A DNA stretch of 64,000 bases, from positions 248,001 to 312,000 of the forward strand of contig ML978134.1 of NCBI GenBank assembly GCA_010015805.1. Reading direction: 5' to 3'. This document shows, piece after piece, positions 1 to 64,000 of the stretch. The DNA is from Rhizodiscina lignyota. Taxonomy: Eukaryota. The notes below the pieces were generated by a model that saw only the letters and a program-made list of their open reading frames with translations, did no database searches and had not been told where the DNA came from. Position 1 is the first letter of the stretch. Each line of letters starts with the position of its first letter. Made by a program: the position numbers and the translations under genes.

Positions 1-442
1 CGGCAAGCACAGCAACGACTTTCTTCTCGTTGAGTATGGCTTCGTATTGCCACAGAACAAGTGGGACACCATCAAATTGGACGACTATATCCTACCCAAA
101 TTGACAGCTTCCCAGAAAGATGTCCTGCAAGAATTTAGCTTATTTGGTGATTACACTCTTGACTCATCTCAGATCTGCTATCGCTCCCAAGCTACCCTCC
201 TTGGTCTTGTCCTTCCAAAGGCGAAATGGCGCCGGTTTCTCAATGGCGAGTATGATAGCGAACACGAGCAGCCAGCAATGGACAAGAAGTGCCTCACGAT
301 TCTCCTTCAATACCAAGACGATATTGGAAAGAATTTGCGCGCAATCGAACAACTACAGAAATGTCCGGAGAAAGATGCGCTAGCCGAGCGGTGGAAGCAA
401 ATCGAGACCATGGTCCACAACACCGTTCAGCGGTTGCGATAA
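1..442 (+). CDS. SET-domain lysine methyltransferase (Rkm2/Set11-like), 3' end only
   Basis: Frame open from position 2 reads GKHSNDFLLVEYGFVLP, matching the SET C-terminal (Y)GxHSNxxLLxEYGF motif; stop TAA at 440-442. Confidence 0.8.
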   Translation, partial: GKHSNDFLLVEYGFVLPQNKWDTIKLDDYILPKLTASQKDVLQEFSLFGDYTLDSSQICYRSQATLLGLVLPKAKWRRFLNGEYDSEHEQPAMDKKCLTILLQYQDDIGKNLRAIEQLQKCPEKDALAERWKQIETMVHNTVQRLR

Positions 443-733
443 CCGGACCTCCCGATAACGATCAAGTTCGTTAGCTGACCACGCCATTAAGCCAATCAAC
501 CAAAATGAGACGATTGCGACAAAGGCGCAGTATCGATGCTGAGCCGAGCCATTGTGAGCTTCGGGCACCTTACTCTACCCGTGCCACAGATACCCCGCGT
601 GTGTAAGGATTGTCTCCAGCCGCTATTCCGAGGAATGGCCACAACAACATTGAAAAGGAGTTGATTGAAGAAACAAAATTGTTCTTACCGGACGTTCTTG
701 CAGCTATAACCTTGAGACGTGAAACGGTGAAAA

Positions 734-2642
734 ATGGGCTCCATTCAGGATAGCGTGACAAATGGCCACTCGCAGCCTCCAGACAGCGAGGAAGGCGGCA
801 CGTATGGCTTCGACGCACCAAACGGCATTCCACCTGCGAGCGCGAGAGCCAATCCTGCCTACGTGGAACAGATTACGATACCGCTGAACAATGTTCCAGC
901 TTTCACGCCAAGGAGAAAGTTGCGTGTCGTTACTATCGGGGCTGGTTATAGCGGCCTTACCTTGGCTCATAGATTGCAACACATATACAACAAAGAGATG
1001 GACCAATTGATCGATCATGTCATATATGAAGCAAAAGACCAACCTGGTGTGAGTCAGGCACTCCCCCTCCACCCCGAGTCTTCACGGATCAGTTCCTGAC
1101 GATAATATCCAGGGTACTTGGGTAGCCAATACTTACCCTGGTGTACAATGTGATGTACCATCATGCATTTATGCTTTCCCGTTCGATCCGAATCCAAACT
1201 GGTCTCATTTCTATTCGGTGGGTTCTGAAATTCTCGAATACATACAAAAGACTGTCAAAAAATGGAATCTGGACAAGCATGTCGTATACAACACTCGCGT
1301 CACTGGTTGCTACTGGCAAGAAGACCGCTCTCAATGGAAACTCACGATTGAGCACGACGGTGAAACTCGCGAGGAATACAGCGACGTTGTCATATCTGCA
1401 CGAGGCTTTCTCAGCCATTGGCACTGGCCAAAGATCGATGGACTCGAGACATTCAAGGGCAAGCGTGTGCATTCCGCTGGCTGGGATCACGACTTTGATT
1501 ATTCGCACAAGCGGATTGCCGTTATTGGGAATGGCAGCTCGGGTATTCAAATCCTGCCACAAATGGCAAAGCTAGAAGGAACCGATGTGACGAGCTTTCA
1601 ACGAGGCCCCACGTGGGTGTTCAGCCGTATGACGCCAGCTCAACTTGTTGGCAGCGACGATCCGAGCTTCAATCCCGAGTACAGGCAACAGGACAAGGAA
1701 AAGTTTCAAGATCCGGAGGAGTTGAAGAAGTATCGTAAGGTAGTTCAAGGCGGTATTAATAGTGCATTTCATATGGTAAGTATTGAGCTCTCGTGGCCCT
1801 TGAACAAATCATTGACGAAGCCGCAGTTCGTGAAAGATTCTGAGCAAAACAAGTCCTCGACAGAATTTGCGATTAATCAAATGTCTGCCAAACTCAATCA
1901 CGACCCTGAGCTTTGTGAGAAGCTGATTCCCAAATGGGAACTTGGGTGTCGAAGAGTAACGCCAGGAGACGGCTATCTCGAATCATTCCTGCTTCCAAAC
2001 GTCCACCTTACAAATAGCTCCATAGTTAAAGTCGACGAGACCGGCATCGTTACAGAGGACGGTAAACACCACGACCTCGATGTTATTGTCTGCGCCACCG
2101 GCTTTGATATTTCGCACGTTCCTCCTTACCCCGTCGTCGGTCGCGGCGGCGTGACCCTGACCGAGAAGTGGAAGGACGAACCAGAGTCATATTTGAGTCT
2201 CGCATGTCCAGACATGCCTAACTACTTCCTCTTTACCGGCCCCAATGCTACCGTGGGCCATGGCAGTCTCATTCAGAGTCTTGTTTGGACCTCCGAGTGG
2301 GTAATCAAGTGGCTCCGAAAGATGGCGCGGGAAGACATCGCCAGCGTCGTGCCGAAGCAGGAGGTCGTGGACGAGTTTGTGCGATACGGCGACCAGATTC
2401 ACAAGACATTGACGTGGACTGGCGGATGTAGGAGTTGGTACAAGGCGAATCGGGTGGACGGCAGGGTGACAGCGACATTTGCAGGTAGCGCGATTCTGTT
2501 CCACACGCTATTGAGCGAGATTAGAGGAGAAGACTTCGATATCCGCTATAGAAGTCGGAATCGGTTTAGATTTCTGGGGAACGGTTTTACACCTTTTGAG
2601 TTGCAAGAGGGTGCGGATTTGGCTTTTTACGTTACCACTTAA
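734..2642 (+). CDS. Flavin-containing / Baeyer-Villiger-type monooxygenase
   Basis: GAGYSG and GNGSSG Rossmann motifs, GGTW after splicing, fingerprint FKGKRVHSAGWD, CATGF. Introns 1049-1112 and 1776-1826. Confidence 0.92.
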
Positions 2643-2994
2643 TAGTTGTTTGGAATGTTGCAGTCTCACTCATTCGTGCTTCGTTTGTATGTAGGCTCTG
2701 GGCACTTTAATATGCGCTGATCAATGCAAATATCAACTCAATATTAGAATGGAACGGCGGATGGTGTATGACACTAGTGGTATTTGTCGGCCTTCAATAC
2801 GCGTGGAAATGAAACCAGCGCAGAATTAACGCTCTTTTCCTTATGCTATAGACGTTTCGAATGGATAGTTTTTAAATATCCAAAATACGTATTGAAATCT
2901 ATACGACCCGCTACCAGCGCCGTTGCAATGCTGATGCCGTGTATACAACCCTAAAAATAAGGCCATTGCCGGAACTCCAACCAGCTAGTAAATG

Positions 2995-5451
2995 CTACCG
3001 TAACATGAATTGAAAGTCTGGAACGTTTTCCAGAAATAGCCTAACTAGATCATCATCTTCATCTTGCGTAGATTTCGTCGACTGCTGCAACGGGGCAGGG
3101 AGGGGTGAAAGTTTCGGTTGGTCAACAGCGGTGATAGGTGGAGCCGACGCGGCAAATGCATTCAGAGGCGTCGATTGAACACGGGTGTGCTTTGCCGGCA
3201 CACCGCCCGAGAGTTTTTCGAAGATGGACCATTCATCAGTGTTGTCATTATTCGGAGTTTGCTGGGAGACTACCGGAAAAGACAACGATTGTGTCTTTCC
3301 GTGGGACGGGGTGCTGTGGACAGGACTGGCCAGAGTGTCTAAGAATGAGAAATTCGTACTAGAAGTTTTGACCATTTCCCCTGCAATACTTGGGTCTGGC
3401 CCAGGAGGCATGGCAGTGATACTCTCGGATGCTCTTGTCGTCGCAGGTTCGAGGGATGGCGATGTAACAGTAGGTGAGGAGACCATCTCGCCCCAGTCGT
3501 CATCAAAGTCATCGTCATTTCCTGTCGCGTTCTCGACTGAAATACTTGCAGGTGTCTCTAAGCCCTGCATGGTTCCTGCTTTCAATTTATCTGGCTGAGG
3601 CTCTGGCGCACTGTTTCTTTCCGCCTCGGTCAAGTTGATACCTGCTGACGTTGACGTCGAGAGAACTTCCGCCTCGGGGGGGCTATGCGATAGCGAGCCC
3701 TCCCGTTCTCTGCTAGTGCTCGGCATTCTACTCTTCGCATTCTTGCTGGGATTTCCAAACGAGTGAATGCGTTTCTGCATCCTCTCGCGAATGGGCGGAA
3801 ACTTGGACGGAGCGGGGTTCAGGGCTGCATCGAGTGTGGCATCATCAGTGTGAGATGGTGGATATCCCTTAGGTACAAGTACAGGGGGATTCTCCAGAAC
3901 CTTAGAAAATTCGGGCTTCGCAGATTTAGGTTCTCCACTCGGAATATCTGCAGCCCCTGATTCGGTTGGAGGAGAGCTCCACCCAAACTGTACTGTAGGC
4001 GCCTTTGCTGCTGGCGTGCTGGACCGATTACCATCATCTTCAGCTATATTATTACGAACTTTGACATCTTTCGGCGATATCGTCTCCTTTGGGGGTAGAG
4101 CTGCAGGAGTTGGGTCCAGAGGCGAGGAACTCCAATTGAACTGTGCAAGAGGACTTGAAGCCGACGTGACAGTGTTGTGTCGTCTAGGTTGCTTCTCAAC
4201 AATGCTCGACTTCCTCGTCTGCAGCCTCGGCGAGTCCGATGCCCCTCGTTGATGCCACGGCGAAACCGGTTGCTGTGAGGTCGGCGACTCTGTCCATCCA
4301 AACATCGGTCCGGCCCTCGCGCCAAAGACTACCCGGCCGCGTGCTCTGTCTTCTGTAGCCCAACGTGTCATGATCTTGTTCATTTCCTTTTGAATTTCCG
4401 AGCCGCGAAATTGAATGCGGACATAACCCTCAGTGGCACCACTGTTGTACTCTCGCATAGTCTGCGAACGGGTGATGCGATACCAGGTTTTGCGAGATAA
4501 TGTGGTTGAGATGGTCTCTGGATCGGCTTCAAATGAGCTCTCAGCTGAAGCTGCGGTCTTGGAAGGGAAGATTTTGTTGACAAGACTCAAGTCAATGGAA
4601 ATTTTTGGACTCTGGCTTGAAGACTCAGGTTCAGCCGGTTGTGACTTGGCAGCCAATGGGGCTTCTTCCAACGCTTCTGAGGCTACAGGAGCATCTGAGG
4701 CTTTGGCTCCTGCGCCAGGTGTAGCCACGATGGTATCAGTTGATGCCTCTTCCTCTTCTGCAAAATCACCGAAATCATCGCTTTCATCTGTCGCAGTATC
4801 TAACTGCGTTACTGTATCCGTCTCAACGCCAATAGCCTGCTTATATTCTGCGCCAGGTTCTCGGACTTCGTCATCAAATGACGTCCTTGGAGACTCTTTG
4901 CCATGTTCAGTGTGATCCGAAGTCGAAGGAGGAGAGATGGACGCTCGAGTCGACGTGTCATCATCGGTCGCTGGCGTTTCGTGCTCATGGGGTTTCGATG
5001 TGTCCTTCGTAATCACTGCCGTGTCAGTGTCTGATGGTTCTGGCTCCGAAATGTCCGACCTCTGATTCTCTGGTACGTGGGCAAAATCATTCGCTTTTGT
5101 CTCAATGTCCCAGACATTGTTTTCCTCCTGCTGCGCTTCAGCCGAGCTACCCTTTTGCCAATCTGGACTGTGCAGGCCATCTGTGAGAATTTCCGGACTG
5201 TCGGCAGGTTCCAAGTGAGTGACAGGGCCATGTCCTTCCTCTCGCTCTGAAGCCCAACCACCCTCCTCTTTCTTCGTCTCTTCCGCATTCCTGTTCCCTT
5301 CTACCGACCCCGCAGTCTCTTGCGCTCCCCAACCCGCATCATCCTCAATGCCAAACAGCACGCCTGTTGTCCTCGGACCCGCGGCTACCGGCTGCTCATG
5401 GTTATGTTTCTTATTCTCGTCGTCGGCCCACGGATCGCCCCAGCCATCCAT
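2995..5451 (-). CDS. 818-aa acidic, disordered protein with adaptor-ear-binding motifs (aftiphilin-like candidate)
   Basis: Uninterrupted low-complexity ORF with DDFGDF, DDDWGEM and DEWSIF motifs, a central TWYRITRSQTMREYN block and a C-terminal LENVPDFQFMLR. Confidence 0.8.
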   Translation of the reverse strand: MDGWGDPWADDENKKHNHEQPVAAGPRTTGVLFGIEDDAGWGAQETAGSVEGNRNAEETKKEEGGWASEREEGHGPVTHLEPADSPEILTDGLHSPDWQKGSSAEAQQEENNVWDIETKANDFAHVPENQRSDISEPEPSDTDTAVITKDTSKPHEHETPATDDDTSTRASISPPSTSDHTEHGKESPRTSFDDEVREPGAEYKQAIGVETDTVTQLDTATDESDDFGDFAEEEEASTDTIVATPGAGAKASDAPVASEALEEAPLAAKSQPAEPESSSQSPKISIDLSLVNKIFPSKTAASAESSFEADPETISTTLSRKTWYRITRSQTMREYNSGATEGYVRIQFRGSEIQKEMNKIMTRWATEDRARGRVVFGARAGPMFGWTESPTSQQPVSPWHQRGASDSPRLQTRKSSIVEKQPRRHNTVTSASSPLAQFNWSSSPLDPTPAALPPKETISPKDVKVRNNIAEDDGNRSSTPAAKAPTVQFGWSSPPTESGAADIPSGEPKSAKPEFSKVLENPPVLVPKGYPPSHTDDATLDAALNPAPSKFPPIRERMQKRIHSFGNPSKNAKSRMPSTSREREGSLSHSPPEAEVLSTSTSAGINLTEAERNSAPEPQPDKLKAGTMQGLETPASISVENATGNDDDFDDDWGEMVSSPTVTSPSLEPATTRASESITAMPPGPDPSIAGEMVKTSSTNFSFLDTLASPVHSTPSHGKTQSLSFPVVSQQTPNNDNTDEWSIFEKLSGGVPAKHTRVQSTPLNAFAASAPPITAVDQPKLSPLPAPLQQSTKSTQDEDDDLVRLFLENVPDFQFMLR

Positions 5452-6056
5452 ACTTCGTCCATTGTGCTAGCCTGTCTGCATCGATGCTTCGTGCGACTCC
5501 GAGTTTTCGGTGGAATTCTATGAGGTGAGAAGGTGGCCGGTTTCGAGGTGCGGCTTCAGCCCTGCGACGTAATGTCACTGAAGCTTGCACGAGTCAGCAA
5601 GCAAAGCTCACAACTTCGGGCACTTTCACCGACCTTACCTTATCAAGATGAAAAATACCGATTGTTCAACACAGAAAAGGCAATTTCCTATGTCTATACA
5701 CAATTTCATCGTCAATGTATCCAAATTTCAAAGATCACGCGACTCTCGACTCCTCTCGACTCCAGCAAACCCGCTGCAACTTCGCTGAGATTCCTAAGAA
5801 CCGCCCGGATCTGCACCAATCGGCCCGGATCACGAGGGATGCATGCGCCACACTTTGGTGTAACCGGCGGGGAAGAGAACGATCCGAAGATGAGAGCAGA
5901 GACGAGGGCCACCGTCAAAAGCCGAGCTATCGGACTCATGGAGCTATTATTCATACAGTTTCTTTCTTTCTATACCCTCTTTGCTGCAATTGACGCTCTT
6001 TTGCATGCTTTGCGGCCTCCCTGAGTTGTACACTTCTGTCGAGAACGGAGGAGAAG

Positions 6057-7858
6057 ATGCCGCAACAATCACCTTTTCAGATTGACATTCCCGCAACAGA
6101 TATCTTCTCGTTTGCATTTCCTCCAGATGAACCTCTGTCCGATAAACCGCTATACTTGGATGCGGCCGACACGTCGAAGTCGTTATCGCCCAGGCAAGTA
6201 GTACAATGGGTCAAAAGATTGGGCTTGGGGCTCCAAAGAGTCGGGTTGAAAGAAGGGGACGTTGCGATGGTATTCAGTAGCAGCCACATTTTCATGCCTG
6301 TCATGTACCTTGGTCTTTCAGCAGCTGGATACATCTTCACGGGCTGCAATCCTGCGTATGGTGTTGAAGGTACCATAAATGACATCCTGTCTCCCAACGA
6401 GCAGCCCGGACTGACTAGAATCAGAGGTTGTCTACCAAATCCAAAATACCAACTGCGCTGCAATCTTCGTCGAACCTGCCCTTCTTTCAGCCACCCTCGG
6501 CGCTGCCGCAAAACTGTCTTTCCCACATTCGCGCATTTTCCTCTTCTCCGACACCGAATGCAAGCCTATCCAAGGCCTTCGTGATTGGCGATCCATCCTC
6601 CCATCAGAACAAGAAGCATCATCGTGGCAATGGCGGCGTCTATCTGGCTCCCAGTCCGCCAATACAGTTGCCTGCCTCAATTACTCATCCGGGACGACAG
6701 GTCTGCCAAAGGGCGTCATGATATCTCACCAGAACGTTATTGCCAATGTCACGCAGTCTCTGTACATGCGACAACTCTCTAATCCACCCTATCCCCGTAA
6801 CATTACCCAATGGCACACCGTCGATGAGCGATGGCTTGGCTTCTTGCCCCTTTACCACGCCTACGGCCAGCTTTGGAGTATCGTCGCCGCCGCACGCACT
6901 CTGACCCAGACCTTTTTCATGCGCTCTTTCAACTTCGAAGTCTTCCTCCGCAACATCCAGAACCACCGAATCACACATATCCAAACTGCGCCGCCCGTGC
7001 TCGTGATGTTGGCGAAGAGGCCCGAGACCGCCAAGTATGACCTCAGTTCCATGAGGAATATATTGTGCGGCGCGGCGCCGCTGAGCAAGGAGCTGCAGAA
7101 CGAAGTCTCGGACAAGTACAACCTGAGCGTCGTACAGACGTGGGGCATGACAGAGCTGACGTGCTCGTCATGTCACGTTCCGGGTCTCTTGGACGACCGG
7201 AGCGGCAGTGTGGGCTTTGCGGATCCCAATGCTAGCATCAAGCTTGTGTCCGACGAGGGACAGGAAGTCACCAAGGCAGGCGAGCGGGGCGAGATTTTAG
7301 TCAAGGCGCCGAATGTCTGTCTTGGGTATTGGAAGAATGAACAGGCTACGAAAGATACGTTCGATGAGGATGGCTATTTGAGGACTGGTGACGTTGGCGT
7401 GAGAGACGAGAGTGGGTGGTATTGGATTGTGGATCGCAAAAAGGAGTTGATCAAAGTGAAGGGCTTTCAGGTGCCGCCGGCGGAACTGGAAGCTGCGCTG
7501 CTGGGCCATGAAGCAGTGGCCGATGCGGCGGTTTGCGCGGTGCATCTGTAAGTGCATTTTCTTCGTTTCGTCTCCTTCAATGTCGTACTTGAGAGTCGGT
7601 TCCATGGCTAACGTCTTGAATAGCGACCACGAAGAGCTTCCTCGTGCATACTGCTCGATCAAGGCGGAGCACAAAGGTAAAGTAACACCCAAGGAGATCC
7701 AGAAATGGATCGCAGAACGCGTGGCGAGGCATAAGCAATTGACCGGTGGCGTAATATTCATTGACGAGGTGCCGAAGAGCCCAAGTGGGAAGATTCAGCG
7801 GAAGATATTGCGCGAGTGGGCAGCAAAGGATGCGATGAAGCTCCAAGCACGGCTGTAG
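6057..7858 (+). CDS. 4-coumarate-CoA-ligase-like acyl-CoA synthetase, peroxisomal (PTS1 -ARL)
   Basis: AMP-binding YSSGTTGLPKG, WGMTE, RTGD, DRKKELIK and PKSPSGKI motifs; introns 6370-6424 and 7548-7623; C-terminus ARL. Confidence 0.93.
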
Positions 7859-8009
7859 TGTTATATGGAAAAGAGACTATAGAGGAATTGGCGCCTTAGA
7901 TGGTCGTCTCAAGATCGAGTTCTGTCAAGATACAGCAGAGAATCAAATGATATGGACATGCACGCTGTGCATGATGCAGATGCTAGTATAGACAGATATG
8001 ACACAATTC

Positions 8010-9008
8010 TCACCTTGCAAGCTCTTCTGGCCTCGTCCCCTCTTCGTCCGCAAACTCTCCATTTAATGTGAAGCCTGGTCCATGTGTAGAACTCAGCACC
8101 ACCTCATGGACGTCTTTGACAATCCGATCACTCAATGTATTCAAATCGCCCCGGACCTTGTCCATGAACGCTTTGATGTTGGCCTTCAACTGCTCCGGCG
8201 TCGCCGCCAGCGTCGCAATCGCCAGCCGCACCACGCCCTCCTTCTCCCTGTACTCGCTCGCGCCCACCATATCGCGCACAGCAGCACTGACATCACGCAC
8301 CACTGTTCCTGTCTTCGCAGACGGCATCAGACCTCGGGGTCCCAACGCTCGTGCGATACCAGCCTTTGCGAGTTTTGGCAGACTGGTATCGAGACATAGA
8401 CACCTGTCGAATTCTATCCGTCCTTCCTTAACCGCATCGAATATAGCGTCCTCGCCCACCAGCGATGCGCCGGCTGCTCGAGCGGCGTCAGCTTGCGGCG
8501 AGTCGGGTGGGCAGATGACGCAGATGCGCATGTCCGTCTTCACAGGGTGTGGGAGGTTCAGACGGCTGCGGACGAGAGGGCCGTTCTTGAGTGTGCGGAG
8601 TTTCATTGCGATTTCATATTTTGGTGAGTTGGAGGGATAGCCGACTTCGAAGGCGCGGATGTATCTATTGCATTGTCAGATATGGTTCAATTTGCTTGTT
8701 GAGAGGCGGAGATGGAAAGCAAGAGCGGTTCAATGGTGTGAAAGTGAAAAGGAAATGATATACCGCATGGCCTCGACAAGGGAGTACTTGTCTGCATTTT
8801 TCAAGTCTTCCGTCTTGAAATGTTTGCGCTCTTTCTTCTTTTTCGTGGGAGCATTGGCGTCACCGCGCCGATACTTTGCTGTAGTTGCGGCGGACGCGTA
8901 GCGGCTTTGGCAGGCGAGGCAGATTCGCGATAGAGCGTCTGGCTTGTTCCTGGATTGAGAAAGGAGTGAATGGCCCCATTGAGCTAGTGGAGTGCGAGCT
9001 GCTGCCAT
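8010..9008 (-). CDS. MRPL1: Mitochondrial large-subunit ribosomal protein uL1m
   Basis: LGPRGLMPSAKTGTV and VVLSSTHGPG L1 motifs; basic N-terminal targeting sequence; intron 8665-8763. The 3' end could instead continue through a further intron (GTGAG overlaps the stop). Confidence 0.9.
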
Positions 9009-9267
9009 GGTAAGTGTATGATGATGGTGGAAGTGCTCGCAAAAGTTTCATGGAGGTTGCAATGAGCTCGCGAGGCTTGGCATTTCATCCCATAGCGAAT
9101 AGAAAATGCTATGCTAAAAGCAGTTAGCATATGCAAGGTAGTGCGTACTCCATACAAGGGTCGCAGACGACAACTTCTTCACCGCGGTACAAGGACGAAA
9201 CACTGGCTCGAAACGCAGTCGTCAATGTATATGGCATATTAGACAGTCTATGCAGTGTATGTCAATG

Positions 9268-9733
9268 GAGGCAAGACTAGAGTATCTCTGGAAGCTCAAT
9301 CCTACGTTCTTTACAGTGTTGATAGGCAGAGCGAGACTATTACTGAAGATTTGGTTTTACGTTCTTTGTAGCATTCATCGGGGGGTGAGATTATCTTTGA
9401 AAGCTTAGTTCTATGTTCTTTGCAGTGTTGGTCAAGGAAGTGGGACTATCTCTGAAAGTTCAGTTGTCTATTCTTTGATGTGTTCATCAACGGAGCAAGG
9501 CTATCGCTAAAGGTTTGGTTCTACGTCCTTTATATGCTCATGGAAGGAGCGAGACTATCTCTAAAGGTTAAGTTTTACGCTCTTTATAGTTTAATTCGAG
9601 GAGGTGAGACTATCTCTAAAAGTTTAATCCTACATTCATTATAGTGTATATCGAGGCAGCGAGACTATCTTTAGAGGTTTCTTCCTCCATTATTTACAGT
9701 ATTCATCAGGGAGGTTAGGCTATCTCTGAAAGC
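9268..9733. repeat. Tandem array of nine degenerate 54-55-bp units
   Basis: Core TAT(C) recurs at about 9283, 9338, 9392, 9447, 9502, 9556, 9611, 9666 and 9721; approximate consensus GCGAGACTATCTCTGAAAGTTTAGTTCTACGTTCTTTACAGTGTTCATCGAGGGA. Confidence 0.92.
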
Positions 9734-9737
9734 ACTG

Positions 9738-11200
9738 TTAGATCGGATAGAGAGTTACGCGCTCATAAGGGATCCGACGGTGTGAACCCGAACGACGGGG
9801 GCTACGCGAACGGCGTGCCGATGTTCGGTTTTGAATCTCGGAGAGTCGTCGGACGGTGTCATCGAGCAGATCTTCGACGCGATCGTCCGGATGACGAGGG
9901 TCGCGCGAGCGGCGTGGGCCTTGCGGCCGGGCGCGAATCTCGGAGAGTTGTCGAACGGCTCGAGCAAGTGCGGCGTCAACGCGATCGTCAACTATCTGCT
10001 CAACTTCGTATAGCGTGACGAGTTGTTGCGTATCCCACAGTTCTATATATTCTTTAGAGCATCCAAAACTGTGACACGCTGTAATAGATACCTTTGCGTT
10101 CAGACAATTCTGGTTGTACAACATGTGATTCTTTTAGATCTGAGTTTAAGATCTTTGTTTGGACAGGTGTTGAGAATGTATCGGGATTGTGGTTCAACGC
10201 GTGCTCGTGACACCGCTCGATGAGCCCGGCGAGACGAGAATCCCGTGTGCTCATATTTGAAAGGGCGCGAGTTCGCGAATGAGCTTCATCGGAGATGTAA
10301 TTGGGTTCGTCTTCAACAACCAATAAAGCTCGAAAGTAAACATTACGAGCGTGCTCGTTCTGATTTCCGTTCCGTAGCAACACAAGTCCCTCGAAGAAAG
10401 CCTTGATGAAACCGTCATGGCCGGGGCAAGCTTTTGAAGCAGCGCTCACACAAAGGAAATAAAATCCGCGCGTATCGGAGATCTGATCGATATCTAAATG
10501 CACGAATGTATCCCATTCAGGAATTCTTCAGTCCGCCTGAAATAGATCGGGAGGCTCTGTGCGTTCGGGGGGAATGATCTCCACCTTCATGAAAGACCCG
10601 CGAAGGTCGAGGAATCCGCCACAGATCTGCCCAGTTCGATCCGGCGAGGCTGAGAAACGGAAGTTGAGACGGTATAAAGCCTATGATTCCGCGTTGCAGC
10701 GAGATACTCGGATAGAAGTGAAACGCATCGGGCCCAAAAATCTTCAAGCGATACGCCAAAGACCCGGTAAACTACGGAAAGACGAGTCTGAGAGTGTACG
10801 GCATCAGAGTCCCATGGGACAACAATTGCCTGGTGCAAGTTGGGGAGGTTATATTGATGAGGCTGTCCAATATTGATAGTGCACGCGAGCAAAATTCTCT
10901 GAGCATGTTACAGAAAGGTGAAATCATATCAATAAGTTCCCACGAGGCTGAGTTGCAGCTGGACAGGTTGGGGGCTGTCGACGGATTCACAGCTTGTGAA
11001 TTCCGTATGATAAATAATACCTTCGCGCCCCATGTTAGCTTGAAAGCGTCCATTGTGCTGTACATGTGCGGAGGATTGTTGTCAGCATGATGCACTGCGA
11101 AGATCCTCAGTGCGACTGCTCTAGCCAGATTTGGCCTCCGGGCGTCTCGTGCGGCCGCCAGCTGAAGATCTCCTTAATCCCATGAATACGCCACAAGTGT
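9738..11200 (-). pseudogene. Fragmented ORFs of unknown family; terminal ORF 9738-10124 has a 34-aa internal duplication
   Basis: Protein-like stretches in shifting frames broken by stops (GVSLEDFWARCVSLLSEY; GFLDLRG...AD*RIPEW...FEGLVLLR); duplication DDRVDAALARAVRQLSEIR / DDRVEDLLDDTVRRLSEIQ. Confidence 0.4.
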
Positions 11201-11360
11201 CGCTGTTCATTTCTCCACAGTGTGCATATCTGAAGTAATTTCAGGCGCCAGAGTCGAAGCTGCGATCTGATCATACTGTCATTACCATTTCTTTCTCGTC
11301 GCGACAAGACAAGAGTGTATCGTGCGGCGCTCGGGGGTTTATTACCCAACTGAGCTCGCC

Positions 11361-13117
11361 ATGATCGGGGCGGCCCGCGACTCTGAGCTGGACAGCTGCA
11401 AGTGGGCCAACCCAGCCAACGCAAGAGCTGATTACATCGAAGCTTTCAAATACGCGAATGTACGGTTCTCACGTCTAATAGTGGGAGCGTTTCTAACAAT
11501 CTGTAGGAAGCTGAAGTCAACGACACCAACTTTCGCTACGGTCACCTCCGAGATGGCGAGATTGGCGACTGGCTGGAACAGAGTGGACGATTCGCGAGGC
11601 CAGCGCCAGGAGATGCAGCTGGTGACCTGAGAGGAATAATTCGCATTCTGATATGTGAGAGGCATCAATACTCTCCATTGGACTTTCCGGTGACGCGCGA
11701 GACTTACGAGGCGCTTGAGACGGCGTTTAATCTTCCTGCCGCGACGCTTCCCTCGTTCGATAGCGATGCTGGAGCGCACTCAAGGTATTTCGAGTATGGC
11801 GATACACCGGACTCGCCATTGGAGCGTATCGGTATTTCTTCATGGGGCCTTCCCACTCGCAATTTGACTGCGGCCAGGGTAGCGCTAATATACCATCTAG
11901 GCATCGTCATCAAAGCTTCTCAAAAGCGCGAAATCGGAAACTTTGGAATCAGCATGAGTTACGATCCCCTAACGTGCACCACAACCGCCCTCCTATATGG
12001 CACAAATGTCTGTGTATGCGATAACGTCTCGGTCGACCACGCCGATGGCACCGCCCTGAACCGCGCCGATACATCGCAATTCATCCTCTCCCCGCAGGCG
12101 GACACAGCGCCGATCCGCAATCCCGAGATCCTCAATATCCTCAAGCGAGCCATTAGAGCTTGGGATCATCCCTTAATACTTCCCTGCGCTTTTGTCTCCT
12201 ACCACATGCGCCGCGCAAAGTGGTTCGCTGAGCACGGCAAGGTGCAGAACGAGACGCACAATATAGAAAATAGGTTGGGGGTACGAGGTGACGACAGGCC
12301 GCAGGATGAATTCTGGCGGGCTGCGCTCAATATTCAGACGACGATGTCGAAAGACGGGCAGAAAGGACGCAAGATTGCGGAGGAGCTGACCCTCAGGATG
12401 AACAGACAAGGCCTGCGGATACTCTTTACGGAGCGTTCGCCACAGTGGAACAAGGAGTGCTCAGAGTTTCTGAAGGATCTGCTGGATGAGATGAAAGACC
12501 TGCTGCCAGCGCAAACCATGAACTTCAAGACGAGTAGCAAATTAAGGGAGGGGCTTGAGTACAACATTGTCGCCGCGACAGCGGTATCAACTCATTTGGC
12601 CAATATGAAAGAGCGGATGATGTTTGAACTCGACGTTCTCAACTCGATCGTCGCACAGATGGAGAGCCAGCTCTCCGCTCGCCTAGCTGCCTCTGCTGGC
12701 CGCGACAGTACAAGCATGAAGATCCTAGCTGTAATCACGGCATTTTTTCTCCCTGCCACCTTTGTCGCGACGCTCTTCAGCATGAGCATGTTCGACTGGC
12801 AGTGGTCTGATAATAGCGACGACAACAGTGAACCAGGCGTCGTTAGCAACCGTTTTTGGATATACTGGGCCACCGCCATACCATTGACAACGCTGACGCT
12901 GATCGGATGGGGCACGTGGTGGCTCTGGGAGATCTATACGTTCGATAAGACGTTCTCGAAAGCGGCAGGAGAGACGACCGAAGTCATGAATGGTGTGGAA
13001 GAGTTCAAGAGGGTTAGATCTTGGCTAGGAATTAAACATCGAAACCGTCATGGGAGTGTGACATCAGCTGATGGGCCTTTCGCGATGTTGACGAAGAATG
13101 GCACTGCGGGAGTCTGA
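11361..13117 (+). CDS. Fungal protein with CorA-like C-terminal two-TM region
   Basis: RDSTSMKILAVITAFFLPATFVATLFSMSMF and FWIYWATAIPLT motifs; introns 11460-11506 and 11832-11900 give a continuous frame. Confidence 0.85.
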
Positions 13118-13411
13118 GCGGTCGTACCAATTTAGCGTAGCGTAGTCGATTTGCGTGCATAGCGTATTGATGATAGTACACATTCCTCAAACAATTCGCC
13201 CTCATCCCTTGCTCCCATGCCCCTCCACGACATGCACGCCTAGCGCCAGCCAGAAAGACAATGATGCCAAGCTTGTTCACAGCGAACATCATGTACAATC
13301 CACTAGAATGGCATTGTGCAGCGATTTGCATGCATAACGTGTTGGTATCGCTTACATACTCGAGTACAATTAGCCTCCAGCTCCAAACTCTCACCGATAT
13401 GCAACGTCGAT

Positions 13412-14282
13412 TTAGTAAATGTACGGAAAGAGCTTGTACGTCGTCTTGCGCTTGTAGTCGTTCCACATGTCACCATACTATGGACAAGTCAGCCATCGTC
13501 TGAATCGAACATTCCAGCCGAACATCACTCACCCTGTATGTGCAGTATTCATCCAATGCAGGTACAGACCTTGTTATGAAATCATACGTCTGCCACCCCG
13601 CCATAATGCTCGCCCAAATCCATCCTCCGGCAGCGAGTGCGTATCCAAAACGCCATACCGCGTAGGCGCCGTAATTGGGGTGTCTGACCAAGCTCCACAA
13701 TCCCGTCGTGCATGGCTTGCCCTTGTTCGCCGGGTCCTTCTTGAATTGTGCGCGCTGGAACTCTGCGAGTGCCTCGGTCGAGATCCCGACGAGATACAAA
13801 GCGCCGCCGATGAGGAGCGGGTACTGCGGGAAGTTCGCGCCACTGTCAAGGCTCGCGGAGCCAATCGAGGTGGTGAAAAGGAGCGAGTTGATGACGTTAA
13901 CAAGCAAGTTGTACGTAGAAACCGTTATGGCGCTCGCCAGAGGGAATTCCTCTTGGCTCGTCACTGTGAGCCAGAATATTTGCTTGATCACCGTGCCTGT
14001 CGCCATCCCGAGCAGTATCAGTCTGTACGGAGACAAGCCCAACCCATCGATCAGACGGATGCCCGTGTGGGCTGCGAGACCAGGAGGAAGGGTCTCAATG
14101 CCCAGCTTGTGGACGAGCGAGGAACCCCAGCCGTTCGCGAGGATGCCATATTGCATTAATGGGTCGAGAGCACGGAAACCGACGAAGGCAATTGTGCCGG
14201 GGAGGTTGGGCTTTTTGACGCCGCGTTTGATCAAGTCGTGGTGGGCGCCTTTGAAGGGCTCGCCCTCGGAGTTGGATGCCAT
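13412..14282 (-). CDS. DUF1295 / steroid-5-alpha-reductase-like membrane protein
   Basis: TTGLWSLVRHPNYG motif; intron 13478-13532; last exon YGDMWNDYKRKTTYKLFPYIY*. Confidence 0.88.
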
Positions 14283-14929
14283 TGCGGCAACGGAGCTGTG
14301 AGAGCTGGGTCAGCGTCTAGTACATATAGTCGTTTGACGGTCGGCACTTACCGTGGACAATGCAATTGATACGATATGGAGCTTTCTTCACAAGGGGAAG
14401 GACACACTAATCACAGCTACACCTGATCTAGAATCCGCCTAATAAGGCGCACTCATGACGTCCGCATATGCCAAGAACTCCTTCGACCCCTCTTGGGAAA
14501 GGCCCAAAACTGGGAGCCAGCCATCTCCACTTGTAGATGACTTGAGAGTGGGTATTGAAATTGTAAAGTCTGTCAAGATGTATCCTAGTTGGCGTCCGGC
14601 GAAACTTCACAAGAGCATTTTCAGGTAATGATAAAGCTTACTTGGCAGAGAAGGGCAGTTCTCTGGGTCATCAACCCCAACCCTAGGGAAATGTAATATT
14701 AAGAGGGGTTCCAAAATCTCACACGAAGAACATATACTTTGATTGCGGTGAGAAGAACGGAGAAATCCAGTTGAATAATGCTGATTAAAAACTACTGTGC
14801 TTAAGTAGTGACCATCGACCGGAATCTGCCTACTTAAACATTTTCCGCAAGTATCCGCATCTTCTCAAAGCAAATTGACTTGCACATCAGCAAAGAAGAC
14901 GTCTCCGGAACACCATGCTATGCCGGCAA

Positions 14930-17055
14930 TCACGAGCTCAAAACATCCCAAAGTGCACTCCCTTCCACATACCGATGATGAATCACATTGACCAGCCAGC
15001 AATCCTCGCCAACTTCTTTTAGCAGCTTGGCCGTCTCACTCTGAGGCGGGTATATTCGCTGCCATTCCGTCCAGATGCCGAACGCCTCCTCAAGCCATGC
15101 GCGGAACGATACTGCCTCGATGATCGTTGGTGTCACAATCTCCTTGCCCGCAAATGTGCCCCATGTCACGGGGTTAACGGATTGTTCGTCGGATGCGGCG
15201 AAGTCGCCATGTCGGTTGCCAGCGAAGTACGTCACTTCCTCGAGCTCGTCGAGCTTCTGTTGGAGGGTCTTCCAATCCGAAGATGGGAGGAAGAACTCGA
15301 CGAACGGCTATACCGCTGTTAATGGCTTTATTCGATAGCTGAGGCCAAAATTACTTCACTGACCTTCTGGAACACAAAGCCGTTCTTCGGACCCCAACCG
15401 AACACCTTGTCTGTGCTCTTAAGGCCATTCACGGCAGGCTGACTTGCCACGCTCCACCAGCCCTTAGCATTTAGCTTTCGTAACTCCTGTGTGATGGTGC
15501 CCGTCTCCGCATTAAGGCCTTCTTCACTCCAAGGTATGGCATCCAGTTCTCCCATTATATAACGTTTGAAGATGTCCGATATGTCGTCTCTACTTTTCGG
15601 ATATGCCCACAACTTGACTGCTTGCGGGATGGAAACGTGCAGCGACACGCCGTAACCATCAATCTCTCCATATGCGGGGGATCTCGCGTCACCCCATCTG
15701 CCGTTGGGATAGTCGTCCCATGTCGCTTCTCTTCCAAGATCTCCCTGTCCTTCAGAGATTGCAAGCGTATTTGCGCGAGAGTTGATCATATCTCTCGGGA
15801 TTCCCGCCTCATCGTCCGGAGCTTCATAACTCCTGCTCTTGCTCCTACTGCTCGATGAATTTTTCTCCACCACAACTCTATTCTGAGGAGCAGCGTTTTG
15901 AATTGATGAAAGACGTCTGCGATTTTTACTCACCGCAGGTTGTGGCGGGCTAAGTGTATCCTGCGAGTCATCGATTGTGATTGCGATACTATCTTCACCA
16001 TTAGTCTCCTCTTCTGGCGGGGTCTCGGGCGGAATAAGATTGCTGCGCTCAACAATCTGCGTCACGACCTTCTCCAAGTTGAGAGTATAGAAATGGAAGC
16101 CGCGCGGGCCGGGGGTGGTGTCTATCTCTCGCATTGACGAGACCATTTCACAGAGGATGTCCACGCCCACGCGCTTCACAGCCTCATCGTCACCTTTAAC
16201 GACGTCTAAGCGGTCAAGCATTGCTGGCGGTAGTTTTGCATGACTGAGCTTTGTTGTTCGATTGAGAATTTGATAGCTCTGGATCGGCATGAGTCCTGGT
16301 ATTATTGGAATCGTCTTGAAGACTCCCGACTCATGCCCTCGGAGTAGCGCAACAAACTTCTTGTATGCTTCCAGGTCATAGAACAGCTGCGTCATGATAA
16401 AGTCGGCTCCAGCCTTTGTCTTCTCAACTAGATATGGCAAGTCGAACTCGCGCGACTGATCATCCGGATGTGCCGAATCCCAATGGCCCTCCGGATACGC
16501 TGCAACACCAATGCAGAAGTAGTCTCCGTGCTCTTTCCGTATGTACGTCACCAGATCGATAGCCCATGTGAATGCCCATTCTGACCCTTCACCTTGAGCT
16601 GTGTCCCCACGTCTGTATTCGTCGTGGCGTGGCGGGTCTCCGCGCAACGCCAAAATGTTCCGAATGCCCAGAGCTTTGGCTTGCGAGAGCGCATCGTCGA
16701 CGAGCGCGCGGCTCATGTTTGTGCAGGTGAGGTGAAGACATGTTGTAAGCCCCAATTGCAGTTGGCAGAGTTCGGCGAGCTCGAGAGACTTGGAGGAAGT
16801 GCTGCCGCCGGCTCCCCAAGTGACGTTGACAAAGAGAGGTCGAAGGGCGCGAGACATGCGCTCGAGACGAGCTTGGAGATTTGCTGCTCCCTAACGGCTT
16901 TCTAATTAGCTTGAATGTAGTGCTTCATATTGAAAACAATTCCAGATCTCGAACGCGGTGGGACCAACCATCTGAGTCTTCGGAGGAAAGAACTCAAGGG
17001 AGAAGTACGAGCCATTCTCAGGAAGGGCTGCGATCTTATCCGTGATCTTTTCCAT
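14930..17055 (-). CDS. MET12: Methylenetetrahydrofolate reductase (MET12/metF-type paralogue)
   Basis: FSLEFFPPKT, VTWGAGG, LALRGDPP, AYPEGH, TQLFYD and WDDYPNGRWGD motifs; introns 16891-16968 and 15308-15363. The paralogue assignment (from the MEKITDKIAALP start) is less certain than the family. Confidence 0.9.
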
Positions 17056-19516
17056 AGTTGAGGCTGATCTCCCTTTCTGCTCGAGGAGATGTCAATTGGC
17101 GTCGTATCAGAAGATTTGGCATGCTGTATAGAGGAGAGGAGGAGAGAAGGAGCGACGGTTTGATCGCGGGGCACCGAGATGCAAAATTGGTGTGAACACC
17201 ATCTGCCGGGGCACGCGACTGCAGGGTTCAGCAGATGACAGGGTTGATTACATGAGATGATGCAACGCCTTAGATATTGCTCGTTACAGGCATGGCATCC
17301 GTGGAGCAATTGCAGACGGCTCAGATAAATAGCCACGATTATTCGGTCTGATTGCGCGAGGATGGGTTCACAGCGAGTGCCACTAGCTCATAGCATGGCG
17401 AAAGACAATGCCCGGTGCTCTGGGACATTAGGCTCATGGCAATGAACATCACTAGCAACGACGTGAATAAAGTTTGACATTCAAATAATTGGTGCTACAG
17501 AGAATGGTGCAGCCTTGTAGCTTCGACGGTAGAAGTCCTGCCGAATTTCGAAGAGTCACGGCAATAGCGGGCCCGGGAGTAGCTTGAGAGCTTCGTCACT
17601 CCAGGTAAATTGGATTGTCTGGCGGGTTTCGCGGGCAATGGTGTAGCTCTCCGTACATCGACAAAGCTACAATTTGTTCAGCACCGGGGATAGGCGGATC
17701 AGATCAGAAATGGAATTTGGTTTCGGGACGGTCCGTTGGTCCAAGCAGTGAGCATGGACAAATTGGATCGCTATCTGCTCCGCTGCATATATATGTGGCG
17801 GAATGCGTAGTGCACGACAGCCGTAGCTACATTCCTAGCTTAGTAATTAAGAGATCCGTGTAAGGCGATGGACTTTAAGAAGTGCGCTTGGGACTCAGAC
17901 TCATGATTGAAACAAGTTCATAGACAGCAAAGACATTTCCAAAGACGGACTACCTATGACAGAGACAATCAATCGAACAGAATGTGTAACGGGAGAAGGA
18001 ACAGCGGTGTAGGTGCACAGAAAGAGCCATATCAATTGCATACCAACTCGAGATGGCGACTCATACATTTGAAGAGTAAAAGCATACATCCGAATTTTAG
18101 ATATGTAAGAGTTGGAAAGGAAAGAGATGGCATTCCATGTCAGGAGACGTCTAAAAGGGTCGCGGTCGATGAAGAGGCTCGGTCGGGGAAAAGTTTGGTC
18201 CGACATACCGAGCCAATTGACGACATCATCACCAGATAACGACATCGAAAGGGTCGATCGAGGCCCGTATAAGCGTTTACGAATATCAAATCTCCGCCCC
18301 CGCTACATTAAGCTGTTTCGATATTCACCGCCAGTCAGGTGTCGACACGCCAAGCCTGCGAGGCTGCTGAAGGGATTTTGATAGATCGCCAGGGACGCAG
18401 GGACAGCGGCTCGAGCTAAGATTAGCTGCATGACGGCGCTTCGTACGCGAGACGAGACGGAACACAGTGCTGAGAAAATTGCCGACAGCTTTCTAGCGCT
18501 CTCCTGACGCCTATACAACTTTGATGGACAAGAGGTGTGATCGGGAGATCAGCGTTGCAAACCTCCGTGTAGCAGAGCTGGCGGACTTCTCCACACTTCA
18601 TGCAAATGTCCGAAAAACAGCTCATCGGCATGACGGAGGGGAGCATCCTCAAGGAGCAGCTGAGCAACCTTCTGAGGGGTTTGAAACTTGGAGCGGCACC
18701 TCTCGACAGTGGATTTGACTGGTGTCGGACGTGTGTAGCATGAAACATAAATTCCTTGGACGCGTCCCGGACAACGCGAAATAGTCACGAAACGGCGTGA
18801 ACCCTTGAGCCTTCGGGCTCTATACAACCTCCGACATGGCCAGCGAGCTGCTAAATAGAGCAACTCCTCCTGATCAACTTAGCTGAACTCCAAGCCAAAG
18901 CCACACTATACTCTGCCTCTCTCAAATCAGGCAGACATGATCCTCATGAATCGAAGCCAACGCCCGGCTCTCCAAGGTCCGCCTGAACAAACGTACCACA
19001 CTCTTTCTCAAGGCAGGCAAATCGGCATGACTGATTTCACCCGTTTTGTCAACTTTCCTGATATGCCTTGTCACCGAGCCATCCACGGCCCAAAGCCACT
19101 CGCCGAAAAGACGACGCAAGCGGCATGTTGCAGTATCTGGGCGGCCCACGTTCACCACGGCCGCACAGTGCAAGTCACGCATGTTGCAGTGCGTCGATTG
19201 CCTGCTCAAACGCTGTCTTCGCCCGTCTCACGCCCAATGGCATTGTCTCGATCTTGAATAGTGGAGCTGAGCACGGGGTCCATATGGACGAAAGCGACAT
19301 AGTGCATAGTTGACCGCCTAGTACAGCTACCTAGCTCGTGCGCTGGGCTCTGGCATTAGGATGGAGCGAAACGTGTCGAGCCTGGAGCTGGTCGTGGATA
19401 TTTAAGAGGCTCCGGATTCCTCTGATGGACTGGTTCTTTTTTCTCCTCACCTCCATCTCAAATCAAAAAGCCTTCTCGTACAAGCTTCACTTCACAGTAC
19501 ATACCAAATCTTCACA

Positions 19517-20078
19517 ATGGCCCACAAGGATCTCACCAGGTACGATGCTTCCAGCTGCCCCACCATAGCTTGAACAACTCAGCTACTCCACAACGTCGCT
19601 GTTTGCTAACAATTGAACAGCAAGGCTGACTTCGACGCTGCCCTCGCCACCCAGGGCAAGTATGTCCTGATCTACGCCTACGCTGGAGATGTTTCTCCCA
19701 AGGCCGAGGAGTATGTTCTCATCCTCATCTCAAACCCACGTTCTATGATCTGCCCCTCCATCAGGTCCCTGCCCCGCACCCTCACCCACGCCCCGCCATT
19801 TCCCCCTGAATTTGTACCACCTACAAAACAGCCAATTGCATTACAATCAAAGTTTTTCGAATGAATACTCACGGATATTTTCTAGGGCTGCCCAGAAGCA
19901 CGCCGCCACCACTGAGGCCTTCAAGGTTGACGTCGACAAGTACGAGACCGCCAAGGCCTTCTTCGGCATCACCAAGACCCCCACTGTCGTCGTCTACAAG
20001 GACGGCAAGGAGGTCAAGAAGGTTGAGGGTATGGATGAGGCCGGCATGTCCGAGATTGCCTCCATTGTCTCCGCATAA
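19517..20078 (+). CDS. 101-aa thioredoxin-fold protein lacking CxxC and any cysteine
   Basis: Introns 19540-19620 and 19711-19885; spliced product MAHKDLTSKADFDAALATQGKYVLIYAYAGDVSPKAEE...FKVDVDK...GITKTPTVVVYKDGKEVKKVEG; strong C/G third-position bias. Confidence 0.85.
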
Positions 20079-20480
20079 GCGGCTCGCTCTTGCTTGAAGA
20101 AGACATTCACGGGGGCCGCGTTGCTTGCGGACGGCGTCTAAAAGCAATTGGATGGCAATTGGAAGACAGATTTGATATAGAAATTAATCAAAGACCGTTT
20201 CCAAAGTTTCCCAAGTACATTCGTTTTTCCTATTGTACTTTGCCTATTGTACACAATCCAGAAGGAGCTTTTGCTGCAGCTCCGAGAATTTTTTCGCCAC
20301 TACTTATGCAGTGTGGCGAACCCATGTAGTGACCTGCAGCTTTTGAACCGAAGAAACAAGCTGCATACCGAGCCCCCAAATCGCCTACGCAATGCACATG
20401 CACCATCAAGCTTAAAGCCACACCGCAATTCCTGACGCCGTCCAGTCAGAATGAACCGAAATTCAGCACGAATCGCCCAA

Positions 20481-22015
20481 TCAGAGCAGACCCTGCCTCT
20501 TCAGGTCCTCATAGACCTTCAAGGGCATGACATTGCCTTGGCTGTCCTCCATCTGGACGATGTTGTCGTTTGCCTTCTTCTCGGCCTTCTCATCCTCCTG
20601 GATCTTCGCCCACAGTTCCTTCGCATCGTCCATACTCGCGATCTCTTTGAAGAGCGTGGTATTCGTGATACCGAGTGCGTGGAGGCCGTGCACGTGGCGA
20701 GTCTCGTGGAAGTGCTTCTCGTACGCGCGACGGCCCATGTACACGTAGTTGCCGCAGATCTCACATGGGAACTCGTTGCCCAAGCCATGCAGCTTGTACA
20801 GCCAGTAGGGGATCGGCTTGCCGTCCCAGGCATTCGGAAGCTTCAGCGGGTTGTAGATCTTCGCCTCGCCATCATCGACCTCTCCTTCATGGCCGTCGGT
20901 GTTGGCAGGCACATGTTCTTCGGAGAGCAGGTCCAGCTCGGCTTGGCGCTCCTTTGGCGTCATGCCCATCTTGCGCTCGGCGTACATCATGGTCTCGGAA
21001 CGTTCAGTCTGCATGGTACCAGCGAGCTTTCCAATGCGGAACTCGAGCGCGGCGATGGCTCGCTCCTTCTCCATGCGCGACTTTTGGCTGCCCTGGCTGA
21101 CGTTCTTCTTGTGAATCTTGCCGTCGAAGTGGTGGCGGTAGACGTTCTCATTGGCATATGTCTTGTCGCAGTCTGCACAATAGTTCGTCGGATTAAGCTC
21201 CCAAGCAGGAACCTCGCGCTTCTCCCACTTCTCGCCAAACTCCTTGTCAAAGATCTCCAGGGTCGTGTTATTTTCCTCGAGCGGCTTGGTCAGACGCAGA
21301 AAGTTCTCGAGGTACGCGGACAACTCCATGAGGTACTTGTAGTACGCCCGGTTCATCTTGTCCTTCTTCGTGAGAGGAAATGCCGGCTGAGTGAACTTGT
21401 CGAATAGGCGCAAGTAATCCTGGTATGGAACGCGCAAGGCGACGGTCACTCCAGGCAGGTTCATGTATTCCTCGTGGAATCTGACCAAGTCGAAGAAGCT
21501 GCCAAAGCCCTCCTCGCTGTTGAACTTTTGTTCGAAATTGACTTCGCGCGCAATGAGGTTTTGCTTCGGGTCTGTATCGTACTTGTAGGTATTCTCGAGA
21601 TTCTCAACTGGCTGATCGGGGTATTTGTCGAAGTGCTTGTTGATCTCGGCCAACTCGTCGTAGAACGCCTTAAGCGGGTCACCAGTTGTCAGGCGCTCCT
21701 TCTCGCGCTCCAATAGGCCGTTTTCATCAATGTCGATGTCCAAGAGCCGCATGGAATTTTCTAGCTGTCGTTCCTTGCACCAGGCAATCTCGTGCTGGAT
21801 CTTCAAGATGTTCTTTCTCTGCCGCGGGAGGACTGTCGGATTTAACTCTTTCTAAAAGAAGCCTGGCTAGTAGATATCCAGCAACAGGCATGAAAGGGTG
21901 AACTCACGGATCTTGCGGACTTAGGGTCTCTCAAGGCCTTATAGCGTTCTACCATGGCCACCTCGAGGCGCTCGTTGTCCTCCATGAGCATGCGCTGCTC
22001 CTCCAACACCGACAT
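20481..22015 (-). CDS. PRP9: Splicing factor 3a subunit 3 (SF3a60/Prp9)
   Basis: YNPLKLPNAWDGKPIPYWLYKLHGL, CEICGN..Y.GRRAYEKHF and KVYEDLKRQGLL motifs; intron 21852-21907. Confidence 0.92.
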
Positions 22016-22584
22016 TTTGACTCGTTTTCGAAGGTTCTCAAGCTATCAGAAGAAGTTTGGGAGTTTCCGAAGAATGAAGTGGTGTTGGGTGGGTTGTTGG
22101 AGGAAGAAGAGGGAGAAGTGGTATGGGAGGTGTTTATTTTCGAAGCTTCGCGCCAAGACTTTTTTTCCCCCGCGGTTCGCGGTGCTGTGACGCCACAACG
22201 CCTACGCTTGTGTACCACTCCATGTTCTCAGCTTCACACGCCCTTGACGCGTAAAACTTTCTCCATCGACCTTAGCCTTCCACATATATATGAAACCTTT
22301 CAGCATTTTCAATTGAGCTCATCTCCAAGTAGAGATATTCTTTGCTAATGTTGAGCTGCCTTTGGACAGTGATCGCTGTTCTGTTCGACTAAGTCCTCCA
22401 CGATATTGGCGGTTGTAGAGGAGATTGTTCGACTTGCGCGTGATAACAGAGTGCAAGTGCCCGGAATGGCTCTACTGTATGTCCTGTCGGAAGGCCTGCA
22501 TAGTCCATTACAAGGCAGCGCGAGTCATCAGGAGATACGACATCAAGTGCACATGAAAACAGGACAGAGAGGTGGCAATTTCAT

Positions 22585-23763
22585 TTATTGGTCAACGACA
22601 AACCCATCTCTATGTGGCCTCATCTTGATTGGCTGTACCAGAGGTGGTCGGATTGATTGTGCATTCTCAAGCAAGTTGACTCCCAAGCCTGGTCCATCAG
22701 GTATATCCACAAATCCATCGACAACTCGAGGACAATGGTCAACAATGTTGCTACCGAGATGTTCAATCGTGGAGTGAAAGACTCCGGCTTCAAAACCAGT
22801 GGAATACTCTTGAATTGCAAAGTTTGGTATGGCAGCAGCAACTTGTAAGCAGGCTGCCAGTCCAAGAGGCGACAGAGGATTGTGAGGGACGACCTGGACG
22901 TTATGAGCCTCTGCCATTGCGGCGACCTTTTTCGCTCCTGTGATTCCTCCGCAGACTGCTACATCCACTCGAGCATATTCAAGAGCATCTCGTGAGAGGA
23001 GTGCCTGAAATTCATAGATCGTGCAGAAGCGCTCCCCGGTCGCTATTGGGACGGCCAATCTATCAGCTACGCGTGCCATTGCGTCGGCACTCTCTGGGCG
23101 GATAGGATCCTCGACGAACATTGGGCAGGTATCCTTGATGTTGTTGCAGAATGTGATCGCTTCAGCCGGTGTCAGGCGGCGGTGAAGTTCAATCAGAAGA
23201 TCTACCTTGTCGCCCACGACAGCTCGCATTCTTCTGACATTTTCCTCCGCCTCTTTCATTTTCTTGACGTGGGTCTTGAAGTACACCTGGTCTGTGCCTT
23301 CGTCAAGAAATGGATTGATGTGCCCGAATGCTGTAAAGCCAAGATCCATTTTTCGTTTACATTCAGACAGGACATCTTCAATAGTTTTCTCGTAAATATG
23401 GCCGTACACACGTGCTTTTGTTCGGCAGGCTCCTCCCAGGAGTTGATAGATGGGGACGTTGAGCGCTTTGCCCTTGATATCCCATAGCGCAATATCAATG
23501 GCTGAGATGGCCGCATTGATCGCCAGCCCCTGGAAGTAACTAAAACGGTGCATCACATTCCAGTGATATTCAATGTCGAAAGCCCTTTTGCCAACGAGAT
23601 ACTCGGCAAATCTTGATATCGCAGTGGCCGCAGTGGTGATGTGTCCCCAAATACCTGCTTCGCCATAACCCGAGATGCCCTGGTCTGTAATGACGCGGAC
23701 AAACATGAACTGTCCAACATGGAGAGGCTCAACAGATTTGATGAGCTGATCGGATGGAGCCAT
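22585..23763 (-). CDS. Mandelate racemase subgroup enolase (galactonate-dehydratase-like), intronless
   Basis: AISAIDIALWDIKGK, PIYQLLGG, ELH, EDP, TGER, PHNPLSP, IQEY and GPGLGV motifs; first ATG at 23763. Confidence 0.9.
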   Translation of the reverse strand: MAPSDQLIKSVEPLHVGQFMFVRVITDQGISGYGEAGIWGHITTAATAISRFAEYLVGKRAFDIEYHWNVMHRFSYFQGLAINAAISAIDIALWDIKGKALNVPIYQLLGGACRTKARVYGHIYEKTIEDVLSECKRKMDLGFTAFGHINPFLDEGTDQVYFKTHVKKMKEAEENVRRMRAVVGDKVDLLIELHRRLTPAEAITFCNNIKDTCPMFVEDPIRPESADAMARVADRLAVPIATGERFCTIYEFQALLSRDALEYARVDVAVCGGITGAKKVAAMAEAHNVQVVPHNPLSPLGLAACLQVAAAIPNFAIQEYSTGFEAGVFHSTIEHLGSNIVDHCPRVVDGFVDIPDGPGLGVNLLENAQSIRPPLVQPIKMRPHRDGFVVDQ

Positions 23764-24174
23764 TTCGGAAGAGACTGCTAATCGTCCGTACTTAGTGTTG
23801 CACTTCAAAATACCTGCCCTTGCGTCTGCTTTGAAGTGGGGTGGAATCCTCTGCTGCCGAGCCTGCTGTCAAGTGTGGCTCTCCGCCAGCCAGTCGTCAA
23901 GCATAAAAGATCTATTGTTGATGGCTCAATAATGTGAACTTCTTACAGCAGCGAAGAGGCAACTTCAGCATCAGCGGGGGTGAAGTTATCAGCTAGTGAA
24001 GAGGGAAGAGCATGCTCCGCTCAGGTCTCGGGGTGTAGTCCACCGGCAACCCCTCAAGCTAGGGCAACGTCAACTTGGTGGAGTTTACGATCTCGGTAAC
24101 AGATTTCAACCAGTCAGTGCCGGGAATTGCATACATCCCGAATATTCATAATACATATGCTAATTATGAATTCT

Positions 24175-26227
24175 TCAGAGACTCGGCCCTGGCTTCGGAT
24201 GGGTCCAGCCACCATCCACACTCCACACACCAGCCTTGCTGTAGTCACCAGCACTACTTCCGCTCATAAATCCAAATCTAAAGTACTCAGGCATACTCAC
24301 ATTGCGCCTCACCCATGTGAAGCTCCCAACGCCTTCGTCATTCTCACTGCCGTAAATCCCGCCCTCGTAGGCACGGAACCGCTCGACATCATTGACCAGG
24401 ACGCTGATGCCATCAAAGCCCTTATCTCGCGGTATCACTGTGCGCGAGAAATCGAATGTGACGTTACCCGGCATACTAGTGCCAAAGTTATTATGGATGA
24501 TGGGTGGGATACCCAGACCTGGTAGCTCAGTGCCTAGTGGTGCATCGCCTCGCAACTCCCCAGGTGTCTGGAGAATAGAGTCGAAACCCCATCTTGCGAT
24601 GCCATTGATGAAAAGACCAAATAGCAGGCCTTGATAGAGCAAGCTCGGACGGTTCTGCATTGCGGTTCCGAAGATGAGCAGCATGCCAAGGATGTAGTGG
24701 TGGATGCGGACGTTCATCCTCGGTATCGCGACGAGGATTAGGATGACCGCTACAAATATGCCGTAAACTGCGAGATACTTCCGCATTCTACCTTCCCGAC
24801 GAATTGCCCAAGCCTGGCCGAGCGCGATGGAGAAGATGATAAGGACAATACTGATCAATGCAGGCACCGCACCCGGCTGGGCCTTGATGTCAGAGGGCGT
24901 AAGGCGTTGGATCGGGATGCGATCGAATGTATAATTGTTAAGACACCCAACCCAGCAAGCTCCGAGCCAGAGAATGGTCTTCTCGACCTGTGCGGTGAGG
25001 CCTGTAAGGGAGCGGATGACGCAGAAGCGGTAGACGACATATGCGCAGAAGGATGCAGGCAAGAAGCGGCCTAGTGCTAGGGAGACGAGGGAATAGTAAT
25101 CTGCGAGAGATGGCGGGTCGGACACGAGCGCGACATGGAAGAAAAGGCCGACGTAGAGGCTCCAGAAGAAGATTCCTGGTGAGGTGGTGAAGAGAGAGAG
25201 CAAGATGGTGAATGTGAGGGAGACGCCGAGGAGCGGCCAGCGCAGATCGGCGCATCTGGATGCAGTAGAGGCAATAAAGCTGAAGGAGCGGGGGAAGTAG
25301 GAGTCGAAGCCGATGCTGCCAATGCCGTTTGCCTTGGTAGACGGGTAATTGGATTGCTCCCCCACGAGGCGGAGCACACCGCAGCCGCCTTCAGTGTCGG
25401 AGAAGAAACCAGAGTGGATGGCCGAGCCGCAGATGAAAGAATCTCCACGATATATAGAACTGGAGATTGGATCGGAAGGGTCCGTCGGTCCTCCGACAAC
25501 AAGGGGTTTATAAACAACCTCTTGATCCCCCACGGCATGCGGATTAATAACTTCGACGCGCTTGCAGTTCGCTGGACATCTGAACGTCAATGTGCTATTT
25601 GAGAAGGGACGACACTGGTCACCATTCAAACCGCAGCCATTGCCATTTGCCCTAAAGCGCAATTAGAAGGTAATACAGAGGCCGGAATAGGCAACCATAC
25701 CAATAGCTTGCGCCGCAGCTAAGACGCACTGGAGAGCCATAACCGGGAACATCGCTCGAAAAAGCAGACTTATGCAACACCAACGAAAAGCAGAGCAGCC
25801 ACAAGAAATAGAATGCAATCAACAACAAGAACTTGTGTCTCTTTTTCGGCAAATATCTATCCAGAAGCTTAATAGGCGCCTCTTGCACTTGTGGAAATAT
25901 CGGCTTGATCTTGTATATTCTCGGCGGGTTGGGTCCCTTCGTCCACCTAGCTACAGCTTTTCCTGCCTTCCGTATCCGTGGTGGTATATATCTTAATACG
26001 GAGTGTTTCAATTGCTCTGGCGAAAGATCATCTTCAGACGATTCGCCTAGTTCGTCGTCACTTGGTCGCAGGAAGGCCGCGGACTCGTCGGCATCGGCCA
26101 TCACAGTATCGTCCTCGCTATTCGTGTTTTCATCGTCATGGTAGCGAGGGAAGGTGGTAGCTCCGTTGTGAGCCTCGTCAGGCATCGTATTCAACGAGTG
26201 CTGCGAACGCGAGGGAGACGTAGGCAT
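24175..26227 (-). CDS. LCCL-domain multi-pass membrane protein
   Basis: CPANC and YRGDSFICGSAIHSG LCCL motifs followed by several TM segments, HHYILG; intron 25652-25700. The start could be the second Met (MPDEAH). Confidence 0.9.
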
Positions 26228-26739
26228 GAGGTGAGCGTGCGGAGGAGAAAGTGAGCAACGAGAGACTCGGGAGAGATGTGCGGCAGCACTACTCTATATC
26301 GTAAGATGCGGAAATGGCGGAGACTAAATACAAGACATACAATCTACAGGAATGTACAAGAAACAGTAGAGACTGACGATGTTTGAGCGTCAGCGAGCTG
26401 TCGCAAGCTCAAGCGGGATCGGCTGGCGCACCGCCACGTCGGGTGCGCCACGAGTGCCATGAGTGCCACGTGATGACCGCGTGGTTAGCGTTACGCGCCG
26501 ATTGGCGGTCGAGGAGAGGAGAGGCAAGCTCGTTCTCATTCTCAACCACCTCTTTGCCAACCTGTCGATACCTGCGTGACTTTTACCGATGCAGTAAAGC
26601 TGGCACTATTCTCCCTACTTTCAAGACCTTTACACATTCTCACCTTGACACGCCTCAATGGGAGAGAGGCTTCATTAAGCATTCCGTACGCTTGCGCCCG
26701 GCTGTCGTCTAGGCAAAGCATCGTGGGTGATTGTGCTGT

Positions 26740-27770
26740 TTAGTCCTTGCAGTTTGAAGATCCTTACCTTCAGGAACTCATACCAGGGCTCTCCAGCCAG
26801 ATGATCCACGATATGGCGAGCAATCTTGAAACCGATGTTGTGTGGGAACTGATGGTGCAGAAACCTGACTGCTTTCTGATTGTTGAAGGACTTCCTACTA
26901 TTCTGCAACAAAACGCCATCCTCTTATCGTCGAATGGTGTTGCAGACAGCAATGTCTCGGCTTGAGTCGGCCGACTTCTCCTCGTATCCGTTCTCAACAA
27001 TCCAGAACGAAAGTGATTACATTGCGCTTGCGAAGCTCAGTGCCAGGACCCCAATGCTAGATGACCAAAGAGCAAAGGTGATGTTGAACAAGACCGTACC
27101 CCAGGTCCCCAAATACTTCTCAGAGAGCGCCTTCGTCTTATATTAGCGAGTCCTACGACAAACTGAAAACTTCCACCTTCAGACTCGTCTGGAGGGTAAG
27201 GAGCTGGAGCTCTATTTCCGAGGACCAAGACTATTGGTATTCCATGGAGCATTACGGAAATGATGCCTTCACTTCACTTTGGTTTGATGAGTGATGAAGA
27301 CGCGCATCGAAGCAGACATTCAACCATTTAGCGAGCCTTCTGCAAGATCAAGTTTCAGTCAGAACCAGCTAGGACTATCCGAGGCCTTTGTGCGAACGCG
27401 GCGACGCTTGGTGGCAGGAGAGACATTCCAACGACTGAGTTTGAAGACTGAAGAGAAGTTTTGGGAAGTGCTGACGCAAGACCATGTTCGAGTCTTCATA
27501 ATCACGGTTCCACGGGTTACACAACATGTCAACAGCAATTATTCAACAACGACTCCATATGTAACAGAATTTTGTAATTCAAAGACAGGGAAATTGACGA
27601 CAGCGTTGCTTGAGGCCGAAAACCCCGACATTTGGAAGATTACCGAGTCACGTGTAAATATGTCGGCACCCGTGGGCGAAGGCAGTACCTGTACCTCCCG
27701 TCAGTTGAACGAAGAAAGTGGAATGATTTTCGTGCTTTCCAACTGCCAATCTCGTAGTGTCAATAGATAA
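26740..27770 (+). pseudogene. Possible decayed gene of unknown family
   Basis: Successive protein-like ORF pieces (26747-26965, 26880-27146, 27291-27770) separated by stops or frame changes, with no clear splice sites. Confidence 0.3.
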
Positions 27771-28101
27771 CTTACGGAATAATGCAGTTCGGTACGACCA
27801 TTTCAACGCTTCTAGGCTAATCATTATCCATCTGGCATCCTTTCCTGGACAATGAGGAGAAGAGTCGCTGGTCACTACGACCAGACGAGCACTCAACTGT
27901 AACATTTGCACGATGCTGCGCATAGATTTCTCCGGTAATTCTGATCTCATGAACCGATTTGAGATGGAGTTGCTGGAATTTACGCGTTCCAAGGGGTGGT
28001 TGTCGTGAAAGGGGCACATTCCAGTGCCTGAGGACTACTTGACGCGAATTTCAAGAGCAATCGTTTGCACGCTCTGCACAACTCAACTTTTCAATTTTGC
28101 C

Positions 28102-29696
28102 ATGTCTTCGTCTTTCAGTGACTCTGACGAGAGCGCTCCTTTCTTAGAGCATGAGAAGGAGTCTGTATCGCCCTCATATTTTTCTCAATTGGCATTTCTC
28201 TCTTGGGCAGCAGCCCGCATTCGACGCGTCTGCGAAGCACTAAAGCGTTGCCGCAACCTCACCCTTCCACATCTATACAGGACAGCATGTCCTCCTCGCG
28301 AGACATCGTCTGAGAACATATCTCCGCCTTCAACCTCTACAGCATGGCTCGATGGAATGAGAGGCTTCGCCTCGTTCTTTGTGTACATACGACACTTCGC
28401 CTCTGCAACGCACACCCACATAGAGTTCGGATATGGCCAGGACGAGGAGAACCATTTTCTGATTCAGCTCCCCTTCCTGCGACTTGTCGTAGGTGGTCCA
28501 GCGATGGTGGCCCTGTTCTTCATTATATCAGGATACGCTCTATCTTGGGCACCGCTCAGGTCTATGCATTATGAGTCAGCTTCGAAGGGATTGGAACGCC
28601 TGGCGTCCGGTGTGTTCAGGAGAGCCATTCGGTTGTTCATGCCGGGTATTGTGTCAACATTCCTGGTGATGCTTTGCATCAGCATGGGCCTTTACGACAC
28701 CGGAAAAGCGGCTGTTAACGACGTCGATATGCCTGGTTTCCAGGAACCAGGGCCTCCTATGTTGCGCAAAGACCCATTCGTCGTACAGTTCAGAGACTGG
28801 GTTCAGTGCACGTGGAAATGGTTAAATGTATGGAAGCTGACTAGTCATCCGTACGATGTTCACACCTGGACACTACCGGTGGAGTTTAGTTCTTCAATGG
28901 CTCTATTTCTTGTGTTAGTGGCATTCTCAAAATGTGCTCCAACAATCCGTCTATGCCTACTAGCGTCCTCCGTTATATACTGCCACCTCAAGGACAATTG
29001 GACCTGCTGGCTGTTCTTCGCAGGATCTTTTTTGGCACAACTGAAGATCATCCAAGACAGCAAACACGCGGCTCTATCCGATTGCCATCTTCCAACGACA
29101 GAAACTCATGCCAATTCAATGAAGATGAGTAGGCGTATCTGGGCGATCAAAGGGGATATTGCCCGCGTGTGTCTTTTCATCGCCGGCCTCTATCTACTTT
29201 CTGCGCCAGACTTCGGCGCCGGTGAGTTTCGTACTTTAGTCGTATATTTCGAAGCATCACTGACGGGACGACAGCAAATGATACCCCTGGCTACATCACA
29301 CTCAGCCGATTCATTCCTTCAACATGGCCCGAGAGTTACCGCTTCCTTCACTGTATCGGTGCCTTGCTCGCAGTCTACGCCACCTCATCCACTTCCACAT
29401 CGAGCCTCCGTTGCCTCTTCGACAACGCATTCTCCACATACTTGGGCAAACTCAGCTACGCAATATACCTAGTTCACGGCCCAGTCGTCCACATGCTTGG
29501 ATTTTGGCTTGTACCATGGTGTTGGTCGCTCACCGGAAAGGAAACTATGTGGGATAAGGAATTCGGCTTCATGATTGCGTTTATCATAGTCACAATTGTT
29601 GTCCTGAGGGTTGCTGATTGGTTTTGGAGATACGTCGATGCTAAATGCGTTCTATTTGCTCGGTGGGTTGAGAAAATCTTCACTGGATTGGGGTAG
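28102..29696 (+). CDS. Acyltransferase-3 family membrane O-acyltransferase
   Basis: WLDGMRGFA, FFIISGYAL, FRRAIRLF, WTLPVEF and YLGKLSYAIYLVH motifs; intron 29222-29274. Confidence 0.92.
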
Positions 29697-30703
29697 CATA
29701 TTGCTGAGCAGTTGGCATACCTTTGAATTCTGTGGCACGAAATATATGTAGCATGCGCTAAATTTGTTCCGCTTGTTTCAGTCGTTTGGCCGGCGCCCGG
29801 GGACAACTATTCTTGTCTGCTTAAAGTAGAAAGTACAAGAAAGCAATTTTGCACAGTTTTCTAGACTCTTTTCAGAAAGCGGAGTTATTAGCAGAAACCA
29901 TGACTGGGAGTTCGAAGGACAAGTAGTCGTAGACTCAGGGTTGTTCCACACACACGACAGAGCACCAGACTGCTCTTGCGAAGGTTAAGAATACAGCAAT
30001 ATGACGACAGAGAAATACCTACGTTTTGCGACCCGCATCAATTACCTGCATTATGGGTTTCAAGGATCATCAGGAAGGCCATATATTTTCCCTGTCTGCG
30101 TGTAATTACAAAGTTAAGCATGAGGAAACCGGGCCTTGGACTCCTCCAAGGCGGAGAGACCACCTGCGATGGCGGCCCCTGTAGAGTGAACTATGATTCG
30201 CCGGTCGTAGTCGTGCTCGTGATCCACTCCACTTCCCCTATCTGACTGGGGCTTTTCGTAAGGCTATAACCTCGCTCGTGCCAGAATGCCTTGCTGTTTA
30301 AATACGAGCTGGTTATGCCTTGCACTAAAGGGACGTCCTGCTCTATGCCTTGCACACTTCGCGAGTGAGTTAATGATCGGTGATAAGGCGTTATGTGCTC
30401 AACCGTACAGAAGTCGGAGGAAATGCTGCACCGATTTGCATCTCAATGCATCACAGCTCGAAACAAGTTGCGCGCCCATTGGGGGGATGGAAATGCAGAC
30501 TTTGATTAAGGTCACCACTACGTGCGATAGAGAAGAGCGCCAGGTTCGCCCTGCGTATCACATTGTATGGGATAGTACTTCTCCTTTATATCAGACTTGC
30601 AACGAAGAGTAAAGTCTGCACTTTCAGCCTGTCTATCATCTTCCAATCTTCTACCATTATTCAACGGTCAAATCCATATCCGGTCTATTGACTTCTAGAA
30701 ATC

Positions 30704-31237
30704 ATGTCCATTCTCGTCACCTATGCAACTTCCAAGGGCTCTACTATAGGTGTCGCTGAGCGTCTCGCCGAGCACCTCAAGCTCTACGCTTCATCAGTCG
30801 ATTGCTTGCCTGTCCGCAAAGTTTCCGCCACCTCGCTAACCAAGTACTCGGCCATCATCGTTGGCAGCGCCGTCCAGATGTACGAATGGCTCACTCCTGC
30901 GCGGAACTTCATCCACGACAACGAAGCCGTCTTGAAGACCAAGCCCGTATGGGCCTTCAGCGTAGGCTTCCCGGCCGAAGACGCAGAGCGTGTGCAGCAA
31001 GAAGGCTCGCTGGCGGAGAAGATCCGCAAGTACGTGCCGGATCTTAAGGCACATAAGTTCTTCTACGGTCGTTTGCGGCGACGGGATCTGGGAGTGTACT
31101 GGCGCTTGGTCCTTCAGTGCTTCGCTCCACAGTATGTGCAGAGATGGGGCGACGAAAGGAATTGGGAGGAGATTGAAGCATGGGCGGATATGGTGGGGAA
31201 AGAGATTAGGGATGGACGAAGCTCGACAGCGATTTGA
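30704..31237 (+). CDS. Flavodoxin-domain protein (HemG-like), intronless
   Basis: ILVTYATSKGST phosphate loop, IIVGSAV, PVWAFSVG and DERNWEEIEAWA. Confidence 0.88.
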   Translation: MSILVTYATSKGSTIGVAERLAEHLKLYASSVDCLPVRKVSATSLTKYSAIIVGSAVQMYEWLTPARNFIHDNEAVLKTKPVWAFSVGFPAEDAERVQQEGSLAEKIRKYVPDLKAHKFFYGRLRRRDLGVYWRLVLQCFAPQYVQRWGDERNWEEIEAWADMVGKEIRDGRSSTAI

Positions 31238-32121
31238 TGTCGTGGATGGCTTTCCTTTTTAGCATCTGATATGATACTTGAAAGGGGACTAAGGAATGGC
31301 TGTATGGGAAGGGAAAGGGAAGATATCAAATGTATGGTGGACGATTGATTCTACTTGGCTCCTTTAAATACGTTCTTTGATGAGGGCTGAAAGGGTACGG
31401 CATGAACGAGATTTGCTCCTCGGCCCAGATGAGATTATGTCTCAAAGCTCAGTGCGATATATTTCGGATAGAGTTTATCGACATTGTAGCTTTACTAAGT
31501 ATAAATAATCTTAATCGAAGAGACTTTAATCTTCGCGTCTCTATGCGTCGAGGCTGTAGAACTATCATCTTCTTTCTCTTCCTTGCGTTCTTAAGTTTAT
31601 TTCACTCCGTGTGCTTACATCTCAAGGCCCCATTCCGTATTCCTTGAAGTTCTTTCAATTCCCTATCAGACGTCCACCCTCCTTTATCGGCCGAGCTGGT
31701 GAAATTACGACTACGTGTTCTCACATAATGCATAGTACAGCATTCAAATCTCTCATGTCAATTCTCTTCGAAGCATATGTACATACGCCTTAAACCATGC
31801 TTCTATCTCGCCCCTTCCTTTCCCCTCAGACTCGTACACGCGGTCGCAATGATGCAGAATCGCTCATTCCGATATATCCTCAGACCCATCAAAATGACGC
31901 GGAAAGTGGTATCCTAATTTTACTTTGAACACTGAAAGACCAAAAACACAGTATAAGGTATAAAACACGCCATTGGAATGCCCGCCCGCTTGTCGCTGAT
32001 GCCAGAGAAATACAAAGATGCAAAGCAGATAGATATGGAGACGGAATGACACAAGTCCACAAAGGTGCCTGAGCGCTGGATGGGTATCTAAGAAGTCTTG
32101 CCGTAGCAGGAGACGCTCATG

Positions 32122-33742
32122 CTATCGGCGTTGGACGCAGATATTCTCCTCTGCAAACGAACGATATCTGTCGAGCACATCAGTCTTCGCCATGCCCTCG
32201 CTCTGCGGCGCAAACGAATAATGTGCTGCTATTGCACGACCGTCAACGATCGCATCTGTTTCTGGTCAGCGGACAACTATCCACGCATAAAGTATAGTGA
32301 ATGCTTACGTCTTTTCAGCTTCGCCGGCATTGTCTCGCTGAAATACGCTTCATCATCCTGCTCCAGCGGCTTCGCAAGATTGATATCTCGCCCCATAATC
32401 GCAATGAACTGGATACCCAGCCGCTTGTAGTAGTAATCCCACTTGTGGAACTTGTACCGCCAGAGCTCATTCTGTTCAAGGTGTTCCAAGAAGCTGTAGT
32501 GCTCTTGCGCCGCGATGGTCCAATGGTACAGCGCTGGTGTGAAGGCTCCGTACTCGGTTTCCATAATAGGCGTGGTGTCTAGTACGCTGCCCTCAGAAAG
32601 AGGCAGCCAGCGATGTGGGATGGTGGTGGGCTGGAAGTCGGCGGCTGCGGTAAAGTTATCGGGGCCTTCCCATGTTGGGAGGAGAGAGGCTCGCCAGTCG
32701 GTCGGATGTTTGGTGAAGAGTGGAGTGGGTGCGGAACTCGTAGCTGATGAAGATGTGACGGACGCAGCCGGGGGCTTTTCCTCTGAGACGGCTTTCGTAG
32801 TAGGGTGTTGTGGAGCTTTATCCGAGGGTGGAGGGCGTGGAGGATCCTTCTTCTCATCTCGCGAGTGTAGCTCGGCTTTTGGTTCTGTCCCTAGAGTTGC
32901 AGGATGTGGGAGGTATTCTGGAAGGTACGGCTTGATGACGCCCAGGTGATGATGAACCCAACTGAGCGACGGTTGGTTCATGATGTTCGCAGAAACGAGG
33001 AAGTATTCCGGATGCTCCCATCTTGTGCGCACAATGGTTGGTATGGTGGTGTCTTCAAAGAAAACCTAAAGTTCGTAAGGCTCTCGCATAGAGTTTGGTA
33101 GTGCCATGACCTACAATGTCGTCGTCAATCTTCACATACATGACATCATCCTCGCAAATGTCATATGCTGAAGCGTAACTCTTCCCAAATGTTCTCACAT
33201 CCACCCTCTTGTAGCTCGGCTCCCCCTTTACCAGCCCATCAAGCCACTCCAGATCAGCCTCTTTTTCTGTGCGTGCAAGAAAGACGACTTCATCGAGCAT
33301 GCCTCCATTGGAGACGAGATTCCGCTGCATGCATCATAAGCAAATTGGCCAAGTCTCCAGGTCTACGAGCTCAGCTTGACGGATGTGTATGTACCTTCAA
33401 GTAACAGTCCAATATGCTCACACTCGCCGGCCGCCCATAGAAGACCAACCCAACCACCTTCCTTAATTGTGGCGGCCTCTTCCATTCTCTTGAACCTTGA
33501 CTCTCTGCGTCACCTCTTTGTGTAAGACTCCAATTGTTTGGTAGCACCTTTGTCCCAGCTACGGAAGTCGCCAATGCTGCAGCAGCAGCACTCGACGACC
33601 TCACGTACGGCCCAAAGAAATGCCAGCATATCACCGCAATCGTGAGGAGCGCGAACAGTGAAAGTGCGACCTGGTGGTTGAGCGTGATCTGGTGCTTTCC
33701 GACTCGGAGGGGGGTGTAGCCTCGTAGCTGTGGGAATAACAT
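32122..33742 (-). CDS. Type II membrane glycosyltransferase-like protein
   Basis: N-terminal TM, GLVFYGR, YVKIDDDIVF (DxD) and VSANIMNQP; introns 33325-33394, 33066-33114 and 32256-32308. Confidence 0.82.
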
Positions 33743-35395
33743 TGCGGAAGCTGTGGCAGGGCTCCGCCGAGAGATAGATAGAAGACGTATCGATCGGAGG
33801 CTTTGGAAGCAGCAGAAGAATGTCACGATGATCTTGGGATCGCCATGGAGGAGGAGAAGACGAGACTACGAACGCGGACTACCGCAGACTCAGGTTCGAG
33901 GTGGTGGTGAAGTCGCGCCTGCCCAGGCGGAGCAGAAGGTAGCGGTCGACCAAGACGTGCGCCAATGCCAAGCGCAGTCTCACAGGAAGCAAAGAGTTTC
34001 GGGTTCGGCGCTGCTTGTGGACTATTTGTTCTGCCAAGCGTGATGGAGTCTCAAAGTTGCTTGTTGTGCCTGTCAGAGACGTCGGCTGTGCGGCGAGTCA
34101 GCGAGTCGCGCTCAAAGGACACTGCCTTCATTTGCCCAGGTTCAGTGCGGACGCGTCAAAGCTGGAGAACCAAAGCTGTCGCTGTGCAACCTTATGTTCA
34201 CTTTTATCTGGCAAGCAAGATCTGATGAGATTTTGTGCCAATAGCGCTGCATAATTTCCAACTTGTCCGAGCCTTGGAATCGTATCATGAGGGCGTCACA
34301 GGCGTCGCGAAACAGGATCCCAGCGCTGATCATACTGACGTCGGGGGTCGCTGTGATCGCTCCAGCTATGACTTCGACCTCTCCTACATGGCATGTCGGA
34401 CTTCAGCCTTATTTATCGTGGTGCTATAGAGGCTTCTCATTCGTCACAAAGTATTCGTTTTAGACGCTTGACTATGAACTGGTTCATATTCTCACTCTAC
34501 CGCAATAATGCAGTTAATCTCGTAATCACTGCAAAACCTCGGATGAGTCGTGCTGTCCTTTCCGAAGGCGTCGTATGTGTCCTACTTATCGATGAAATGA
34601 TTCCTCGATTAAGTTCAAGGAGGTCTCTTTGAATGTCTGCGCAGTTGCGCCTTCAAGCTCCCTGTTAAGTCGCATTTCGGAATTCAATCCAACGACTACT
34701 TCGAGATGTCAGGCAGCTTCTGATCTTTTCCAAAGCTCTCCCCAGAGCCTTTCTACTCCTCCATCAGATCTTTCCTTGGACATTGTTTCGAGAATTTAGT
34801 GCACCTTGACTCCTCTTCCCATTTCAGTGCCCGGAAGCTCCGTCCCACTATCTTCAAAAGCTGACGCCAGATGCGCCCATGCCCATAGTGTTTGCTCAAG
34901 TCCTTGTACTATACCTATAGACAACTACGTGATCGTAAGGGCATGGTAGTTGTATGCCGATACTCGGGAGCATGCGTGGGGTTTGATCTTTACAAATGTC
35001 CATGCAGATTGCAACCAGCTTCCGCCGCGTATCTGGAAGCCTCACTTGATTCGTTTTCTTCAGTGCAGAGGTAATTTCAGAGTTCGATCTCATCGAAGAC
35101 GATGAATATTCGTCCTTCCTTGGGAATGTCGCACAAACAATCTCTTTACTGCCGTTCGACCCGTTCGACGTTGTTGCTGAACACTTGTGCACAGCAATAG
35201 TGATAGAGTCACATGCTCACCACGACCAGATAATCTCGCTCTTCACTTCAAACACTCTTTTTCATTCACTTCAATTGAACACGAGTCTCATACATATGAC
35301 GTACTTCCCTAAGCTAGTTTCTCGTGAGTGAATAAGACCTACAACGACGTCCTTTCCGGGATGATAAGAAGCGAATCTTCCAAGGCAGGCCTAGC

Positions 35396-35625
35396 AAGCT
35401 ACTCCCTGATGACCTTAAACGTAAACGGCCTACTATATGAAAGCTTCTGAGAAGTACTGAAGGCGTCTGTAATAGACTGGCTCTGTGAACATTTCGCTCG
35501 CGATAAACTACTCCGTGATAACCTTAAATATAAACTTACTAATATATAGAGGCTTCGTAGAGGTATAAAAGGCGACTGCAAGAGAGTGGCTATATGGACT
35601 GTTCGCTCGCGGGAAGCTAGATCCT
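35396..35625. repeat. Degenerate tandem duplication with ~109-bp period
   Basis: ACTCCCTGATGACCTTAAACGTAAAC (35401) vs ACTCCGTGATAACCTTAAATATAAAC (35510); both units end TTCGCTCGCG. Confidence 0.75.
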
Positions 35626-35837
35626 TGGTATACAGCACACTGTAGTCAGCTCGATCAGACGCAGTTGTTCTATCACCTTCGAGGATTTACTTCGACCACT
35701 CATCAAGCAACAGGACGACACCAGCTTGACCAGATTCAACTAGATTCGATTCAGGGTATATCAGCCAATCTAGACCCCAACGCTCTCGCATAAATGCAGA
35801 AGTCGACGAAATCCAAATGCCAGGGAATGCACGCCTC

Positions 35838-37769
35838 TCACACAGCGATCCCTCTACTCCTCCACCCACCCTTCCCTCTCCAAGCCCAAAACCAAAGTCC
35901 ACAAGCAACCCACACACTCGCTGCCATGGCCCAAAACGTCGGCGCATAGCACGCCGTCCCATAGCAAAGTCTATCTCCATCTCCTCCGCCATCGCCCTCT
36001 CGCCGCGCCGCGCTCTCATACACAGCGCTGTAAATCGCGCCCCAGACAGCCGCGCCGCCGGCCGGCATCATCGCCACGATGCCCCAGTTCGTGCCGATAT
36101 TCTCGACGCCCCACACTACTGAAACGACGATAGGAACGAGGGAGAAGGCTGCGCCGTACCCGGCGCCTACAAGGGCGGACACGGCAGCGAAGCGGGTGCC
36201 ATGGTTTTGGATGAGGCCGGAGGCAAGCAGGATTTGCCCCAACGAGAGAAGGATGGCGAACGCGAGGAGGAAGACCATGCGGCTGAGAGTGAAGCGTTTA
36301 GGTCGCGGTTCGAGGGAGGCCAAGCTTGAGGCGAGGGAGTTTGGGCCACGAAGGTGGGAGGGTATTTCTTCGGCTTTGGGGGCGAGGAGGTCGGAGAGGG
36401 TGCCGGTGAGGAGGCGAGCAATGGTCGAGGTGATGGCAACAATAGATACATGCGTTGCTGGTGTGGTGGGTATCTCATCCATGGCTACGTCTGGAGGGTA
36501 TAATGTGCCGATGATGGTGCCCATGTTGTTAATGAATGCTTCTCCAGGACCGGTAACGAGGAAGAAGCCGGCGGCGAGCCACCACATGGTGTGGTCTTTG
36601 AGGAAGCGGCGCGTCTCTGCGTTGAGAAGTAGGGTCTTCCGTCGGCGGTCTTCCTCAGCTTTAGCTTTCATCATCTCTGCTTCGGAGCGGAGGAAGTCCA
36701 CAGTCGACTCGGAAAGATCTGCCGGCTCCATTGTGCCATAGCCATGGGTCACCGTGGCACGACGGAAGTATTCGTCGTCTTCAGCCAGCAGGCCGGACTG
36801 CTCGAGATGGTCGATTGCAGTGTCTATCATGAGGTCTTCATCTACGACTTGAAGCGTGATTGTTCCGATGGTGCCGACTGCAAGGAGGAGCAGGCCCAGA
36901 AAGAGGAAGAAGTGGTAGACACTGACGTCTCCATTGCGACCATCCGGCCTCCGCTCAGAGAAGAAGTGACTTCCAACTTGGCTTAGCCACATGCCACTGA
37001 GGCCAAAGGCTGCAATAGGCGCAGCCAGCGCCAACCCTTTGTAGTTGCCGCGCCCAAAGTTCTTCGCGCACGTGGTGACGGCGGATAGGTACATGCAGCT
37101 TGTACCCATTCCGACACCAATGAACGACACCACCATGACCCAAAACGGCCATCCATCGCCTTTCGCCGAAGGCGGTGGTCCGCTGTGATATGTGAATGCT
37201 GCAAGGATATATCCGATTCCAAAGAAACAACCAGAGAGTAAGGAACACCATCCGGGGCCGATACGATCGCACAGATAACCGAACGCCGGGACGGGAAGGT
37301 ACATAGCGAGCTCCGCGGTGATGGAAACGAGGTTCACCTGCAGTTGGGTATATTTGAGATGCGACAAGAAGAGCGGGCCGTAGAGAGAAAACGCGGTAAT
37401 GGAACTGTGGTGACACTATCAGCGGGAGCTCGCATATTGGGAAGGAGCAGATATCGGTCGCACTCACCCAGCACACAAGCAGTTCACGATGGCCCAGCAG
37501 AAGCCGCCGTACCTCACCACCTCCCTGCCAATCCTCCGCCTGTCCTGCTCCTGGATGCCCTCCGCAACCTGCTCGAAGAAGCTCCCAGCGACGCTCGTGT
37601 CCCTGCTCCGACTCCGCCGATCGCCGTCTCCATCTCTTCCATCTCCTCCCAGCAGCGGTCGTCGTGCGTCTGCATCCGGCGGCTTGTACTCGAGCCTCTC
37701 AATGCCGTTCGCTGTAGTACTTGCTGCTGCGCCGGCTCGAGATCGACTTGAGCTCGCGGGACGAGACAT
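35838..37769 (-). CDS. MCH1: MFS transporter, Mch1/nodulin-like
   Basis: CAGSITAFSLYGP after splicing, AVTTCAKNF, GPGEAFINN and WGVENIGTNWG; intron 37405-37467. Confidence 0.9.
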
Positions 37770-37974
37770 TCTTCGTGGGCGGGGCGAAAGGATTGCCTAC
37801 GACCTCGAAGACATCGCTGACCATCCGGTTGAGGAACTGGCCGAACGTCTGCGGTCGGTTCGATGAGGAAGAATAGGTGCGAGAGGTCCTGTGGGAGCTG
37901 CGAGTAGAACCGTAGGAATCTCGGTAGCTGGAAGAGTGGTAGGAGTGCCTTCGGTTCGGGCCGTTGGAGGGCAT
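37699..37974 (-). other. 91-codon upstream ORF overlapping the MCH1 start in another frame
   Basis: ATG at 37974 (ACTATG, A at -3) reads open to TGA at 37699, passing out of frame across the MCH1 ATG at 37769. Confidence 0.5.
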
Positions 37975-38567
37975 AGTTGCGGTTACGAGCGTGGCTGTGC
38001 TGGCACGGCAGCGCAAGGATAAGTGGGTAAATGACCGGCGACGCAAAAGGTCTGCAGATAAGACGGGAAATGTACGATCGATGAAGTACTGTGCAGGTAG
38101 AAAGGTCAGCTCGTGAGCTCGGTGTCACAGGCAACTTTATCTATGTGGATACGGCGCAAGCTGCGACGACGAGAGGAGGGGTGCTCGACGACTATACATA
38201 GATGACAGCTCCGTGACGAATGGCCTCGCTAATCCTATCGACGCCAGTCCTTCGTCCACGCCGCCGCGCACTTCCGCGTCACAGTCAGCCCTCCTCCATC
38301 GCGTGTGCCGGCCTGTGCCGCGCTATCGATACACCTGAAATACTCCTGAGATCCTTCCAGACACCTCAGGCGCTGTTTTTGGAGCGTCGCTTACCCTTTC
38401 CGACGCGAAACGCGCCCCGCGTTCCACGCCCATAAGTCAGGTCTTCCATGTCCGAAGGCGCTCTCCGCCCCCAGCGCATCCCAAAACACGCCGCGGACGC
38501 CGTCTGAGACGGTAATCGCTGAGTCCAAGCCGTTCCTTCAAATTCCAGGCAGCACTACAAGAGCTTC

Positions 38568-40281
38568 TTACAGCTTAGTCTCTTGCCCCGACATCCTTCG
38601 AACGGGGCCGAGGCCAGTCACTCCCAGTCCTCCACCACCACTACCCCCTGCCGCACCACCCCCGGGTCCTCCGCTCGGGCCTGCGGGAGGGGTACCCACT
38701 CGACCCCTCTGTGCCTGCGTCTGCTGCAGCCTTGCGCTCATCAGCCAGTGCAACTGAGCGCGCATGCTGTTGATCGCGGCATTTGCATGTGCCATTTCCT
38801 CCCTGTTGCGCTGACTCTCGTTTATGATCATCATGGACGAGCGCGCGTCGAGCTCCGTAAGCGCTGTCTCGATGCGAGTCAGCTCCTCCCGGAGTGACTC
38901 GTGGAGCGACAGCAGATGCTGCGTAGGGGTGTCGAACGGGGCTTCTGACGCCGCTGATAGAGCTTCGTTCGGAGACACAGGATTCGATGTGGATATATCC
39001 AGATGTGGCGGTGCGCTTGTTGCTGAGGTAGACGACGGGTTGGTGTAGAGAATATTCTGCATAGCTGTAATGCCACCTTCCAAGATTTGAACTTTTCGCT
39101 GTAGTTTTTCGTGTGCGGAGCGTTGCTCGTCCTGTTCGGTTTTCTGCTTTGCCAGAAATGGTGCCATAGTCGCAATGGGGCAGTTGAGCACGTGGTCGTT
39201 GACTGCACTCCGCTTGCCAAAGAAGTGACACCCATACGGTTGGCCGGCACAGACAGCTGAAAACTCCAGACATGTCTGCGCATGCCTAGCACGATCGTGC
39301 ATACGAACCTCTTGCTTGCAGAAGCAACATGGTGCAGCGGCCTTTGTGCAAACGTTGGTCAAGTGATTCTGTCACACGTTAGATATGTGGCTCTGAAAAT
39401 AAAATTCAATGGGAATGACAAACATCAAGGTCCCTCTTCATCAGTGTATCGTCGCAGAACTCGCATTTCACTTCCACATGAAGGCATTCGTTGTCCGCGT
39501 CCTTGCGCCAAATTGTCTGCTGGCAGCCGTCATGCCTGCAAGGCACTTCAGTCATGCTGCAATAAGAATCCACATGATTTTGTACTTCGCCTCTCTTGAC
39601 ATCAACACCACAGTGGTTTGGACATTTGACCACAAGCTCGTCGAGCATTCTTGTGACGTATCTGGGGGCCGGACGTTCCACCACCTTGCTGTGTGGTCTG
39701 CGACACGTAGGACAAGGCCTTGCTACAGCATTGCGCATCTCATAGCTCTTTTGCAGGCAGTCTTCGCAGAAGGAGTGGTCGCATTCGAGCTGTATCGGCT
39801 TGAGGAAGGCACATTGGCAAATTGGACAGACGAGATTGGTGTCCACATTGGATATGTAGTCGAGTGCTCGAATGTCGACTTTGCCAGCTTCCTCAACTTC
39901 AGGTTCCGACGACCGTGGACGTTCATCATCGAGCAATGTATCCAACTCATGCTCATAGTCTCTTGACCACCAACGTGCCTCATTCTCGCGTACTCGGCGA
40001 TCCATACGATCAATCAACCCGTTGTAGCCCTCGTAGTCGAAATCCGGGTCCGCCTCGTCCATAAACGTTTGTTCCTCCCTTTGCCTAGGAACTGGAATCT
40101 CCCAGTCAGAAAAGATGCGATCGATACGAGGAACATCGTCGGAATCGAGGCGATAGGTGCGTTCCGAAATCGGGCGGTGGAATAGAGGACCTCGTCCGCT
40201 CGCCCTACGGCTGCTACGTATAGATGTCCGACGCGGTTGCGCCGGCCGCTGGGCTGCTCCGTTGGCATCAAGGTCAGACAT
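38568..40281 (-). CDS. RING finger + TRAF-type zinc finger E3 ligase
   Basis: CPICQC...CDHSFCEDC...CPTC (C3HC4), followed by TRAF-type Cys/His repeats and a coiled coil; intron 39369-39423. Confidence 0.9.
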
Positions 40282-40583
40282 GATGGTTCGGAGTTCGAAT
40301 CAGTGATGGAGCCTTGATTTCGACACGAAGGTCAATTGAAGGAAGGGTGGAGTGAGAGCATGACGATTCCGCCGAGGGACATGTAGACCCGGCTCGGCCC
40401 TTGATCCATGCCAGCCACACCAGTGTGGCGCCCGCGCCGTAACGTCAGCTCTCTTCATGTTCTCCAGGCACTCGTAATCCTCCTTCCACTGTACAATCTT
40501 TGAATTTGACGATCTGAAGACAACTTGGGGCCTCTCTAGCATTTACTCTCCTTCACTGTCACAATCTCCTTGCGTCTGGCACA

Positions 40584-41436
40584 ATGTCGACTCCTAATCC
40601 ATCCCAACTCTTCCTCCTCGCCGACCACATCAAACTCTCGCTTCTCGAGCGGCAACGCGCAATCTCCCTGAATCTCGAGCCTAGTGCTCATGACGGACAA
40701 ATATCTCGCTCGCTAGACTCGCTACATACCGGTGTGCAAGCATTAGAATCACAGCTCTCGCGCTCAGAAGATGCGTAGGTCTACTATCATGTTCACTAGG
40801 CGTCCGTTTCCAAGCAATTGACTCTCGAGCAGGACCCTCCGCGATCAGTATGAGCGGATAAAATCACAATTCGACGACCTCTCCTCTCAATTCAACGCAC
40901 CAACGATAACGACAACAACTCCCTCGCAACAGCCCACGTCCCCCACACTCACGACTCCAAACGATCCGTCCCTAGCCTCCGACTTCAGCGCCGCCCGCTC
41001 CAAACGCTCCCCTGCCCCCAACAAATCCGTCCGCTTCACCGACGACCCCACCGGCACACCCGCCGACCCCTCCGCCGCAGGTCTCTTCCCCTACCGTGAC
41101 GAGCCCGATGGCGCGCCCGACCAGTCCGAGCTGTCGAACCAGCAGATCCACGAGTACCACTCGGGGGTGCTGCGGGAGCAGGACGAGCAGCTGGACAGGC
41201 TGGGCGAGAGCATCGGGCGGCAGCGGGACCTGTCCATCCAGATTGGCGACGAGCTGGACGACCATGCGATGATGCTGGACGAGGTGGACGAGCGGGTGGA
41301 TCGGCATCAGGGCCAGCTGGATCGCGCGAGGAGTCGCTTGGGGCGAGTGGCGAGGAAAGCGAAGGACAATTGGAGCATGACGACGATTATCGTATTGATT
41401 GTGATATTGGTGCTTTTGATTGTGATTACGAAGTAG
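40584..41436 (+). CDS. SYN8: Qc-SNARE syntaxin-8
   Basis: LLADHIKLSLLERQRA N-terminus, SNARE motif EQDEQLDRLGESIGRQRDLSIQIGDELD and a C-terminal TM; intron 40775-40832. Confidence 0.9.
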
Positions 41437-41820
41437 ATGAGCAATGTGGGATGATAGATATTCATGGGCGGCTGGGGCTCTATATATGATTGGCGCTTGC
41501 TGTGGTACGGCGGCGGATATGGAGATTCGTCATTGTCAGAGTGTCAACAGGCACTTGGGGCGCAGTTTCAATGGATGCATGGTCAAAGCTTATTGCAAGA
41601 GCAGTGCCAAGGCTACGCCGTGTGTGAACAACACAGTGTTGGTGGTATCAGTGAAATAGAACAGATACATTCACCTCCGTGAGGAGATCCATGCTTTGTA
41701 AAACACCAGTTGAGTATTTAGTGCTCGCTCTCACTTGCGTCTACCATCTTCAAACAACTTCTTTTCTCATCAAGTTGCCTTTCTCACAAACCCAAGTATC
41801 AAATCAGTTGTCTTACAGCT

Positions 41821-42754
41821 ATGGGAGACTACTCCTCTATCACCACAGCCCTCGACTTGAGTTCGAACTTCGACGATGCCAAATACTCGGACTTGACGAT
41901 TCGATGCGGGGAGAAGACTTTCAAAGTGCACAAGATGATCTTATGCACCCAGTCCGAGTTCTTCGTCAATGCGTGTGAACGTGGGTTCAAGGTATCTAAT
42001 ATCCCACCAATTCTGCTCTTTATTGGAAGTACAACTGACAGCCATTTAGGAATCCAAGACCAACGAGATCGACCTTAGCGATAACGATGTCATCCTTATC
42101 GAAGCATTCCTGAGGTTCATGTACAAGGGCACTTACGAGGTGCCTCAGCCGGAAGGATACAAGGTGTCTGAGATCTGTTTTCACCTGGCGATGATCATCA
42201 TCGGCGACAAATACCTCCTGCAAACGTTAAAAGGCCACGCCGCGAAGAGAGTTCGACTAGCTCTTAGGACACGAGACTTCTCAATGAACGACCTCCTCGA
42301 CAAGGCACCAGCAGTATTCCAGAGCTTGCCCAAGCAAGATTTGGGAGCCCGAGAATCGGTGGCATATGCCGCGGCCTGGGAATATGCGATTTGCTTGTTG
42401 GGCGAGAAGCGCGGACTCGCGAATGCGGACAAGTCCACTGCCAAACTAAAGGCCGCTGTCATGAAGGATGCAGCCTTTGCTGGAGAAGTTGTGCAAAGCC
42501 TGTGCGACATGATAAGAGATGGCAACATGAATGATGCTGAGATCTTCGCCAACAAAGTTAAATGTCCACGCTGCAAGCGCACAGAGCGAAAACACATACT
42601 CGATAACAGGCCCGAAGATGTCGCCGAGTGGAAGTGCGTGAATTGCACACGGCGCTTGTATCAGAAGGAGTGGAGTGCCATAAAGCCAGCCGATCAAGGC
42701 TCTGGCAAGGCGCAGAATGCTGGGGAGGACCATGAGACACTGGCTGAAGAGTAA
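41821..42754 (+). CDS. BTB/POZ protein with C-terminal CxxC..CxxC (paralogue 1)
   Basis: YSDLTIRC...FKVHKMILCTQSEFF...GFK|ESKTNEIDL; intron 41992-42049; CPRC...CVNC. Confidence 0.88.
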
Positions 42755-43436
42755 GTTGGGTGTGCAGGAACCGAGGGAGACGCCCTACCATTCTACTACC
42801 TCAAGTAGCGGAGTATGGCAGGCAGGCAGACTTAGATGCTCTTCTATATTACGATTCCGGTTGGATCCAAGAATGGCATTAGAGGGCACACAGTGGTGTC
42901 CTATCATAGATGGAGTCTTCCGGGCTCCCGTCGTGGTGTTCATGTATCGATCAATAGGCGTTTTGCGTGCAGAAGAAATTTAGCATTTGAATTCCAAGCT
43001 TATGTTTCAAGCATTTCTGCTGTTCATCAAAACTATATTGATGTACTGGCGAGGTCTTTTTTGATGTAATATTGCATGCTGAGTTCGGGTTTTGGTGCAA
43101 GCACGTACCTTCGCGTTTTCCACCAGTCCGAAGTGGTTAGCGCATGGCGCCGTGGCGCGTTCTCCTGACGCGATTGAGTATCCCCTTCATTTTGCTTCCT
43201 CTTAGTGAACTTCTTCCTTAGCTCCTTCATGTGCCGGATATGCATTCTGACATCCTCAGCAACAGATTCACACCGTTCACGCTCTAGGTTGTTAGGGAGT
43301 AGCTTGCTAAGCCTGTCTTAGAAGACGTTATCAAGGAAAAGAGACGCAGCAGGCCTCATACGCTCATGAGAAACCAGCTCCTTCGTACCACAGCTTCTAC
43401 AGACTCTTGTGGGAGCGACTTCAGTAGTATCTAACA

Positions 43437-44960
43437 ATGGCAACCCAAACCCCCGCAACAAACCATAACAAGGAAGCTTCGTTCTTAGAGCAACTACCTA
43501 CAGAGCTCCTTCAAGAAATCGCCATTGAAGCTTGGCGGCCTAGCGAGCGCTTTAAGGGCAGGATGCCAACCGGTCCCGACGAGCTTGCAGTTGGAGATTG
43601 TTCTCGGTTAACCGCTTTACGACTCTGTTGCAAAACCATTTGTTGCAAGATCGAGCCTTTGTTCGTGTCCCTTTTCAAATTTCCCTGGCTATCCGCGACC
43701 ACGCAAAACCTCTCACATCTGCAGAAGATCTCGTTGCATCCAAGGTACAGACTAGCAGTTGAGGAGATCACAGATTTTACTACGTTGAAAGAGGTAGATG
43801 AGGATAAATACCGTCACTACAAACGCAAGGTTCGCGAAGAACTCGAGGCAGGACGACCAGACTCTGCCATCGCTCGCATCTGCAGATTATTTTTGAGAGA
43901 GCAACCTAATGATGTCTTAAAGGATCTCAGCTACCTAGAGAGATCAGGTTTGAGCACCGCAATGTTGACACTCGCTTTTCGGGACCTGCCAAATCTACAG
44001 GCACTACACATACTTCAGTCTGTCTCGCCTCTTCAATTTCGCCGGTTCACCACAAAGTATGGCCGCCCTTCCCTGTCTCATACCGTATCGACGTATCTTG
44101 CAGCCGCAGGCCTGGCTGGAAAGGAATTGAGACGACTCAGAGTGGGGTTTGGTGAATTAGAGGAATGGAGTATTCGGTCGGGGGTTGCTGTGCAGAATCT
44201 GCCTAAACCCTATTTCTCTCAGTACTCGAAAATGGAACATCTTGAGATCTTACTGAGTACACAAGACAACTTTCATCGAGGTATGTTGAGGAAACACGCT
44301 AGATTCATGTTTAGTCTCAATCTCATGGCTCTGCTAGGCCCAGATGACTGGATTCACTATACCGCTGAATTTCTCTCGGCAATGCCCGGACTCAATACAC
44401 TAAAACTTGGGTTTGATGACTGGATATACACGAAAACAATCTTTTCTAAGGTAGCAGATGTTCATTTGCCGTCTTTGACAATCCTCTGTCTCCATGGCCT
44501 TGAAATGCAAACAGAAGATTTCATCCGCTTTATCTGTCGCCAACCGGCACTTGAGCATCTGGAATTGTGCAACTGTAACTTCACTGGAGAGAGCTGGAAG
44601 GCGGTGCTCGAAACTTTACACCAATTCTCGAGTCTGCAGTTTCTTCGCATCTACCAAGTCGCAGAGAATGGCCTTCGTACGAGCTTCCCTGAAACGGGAG
44701 ATGTCATTGCCGAATCTGATTCAGACTTTCCTGATGTAGCGGAACACGAATTAGACCCATATCCTTATCGTATCACTGTGTGGCCGTCGGAAGCAAAGCG
44801 TGTCCGATTAGCTCAGTTCATTGATGACTACACTCTGACGATACTTTCGGCCCAATCTGATGAGGAAGATTATTATGTGTGGTTGGTGGTCATGAACGTG
44901 AAGCGTCGAATCTTGTACAGTTGGGCTGGAGAGTTGATTGAAACTGAAGGACCATTTTAA
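43437..44960 (+). CDS. F-box-like / LRR-like protein (paralogue A)
   Basis: N-terminal LEQLPTELLQEIA...LRLCCK, repeated LxxLxL segments; probable in-frame intron 44281-44337. Confidence 0.78.
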   Translation: MATQTPATNHNKEASFLEQLPTELLQEIAIEAWRPSERFKGRMPTGPDELAVGDCSRLTALRLCCKTICCKIEPLFVSLFKFPWLSATTQNLSHLQKISLHPRYRLAVEEITDFTTLKEVDEDKYRHYKRKVREELEAGRPDSAIARICRLFLREQPNDVLKDLSYLERSGLSTAMLTLAFRDLPNLQALHILQSVSPLQFRRFTTKYGRPSLSHTVSTYLAAAGLAGKELRRLRVGFGELEEWSIRSGVAVQNLPKPYFSQYSKMEHLEILLSTQDNFHRGMLRKHARFMFSLNLMALLGPDDWIHYTAEFLSAMPGLNTLKLGFDDWIYTKTIFSKVADVHLPSLTILCLHGLEMQTEDFIRFICRQPALEHLELCNCNFTGESWKAVLETLHQFSSLQFLRIYQVAENGLRTSFPETGDVIAESDSDFPDVAEHELDPYPYRITVWPSEAKRVRLAQFIDDYTLTILSAQSDEEDYYVWLVVMNVKRRILYSWAGELIETEGPF

Positions 44961-45728
44961 AAAAGGATTGCTGCCAATCACAGCAGGGTCAGTTTATGTT
45001 CAATGAGAAACACTTAATCTTGTGTCTAATCTAAATCCTGGCAATGGTGACCTGTGGGTTGATTGGTCACGAAACACCACACGTCTTCTCCAAAGTACTG
45101 AAAGATGATATATACTCATACCAAACGTGCTTCATAACCATCATCCCCAAAGCCGCTGAGGCTGGCATTCTTTATAAAACTATGAGGTGAATGCCCTATT
45201 TATGGGGTACAATATTGAGCTGAGGGGAGTAAACGGCCCCTAAGCATCTTTGCCCACTCCTAACCAGATTGACCTGGCTGCCCCGGCGGCGAACTCCTTA
45301 ATTTCGCTACGGGATGAGAATGGACGCCCATATTCCGGAAGAGCGATTGCGGCTCAATAAGTAATGGAGACGTAACCTTGATGCAGGTAGTCTTGATCCA
45401 GCCTTGGATGTCGAGATCTGCTCCCGATCTTAACTCCAAGCACGTGACTTCGCGTCTTGGATGGGAGTTTCCAAGTACTGGCGCGTTTTGCTAGCGCGAC
45501 GGTTCAGCTCCTCAGAGGATGAGAGCATTTCTTCTTCAACAGCTGCCATCTTGCGTTCACTCCCTTGCCCTTATTTCCATTGCTCCCATTTTGATTCTAT
45601 TCATCTATCCGCATCGGAGAATAACAAAAAGTCGGCCCCAGCTTGCGAAATAGAGTACCGCATAGCCAAGGTATCTGGCCTCCCTAACCTCTACGTCAGA
45701 CCTATAGATTTTCGACGGTACGCGATTG

Positions 45729-45786
45729 TGATGTACGCTCCAAAGCACCCAGAATTGACTTTTCAGAGATAGTCTCGTCTACCCTG
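45729..45786. repeat. Single inverted copy of the 55-bp repeat unit
   Basis: GATGTACGCTCCAAAGCACCCAGAATTGACTTTTCAGAGATAGTCTCG aligns to the reverse complement of the 9.3-9.7 kb consensus. Confidence 0.75.
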
Positions 45787-45876
45787 AATTGCAAGAGCTG
45801 CTCGCGCTTTGGCATTAGAGTACAGTTTGGTCGGCGATAACGAACCTCTTCTCTCAACACCCTCGAGTCCACCGGG

Positions 45877-47355
45877 ATGCCGAGCCGTGCGTCAGGTCGT
45901 TCAAGACCAGCAAAGCGGCGTAAGAAGTCGCGAACGGATCAGCCGCGGCAGGCGTCTCTGTTGGAACAATTGCCCACAGAAATTCTTCAAGAAATCGCCT
46001 CGCTTGTCTCGCTTGAGGACGCCAGCAGATTGCACCCTCTGCGCCTCACATGTCGCAACGTACATTATAAAATTGAGGATGTGTTTTCGCAAGCATTCAA
46101 GGGGTGGCGTGCAGCTCTTTCCCCCGCTAAACTTCGGATCTGCAAGATATCTCAACACATTCACAGTATCGATTCAAGGTCGAGACAATCATTGACGTAA
46201 CCAATACGAAGCGGGAGTCTGATGAAGAGTATCGCAACAACAGACACATCTTTGTCCGCAGACTAGAACGAGACCGAAATGAACCCTGGGCCCCGGTTAT
46301 CCAGAAAATAATTGATGACATGGACGCTTGTCAAGAAGGCTTCAGGCGTCTAGAACGATCAGGGCTGGGCACCACAATGTTGACGTCTGCATTTCGATCC
46401 TTGTCCAACCTCAAAACTCTCATCATCATTGCGCAGCAGAAAGTTAGGCCTTCTGCACCAGCCGAATATTATGGGCCCGGATCGATCTCACACGTCGTTT
46501 CCTCTTATCTTGCCGCGGCAGGGATGGCTGGAATAAAGCTGAAGTCCCTCCTGGTGGGCACTGGAGCGATAACCCACTGGAACATCAAGCCTGGCGTCGC
46601 CGTAATGGATCTCCCCATGTCATTTCTCCCACTCTATGCGAACATAACATCGCTGCAGATCAAACTCAGCACAAAAAACCCGACGTACCTAGGTGAGTAA
46701 TCAATATTATGACACACTCAAAGCGGAAGACTTAATGTATTGTTTAGGTTCCACGGATTGGATTCGCCACACGTCTCTTTTTCTTTCCGCGATGCCCCTG
46801 TTGGAAGAGTTGTACCTCTCTTTCGATGATCGAATCCACACAGAAGCTATCTTCTCGGAAATTGTTAATAAGACCACATGCAGATGGCCCAATTTAAAGA
46901 GACTCCAGTTGATCGGCTTCCAGTTGAAAACAGCAGATTTACTCTCCCTCCTTGGGCGTCATCAGGAGAATCTGGAGAGATTCGCGGTGCATTACTGCGA
47001 CTTCACGGGAGAAAGCTGGCGCAGTATTCTAGAATGCCTTAGAGAGTTTCCAAGTCTTCAGGATCTGCGCATCATCTACATCGCACAAGACGGATGGCGA
47101 ACTTCATTCCAGAACAGCGGCCATGTTGCGGAAATCGATGAGCAGCTCAATACCGTCGATATTTTTTTGGGTGAATTGAAGTTTGATGGGTGCCCCTGGG
47201 CGCTAGTCCAGGACTTGAACAAGTACTGCGTGGTGGCGGAACATTGGGAGAATATACCGGCACGGATCGACCAGTTCTTGACTGACTTTACTGTAACTGG
47301 TCTTGCCGCTGAATCCGATGTCGATATCGAATTGGGCGACCTGTGGTTGGATTGA
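45877..47355 (+). pseudogene. F-box-like / LRR-like paralogue B with a +2 frameshift
   Basis: LEQLPTEILQEIA and LERSGLGTTMLT align to paralogue A; frameshift in CAACACATTCACAG (~46153-46166); intron 46693-46747 at the same position as in paralogue A. Confidence 0.8.
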
Positions 47356-48017
47356 GCCCCAATTTGCCAGATTCACTAAACTGCTAGGATGTACAGCGCC
47401 TTCAATTACGATGGACTACATTCAATACAGATGTACGACCTCAATAAACACTGGCTGAAGTGTATTATATTGGGCACCCAAGTATGCTGAAACTCTCCTT
47501 GAAGACAAATTCGACTTGCCGCAATCTATTACAAGGCATTGAGCTGCTAAGGTATGTGAGCCTTTTATAAATCTGAATTTAAAATATGCCAACAACGTAG
47601 CCCCAGCGAAGCGTGTGCAGCGAAGCAGCGTCCCAGCAAAGCAGCGTCCCAGGCATACTGCATGAAAGCTGCAGGGATGCTCTCGCTTTGCTAAATCCGG
47701 CATTTCCTGCCCCCTTTCCACCTTCATCGAGGTCAACCTTCATCCTTGAGAGAACAAACCTCGTCGGGCAAATTGGTCGAATCACATAATTGAAGATCGC
47801 AATTTCAATTTCTGACGGGCACCTACGACAAAATGTACACACTCTTCGGTCACACCGATTCTATCTTGCGCAATGTGCATTGGTAAATTCTCATTCCATA
47901 TGCATGCACACCTCTATACTTTTGTACTTCGCCTTGAAACAGACTCCCTGTGGAAGTGCTCCAGCAATCCATAAGTTTCTTGTAAACAGCATGCAAGCAA
48001 CTCGATCCTTTAACCAT

Positions 48018-49521
48018 TCATTCCCAAGCTGAACCTTCTGGAGCCCCCCAATCGTCGTCGTTATACTTCCTGCCAGCTTCACAGTTAAAGAATCTACCGT
48101 AATAGAAAGGGATAGCGCCTTCGACAATCGGTGGATCCTCTTTCATTGGTTCATACAGGAAATCCTGAATCCAGCTCGTCCGTTTTCGCTCCCAGTCCCT
48201 GAAGCGACCATGACAACTCTCACAGCCGCAACAACCGCGGGGGCACCACCTGGGGCTTCTTCTGTATTCTCGGCGGCATCTCCTGATTCCACGGTCGTTT
48301 CGTGGAGTATTCTCAGAGTTAATTATTTTGAACCCATGGGGTTGTACCACCGGCAAATAGTCTGGCCAACTGTCGAAGAGAGGAAGACCGTCGTCAACCA
48401 CCTTCGATGCTTCATATTCCTCGTCGCGCAGCTTGACATATTCATCCCAATCCTCATACTGTGGAAGTTTGTTGTTTTCGAGTGTATCAAGGCCCATGGC
48501 TCTTTTCATGTTTTCGAAGAACACATCCCAATCATCCAACGCAGCACCCTTCGCAAAGCCATGGCGGCAATTGTGACAGTATGTCTCTTCATATGCCTCT
48601 TTAAATTCCTTTGAGCCATTCTTGTTTTCCTTGGAAGAGTTTTTACACCTCATACAGCGCCCTTTTCCGTCTTCGTCGTTATCCCGTGAGTAATAGACAG
48701 GCCACATCTCGGATATCCGGTGGCTGGAGGCAAGGCCGAAAGCGACGGCGGATTCGGGACAAGCATCTAATATCTCTTTGAGAGTGAACTGAGCGCAGTC
48801 GAGTTGCATCTTGAAGTTGGTATGTTGAAATATCTCGAACACGATGGGGAATTCTTCGGCAATCTGCTCAGCCAAGGGGTCGCGGAGCGAGCTGTCCTGG
48901 GGCAGAAGGAGTCCACAAATAGATGGCACTATGCAAAGGAGCTCGCCCACGTTAAAGCAATGCCGCTGTATCATATCGGTATACTGTCGGAGTGCAAAGT
49001 GTCGCAATGTATCGATTCCGTACTCGTCTCCCAAGGCGTACATTGCCGCATGGAACCCGATGTGTGACACGTCGTTCGGCAGCTTATATGAACCGCAGTA
49101 CATGAATCGCATCAGGCTGAAGACGATGGCAGGGTCCTTGTGAGTCAGATCAATTTCGCCGTGATTCGCTTCCTGTGTCGAGTCAGTTTGTTTCGATCGA
49201 AGAATTCTTCATATTGCTTCGCTGGAAATTCAATAACGAATCCACACATCGACGACGCACCTTGAAGGGACCCTTGAGTGCATTGCGAAAGAAGATGGAG
49301 CCACAGCACATGACAATTTTATGCGCTTTATATGCTTTAGTTCGACTGCGAATGATAAGGTCGGAGAGTCTTTCATCGTCGAAGTACCTGTGGTTTCCCT
49401 CAGTGTCCTTGGCTCTTGTGGTTTTCTCATTCGAGGCAAGTACTCACTCCGAAAGGCCCATGTGCAGTACGAGTACTGAGTTGCCATCTTTGTCTAGAGT
49501 ACTCCATTTGGATGATGACAT
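48018..49521 (-). CDS. BTB/POZ protein with CxxC..CxxC (paralogue 2)
   Basis: YFDDERLSDLII...AHKIVMC...GPFK|EAN; introns 49388-49447 and 49173-49260; CMRC...CHNC; PFYYG tail. Confidence 0.87.
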
Positions 49522-50025
49522 TGTTTCTGTGGGCTCTTCCCTCGTGGAATAAGGGCGATGATTAAGCTGGCTGGTAACGCTGGTTTGAGGAGGAGCAGCA
49601 ACTCCGGGACCGAAGACAGAAGTCGTTTTGAAAGAAAGTTGGAAGAAGACAACCTTTGAAGTATGAGGAGTGAAATATATAGGCGCTTGTGCGCGCTAAA
49701 CTGTGTTTCATCACCAACCAAGTGCCATGAACTGTTACTTTTGCATTATGTGAGGCAGTGTACGTCGTCAGTGACAGAAGTTTGAACACAGCATTTCGTG
49801 AAGATAAACCATGATTGCTTGAAGCCTAATAATACTGAATGAATCTGAAGCACCAGCCCTCCTCCAGTGCCGAGAGCTGCATTGTGACAAGTTTGACAAT
49901 TTAGGGACGTCCTCATGAATTACACGGCCCAAGTGACATCCGTCACAGAGTTTGCTGGTTCGAATCCAGCGGCTATTTCTCTCATTTGCCCCCGCCCTCC
50001 TTCCACATACCTCAGCTGCTTGCAT

Positions 50026-51572
50026 TTACCCACGCATTCTCGCAGACCACGCTCCAGCACGTGTTTGTCCACACGGCTTACGGAGTCTGCCTCCCTGGTG
50101 ATTCTGGAACATGCCGTAGTAGAATGGCACGTTCCCGTCAACGGTCGGCAGGTCTTCTTGAGCTAGTCCGTATAGCATATCGTGAATCCAGCTTGTTCCC
50201 GTTTTCTTTGTCGTGGAGCTTGCAGATTGACCTCTGCCTTCTTCATGTCCACGTCCACTTCCTCGAGGAGGTCCTGCGGTATCGTCGCCACTGCGGACCG
50301 AGAGTTTGTGATCGCTGGTCGAGGAGGAGGAGCCGGCCCAGGTGAAAACAGATTGATGATCCTGCCGAGTGTTGAAGAACGGAAGGCTATCGTCGGCTAG
50401 TTTGACCTTGCCGTTGACTAGTTTGACCTTGTCGTTGACTAGTTTGAGCTTCTCGTCGACTAGTTTGATCTTGTCGTCGGCTAACTTGGCCTCCTCGTAA
50501 GCTAATTTGAACTCGTCGTAAGCTTCATCCTGAGTTTTGGAGTACTCCAGCCAATCTTCAAACGGGGGAAGATCATCATCGTCGACATCTTCCAAGTTCA
50601 GAGCCTTCTTTTTCGATTTCAAGAACTCGTCCCAGTCTTCTTGCACGAGATTGACGAGACACTCGACGCACTCTGCGCCAGCTTCGATAGCTCTACTCTC
50701 CTGCCGAGTCTCGTCAGCAGACCAACCGCACACCCCGCAGGGAGCCTCTCCGCCTCGATGAAGCATAATCCGAACCGTATAGAAGCGTCGGTTGGCAAAG
50801 AGAGCAACGTCAGACGCAAATTCCGGACAGATATCCAATGTTTGCTTGAACATGAACTCAGCACAAGCGATTGTGTCGATCGTCAAACTGTGAACGAAAG
50901 ACATGTCTTGGGCGACGCGCTGCACAAGAGGTTTGCGGAGGGCAGTCTTTTCGATCGGGAGAAGTTCGCAAATGCTCGGAACGATACCAAGCAGCTCGCC
51001 CATATTGAACCTCCTCCTTAGCAAAGCACCCTCGTAATGCGTCAAGGCAAGGTCTTGGAGTGTTTGGATGTCATATTCGTCGCCGAGCGCATACATGGCC
51101 GCGTGATACCCGACGTGTGACACCTGGGGCCTCGAAGGGAGTTCGTAATTTCCGACGTACATGAATCGCAGCATCTGATTCATGAGGAGGGGATCGTGAT
51201 GGCTGAGGTCAATCTCATTCGCATGGGACTCCTGTTCGACACGCGTAAAGTATTCCCCCGTCTCGGAAGCATACACCTCACAGTAAACATACTTTGAACG
51301 GACCCTCCAATGCCTTCTGAAAGAACTTTGATCCGCTGCATAGCACTATTTTATGTAGCTTGAAAACTTTCCACTGGCAACGAATAACGACATCTGAGTG
51401 TTTGCCGTTGTCGAAGTAACTGAGACACGTTAGTGTGCTTGAGTGGGCATTTCAGAATTCAGGTACGCGGTTTGGAATACCTTTCCATGCCCCTCTTCGC
51501 CATCAGAACCGAAAACTCGGGCAGCACGGCAAATGACATGTTGCATGGTGCAATTTCTCTGAACGACGCCAT
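50026..51572 (-). CDS. BTB/POZ protein with CxxC..CxxC (paralogue 3)
   Basis: YFDNGKHSDVVIRC...LHKIVLC...GPFK|ESH; introns 51420-51480 and 51232-51292; CGVC...CVEC; PFYYG tail. Confidence 0.87.
50389..50488 (-). repeat. Coding 21-bp tandem repeat (about 5 units) within BTB paralogue 3
   Basis: KLADDKI KLVDEKL KLVNDKV KLVNGKV KLADD; DNA unit about AAACTAGTCAACGACAAGGTC on the minus strand. Confidence 0.9.
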
Positions 51573-51918
51573 TGGAATCCTCGGAGTTTGATCTTGTGTC
51601 TCGCTCGGTTTGCCGACGGAGTCAAGAAAGGATGAGTTGTGAGGTCAGATTGGAGGTGCACGACAAAGGAAGTGGGAGAGGTTGGGAGCAAGCTTGGTGT
51701 TTAAGCAAAACAAAAAAATCGAGGCTTGGCGTTCTGAGTCAAAACAACCTCATGACGTAGAAAATCTGTGACAATGAGAGATGCACGTGACTACTCTAAT
51801 GTCTCGAGGTTGATCCGATGTTTTTAACAGCCAACTTCAATAATTCTAGCGCCATGGAGCGCACAATTTTGATCTCGGTATGACAACCAAACTGAGTGAG
51901 AACCACCCTCTGAGGCCA

Positions 51919-53287
51919 TCAGCCATGTGTGAATTTCCAAGGGAACCTCTCTTTCTCGGCCAGGTAGTCCTCGTACCGCATATCGCCAGGCTTCGGCCGC
52001 CGCGGGGCCTCGTGATTATGGAAATCGCCATAGTAGAACGGCAGTTGGATCTGCTCCGGGGTCTCGACTGCGTTGCTGCCTCCAGATACGCATGTAGTTG
52101 ACAGATCAATGCTGGCTGAGTCCCCAGGAGCATTTCCCATGCCTGCAATTTCTCTTTGATCTCGGGCACTAGCAGTCGAGAAACTTGCGGGTGTATCCTC
52201 GATGTCCAGCATCGTATCTGAAGTATCATTCGCAAACGGTAACTCAGCATTGGCGTCGATGTTCTCCCTTTCATGCCTCCGCCGAATCTCGGGCCATTCG
52301 TGCAAATTAGATAGAAGTTCACCATCTGGTATACCTTCCACACCGGCATCTCTCTTCTCGTCGAGGTAGAACTGTTCCCAATCTTCCTGCATGAGGTTTG
52401 TTCTGCAGTTGGGGCAGAAACTTGGAGACCAACGATAGGGTCTTTCATGGTGGTAAGGGTGCATGGTATAACAGCGGAGGCACATATAATCGTAAGGCTC
52501 TGCGTGGTCTTGGCCTGGTGAAGAGAGGACCATTATGTTCTTCGAGAGACGGGTGGTAATTGCCGCAGCAAAGTCAGAATTCGATCGGACAGCCCGTTCG
52601 AGGGTGTCGCTGGCCAGCTGAGTTAGGCCGCACCTCAACTCGGCCCCTGAAGAAAGGACGGACGGAGTATCCCAGCAGATTGTCAATACAAGCGGTTCGA
52701 TAAGGAGGTGGTTCCTTGGCGATGGCAGGAGCTCGCTGATGGCAGGAGCAATTGAGATGAGCTCGCCCATGTTGAAGCCGGCTTGGTTAAGCAATTCCCG
52801 GTATTGTCGCCTTGCAAAGTCCATTAATGTGCGGATGTCGTATTTGTCTCCGAGAGCGACCATCGCAGCATGAAATCCAACATGCGAAACATTGACTTCG
52901 TCCGCTCTCTCTCCCCGTGGCAGGCCATAGCGTCCTCGATACAGAAAGTCCATCATCCGATCAACGAGCAATGGATCATCATCACTTAAGTTGACCTCGT
53001 TGGTTTGCGCTTCTCTGAAAGGCCCCTCGCATAGATTCCTGAAATATTCTGAAGCGCTGCATAAAATCACTTTATGAGCTTTATAGGTCTTCGAGCGACA
53101 ATGTACGAGAAAGTCGGAATGGACGCCGCTTTTAAGGTACCTTGAAATAGTCAGATTATCACACAATCTGTACAGAATTAAACACTAGGTTCACTCACGC
53201 TGCCAGTCCACTATCAAGCATGCTACATGCCATTGCTTCGCCTCTAGACGGAACTTTCTCATCATCAAGGTAGTGGAACTCAATCAT
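51919..53287 (-). CDS. BTB/POZ protein with CxxC..CxxC (paralogue 4)
   Basis: HSDFLVHC...AHKVILCSASEYF...GPFREAQ; single intron 53141-53198; CLRC...CPNC; PFYYG tail. Confidence 0.88.
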
Positions 53288-53651
53288 TTTCTGTGGCACC
53301 CAAGATGGATAAGGTAAAAGTTTGAAGAGAGAAAGAATGAGGTTAGAATGCGCTAATATATAGATGCAGCCGTGTTTGAGGCGGTGTCTGATGCAAGCGT
53401 GAATGGTAGCCAAGTCGCGCAATGACACGCTGTGAAAACGGGGCACAAGACATCTGTCACCACGAGACTCAAGGAAACAAGCTTTTCGATCGATAGGTTA
53501 TACGGATAGGGCGCCTCGGCTTGATACGCATCATCGATCCAATATATACACACAAACTTCGCCAAATACCGCAGGAGTTGTACAGTCAAGATCTATTGAT
53601 ATAGGGTATCTCGGTTATCGTTAGAACAGGAGGCCCATGGCCGCCTATTTA

Positions 53652-55999
53652 TCAAGGAAGCTCCAGCGCCTTCTTTGTGTTTTCGTAAACGACGTATGTC
53701 TGCCAATCGTAAGCAATTCGCACAAGCAATGACAATCACGCACGCCAGGATGCAATGTCTGTGCCGACAAACATGGCACGCAAGCGCAGACGGAAAGCAA
53801 AAACTCACAATCGACATAGCGGGGACGACCTTCATCAAATTCGGCGTCAGCCCTTTAAACAAGCCCCTCACTCCCTCGCCTTCCACAGTCTTCCTTGCGA
53901 CATCCCATAGGCCCGTATACGTCCTCGGATGCAGCGCAGTGCCCTGCGCCTGCAACCTCGTTCGCAGAAGATTGAGCGGGTACACCAGACTTGCGCCCAA
54001 CGCACCCGAGAAGCCTCCAATAGCCGCTGTTGCGAAGCCGCCCGGCGCAGCATCGTCCTCATGACACCCGAGCCTGCGCGCATTTCGGCGCGATATGGCG
54101 GATTTGAGGAACTCGAACGTGCCGAGGTCGATGGCGGCATAGGGAAACATCCCCGCCAGGCCTGCTGGGAGGCCACGATAGAAAGCCCGATGGCCGGATT
54201 CGCGCCACATCTTGCGGGCGGTTGTGACTATGAGAGCGTTGCCGTGTGCGCCTCCAGCGACTGTCTCGGTCTGGACGCGGCTGGGAAGTCTCCATGAGCA
54301 CATGGAGTCCCGACGTAGCAAGGGAGAAAAACTTACAATTTCAGCGTGTCAAGTGGGTATACTGCGAACCTGCGCCTTATTAGATACTATGTCATACTCC
54401 TCAGCTTAGATCATACGTACTGTGCTGTCATTCCAGCCAAGCCGCCAGTGACGAATTTTGACCAGCTCGAAATGTTCCTAGGATTGTCGTGGCCCTCTAA
54501 CCTCGCAAACATACGTTTACAGGCCTACTCAGGCGTTTAGGGACTGCGATACTATATTGTGTGAAGTAAACGTACCTCGTAGGAGCCGAATTTGATAGCC
54601 TTTCAACTTATCAGCTAATGTAAGGGAATATGGCATAAATAGCATGAAAAACGAACCGACTCGGGCATAATTTTTACCACCTAGAGAGGCTATCAGTGAG
54701 AACCATGAAGCCGGATACAATGACAGTACATACGTTCAAACCATTGCCTGTCAAGATAAGTGATGAGTATGTTGCCTAAGACCCAAGGGAGAGTCCACTC
54801 ACCTGCGAACAAACTCCGTACGCCACCCGCCGCCCACAGATCCTTCAACGCATTCACAAGCGTCGACCCAGCGTGCTTCAATGCCGTGGCAGGAGCCCCA
54901 GCCTTTGCAGCCTGAACCGTAGCCTGCGCCGTGCCTATCTGAGCGATGAGGTAGACCCGTAGGCGGTCGAGCGGAGCGGTGCAAGTGCGTGACACAGCGC
55001 CAGAGACGGCCCCTGCCACGAAGTAGCCTGGATTTGGCAAGAAAGGAGTCAGCGCCGTGGTTACACTCTCCGATAGCGTCAACTCGGTGTCCAAATCAAT
55101 AGTCTCGCGCTCCTGCGGCGGACCGTCGACCATCACGTTGCTGTCGTGCTCGGGCGGGGAGAGGTACTGAGCGTCGAACGGTATCCGGGGGTCTTCGTAT
55201 TCCGCCTGCTCGTAGACGGCGTCCCAAGCGGCCTGCGGCGGCGGGCGGTGCGGCTTTGCAATGTCGACGATCGCGCCAAAGAAGAGTCTAAGAAATTTTG
55301 TACCTATGCTCTGGATTGTCTCGTCGCTGAGGACGACGTCTCCTTCTGGGTTCAGCATCACGGTGGAGGAGTAGTAGGAGAGGACGGATCGGAGGTTGGG
55401 CGCGGTCGCGGGGATGAAGAGTAGGAAGTTTCTGCAACGCGTCAGGATGTTTGATATCGGGGCGCAAGATGTACAGACCGCCATTCGTCGAAGCTGATGA
55501 CGCCGTCGTGGTTCGAGTCAACTTCGTCAAAGAAGTTGTCAAGCTTGGAGGAGGGGACGGCCAGGCCCGCTCGTTGCAGAGCTTCCTTCAACTCGCCCTT
55601 CTCCATCTTGCCGTCGTCATTGCGATCTATACTTTTGAACAGTATCCATAGTTGTTGTTCCGTCTGTTTCACAAAGTTCTCGAATTCTTCACCCAATGTC
55701 AGCATTGTCTCGCGATTGCTTGTGTGATGTCATCGGGAGTGTCGCTAACCATGATATGATATTCGCCCATCGTGGTTTTCGTCCATAGCGTCGAGCACGT
55801 CTTTGAGGAGGTTATCCGCATTTTTCAAAGCTATAATACTATGAGCCATGTGAAACAAATCATTGGGTCCAAGCAACATACGGTGATCCATCTTCCTCAA
55901 CCCTCTCTTTAGGTTCGCGAGATCGAGGTAGCCTCGCCTGCGGTAATCGAGCTTGTGCCATAGTGCCTCCAGTCTGGCGTCCTGGCTACGAGCGTCCAT
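53652..55999 (-). CDS. SAL1: Ca2+-binding mitochondrial ATP-Mg/Pi carrier
   Basis: EF-hands (DENHDGRIS, DRNDDGKME, DSNHDGVISFDEW) plus three carrier motifs PLDRLR, PLDTLKF and PLNLLR; multiple introns. Confidence 0.92.
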
Positions 56000-56570
56000 G
56001 TTGAAGGTCGCTGGAGCCGCCGTCACCTGTTGATTGTCATGGTTTGGCTATGAGCGGCCCCAGATATAAGTCCGACTCGTTGGAATGCACTTTCGAGGCG
56101 CATCCAGCACCTGCAAAGCTCAATTGCTGGAGAGCACGGGATGGTAAAGGCAAAAGAAAACGATGTCGGACGTTCACGGCGGGTAGTTGTGGGGTTGGGG
56201 AAGCTTACTTTTCGAGCCGTTTCCTGTAGAGCGTTGGGAATGACGTTGCTTTGGCGGTGAATGGCGGCAGAACATGGGGTTGGCCCATCAACGACGATAC
56301 GATATAGGCACCCTTTCGTCTCGTCTCTGGATGCAAGTTGCTTGCCATGATCATGATTTTATGACCTGAAGGCCCTCTTGATGGGTGTTTTTAAGCAAGC
56401 TGACAGTCTCATAGCTTCTATATCATGATCGCTGGAGCGTCCGAGTGGATATGATCACGCGTTTCCACGCGCCTCTTACTGCGATGTACTTGAAGAAATT
56501 CAAGTATTACTTCTATTCGTACGATTTTGGTGCCTCTGTGGCTCGTCACTAGGCACTGTAGCTCATCACC

Positions 56571-57576
56571 ATGGCCGCCAGCTACTGGGAGTCATCCCAG
56601 CGGCAGTTCTGGACATTCTCGAAGCCAAAGCTGATAGCAATGCGCTCGAAGCTCGAGGAAAGCGAACGATCTGTGGTCCAGCAGTTTCCGCTGCCAGAGC
56701 GACGGCTCCTGAACATATATTTCATGCAACGTGCGATATTTCCTCTGACGTATATATGTATGCCACTAACGAAGCACAGAGATCCAGCGACTGGGTAAGA
56801 AACTCGGCAACCTGCGGCAGCAAGCCATGGCGACGGCGCAAGTCTACGTTCGAAGATATTACCTCACGGTCGAATTGAGGCGAACAAATCCATACCTCGT
56901 CCTTTCTGCAGCACTGTACATTGCTTGCAAGATGGAGGAGTGTCCGCAGCACATCCGCATAATAGTAGTGGAGGCTCACAACCTCTGGCCAGGTGAGCGA
57001 TTACGGGTTTGTCTGATCAGAGGAATAGGCAAAGCTGACATGTAGAAAGACGCTGTAATGGCAGACATCTCAAAGCTCGGCGAATGCGAATTTGCCATCA
57101 TCGCAGAACTGAGCTCGCAGCTTATTGTTCATCACCCTTACCGTAGTCTAGGAGAGCTACAACCGACATTCGGGCTTGAAACAGAGGAGACGACACTTGC
57201 CTGGTCCATTATCAATGACCACTACCTGACCGACCTACCTTTGATGTATCCTCCGTTTATCATCGCAATCACCGCGGCGTTCCTAGCTGTTGTGCTGAGA
57301 CCATCGCAAAGCGGGACTCAAGGGCAGATACAAGCAGCCGGCTTGGCGAAGGCGTTGGATAGTGTGACGAATGCACAAAGCTCTCCTGGATCTGGTCCGA
57401 ATCCACGTGTGCAGAAGATGGTCAACTGGCTGGCCGAGAGCAGTGTTGATATGGAGCAGATCGTGGACTGCACCCAGGAACTGATATCGCTATACGAGGT
57501 CTGGGAGCAGTACAATGAGAAGACATGCAAAGACCAGATAAGCCGATTTGTCAAGTCAAGAAGCCTTGAGAAGTAG
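56571..57576 (+). CDS. SSN8: Cyclin C subunit of the Mediator kinase module
   Basis: [33 protein letters not shown] and LIVHHPYR; two introns (~56730-56779, ~56993-57045). Confidence 0.93.
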
Positions 57577-58920
57577 TTTTAGGGCCTGGAGACGTCCAAT
57601 TGAGCCCTCAAGCGCTCAGTATTCTGCTCGATGAATACGTAGACGCCTGTCAATTTGACAATGACGTACTTTCGGCACAATTCAAAGCGATTGAGCTTCA
57701 TATAGGCATCTGCCCCATAAGCTGGACGCATGAGCGGTTTCAAAGCGTTCCAAAGCATGCAGGAGTGAGATAGCAGCCGATTGCGACGAACTAAAAATGC
57801 CACTACAGCGAGTCAGGGCCAGGTACAAGCGCTTCGCAGAGAGGGTCTGACGACACTTGCTTCCATCGAGGCTCAGTCGGGCGACCATTTCTTCGGGCTC
57901 GCCCAAAATTGGGGTGGGAGTTGAGGGTAGCGCTTCAAGCGGAGGCTGTGCCCGGCTCGGGCTGCCGGTGTTGGTGTGAGAGTCGCGAGCACGTCAGCCA
58001 TTCGCAGTGGAGTGAGCACGTTGAAACGGCAAGGACAGCAGCGTCGCGCAGGGCGGGGGATCACGTCAGCGAGTGTGCGAGTGCGAAGCCGGAGGAGGGT
58101 GGCGACTTGCGTGAGTAGCGCGGGCGGCACCATGTCGGCAGCGCCGGGAGCAAGATGAGCGGTTCGTTTAAGCCAGACACGCACCTTTGGGACTGGTGTG
58201 GCCGAAGCGCGACAAGCGAGGCATGCAGAGTAGAGGTGAACGCTTCCTCGAATAGAAAAATTTTACTTTCCCATCTTCGACAGCGAGCCAGTTGCAGCTA
58301 GACCGTGAAGCGTGTGGAGAGCCGGCGCCTACGGCACGCCAAGTCATCGAGCGGGCTAGCGTATCGCGACAATGGAGAGGTGTTGGGCGCGTGGGGACGA
58401 TCAGAGAGTGGCAGCAGTGCCTGGAGCGTGGAATTGGCGAGTCGGCGGCGACGAAGTTGTGGTGCATTGCAGTGATGCTGGCGGCCAGACTGCGCGATCG
58501 ACTGTTGTGCGGCGCGGAATGGCAAGGCTGGGCGGGCGCAGCGCTGTTCCTTGAATGCTGGCCCTTCCAAGTGTCTGCTGATCCATGGCCGCCGGGGCCC
58601 GTGCGCCGCTGGCTCAGGGCCACTGGCCTACCTATCATTCCCTACCCACCCTCTCCCAGGCCTCTCGTCTCTCCTCTCCACCCACTTCACACCGCCTCCA
58701 CCAACAGCCTCCTCCATATCGTCGCCCATAACTTACTTCTATACTCAACCGCTTCGCACCACAGCATCTTCCGCTCTCTTTGCCCTCTCTGCCGCTCGCA
58801 CGCCACCCACGACCCCCTTTGTTGTGCTTCGGAAGGCACCGGGCAACGTCCAGTCAACAGCGCGCCGCTCGCAACGTCACTCATCACAACATTGGTATCC
58901 CCAGCAGCGCATCCGTCAAC

Positions 58921-59711
58921 ATGTCAAACTTTTACTACAGAGGGCAGAATCACATCTCGCACATAAACAACCACCAGCACCAGCATCAACACCATGGTGG
59001 TCGCTCGCGCCGGGCGCACAGACAAGTCAAGGCCGTGCGGACAAAGGAGGTCGTCGAGACCGTCCAAGTCACAAACTTCCGTCGCGACTTTGAAGCAGCC
59101 CGGTCCTTTGAGATCGAGGATGACGAGATCTTCTGCCCTTTCAACCTCTTGACCGAGGACGATGTAAGTCACATTCTTATTGCGGGACAAGCAAAACACT
59201 CGCACGCACCACATCCCGCGTATGCACAACGTCAACCTCAAAAACAACAATGCAACGCTGGGATCAGACGAAAGCGTCATTCACAACAGTGCAACGCTCG
59301 TCACGGTCAATCTTCTCCCCCAACCCCTCCAAGCCCTCAATCTGATCAATCCATCAACGAGCACCCAATCTCCCCGACTTGCAGTGATCATACTTATGGT
59401 CCTCATAGCTCCAATCAATTAGTTCCTCCGGCTCGGATCGAAGCAGTTTGTCGAGTGGTTCACCCGAACATTCTCCCTTGCAACATCAACTGCAACCCAC
59501 GCCGTCATTCGTCTTGTCCTCGGCAGCGACCTTTACCCCCTCTTCATACCAAGGGACCCAGTCGACAACAAAGATCCACCAGCCACTCGCGCAGCGTCAA
59601 CTAAAGGCAATCCCAATCGTCGACCCAAGCACCCGCGCCGTCGCTAGTCCGCCGCCGTCTGTCTCGCCTGCAAGGCAGATGCAGCAGCAGTTGATGAACC
59701 GCCGGTGGTAG
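58921..59711 (+). CDS. Fungal hypothetical protein, disordered
   Basis: FEAARSFEIEDDEIFCP, SDRSSLSSGSP and AIPIVDP blocks; intron 59164-59408. Confidence 0.8.
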
Positions 59712-61059
59712 ACCGGGCAACTGCGGTGCGGGATAATGCTTGCTTCTATTTTGGGTTTGTAACGCTCTTCGTGGCTAGGCTGGTGGACCACCGTTATCTT
59801 CTTGGGCGACACGTCATCGACCTCTTCAACGACTACGACCTTGTTTCGACGACGCGATCGATTATTTTACGACTTTAACCCTGTACAAACATTACGAAAA
59901 ATACGTTCTGCTCTTGTTTGGCTTGTTCGACATCGGTGATACCACTTTGAACGGTCTGGGTCCACGGCGTTGCAATACCCACCTTTTTTACGAACGTCAA
60001 CTATCGGATAGACAGCATCTAATTTCCCCCTGCATCGCACGAGCTTTGTGTTTACGTCGCATACTAAGCGGGCTTTTGCACATAACTGGTGTTGTTTTCA
60101 TGGGTTTCCGGCCGGGTTTTTCCAAACGTCATCGCAACGAAAATAAATCTTCTCAAGAGACGGCTTCTTTTGCATTGGTGCGGGCGATATCCCAGCGGAC
60201 ACGATCGGGTACATAGTTGAATCTGAGCATGGTGTTGCATGGGTGAATGGAGATGGGTTTCTTTTTGTATATCTCGAACCGGTTTCAACTTGGAAGCCTG
60301 TGTCCTTTGTATGCTGGGATGATCGCAGGTCATGTCCGTTTTCTTGTCAGGTTTCAATTCCCCTCGCTGTGTTTTTCTCTGGTCTCTTTTTGCAAACGCC
60401 GAACGCTTCTGTACTCATGGCTGGAAGGGCAAAGGCGTCGGGAATGGTATGGCGGGCGCTGCGTTGAGCGACGCCTGTTTGGATCGTGTAGTCTCTTGAT
60501 TCCTAGTGATTGTTCGAATATCACAACTTACTCAATAACTCGGCTCTCACCAATTGCTTGCGTCCAAGTGCAGTGACCTCGCTAGTGGCTCTTAGCATCG
60601 TCAGCTATGCTCTAGTCCCTCAAATCTGGAGTTTCATGGCTGGTCTGGACCCTTAGCCCGTGACGTTTTGACACAAAGCATTGGTTATCCTGTTTGACAG
60701 AACAGGCCATGTCACCAGATCCAGAATATGCGTTCGGCTAAAGCTCGCTGACTGTCTCCATATCTCCGACTCGTTGATCCCCTTAAGTCAGACTGAGCGC
60801 AAATGACGTAACCGTGCCGAGGGCTGGAGTAGACTCCTGACCTACGACAACGAAAGCTTCGCACCGTCAAGCAACCAGGCTACATTTCAGGGGTCTCCAA
60901 CGCAGAAAACCATTGATGTAATAATTTGTACCCATCAATTGAGGCTAAAGAAAAGTCTGGAACTCCCCAATTGATTCGAGCACTAAGCTTTCAGAGCTCG
61001 CGAAGCAAGCCTCGACCTCGACTCGCCTTTGTCGTGCGACCAATCCTGATAACATCACA

Positions 61060-61563
61060 ATGTCTGCTCTTCGCGCCTTTGCAAGGGGAGCTCCCCGCGT
61101 CTCGAACACATATGCTATCCCTCGACTTCAGACTGCGTCCTTCCGGACATCGGCGGTTAGACTGGCGGGCAAGGAGGATAAGCTGCGTACGTGTACACCA
61201 CATGCATGATCGAAGGCCTTATCATCAAGCATCATTCACACACTGCACGCGATATTGAAGGGCCATGGCTAACAGATTGTGACCATGCAGATCACGAAGG
61301 CCGTGCCGAGGAAATCGAAGTCCACAAGCAAGAGTCGCTGAAGAAGTCAAAGGAGGGCAAGGGTGAATGGACAGAGGAACTTGGAAGCAGCAGCGAGAGT
61401 ATCGTATGTCGCCCAGCTCCCTATCTATACCAATCGCATTTGCCGTAGAGAACAGAGGCTAACAAACCATCTTTCACAGATCAAGGCCGAGCGCGGCGAG
61501 ATGAAGACGACGGCGGAAACGATAGAGAAGCTGCAGGAGGAAACAAAGAAGGTCAAGTCTTAG
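61060..61563 (+). CDS. Small protein with a predicted mitochondrial presequence
   Basis: Arg/Ser/Ala-rich N-terminus, KEGKGEWTEELGSSSESI|IKAERGE; introns 61187-61290 and 61404-61479. Confidence 0.8.
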
Positions 61564-61991
61564 GCGGTTGTTGATTTGGCATAATCCAGGATGGGAGAGA
61601 TGATACGATAATGATGAGAGGTGTACATACCAATAAGTTGGCACGGCTTCTCTTATATTCGGTGATGAATGCATTCATGATACACGAGGTCGGCCATCGA
61701 TCCACTATTTTGAAAGCCATCGCCCATTGCCTTTGGAGTTATCTCAACTAATGACCTTTCATGAATACAATAAGCCCGGTATTGCATCCCGAGTTCGCTG
61801 TTTGGGCTACTACGGGGATGCTCGATGGCTCCTGCCATTTCGCGCGCCTGAAGTATAAGTTTAAGAACGCACGTCATCTCTTGCACTTGAACACTTCCAC
61901 GAACTTTCAACTCCCTTCAAATCACAATCATCGCGGCTTACTTTGCGATTCACCTTAAATCACTCTACACTCCTTCTCGCTGCTACTACAA

Positions 61992-63066
61992 ATGAAGCGC
62001 ACAGCGGCAGAGGCGCTTTTGGATGCTCCTTCCGCCTCAACTGTAGTACCGACGGGAATGGAGCAATCGGATAGCAAAGCCGTGGGCCTCAAGGCGTGAG
62101 TTACTGAGACTTATTGCAAGCAGCTCATTTCAAGCGCTGATGCGGGCTAGCTACTTCGATAATGACAAGTTCTCTGACTTTACCATCATCTGCCGAGAGA
62201 GGCGCTTCAAGACGCACAAGATCATCATCAGCAGTCACTCCAACTTCTTCTCCAATGCATGCGAGGGAGGTTTCAAGGTCCATATTGAAGCCCACATTTA
62301 GTTCGGATTGGTTCTAACCCTTTTTTTTTTTTGGCAGGAGGGAAAGACCAACGAAATCGAACTTAGTGAAGACTACCCGGAAGTCATTGCGGAAATGCTT
62401 CGCTATATGTATGAAAGCGACTACGATGAACCCGCGGAAGCGTGCGCTACCAGTTTCCACGCAGCCATGGTTGGCATCAGCGACAAATACGGAGTCACAG
62501 CTTTGTACGAACCAGCCTTGAAGAAGTTCAAGTACGCATTGCGTGAGTGTCGGGGCCTAGAGGGCTATTGCAACATGAGGCACCTCTTGGAGAACGTGTC
62601 TCACATCTTCCAACTGCTACCTGACACCAATCGGGACCTTCGAGACCCTCTTGTTATAGAGGTCACGAGAGAATTTAACCTCTATCGAAGGGACAAAGCC
62701 GCTCTCGATCCCACTCTATACAAAACTGCATTAGACTGCTTGTCTGAAGCCGTGAGATCGAACTCCGACTTCGCGGCTGACCTTATCAACGCTATACATG
62801 TCCGCGAGTTCGATTTACATTCACCCGTGGATAGAACACGAACGGAGAGCTCCCACCTCCTGTGCAACGGGTGCTGGGAAAAATTCAGCCTCCGTGATGG
62901 GCATATCACTCTGGAGAATGAGATCTATTGGAACCGGAGCTGCAAGTACTCGGGAGGGTTCATATGCGATCACTGTCTCGTGAACTTGAGTCTGCAAGAC
63001 TTCACCGGCTATGGTATCACGCGTCCACCAATGGAGGAAAGGGCTCCCTTCTTCTTGTCTTATTAA
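61992..63066 (+). CDS. BTB/POZ protein with CxxC..CxxC (paralogue 5)
   Basis: YFDNDKFSDFTIIC...THKIII...GGFK|EGKTNEIEL; introns 62096-62150 and 62278-62337; CNGC...CDHC. Confidence 0.87.
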
Positions 63067-63344
63067 GCTGGATCGTCATTTGCCCTAGAGCTAGCCAAGT
63101 ATGGATGCAATGGCTTTAGACGAGGAGAGGACAGGTTTGCTACATATGGGAAACACATGGCACGCTCGGACGCGTTTGCTCGTGCTAATCAAACAGCAAT
63201 ATCATGCAAATTGCCTTTGGCTGGACTTGCTAACTGATCTCAAGAGTGGGCAAGATGAAGTTGAGCGATAGCTACGGTATATAGATCTACGGGAATACAA
63301 ACACTCCTCACTCAATGCATCTTGTGTTCATCATCGATGTTGTA

Positions 63345-64000
63345 CAATCTCAATAAATACATTCTCAAGCATATTCAATCAAACTTTCAGAGATAATCCC
63401 GCTTACTTCGAGGTTCAAGAACTGCTCAGACTTGGGCATTACAGCATGCCTGGCGGCCACATGTAGTAATGTACGCATACTCTCGCATCCCTCTATCACT
63501 TTGTCGCCCTCGTCTCCTCTTGTTATCATTGTCGTGACGCTACCCGCTTCCTCCAATCCTCGTTATGAGCATGTCGGACTACTGCTCCTCCTCCGATGAG
63601 TTCGACAATCCGCACACTCTCACCGAAACTGCGTCTCAGACTAAGTTTGCCTGCGGATTTCTCAGAAACATTAACGAAGAGACCGAGAACGAAGTGTGAA
63701 TATCGAGAACTACCACTTGGGAACGGTTGTGCCTCTCACCGAAGTTCACACAAGCGCTGGGTGGAACTGGTGAACATAAGGTACCGAAGAATCTAGAACC
63801 AAAGTTTCGGAGACAGTTTTGCTACCTTGATATACACTCCAAAGAAGACATAGTTGAACTTTCAGAGATAGTCTCGCTTACTCTGAGGCATTACAACTGC
63901 ACAGCATGCCCGGCAGCCACATTGTACACATACCAATGAACCTCGAACTAAACTTTCAGAGATAGTCTTGCTTGCCTTGATGTATATTCTGGAGATGACA
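63345..64000. repeat. Inverted copies of the 55-bp repeat family, running off the window end
   Basis: AAACTTTCAGAGATAATCCCGCT (~63381), AAAGTTTCGGAGACAGTTTTGCT (~63801), GAACTTTCAGAGATAGTCTCGCT (~63856) and AAACTTTCAGAGATAGTCTTGCT (~63950). Confidence 0.85.

Follow-up and report, generated by a model that had tools for sequence, protein, structure and literature searches.

In the 64-kb window, the 12.2-kb gap between a SYN8-like and a SAL1-like gene is filled by six genes, four of the BTB and two of the F-box/LRR family. The features of the locus, with two further BTB genes located downstream on the same contig (C14), are the following.

38568..40299, minus strand: RING/TRAF-type zinc-finger gene (Pfam zf-TRAF 6.7e-09, zf-C3HC4 3.3e-06)
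40585..41436, plus strand: SYN8-like SNARE gene, left edge (Pfam SNARE 7.9e-10; gene name from the first sequence reading)
41821..42754, plus strand: BTB1, 291 aa, exons 41821-41991 and 42050-42754; BTB (54.6 bits), BACK-like helices and CxxC/CxxC, without the PFYY tail
43275..43388, no strand assigned: decayed interspersed repeat of family 2, 5' of FB1; matched at 26 other places in the genome with 69-87% identity
43437..44960, plus strand: FB1, F-box-like and LRR, 488 aa, 57-nt intron 44281-44337; the public 507-aa model runs through the intron
45729..45805, plus strand: decayed interspersed repeat of family 1, 5' of FB2
45877..47355, plus strand: FB2, F-box-like and LRR paralogue of FB1; frame change near 46135, intron 46693-46747
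48018..49521, minus strand: BTB2, 451 aa, introns 49388-49447 and 49173-49260; long tail with PFYY motif
50026..51572, minus strand: BTB3, 474 aa, or 463 if the second ATG is the start; introns 51420-51480 and 51232-51292
50390..50483, minus strand: tandem repeat within the tail of BTB3, 4.5 copies of a 21-nt (7-aa) unit that keeps the frame
51919..53287, minus strand: BTB4, 436 aa (418 as annotated), one intron 53141-53198; phi-x-E motif F53-R54-E55 of P0001
53652..56047, minus strand: SAL1-like EF-hand mitochondrial carrier gene, right edge (Pfam Mito_carr 6.4e-32, EF-hand_7 2.5e-13); name from the first sequence reading, domains tested, stop taken from the DNA sequence
61992..63066, plus strand: BTB5, 319 aa, same clade as BTB1 to BTB4; spliced model, public annotation
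C14:312.3-313.3 kb, outside the window: BTB6
C14:324.7-325.6 kb, outside the window: BTB7

The spliced models of BTB1 to BTB5 and of FB1 use GT-AG introns and contain no internal stops. Public annotation matches BTB1 (P0006), BTB2 (P0003) and BTB5 letter for letter, and differs from our models of BTB3 and BTB4 only in a later start codon. All BTB proteins from BTB1 to BTB7 score 46-60 bits with the Pfam BTB profile (PF00651), against a cut-off of 20.5. Spliced models, Pfam matches and synteny agree on the island of four BTB and two F-box-like genes between housekeeping genes that had been claimed in the preliminary description, which was also right about the BTB gene near 62 kb, the repeat expansion and the intron differences among copies, the first intron being missing in BTB1 and the second in BTB4.

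Gene order and genome-wide context

In a synteny search, the tail-to-tail arrangement of SYN8 and SAL1 was recovered at 6 of 56 foreign loci, belonging to three other fungal lineages in which the two genes are 341-718 bases apart. This spacing supports the BTB/F-box island as an insertion into a conserved gene order. The RING-TRAF E3 gene, initially listed with the island, had to be removed from it, since it adjoins SYN8 in six of the nine foreign loci with SYN8 seen (L026, L028, L029, L037, L049 and L061), with a BTB gene in none; it is an ancestral neighbour of SYN8, outside the expansion. Profiles of both families detected no extra BTB or F-box/LRR member in the island's intergenic gaps, and an Rfam scan of the window returned no matches. 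RIP was rejected for the island, its indices (0.61 and 1.32) being the same as those of the flanks, and so was the family 1 repeat as a common promoter element, as 40 of its other copies occur in all orientations to the adjacent reading frames, with a BTB match at only 1 of these 40 loci.

Four BTB matches in 11.1 kb, the density of the island, were reached in only 4 of 20,000 uniform simulations, indicating that BTB genes are clustered and not scattered evenly through the genome. The island is not the only one of its kind, since contig C4 holds a second cluster of seven BTB genes and 22 of the 58 BTB loci genome-wide lie no more than 5 kb from another. As for the F-box-like matches, at least 59 genome-wide, one of 59, that of the island itself, lies within 10 kb of a BTB match (1.56 expected). 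The idea of BTB and F-box as a coupled module was accordingly rejected, and the result argues that the two families would occupy a common permissive interval rather than serve one joint pathway.

Divergence of the BTB clade and of the F-box/LRR pair

The island BTB genes form one clade, characterised by a BTB domain, BACK-like helices, a CxxC/CxxC ribbon and often a PFYY-type tail, the latter C-terminal motif occurring in 11 of 24 clade members and in none of 125 other hits. A quick tree gave this clade of 24 an SH-aLRT of 98, with sub-lineages that mix own and foreign sequences in numbers unequal between lineages; the same sub-lineages are present in relatives, five of them apparently together on one 30-kb contig. 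Nine members were found in the own genome, seven of which lie inside 36 kb of contig C14 and four within the SYN8-SAL1 gap, so that the clade has expanded in place. The local duplicates, the copy numbers unequal across lineages and a broken copy bear out the local birth-and-death first proposed for one BTB clade, and the sub-lineages do not resolve into strictly one-to-one orthologues. A word-based homologue search with BTB4 returned its own protein alone, and one with FB1 found no homologue outside the own genome; we attribute these results to low sensitivity, since a profile search reached relatives.

Identity among BTB paralogues falls from the N- to the C-terminus (44%, 28% and 18%), but all 8 of the paralogues aligned keep the four cysteines without change. 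BTB2 and its foreign counterpart P0010 are identical at 24 of 48 positions in the BTB core, 11 of 51 in the ribbon region and 79 of 157 in the tail. The contrast between conserved N-termini and highly divergent C-termini, originally described for the entire island, thus holds for the BTB genes and fails for FB1 and FB2 (two of six genes), where the LRR is about as conserved (60/122 and 55/119 in its two halves) as the F-box (28/51). Four-fold sites are identical at only 22/67, 14/54, 19/58 and 9/32 positions in paralogue comparisons; synonymous sites are therefore saturated, which makes dN/dS among paralogues unusable and indicates that the island paralogues are old. Despite this saturation, reading frames are intact in six of the seven members of both families in the window, and these frames, together with the residues shared by the BTB2 and P0010 tails, argue for selection on single paralogues, pure drift being insufficient.

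Of the small F-box/LRR family, the SYN8-SAL1 gap holds two copies, 39% identical over 468 columns and one of them broken. The frame change of FB2, reported at the outset as a frameshifted copy, is present in the DNA: over 41000-54000 the contig of run X1 shows no differing letters and no gaps compared to the assembly, an agreement that excludes a local assembly slip and says nothing on strain specificity, as this run may be the assembly's own source. Splicing cannot mend the frame, because 0 of 37 frame-compatible splice pairs combine a consensus donor and acceptor. We consider FB2 to be probably a recent pseudogene.

The F-box of FB2 scores below the Pfam cut-offs (PF00646, 19.5 vs 20.5 bits; F-box-like, PF12937, 20.5 vs 24.3 bits), while FB1 has no F-box hit in Pfam and LRR hits under the cut-off; these low scores speak against a function of the pair as ligase adaptors. 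Despite them, an Atlas feature match of FB1 favours a divergent F-box; it scored 0.97 against clusters of which 35% of members carry an F-box. In the structure model of FB1 (pLDDT 55 overall, below 50 in the F-box part), residues 301-400 form alternating helix/strand repeats with pLDDT 70-94, pointing to a C-terminal LRR solenoid, and Foldseek retrieved COI1, TIR1 and Skp2 at E 1e-4 to 1e-3. The own genome has one Skp1 gene.

Predicted interaction with Cul3

The Cul3-binding phi-x-E motif of the alpha3/beta4 loop, as defined in the accessible part of PMC3616122, is present in 7 of 7 BTB members on contig C14, BTB1 to BTB7. The model of BTB5 (pLDDT 82.7) has its best structural matches in SPOP, KBTBD4, KLHL11 and the A55 BTB-BACK (Z 14.1, rmsd 3.3 and 170 aligned residues with 6i2m), and its helices 131-233 align with the 3-box/BACK region of BTB-BACK structures. 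The BTB fold matches the non-adaptor POZ domains of Miz1/BCL6 equally well (Z 14.4).

The prediction of BTB4 in complex with the Cul3 of the same genome reached an ipSAE of 0.80, compared to 0.00 for the best control, and points to Cul3 binding, although similar complexes have already been solved and the score possibly reflects likeness to them. For calibration, 51 of 78 microbial pairs with a solved structure attain the ipSAE mark, as do 2 of 108 mismatched ones; for eukaryotic pairs the figures are 39 of 65 solved and 2 of 126 mismatched. The runs agree in at least 98% of contacts, with a partner pLDDT of 81; the modelled interface involves F53/E55 of BTB4 and Cul3 residues 33-52 and 128-143, and residues 110-113 and 148-154 of BTB4 also contact Cul3. 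Judging from sequence and models, Cul3 binding by the BTB proteins of this clade is probable.

Relation to known adaptors and possible roles

Clusters of BTB and F-box adaptors generated by local duplication are familiar from plants, worms and mushrooms, and expanded BTB and F-box families are frequent in fungal genomes, with few of their substrates known. The island clade shares with the SPOP and KLHL/KBTBD Cul3 adaptors (PDB 4j8z, 4eoz, 4ap2, 6i2m) the BTB domain, 3-box/BACK-like helices, the phi-x-E motif and, modelled for BTB4 only, contact with the Cul3 H2/H5 region; unlike them, it ends in a small module with CxxC/CxxC followed by a tail that varies, identity is below 26%, and Pfam found BTB alone, with no MATH or Kelch substrate domain, in full-length clade proteins. 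Ascomycete BTB proteins (PF00651) include Neurospora BTB1, which co-precipitates with Cul3 according to the accessible text of PMC2996332. Here the likeness is at the level of the general family, with paired CxxC in 73 of 151 proteins compared, whereas the island clade is locally clustered and often has the PFYY-type tail. FB1 and FB2 resemble Skp2, TIR1, COI1 and ascomycete F-box clusters in their N-terminal F-box-like signature and LRR solenoid, and differ in sub-cut-off Pfam scores and low model confidence. The F-box count of the genome comes close to the range of 60-90 that the accessible part of 10.1101/349894 gives for filamentous fungi. As far as the available sources describe them, the unstable nematode and plant clusters of F-box and MATH-BTB genes and the F-box/BTB expansions of Agaricomycetes have in common with the island tandem duplication, pseudogenes, intron changes and a conserved cullin-binding end, while the island clade is far smaller and its duplications are old. 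As the evidence stands, the island illustrates well an evolutionary pattern that is already known.

We favour, as reasonably probable, a reading in which the island is an old cluster of substrate adaptors for cullin-RING ligases, restricted to its lineage and shaped by gene duplication and loss in place. The BTB proteins would bind Cul3 through the phi-x-E motif and the 3-box helices, as SPOP and KLHL proteins do, and the F-box/LRR proteins may act via Skp1-Cul1. The four-cysteine probable zinc ribbon with its flanks, the most variable part, would determine the binding partner of each paralogue, and bound substrates would be ubiquitylated and then degraded. The substrates would most likely be endogenous proteins of the fungus that take part in lineage-specific regulation, and much of the change in copy number would be close to neutral.

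An unlikely alternative is a role in defence or non-self surveillance, in which the adaptors would use a hypervariable cysteine ribbon to detect proteins of viruses, bacteria or transposons, or other non-self proteins, and direct them to degradation, an arms race maintaining the sub-lineages. It would account for the concentration of divergence in the ribbon between invariant cysteines, for BTB copy numbers that vary by lineage and for the freshly broken FB2; the LRRs of FB1 and FB2, on the other hand, are not hypervariable. Of 28 NACHT matches, 6 have a BTB locus no more than 20 kb away, against 1.41 expected (P 0.003; 3/28 and P 0.039 at 10 kb; 2/28 and P 0.059 at 5 kb; 0/28 in the F-box control), with three distances tried and under a uniform null that takes no account of the tendency of variable genes to cluster. 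This proximity suits defence better than the adaptor cluster that we favour, and a NACHT-ankyrin gene sits within the C4 BTB cluster, but none of the 28 matches, a lower bound, falls on contig C14, and Pfam detected no NACHT, NB-ARC or HET domain in island ORFs. Foreign-protein targeting has been proposed for nematode F-box genes (PMC8665587, accessible part), whereas the available text of PMC3030570 describes Arabidopsis lineage-specific F-box genes as under relaxed selection without a pathogen-response link, and a term search of a fungal immunity review (PMC10197012) turned up neither ubiquitin nor F-box, BTB or cullin. Even more doubtful is the extended proposal of an intracellular, Cul3-based arm of surveillance in filamentous ascomycetes, made of clustered BTB-BACK-zinc-ribbon adaptors that persist as sub-lineages across species and tend to lie near NLR genes. 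These would recognise foreign or non-self proteins by the hypervariable cysteine ribbon, and the conserved PFYY tail would give them a docking site particular to the clade; no such system was found in the literature searched. A defence role, if true, would join ubiquitin-based recognition to fungal immunity. For expanded BTB and F-box families the locus offers a compact test case, with a bounded insertion into a conserved gene order, seven paralogues whose Cul3 interface is predicted to be intact, and variation concentrated in a sharply delimited region.

A further reading, to which we give little credence, takes the paralogues as adaptors that act at particular stages in the development of fruiting bodies or spores. 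Sub-lineages persisting in relatives fit such stable roles, and in Agaricomycetes the F-box and BTB/POZ genes that have expanded in tandem are under developmental regulation (10.1101/349894, accessible part), a precedent that belongs to another phylum. Least probable of all, and in our opinion very much so, is a role outside ubiquitin ligases, the BTB domain serving for self-association or as a Cul3 decoy and the weak F-boxes no longer binding Skp1. The equal match to non-adaptor POZ domains, the sub-cut-off F-box scores and the absence, by Pfam, of a recognised substrate-binding domain beyond the BACK-like part are consistent with it. Against it, phi-x-E is kept in all seven members despite about 30% overall identity, and the modelled Cul3 interface is canonical; as a decoy would retain both features too, they disfavour specifically pure self-association.

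Gene content of the SYN8–SAL1 interval

Rhizodiscina lignyota, a wood saprobe, is a Dothideomycete of the Aulographales, and the window spans 248001–312000 of contig C14 in its 33.4-Mb, 33-contig genome. The island of BTB and F-box-like genes previously described between SYN8 and SAL1 was confirmed, and searches with BTB4 and BTB5 extended it to a 36-kb cluster of seven members of one BTB clade (289.8–325.6 kb of C14), interleaved with the housekeeping genes SAL1, cyclin, eIF3h, Med16, sirtuin and PI-PLC. The BTB gene noticed near 62 kb, BTB5, belongs to the same clade. Joining the exons by coordinate yielded uninterrupted models of BTB1, FB1, BTB2, BTB3, BTB4 and BTB5, and the public annotation agrees with the five BTB models. 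FB1 is annotated with 507 aa, yet it carries a 57-nt GT-AG intron placed as in FB2, and its paralogue on contig C13 lacks exactly the 19 residues read from that intron.

The structural irregularities reported in the preliminary description were all recovered. Specifically, the reading frame of FB2 shifts close to 46135, and 388 codons stay open past the break; consensus sites were found in none of the 37 possible splices that might rescue the frame, and a contig from sequencing run X1, possibly the source of the assembly itself, showed zero differences over the island (41000–54000). Intron 1 is absent from BTB1 and intron 2 from BTB4, while BTB3 contains a 21-nt repeat in 4.5 copies. The housekeeping blocks on either side have GC contents of 0.570 and 0.537, the island one of 0.489, and a search of the island for a RIP signature detected none. 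The BTB2 tail (window 48018–48400) contains an extra Cys/Arg-rich stretch and a further CxxC pair, partially matched in the foreign clade protein P0010. In addition, two interspersed repeat families were found:

Repeat family 1: window 9279–9732, 45729–45805 and 63356–63985; about 100 nt, 20-nt core
Repeat family 2: window 43275–43388 and 35312–35619; about 110 nt, 26 further matches

Family 1, probably a transposon relic, matches the genome at 149 places when up to 3 mismatches are allowed (control, 0) and has no fixed orientation relative to genes; of 54 copies, 4 are no more than 3 kb from a BTB locus, where 0.47 would be expected. The 55-nt tandem array at 9.3–9.7 kb is AT-rich with RIP-like indices. 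Of the 26 family 2 matches, 3 are no more than 3 kb from an F-box match located beyond the island, against 0.27 expected in this post hoc comparison.

Origin of the island and age of the BTB clade

The synteny check proposed earlier was carried out on 56 foreign loci with a SAL1 exon, taken from a metagenome scan. SYN8 was present at nine of them, and in six it lies tail-to-tail with SAL1, with 341–718 bases between match ends compared to 12,379 here; by nucleotide identity these six represent three lineages. In the remaining three, SYN8 sits 8–9 kb away, on the other side of SAL1. Only 19 of the 56 loci extend at least 5 kb downstream, and SYN8–SAL1 adjacency in 3 of these 19 indicates that gene order is often rearranged. 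Neither the BTB profile, whose positive control recovered all known BTBs, nor the narrower FB profile matched any of the 56 loci. The RING-TRAF E3 gene, previously noted just upstream of the island, accompanies SYN8 in six of the nine loci, none with a BTB match, and is therefore older than the island. The close SYN8–SAL1 spacing without BTB or FB matches marks the island as gained within a conserved interval.

A profile of eight paralogue exons retrieved 2,733 proteins at E ≤0.001, the best 150 of which were compared. Among these, the eight own proteins were followed by ten Logan proteins at 1e-33 or better, with best identities of 32–49% to our paralogues. P0010, P0012, P0013, P0015 and P0017 each lie on a 30,025-nt contig, and two more proteins on a 9,210-nt contig; the equal sizes suggest one and the same contig in each case. 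A quick IQ-TREE analysis took in 24 clade candidates, trimmed to 330 residues, and 20 chosen outgroups (44 rows). It recovered the 24 as one group (SH-aLRT 98), with several long branches; the grouping is partly circular, since eight of the 24 had gone into the profile of which all 24 are the top matches. The group's sub-lineages bring R. lignyota and foreign proteins together in unequal numbers:

BTB1 and two foreign proteins: SH-aLRT 99
BTB4 and one foreign protein: SH-aLRT 96
BTB2/3 and two foreign proteins: SH-aLRT 90
BTB5/6/7 and four foreign proteins: SH-aLRT 86

Four-fold sites among the paralogues are near random. Judged from these sequence comparisons, the BTB duplications date far back, and relatives share the locus. 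A Cul3 among the Logan proteins has 82% identity with the R. lignyota Cul3 (P0154, locus L077; G000:C3:2587–2590 kb). The latter is only 55–60% identical to other Dothideomycete Cul3 proteins, so that the lineage is long-branched in general and adaptor divergence weighs less.

Protein anatomy and probable cullin recruitment

Averaged over the 21 pairs that the seven paralogues form, identity is highest in the BTB core (44%), lower in the BACK-like part (28%) and lowest in the cysteine region (18%). The proposed contrast between conserved N-termini and divergent C-termini thus holds for the BTB proteins but not for FB1/FB2, whose LRR halves (49% and 46% identical) are about as well conserved as the F-box (55%), the linker standing at 25%. 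All eight BTB paralogues aligned retain the same four cysteines, a motif by which the ribbon probably binds zinc. Among the matches listed, paired CxxC occurs in 73 of 151 fungal BTB proteins and the PFYY-type tail motif in 11 of 24 clade members versus 0 of 125 others; the tail motif is specific to the clade and the paired CxxC common among fungal BTBs. BTB2 and P0010 are identical at 11/51 positions in the ribbon region but at 79/157 in the tail, which localises the variation. Residues 21–233 of the BTB5 model (pLDDT 82.7, pTM 0.80) match the BTB-BACK folds of SPOP, KBTBD4, KLHL11 and A55, in a fold search that barely covers the ribbon. In this model (window 62338–63066), isolated beta-bridges occur at residues 112 and 317 (pLDDT about 65), a hint that the PFYY-type tail may fold back onto the BTB core. 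FB1 resembles ascomycete F-box clusters (feature score 0.97) and, by fold at low model confidence, F-box/LRR receptors.

The phi-x-E motif, described as inserting between Cul3 H1-H2 and H5 (PMC3616122), is retained in all seven C14 BTB proteins. Complex prediction of BTB4 (5–212) with own Cul3 (8–350), for which our own alignments were not part of the input, scored 0.80, 0.79 and 0.80 versus 0.00 for controls. At least 98% of contacts agree between runs (partner pLDDT 81), and the tightest predicted contacts join F53–E55 to Cul3 36–39. The score mark was reached by 51/78 solved versus 2/108 mismatched microbial pairs, and by 39/65 versus 2/126 eukaryotic pairs; because like complexes are already solved, the BTB4 score indicates resemblance rather than binding. 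A Neurospora BTB protein is described as co-precipitating with Cul3 (PMC2996332). Of the cullin-adaptor functions proposed, that of the BTB proteins is likely and that of the F-box-like pair plausible. The ribbon would choose the substrate, the F-box-like proteins would bind Skp1, and substrates would then be degraded.

Genomic distribution and the defence reading

Pfam BTB matches at 59 places correspond to 58 loci, two in one frame having been merged. Uniform simulations produced four loci within 11.1 kb 4 times in 20,000 and seven within 35.5 kb 0 times in 20,000. The locus is not unique, however: for 22 of 58 loci another BTB locus is found at 5 kb or less (null mean 0.98), and a second seven-gene cluster exists. 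Outside C14, the clade is represented once on C3 and once on C13, the C13 copy having a decayed N-terminus.

Second BTB cluster: G000:C4:1734–1748 kb (L005:968–3009, L005:5439–8439, L006:606–6532); seven BTB genes of another subfamily, with a C-terminal Cys/His motif
BTB9: L009:4477–5382 = G000:C13:550.5–551.4 kb; clade member

In BTB9, which is probably decayed, the BTB domain is not recognisable over its first half, and the coding sequence contains either an in-frame stop or a small intron. The F-box-like matches, at least 59 genome-wide, are nearly all dispersed, and only 1 of the 59 has a BTB locus 10 kb or less away (1.56 expected). The closest paralogue of FB1 is on C13 (36%), and a distant one is on C8; the former lies tail-to-tail with an unrelated F-box gene (L010:4581–6167 and L010:6618–7682; G000:C13:362–366 kb).

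That these adaptors serve defence or non-self surveillance seems to us improbable, even though the variability localised to the ribbon and the gene turnover are in keeping with it. NACHT matches lie within 20 kb of a BTB locus in 6 of 28 cases (1.41 expected under a naive null; F-box control, 0/28), an excess weaker at 5 and 10 kb, but C14 has no NACHT match and the FB LRRs are conserved. In the literature, the nematode F-box defence proposal is presented as a hypothesis (PMC8665587), mushroom F-box and BTB expansions by tandem duplication are tied to development (10.1101/349894, PMC10282164), and in Arabidopsis lineage-specific F-box genes showed no link to pathogen responses (PMC3030570), a result that counts against the defence reading; a fungal-immunity review (PMC10197012) contains zero occurrences of ubiquitin, F-box, BTB or cullin. 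As a candidate immune-type locus, the C4 BTB cluster, which encloses a PigL_N/SesA-NACHT-ankyrin NLR-like gene, ranks above the island.
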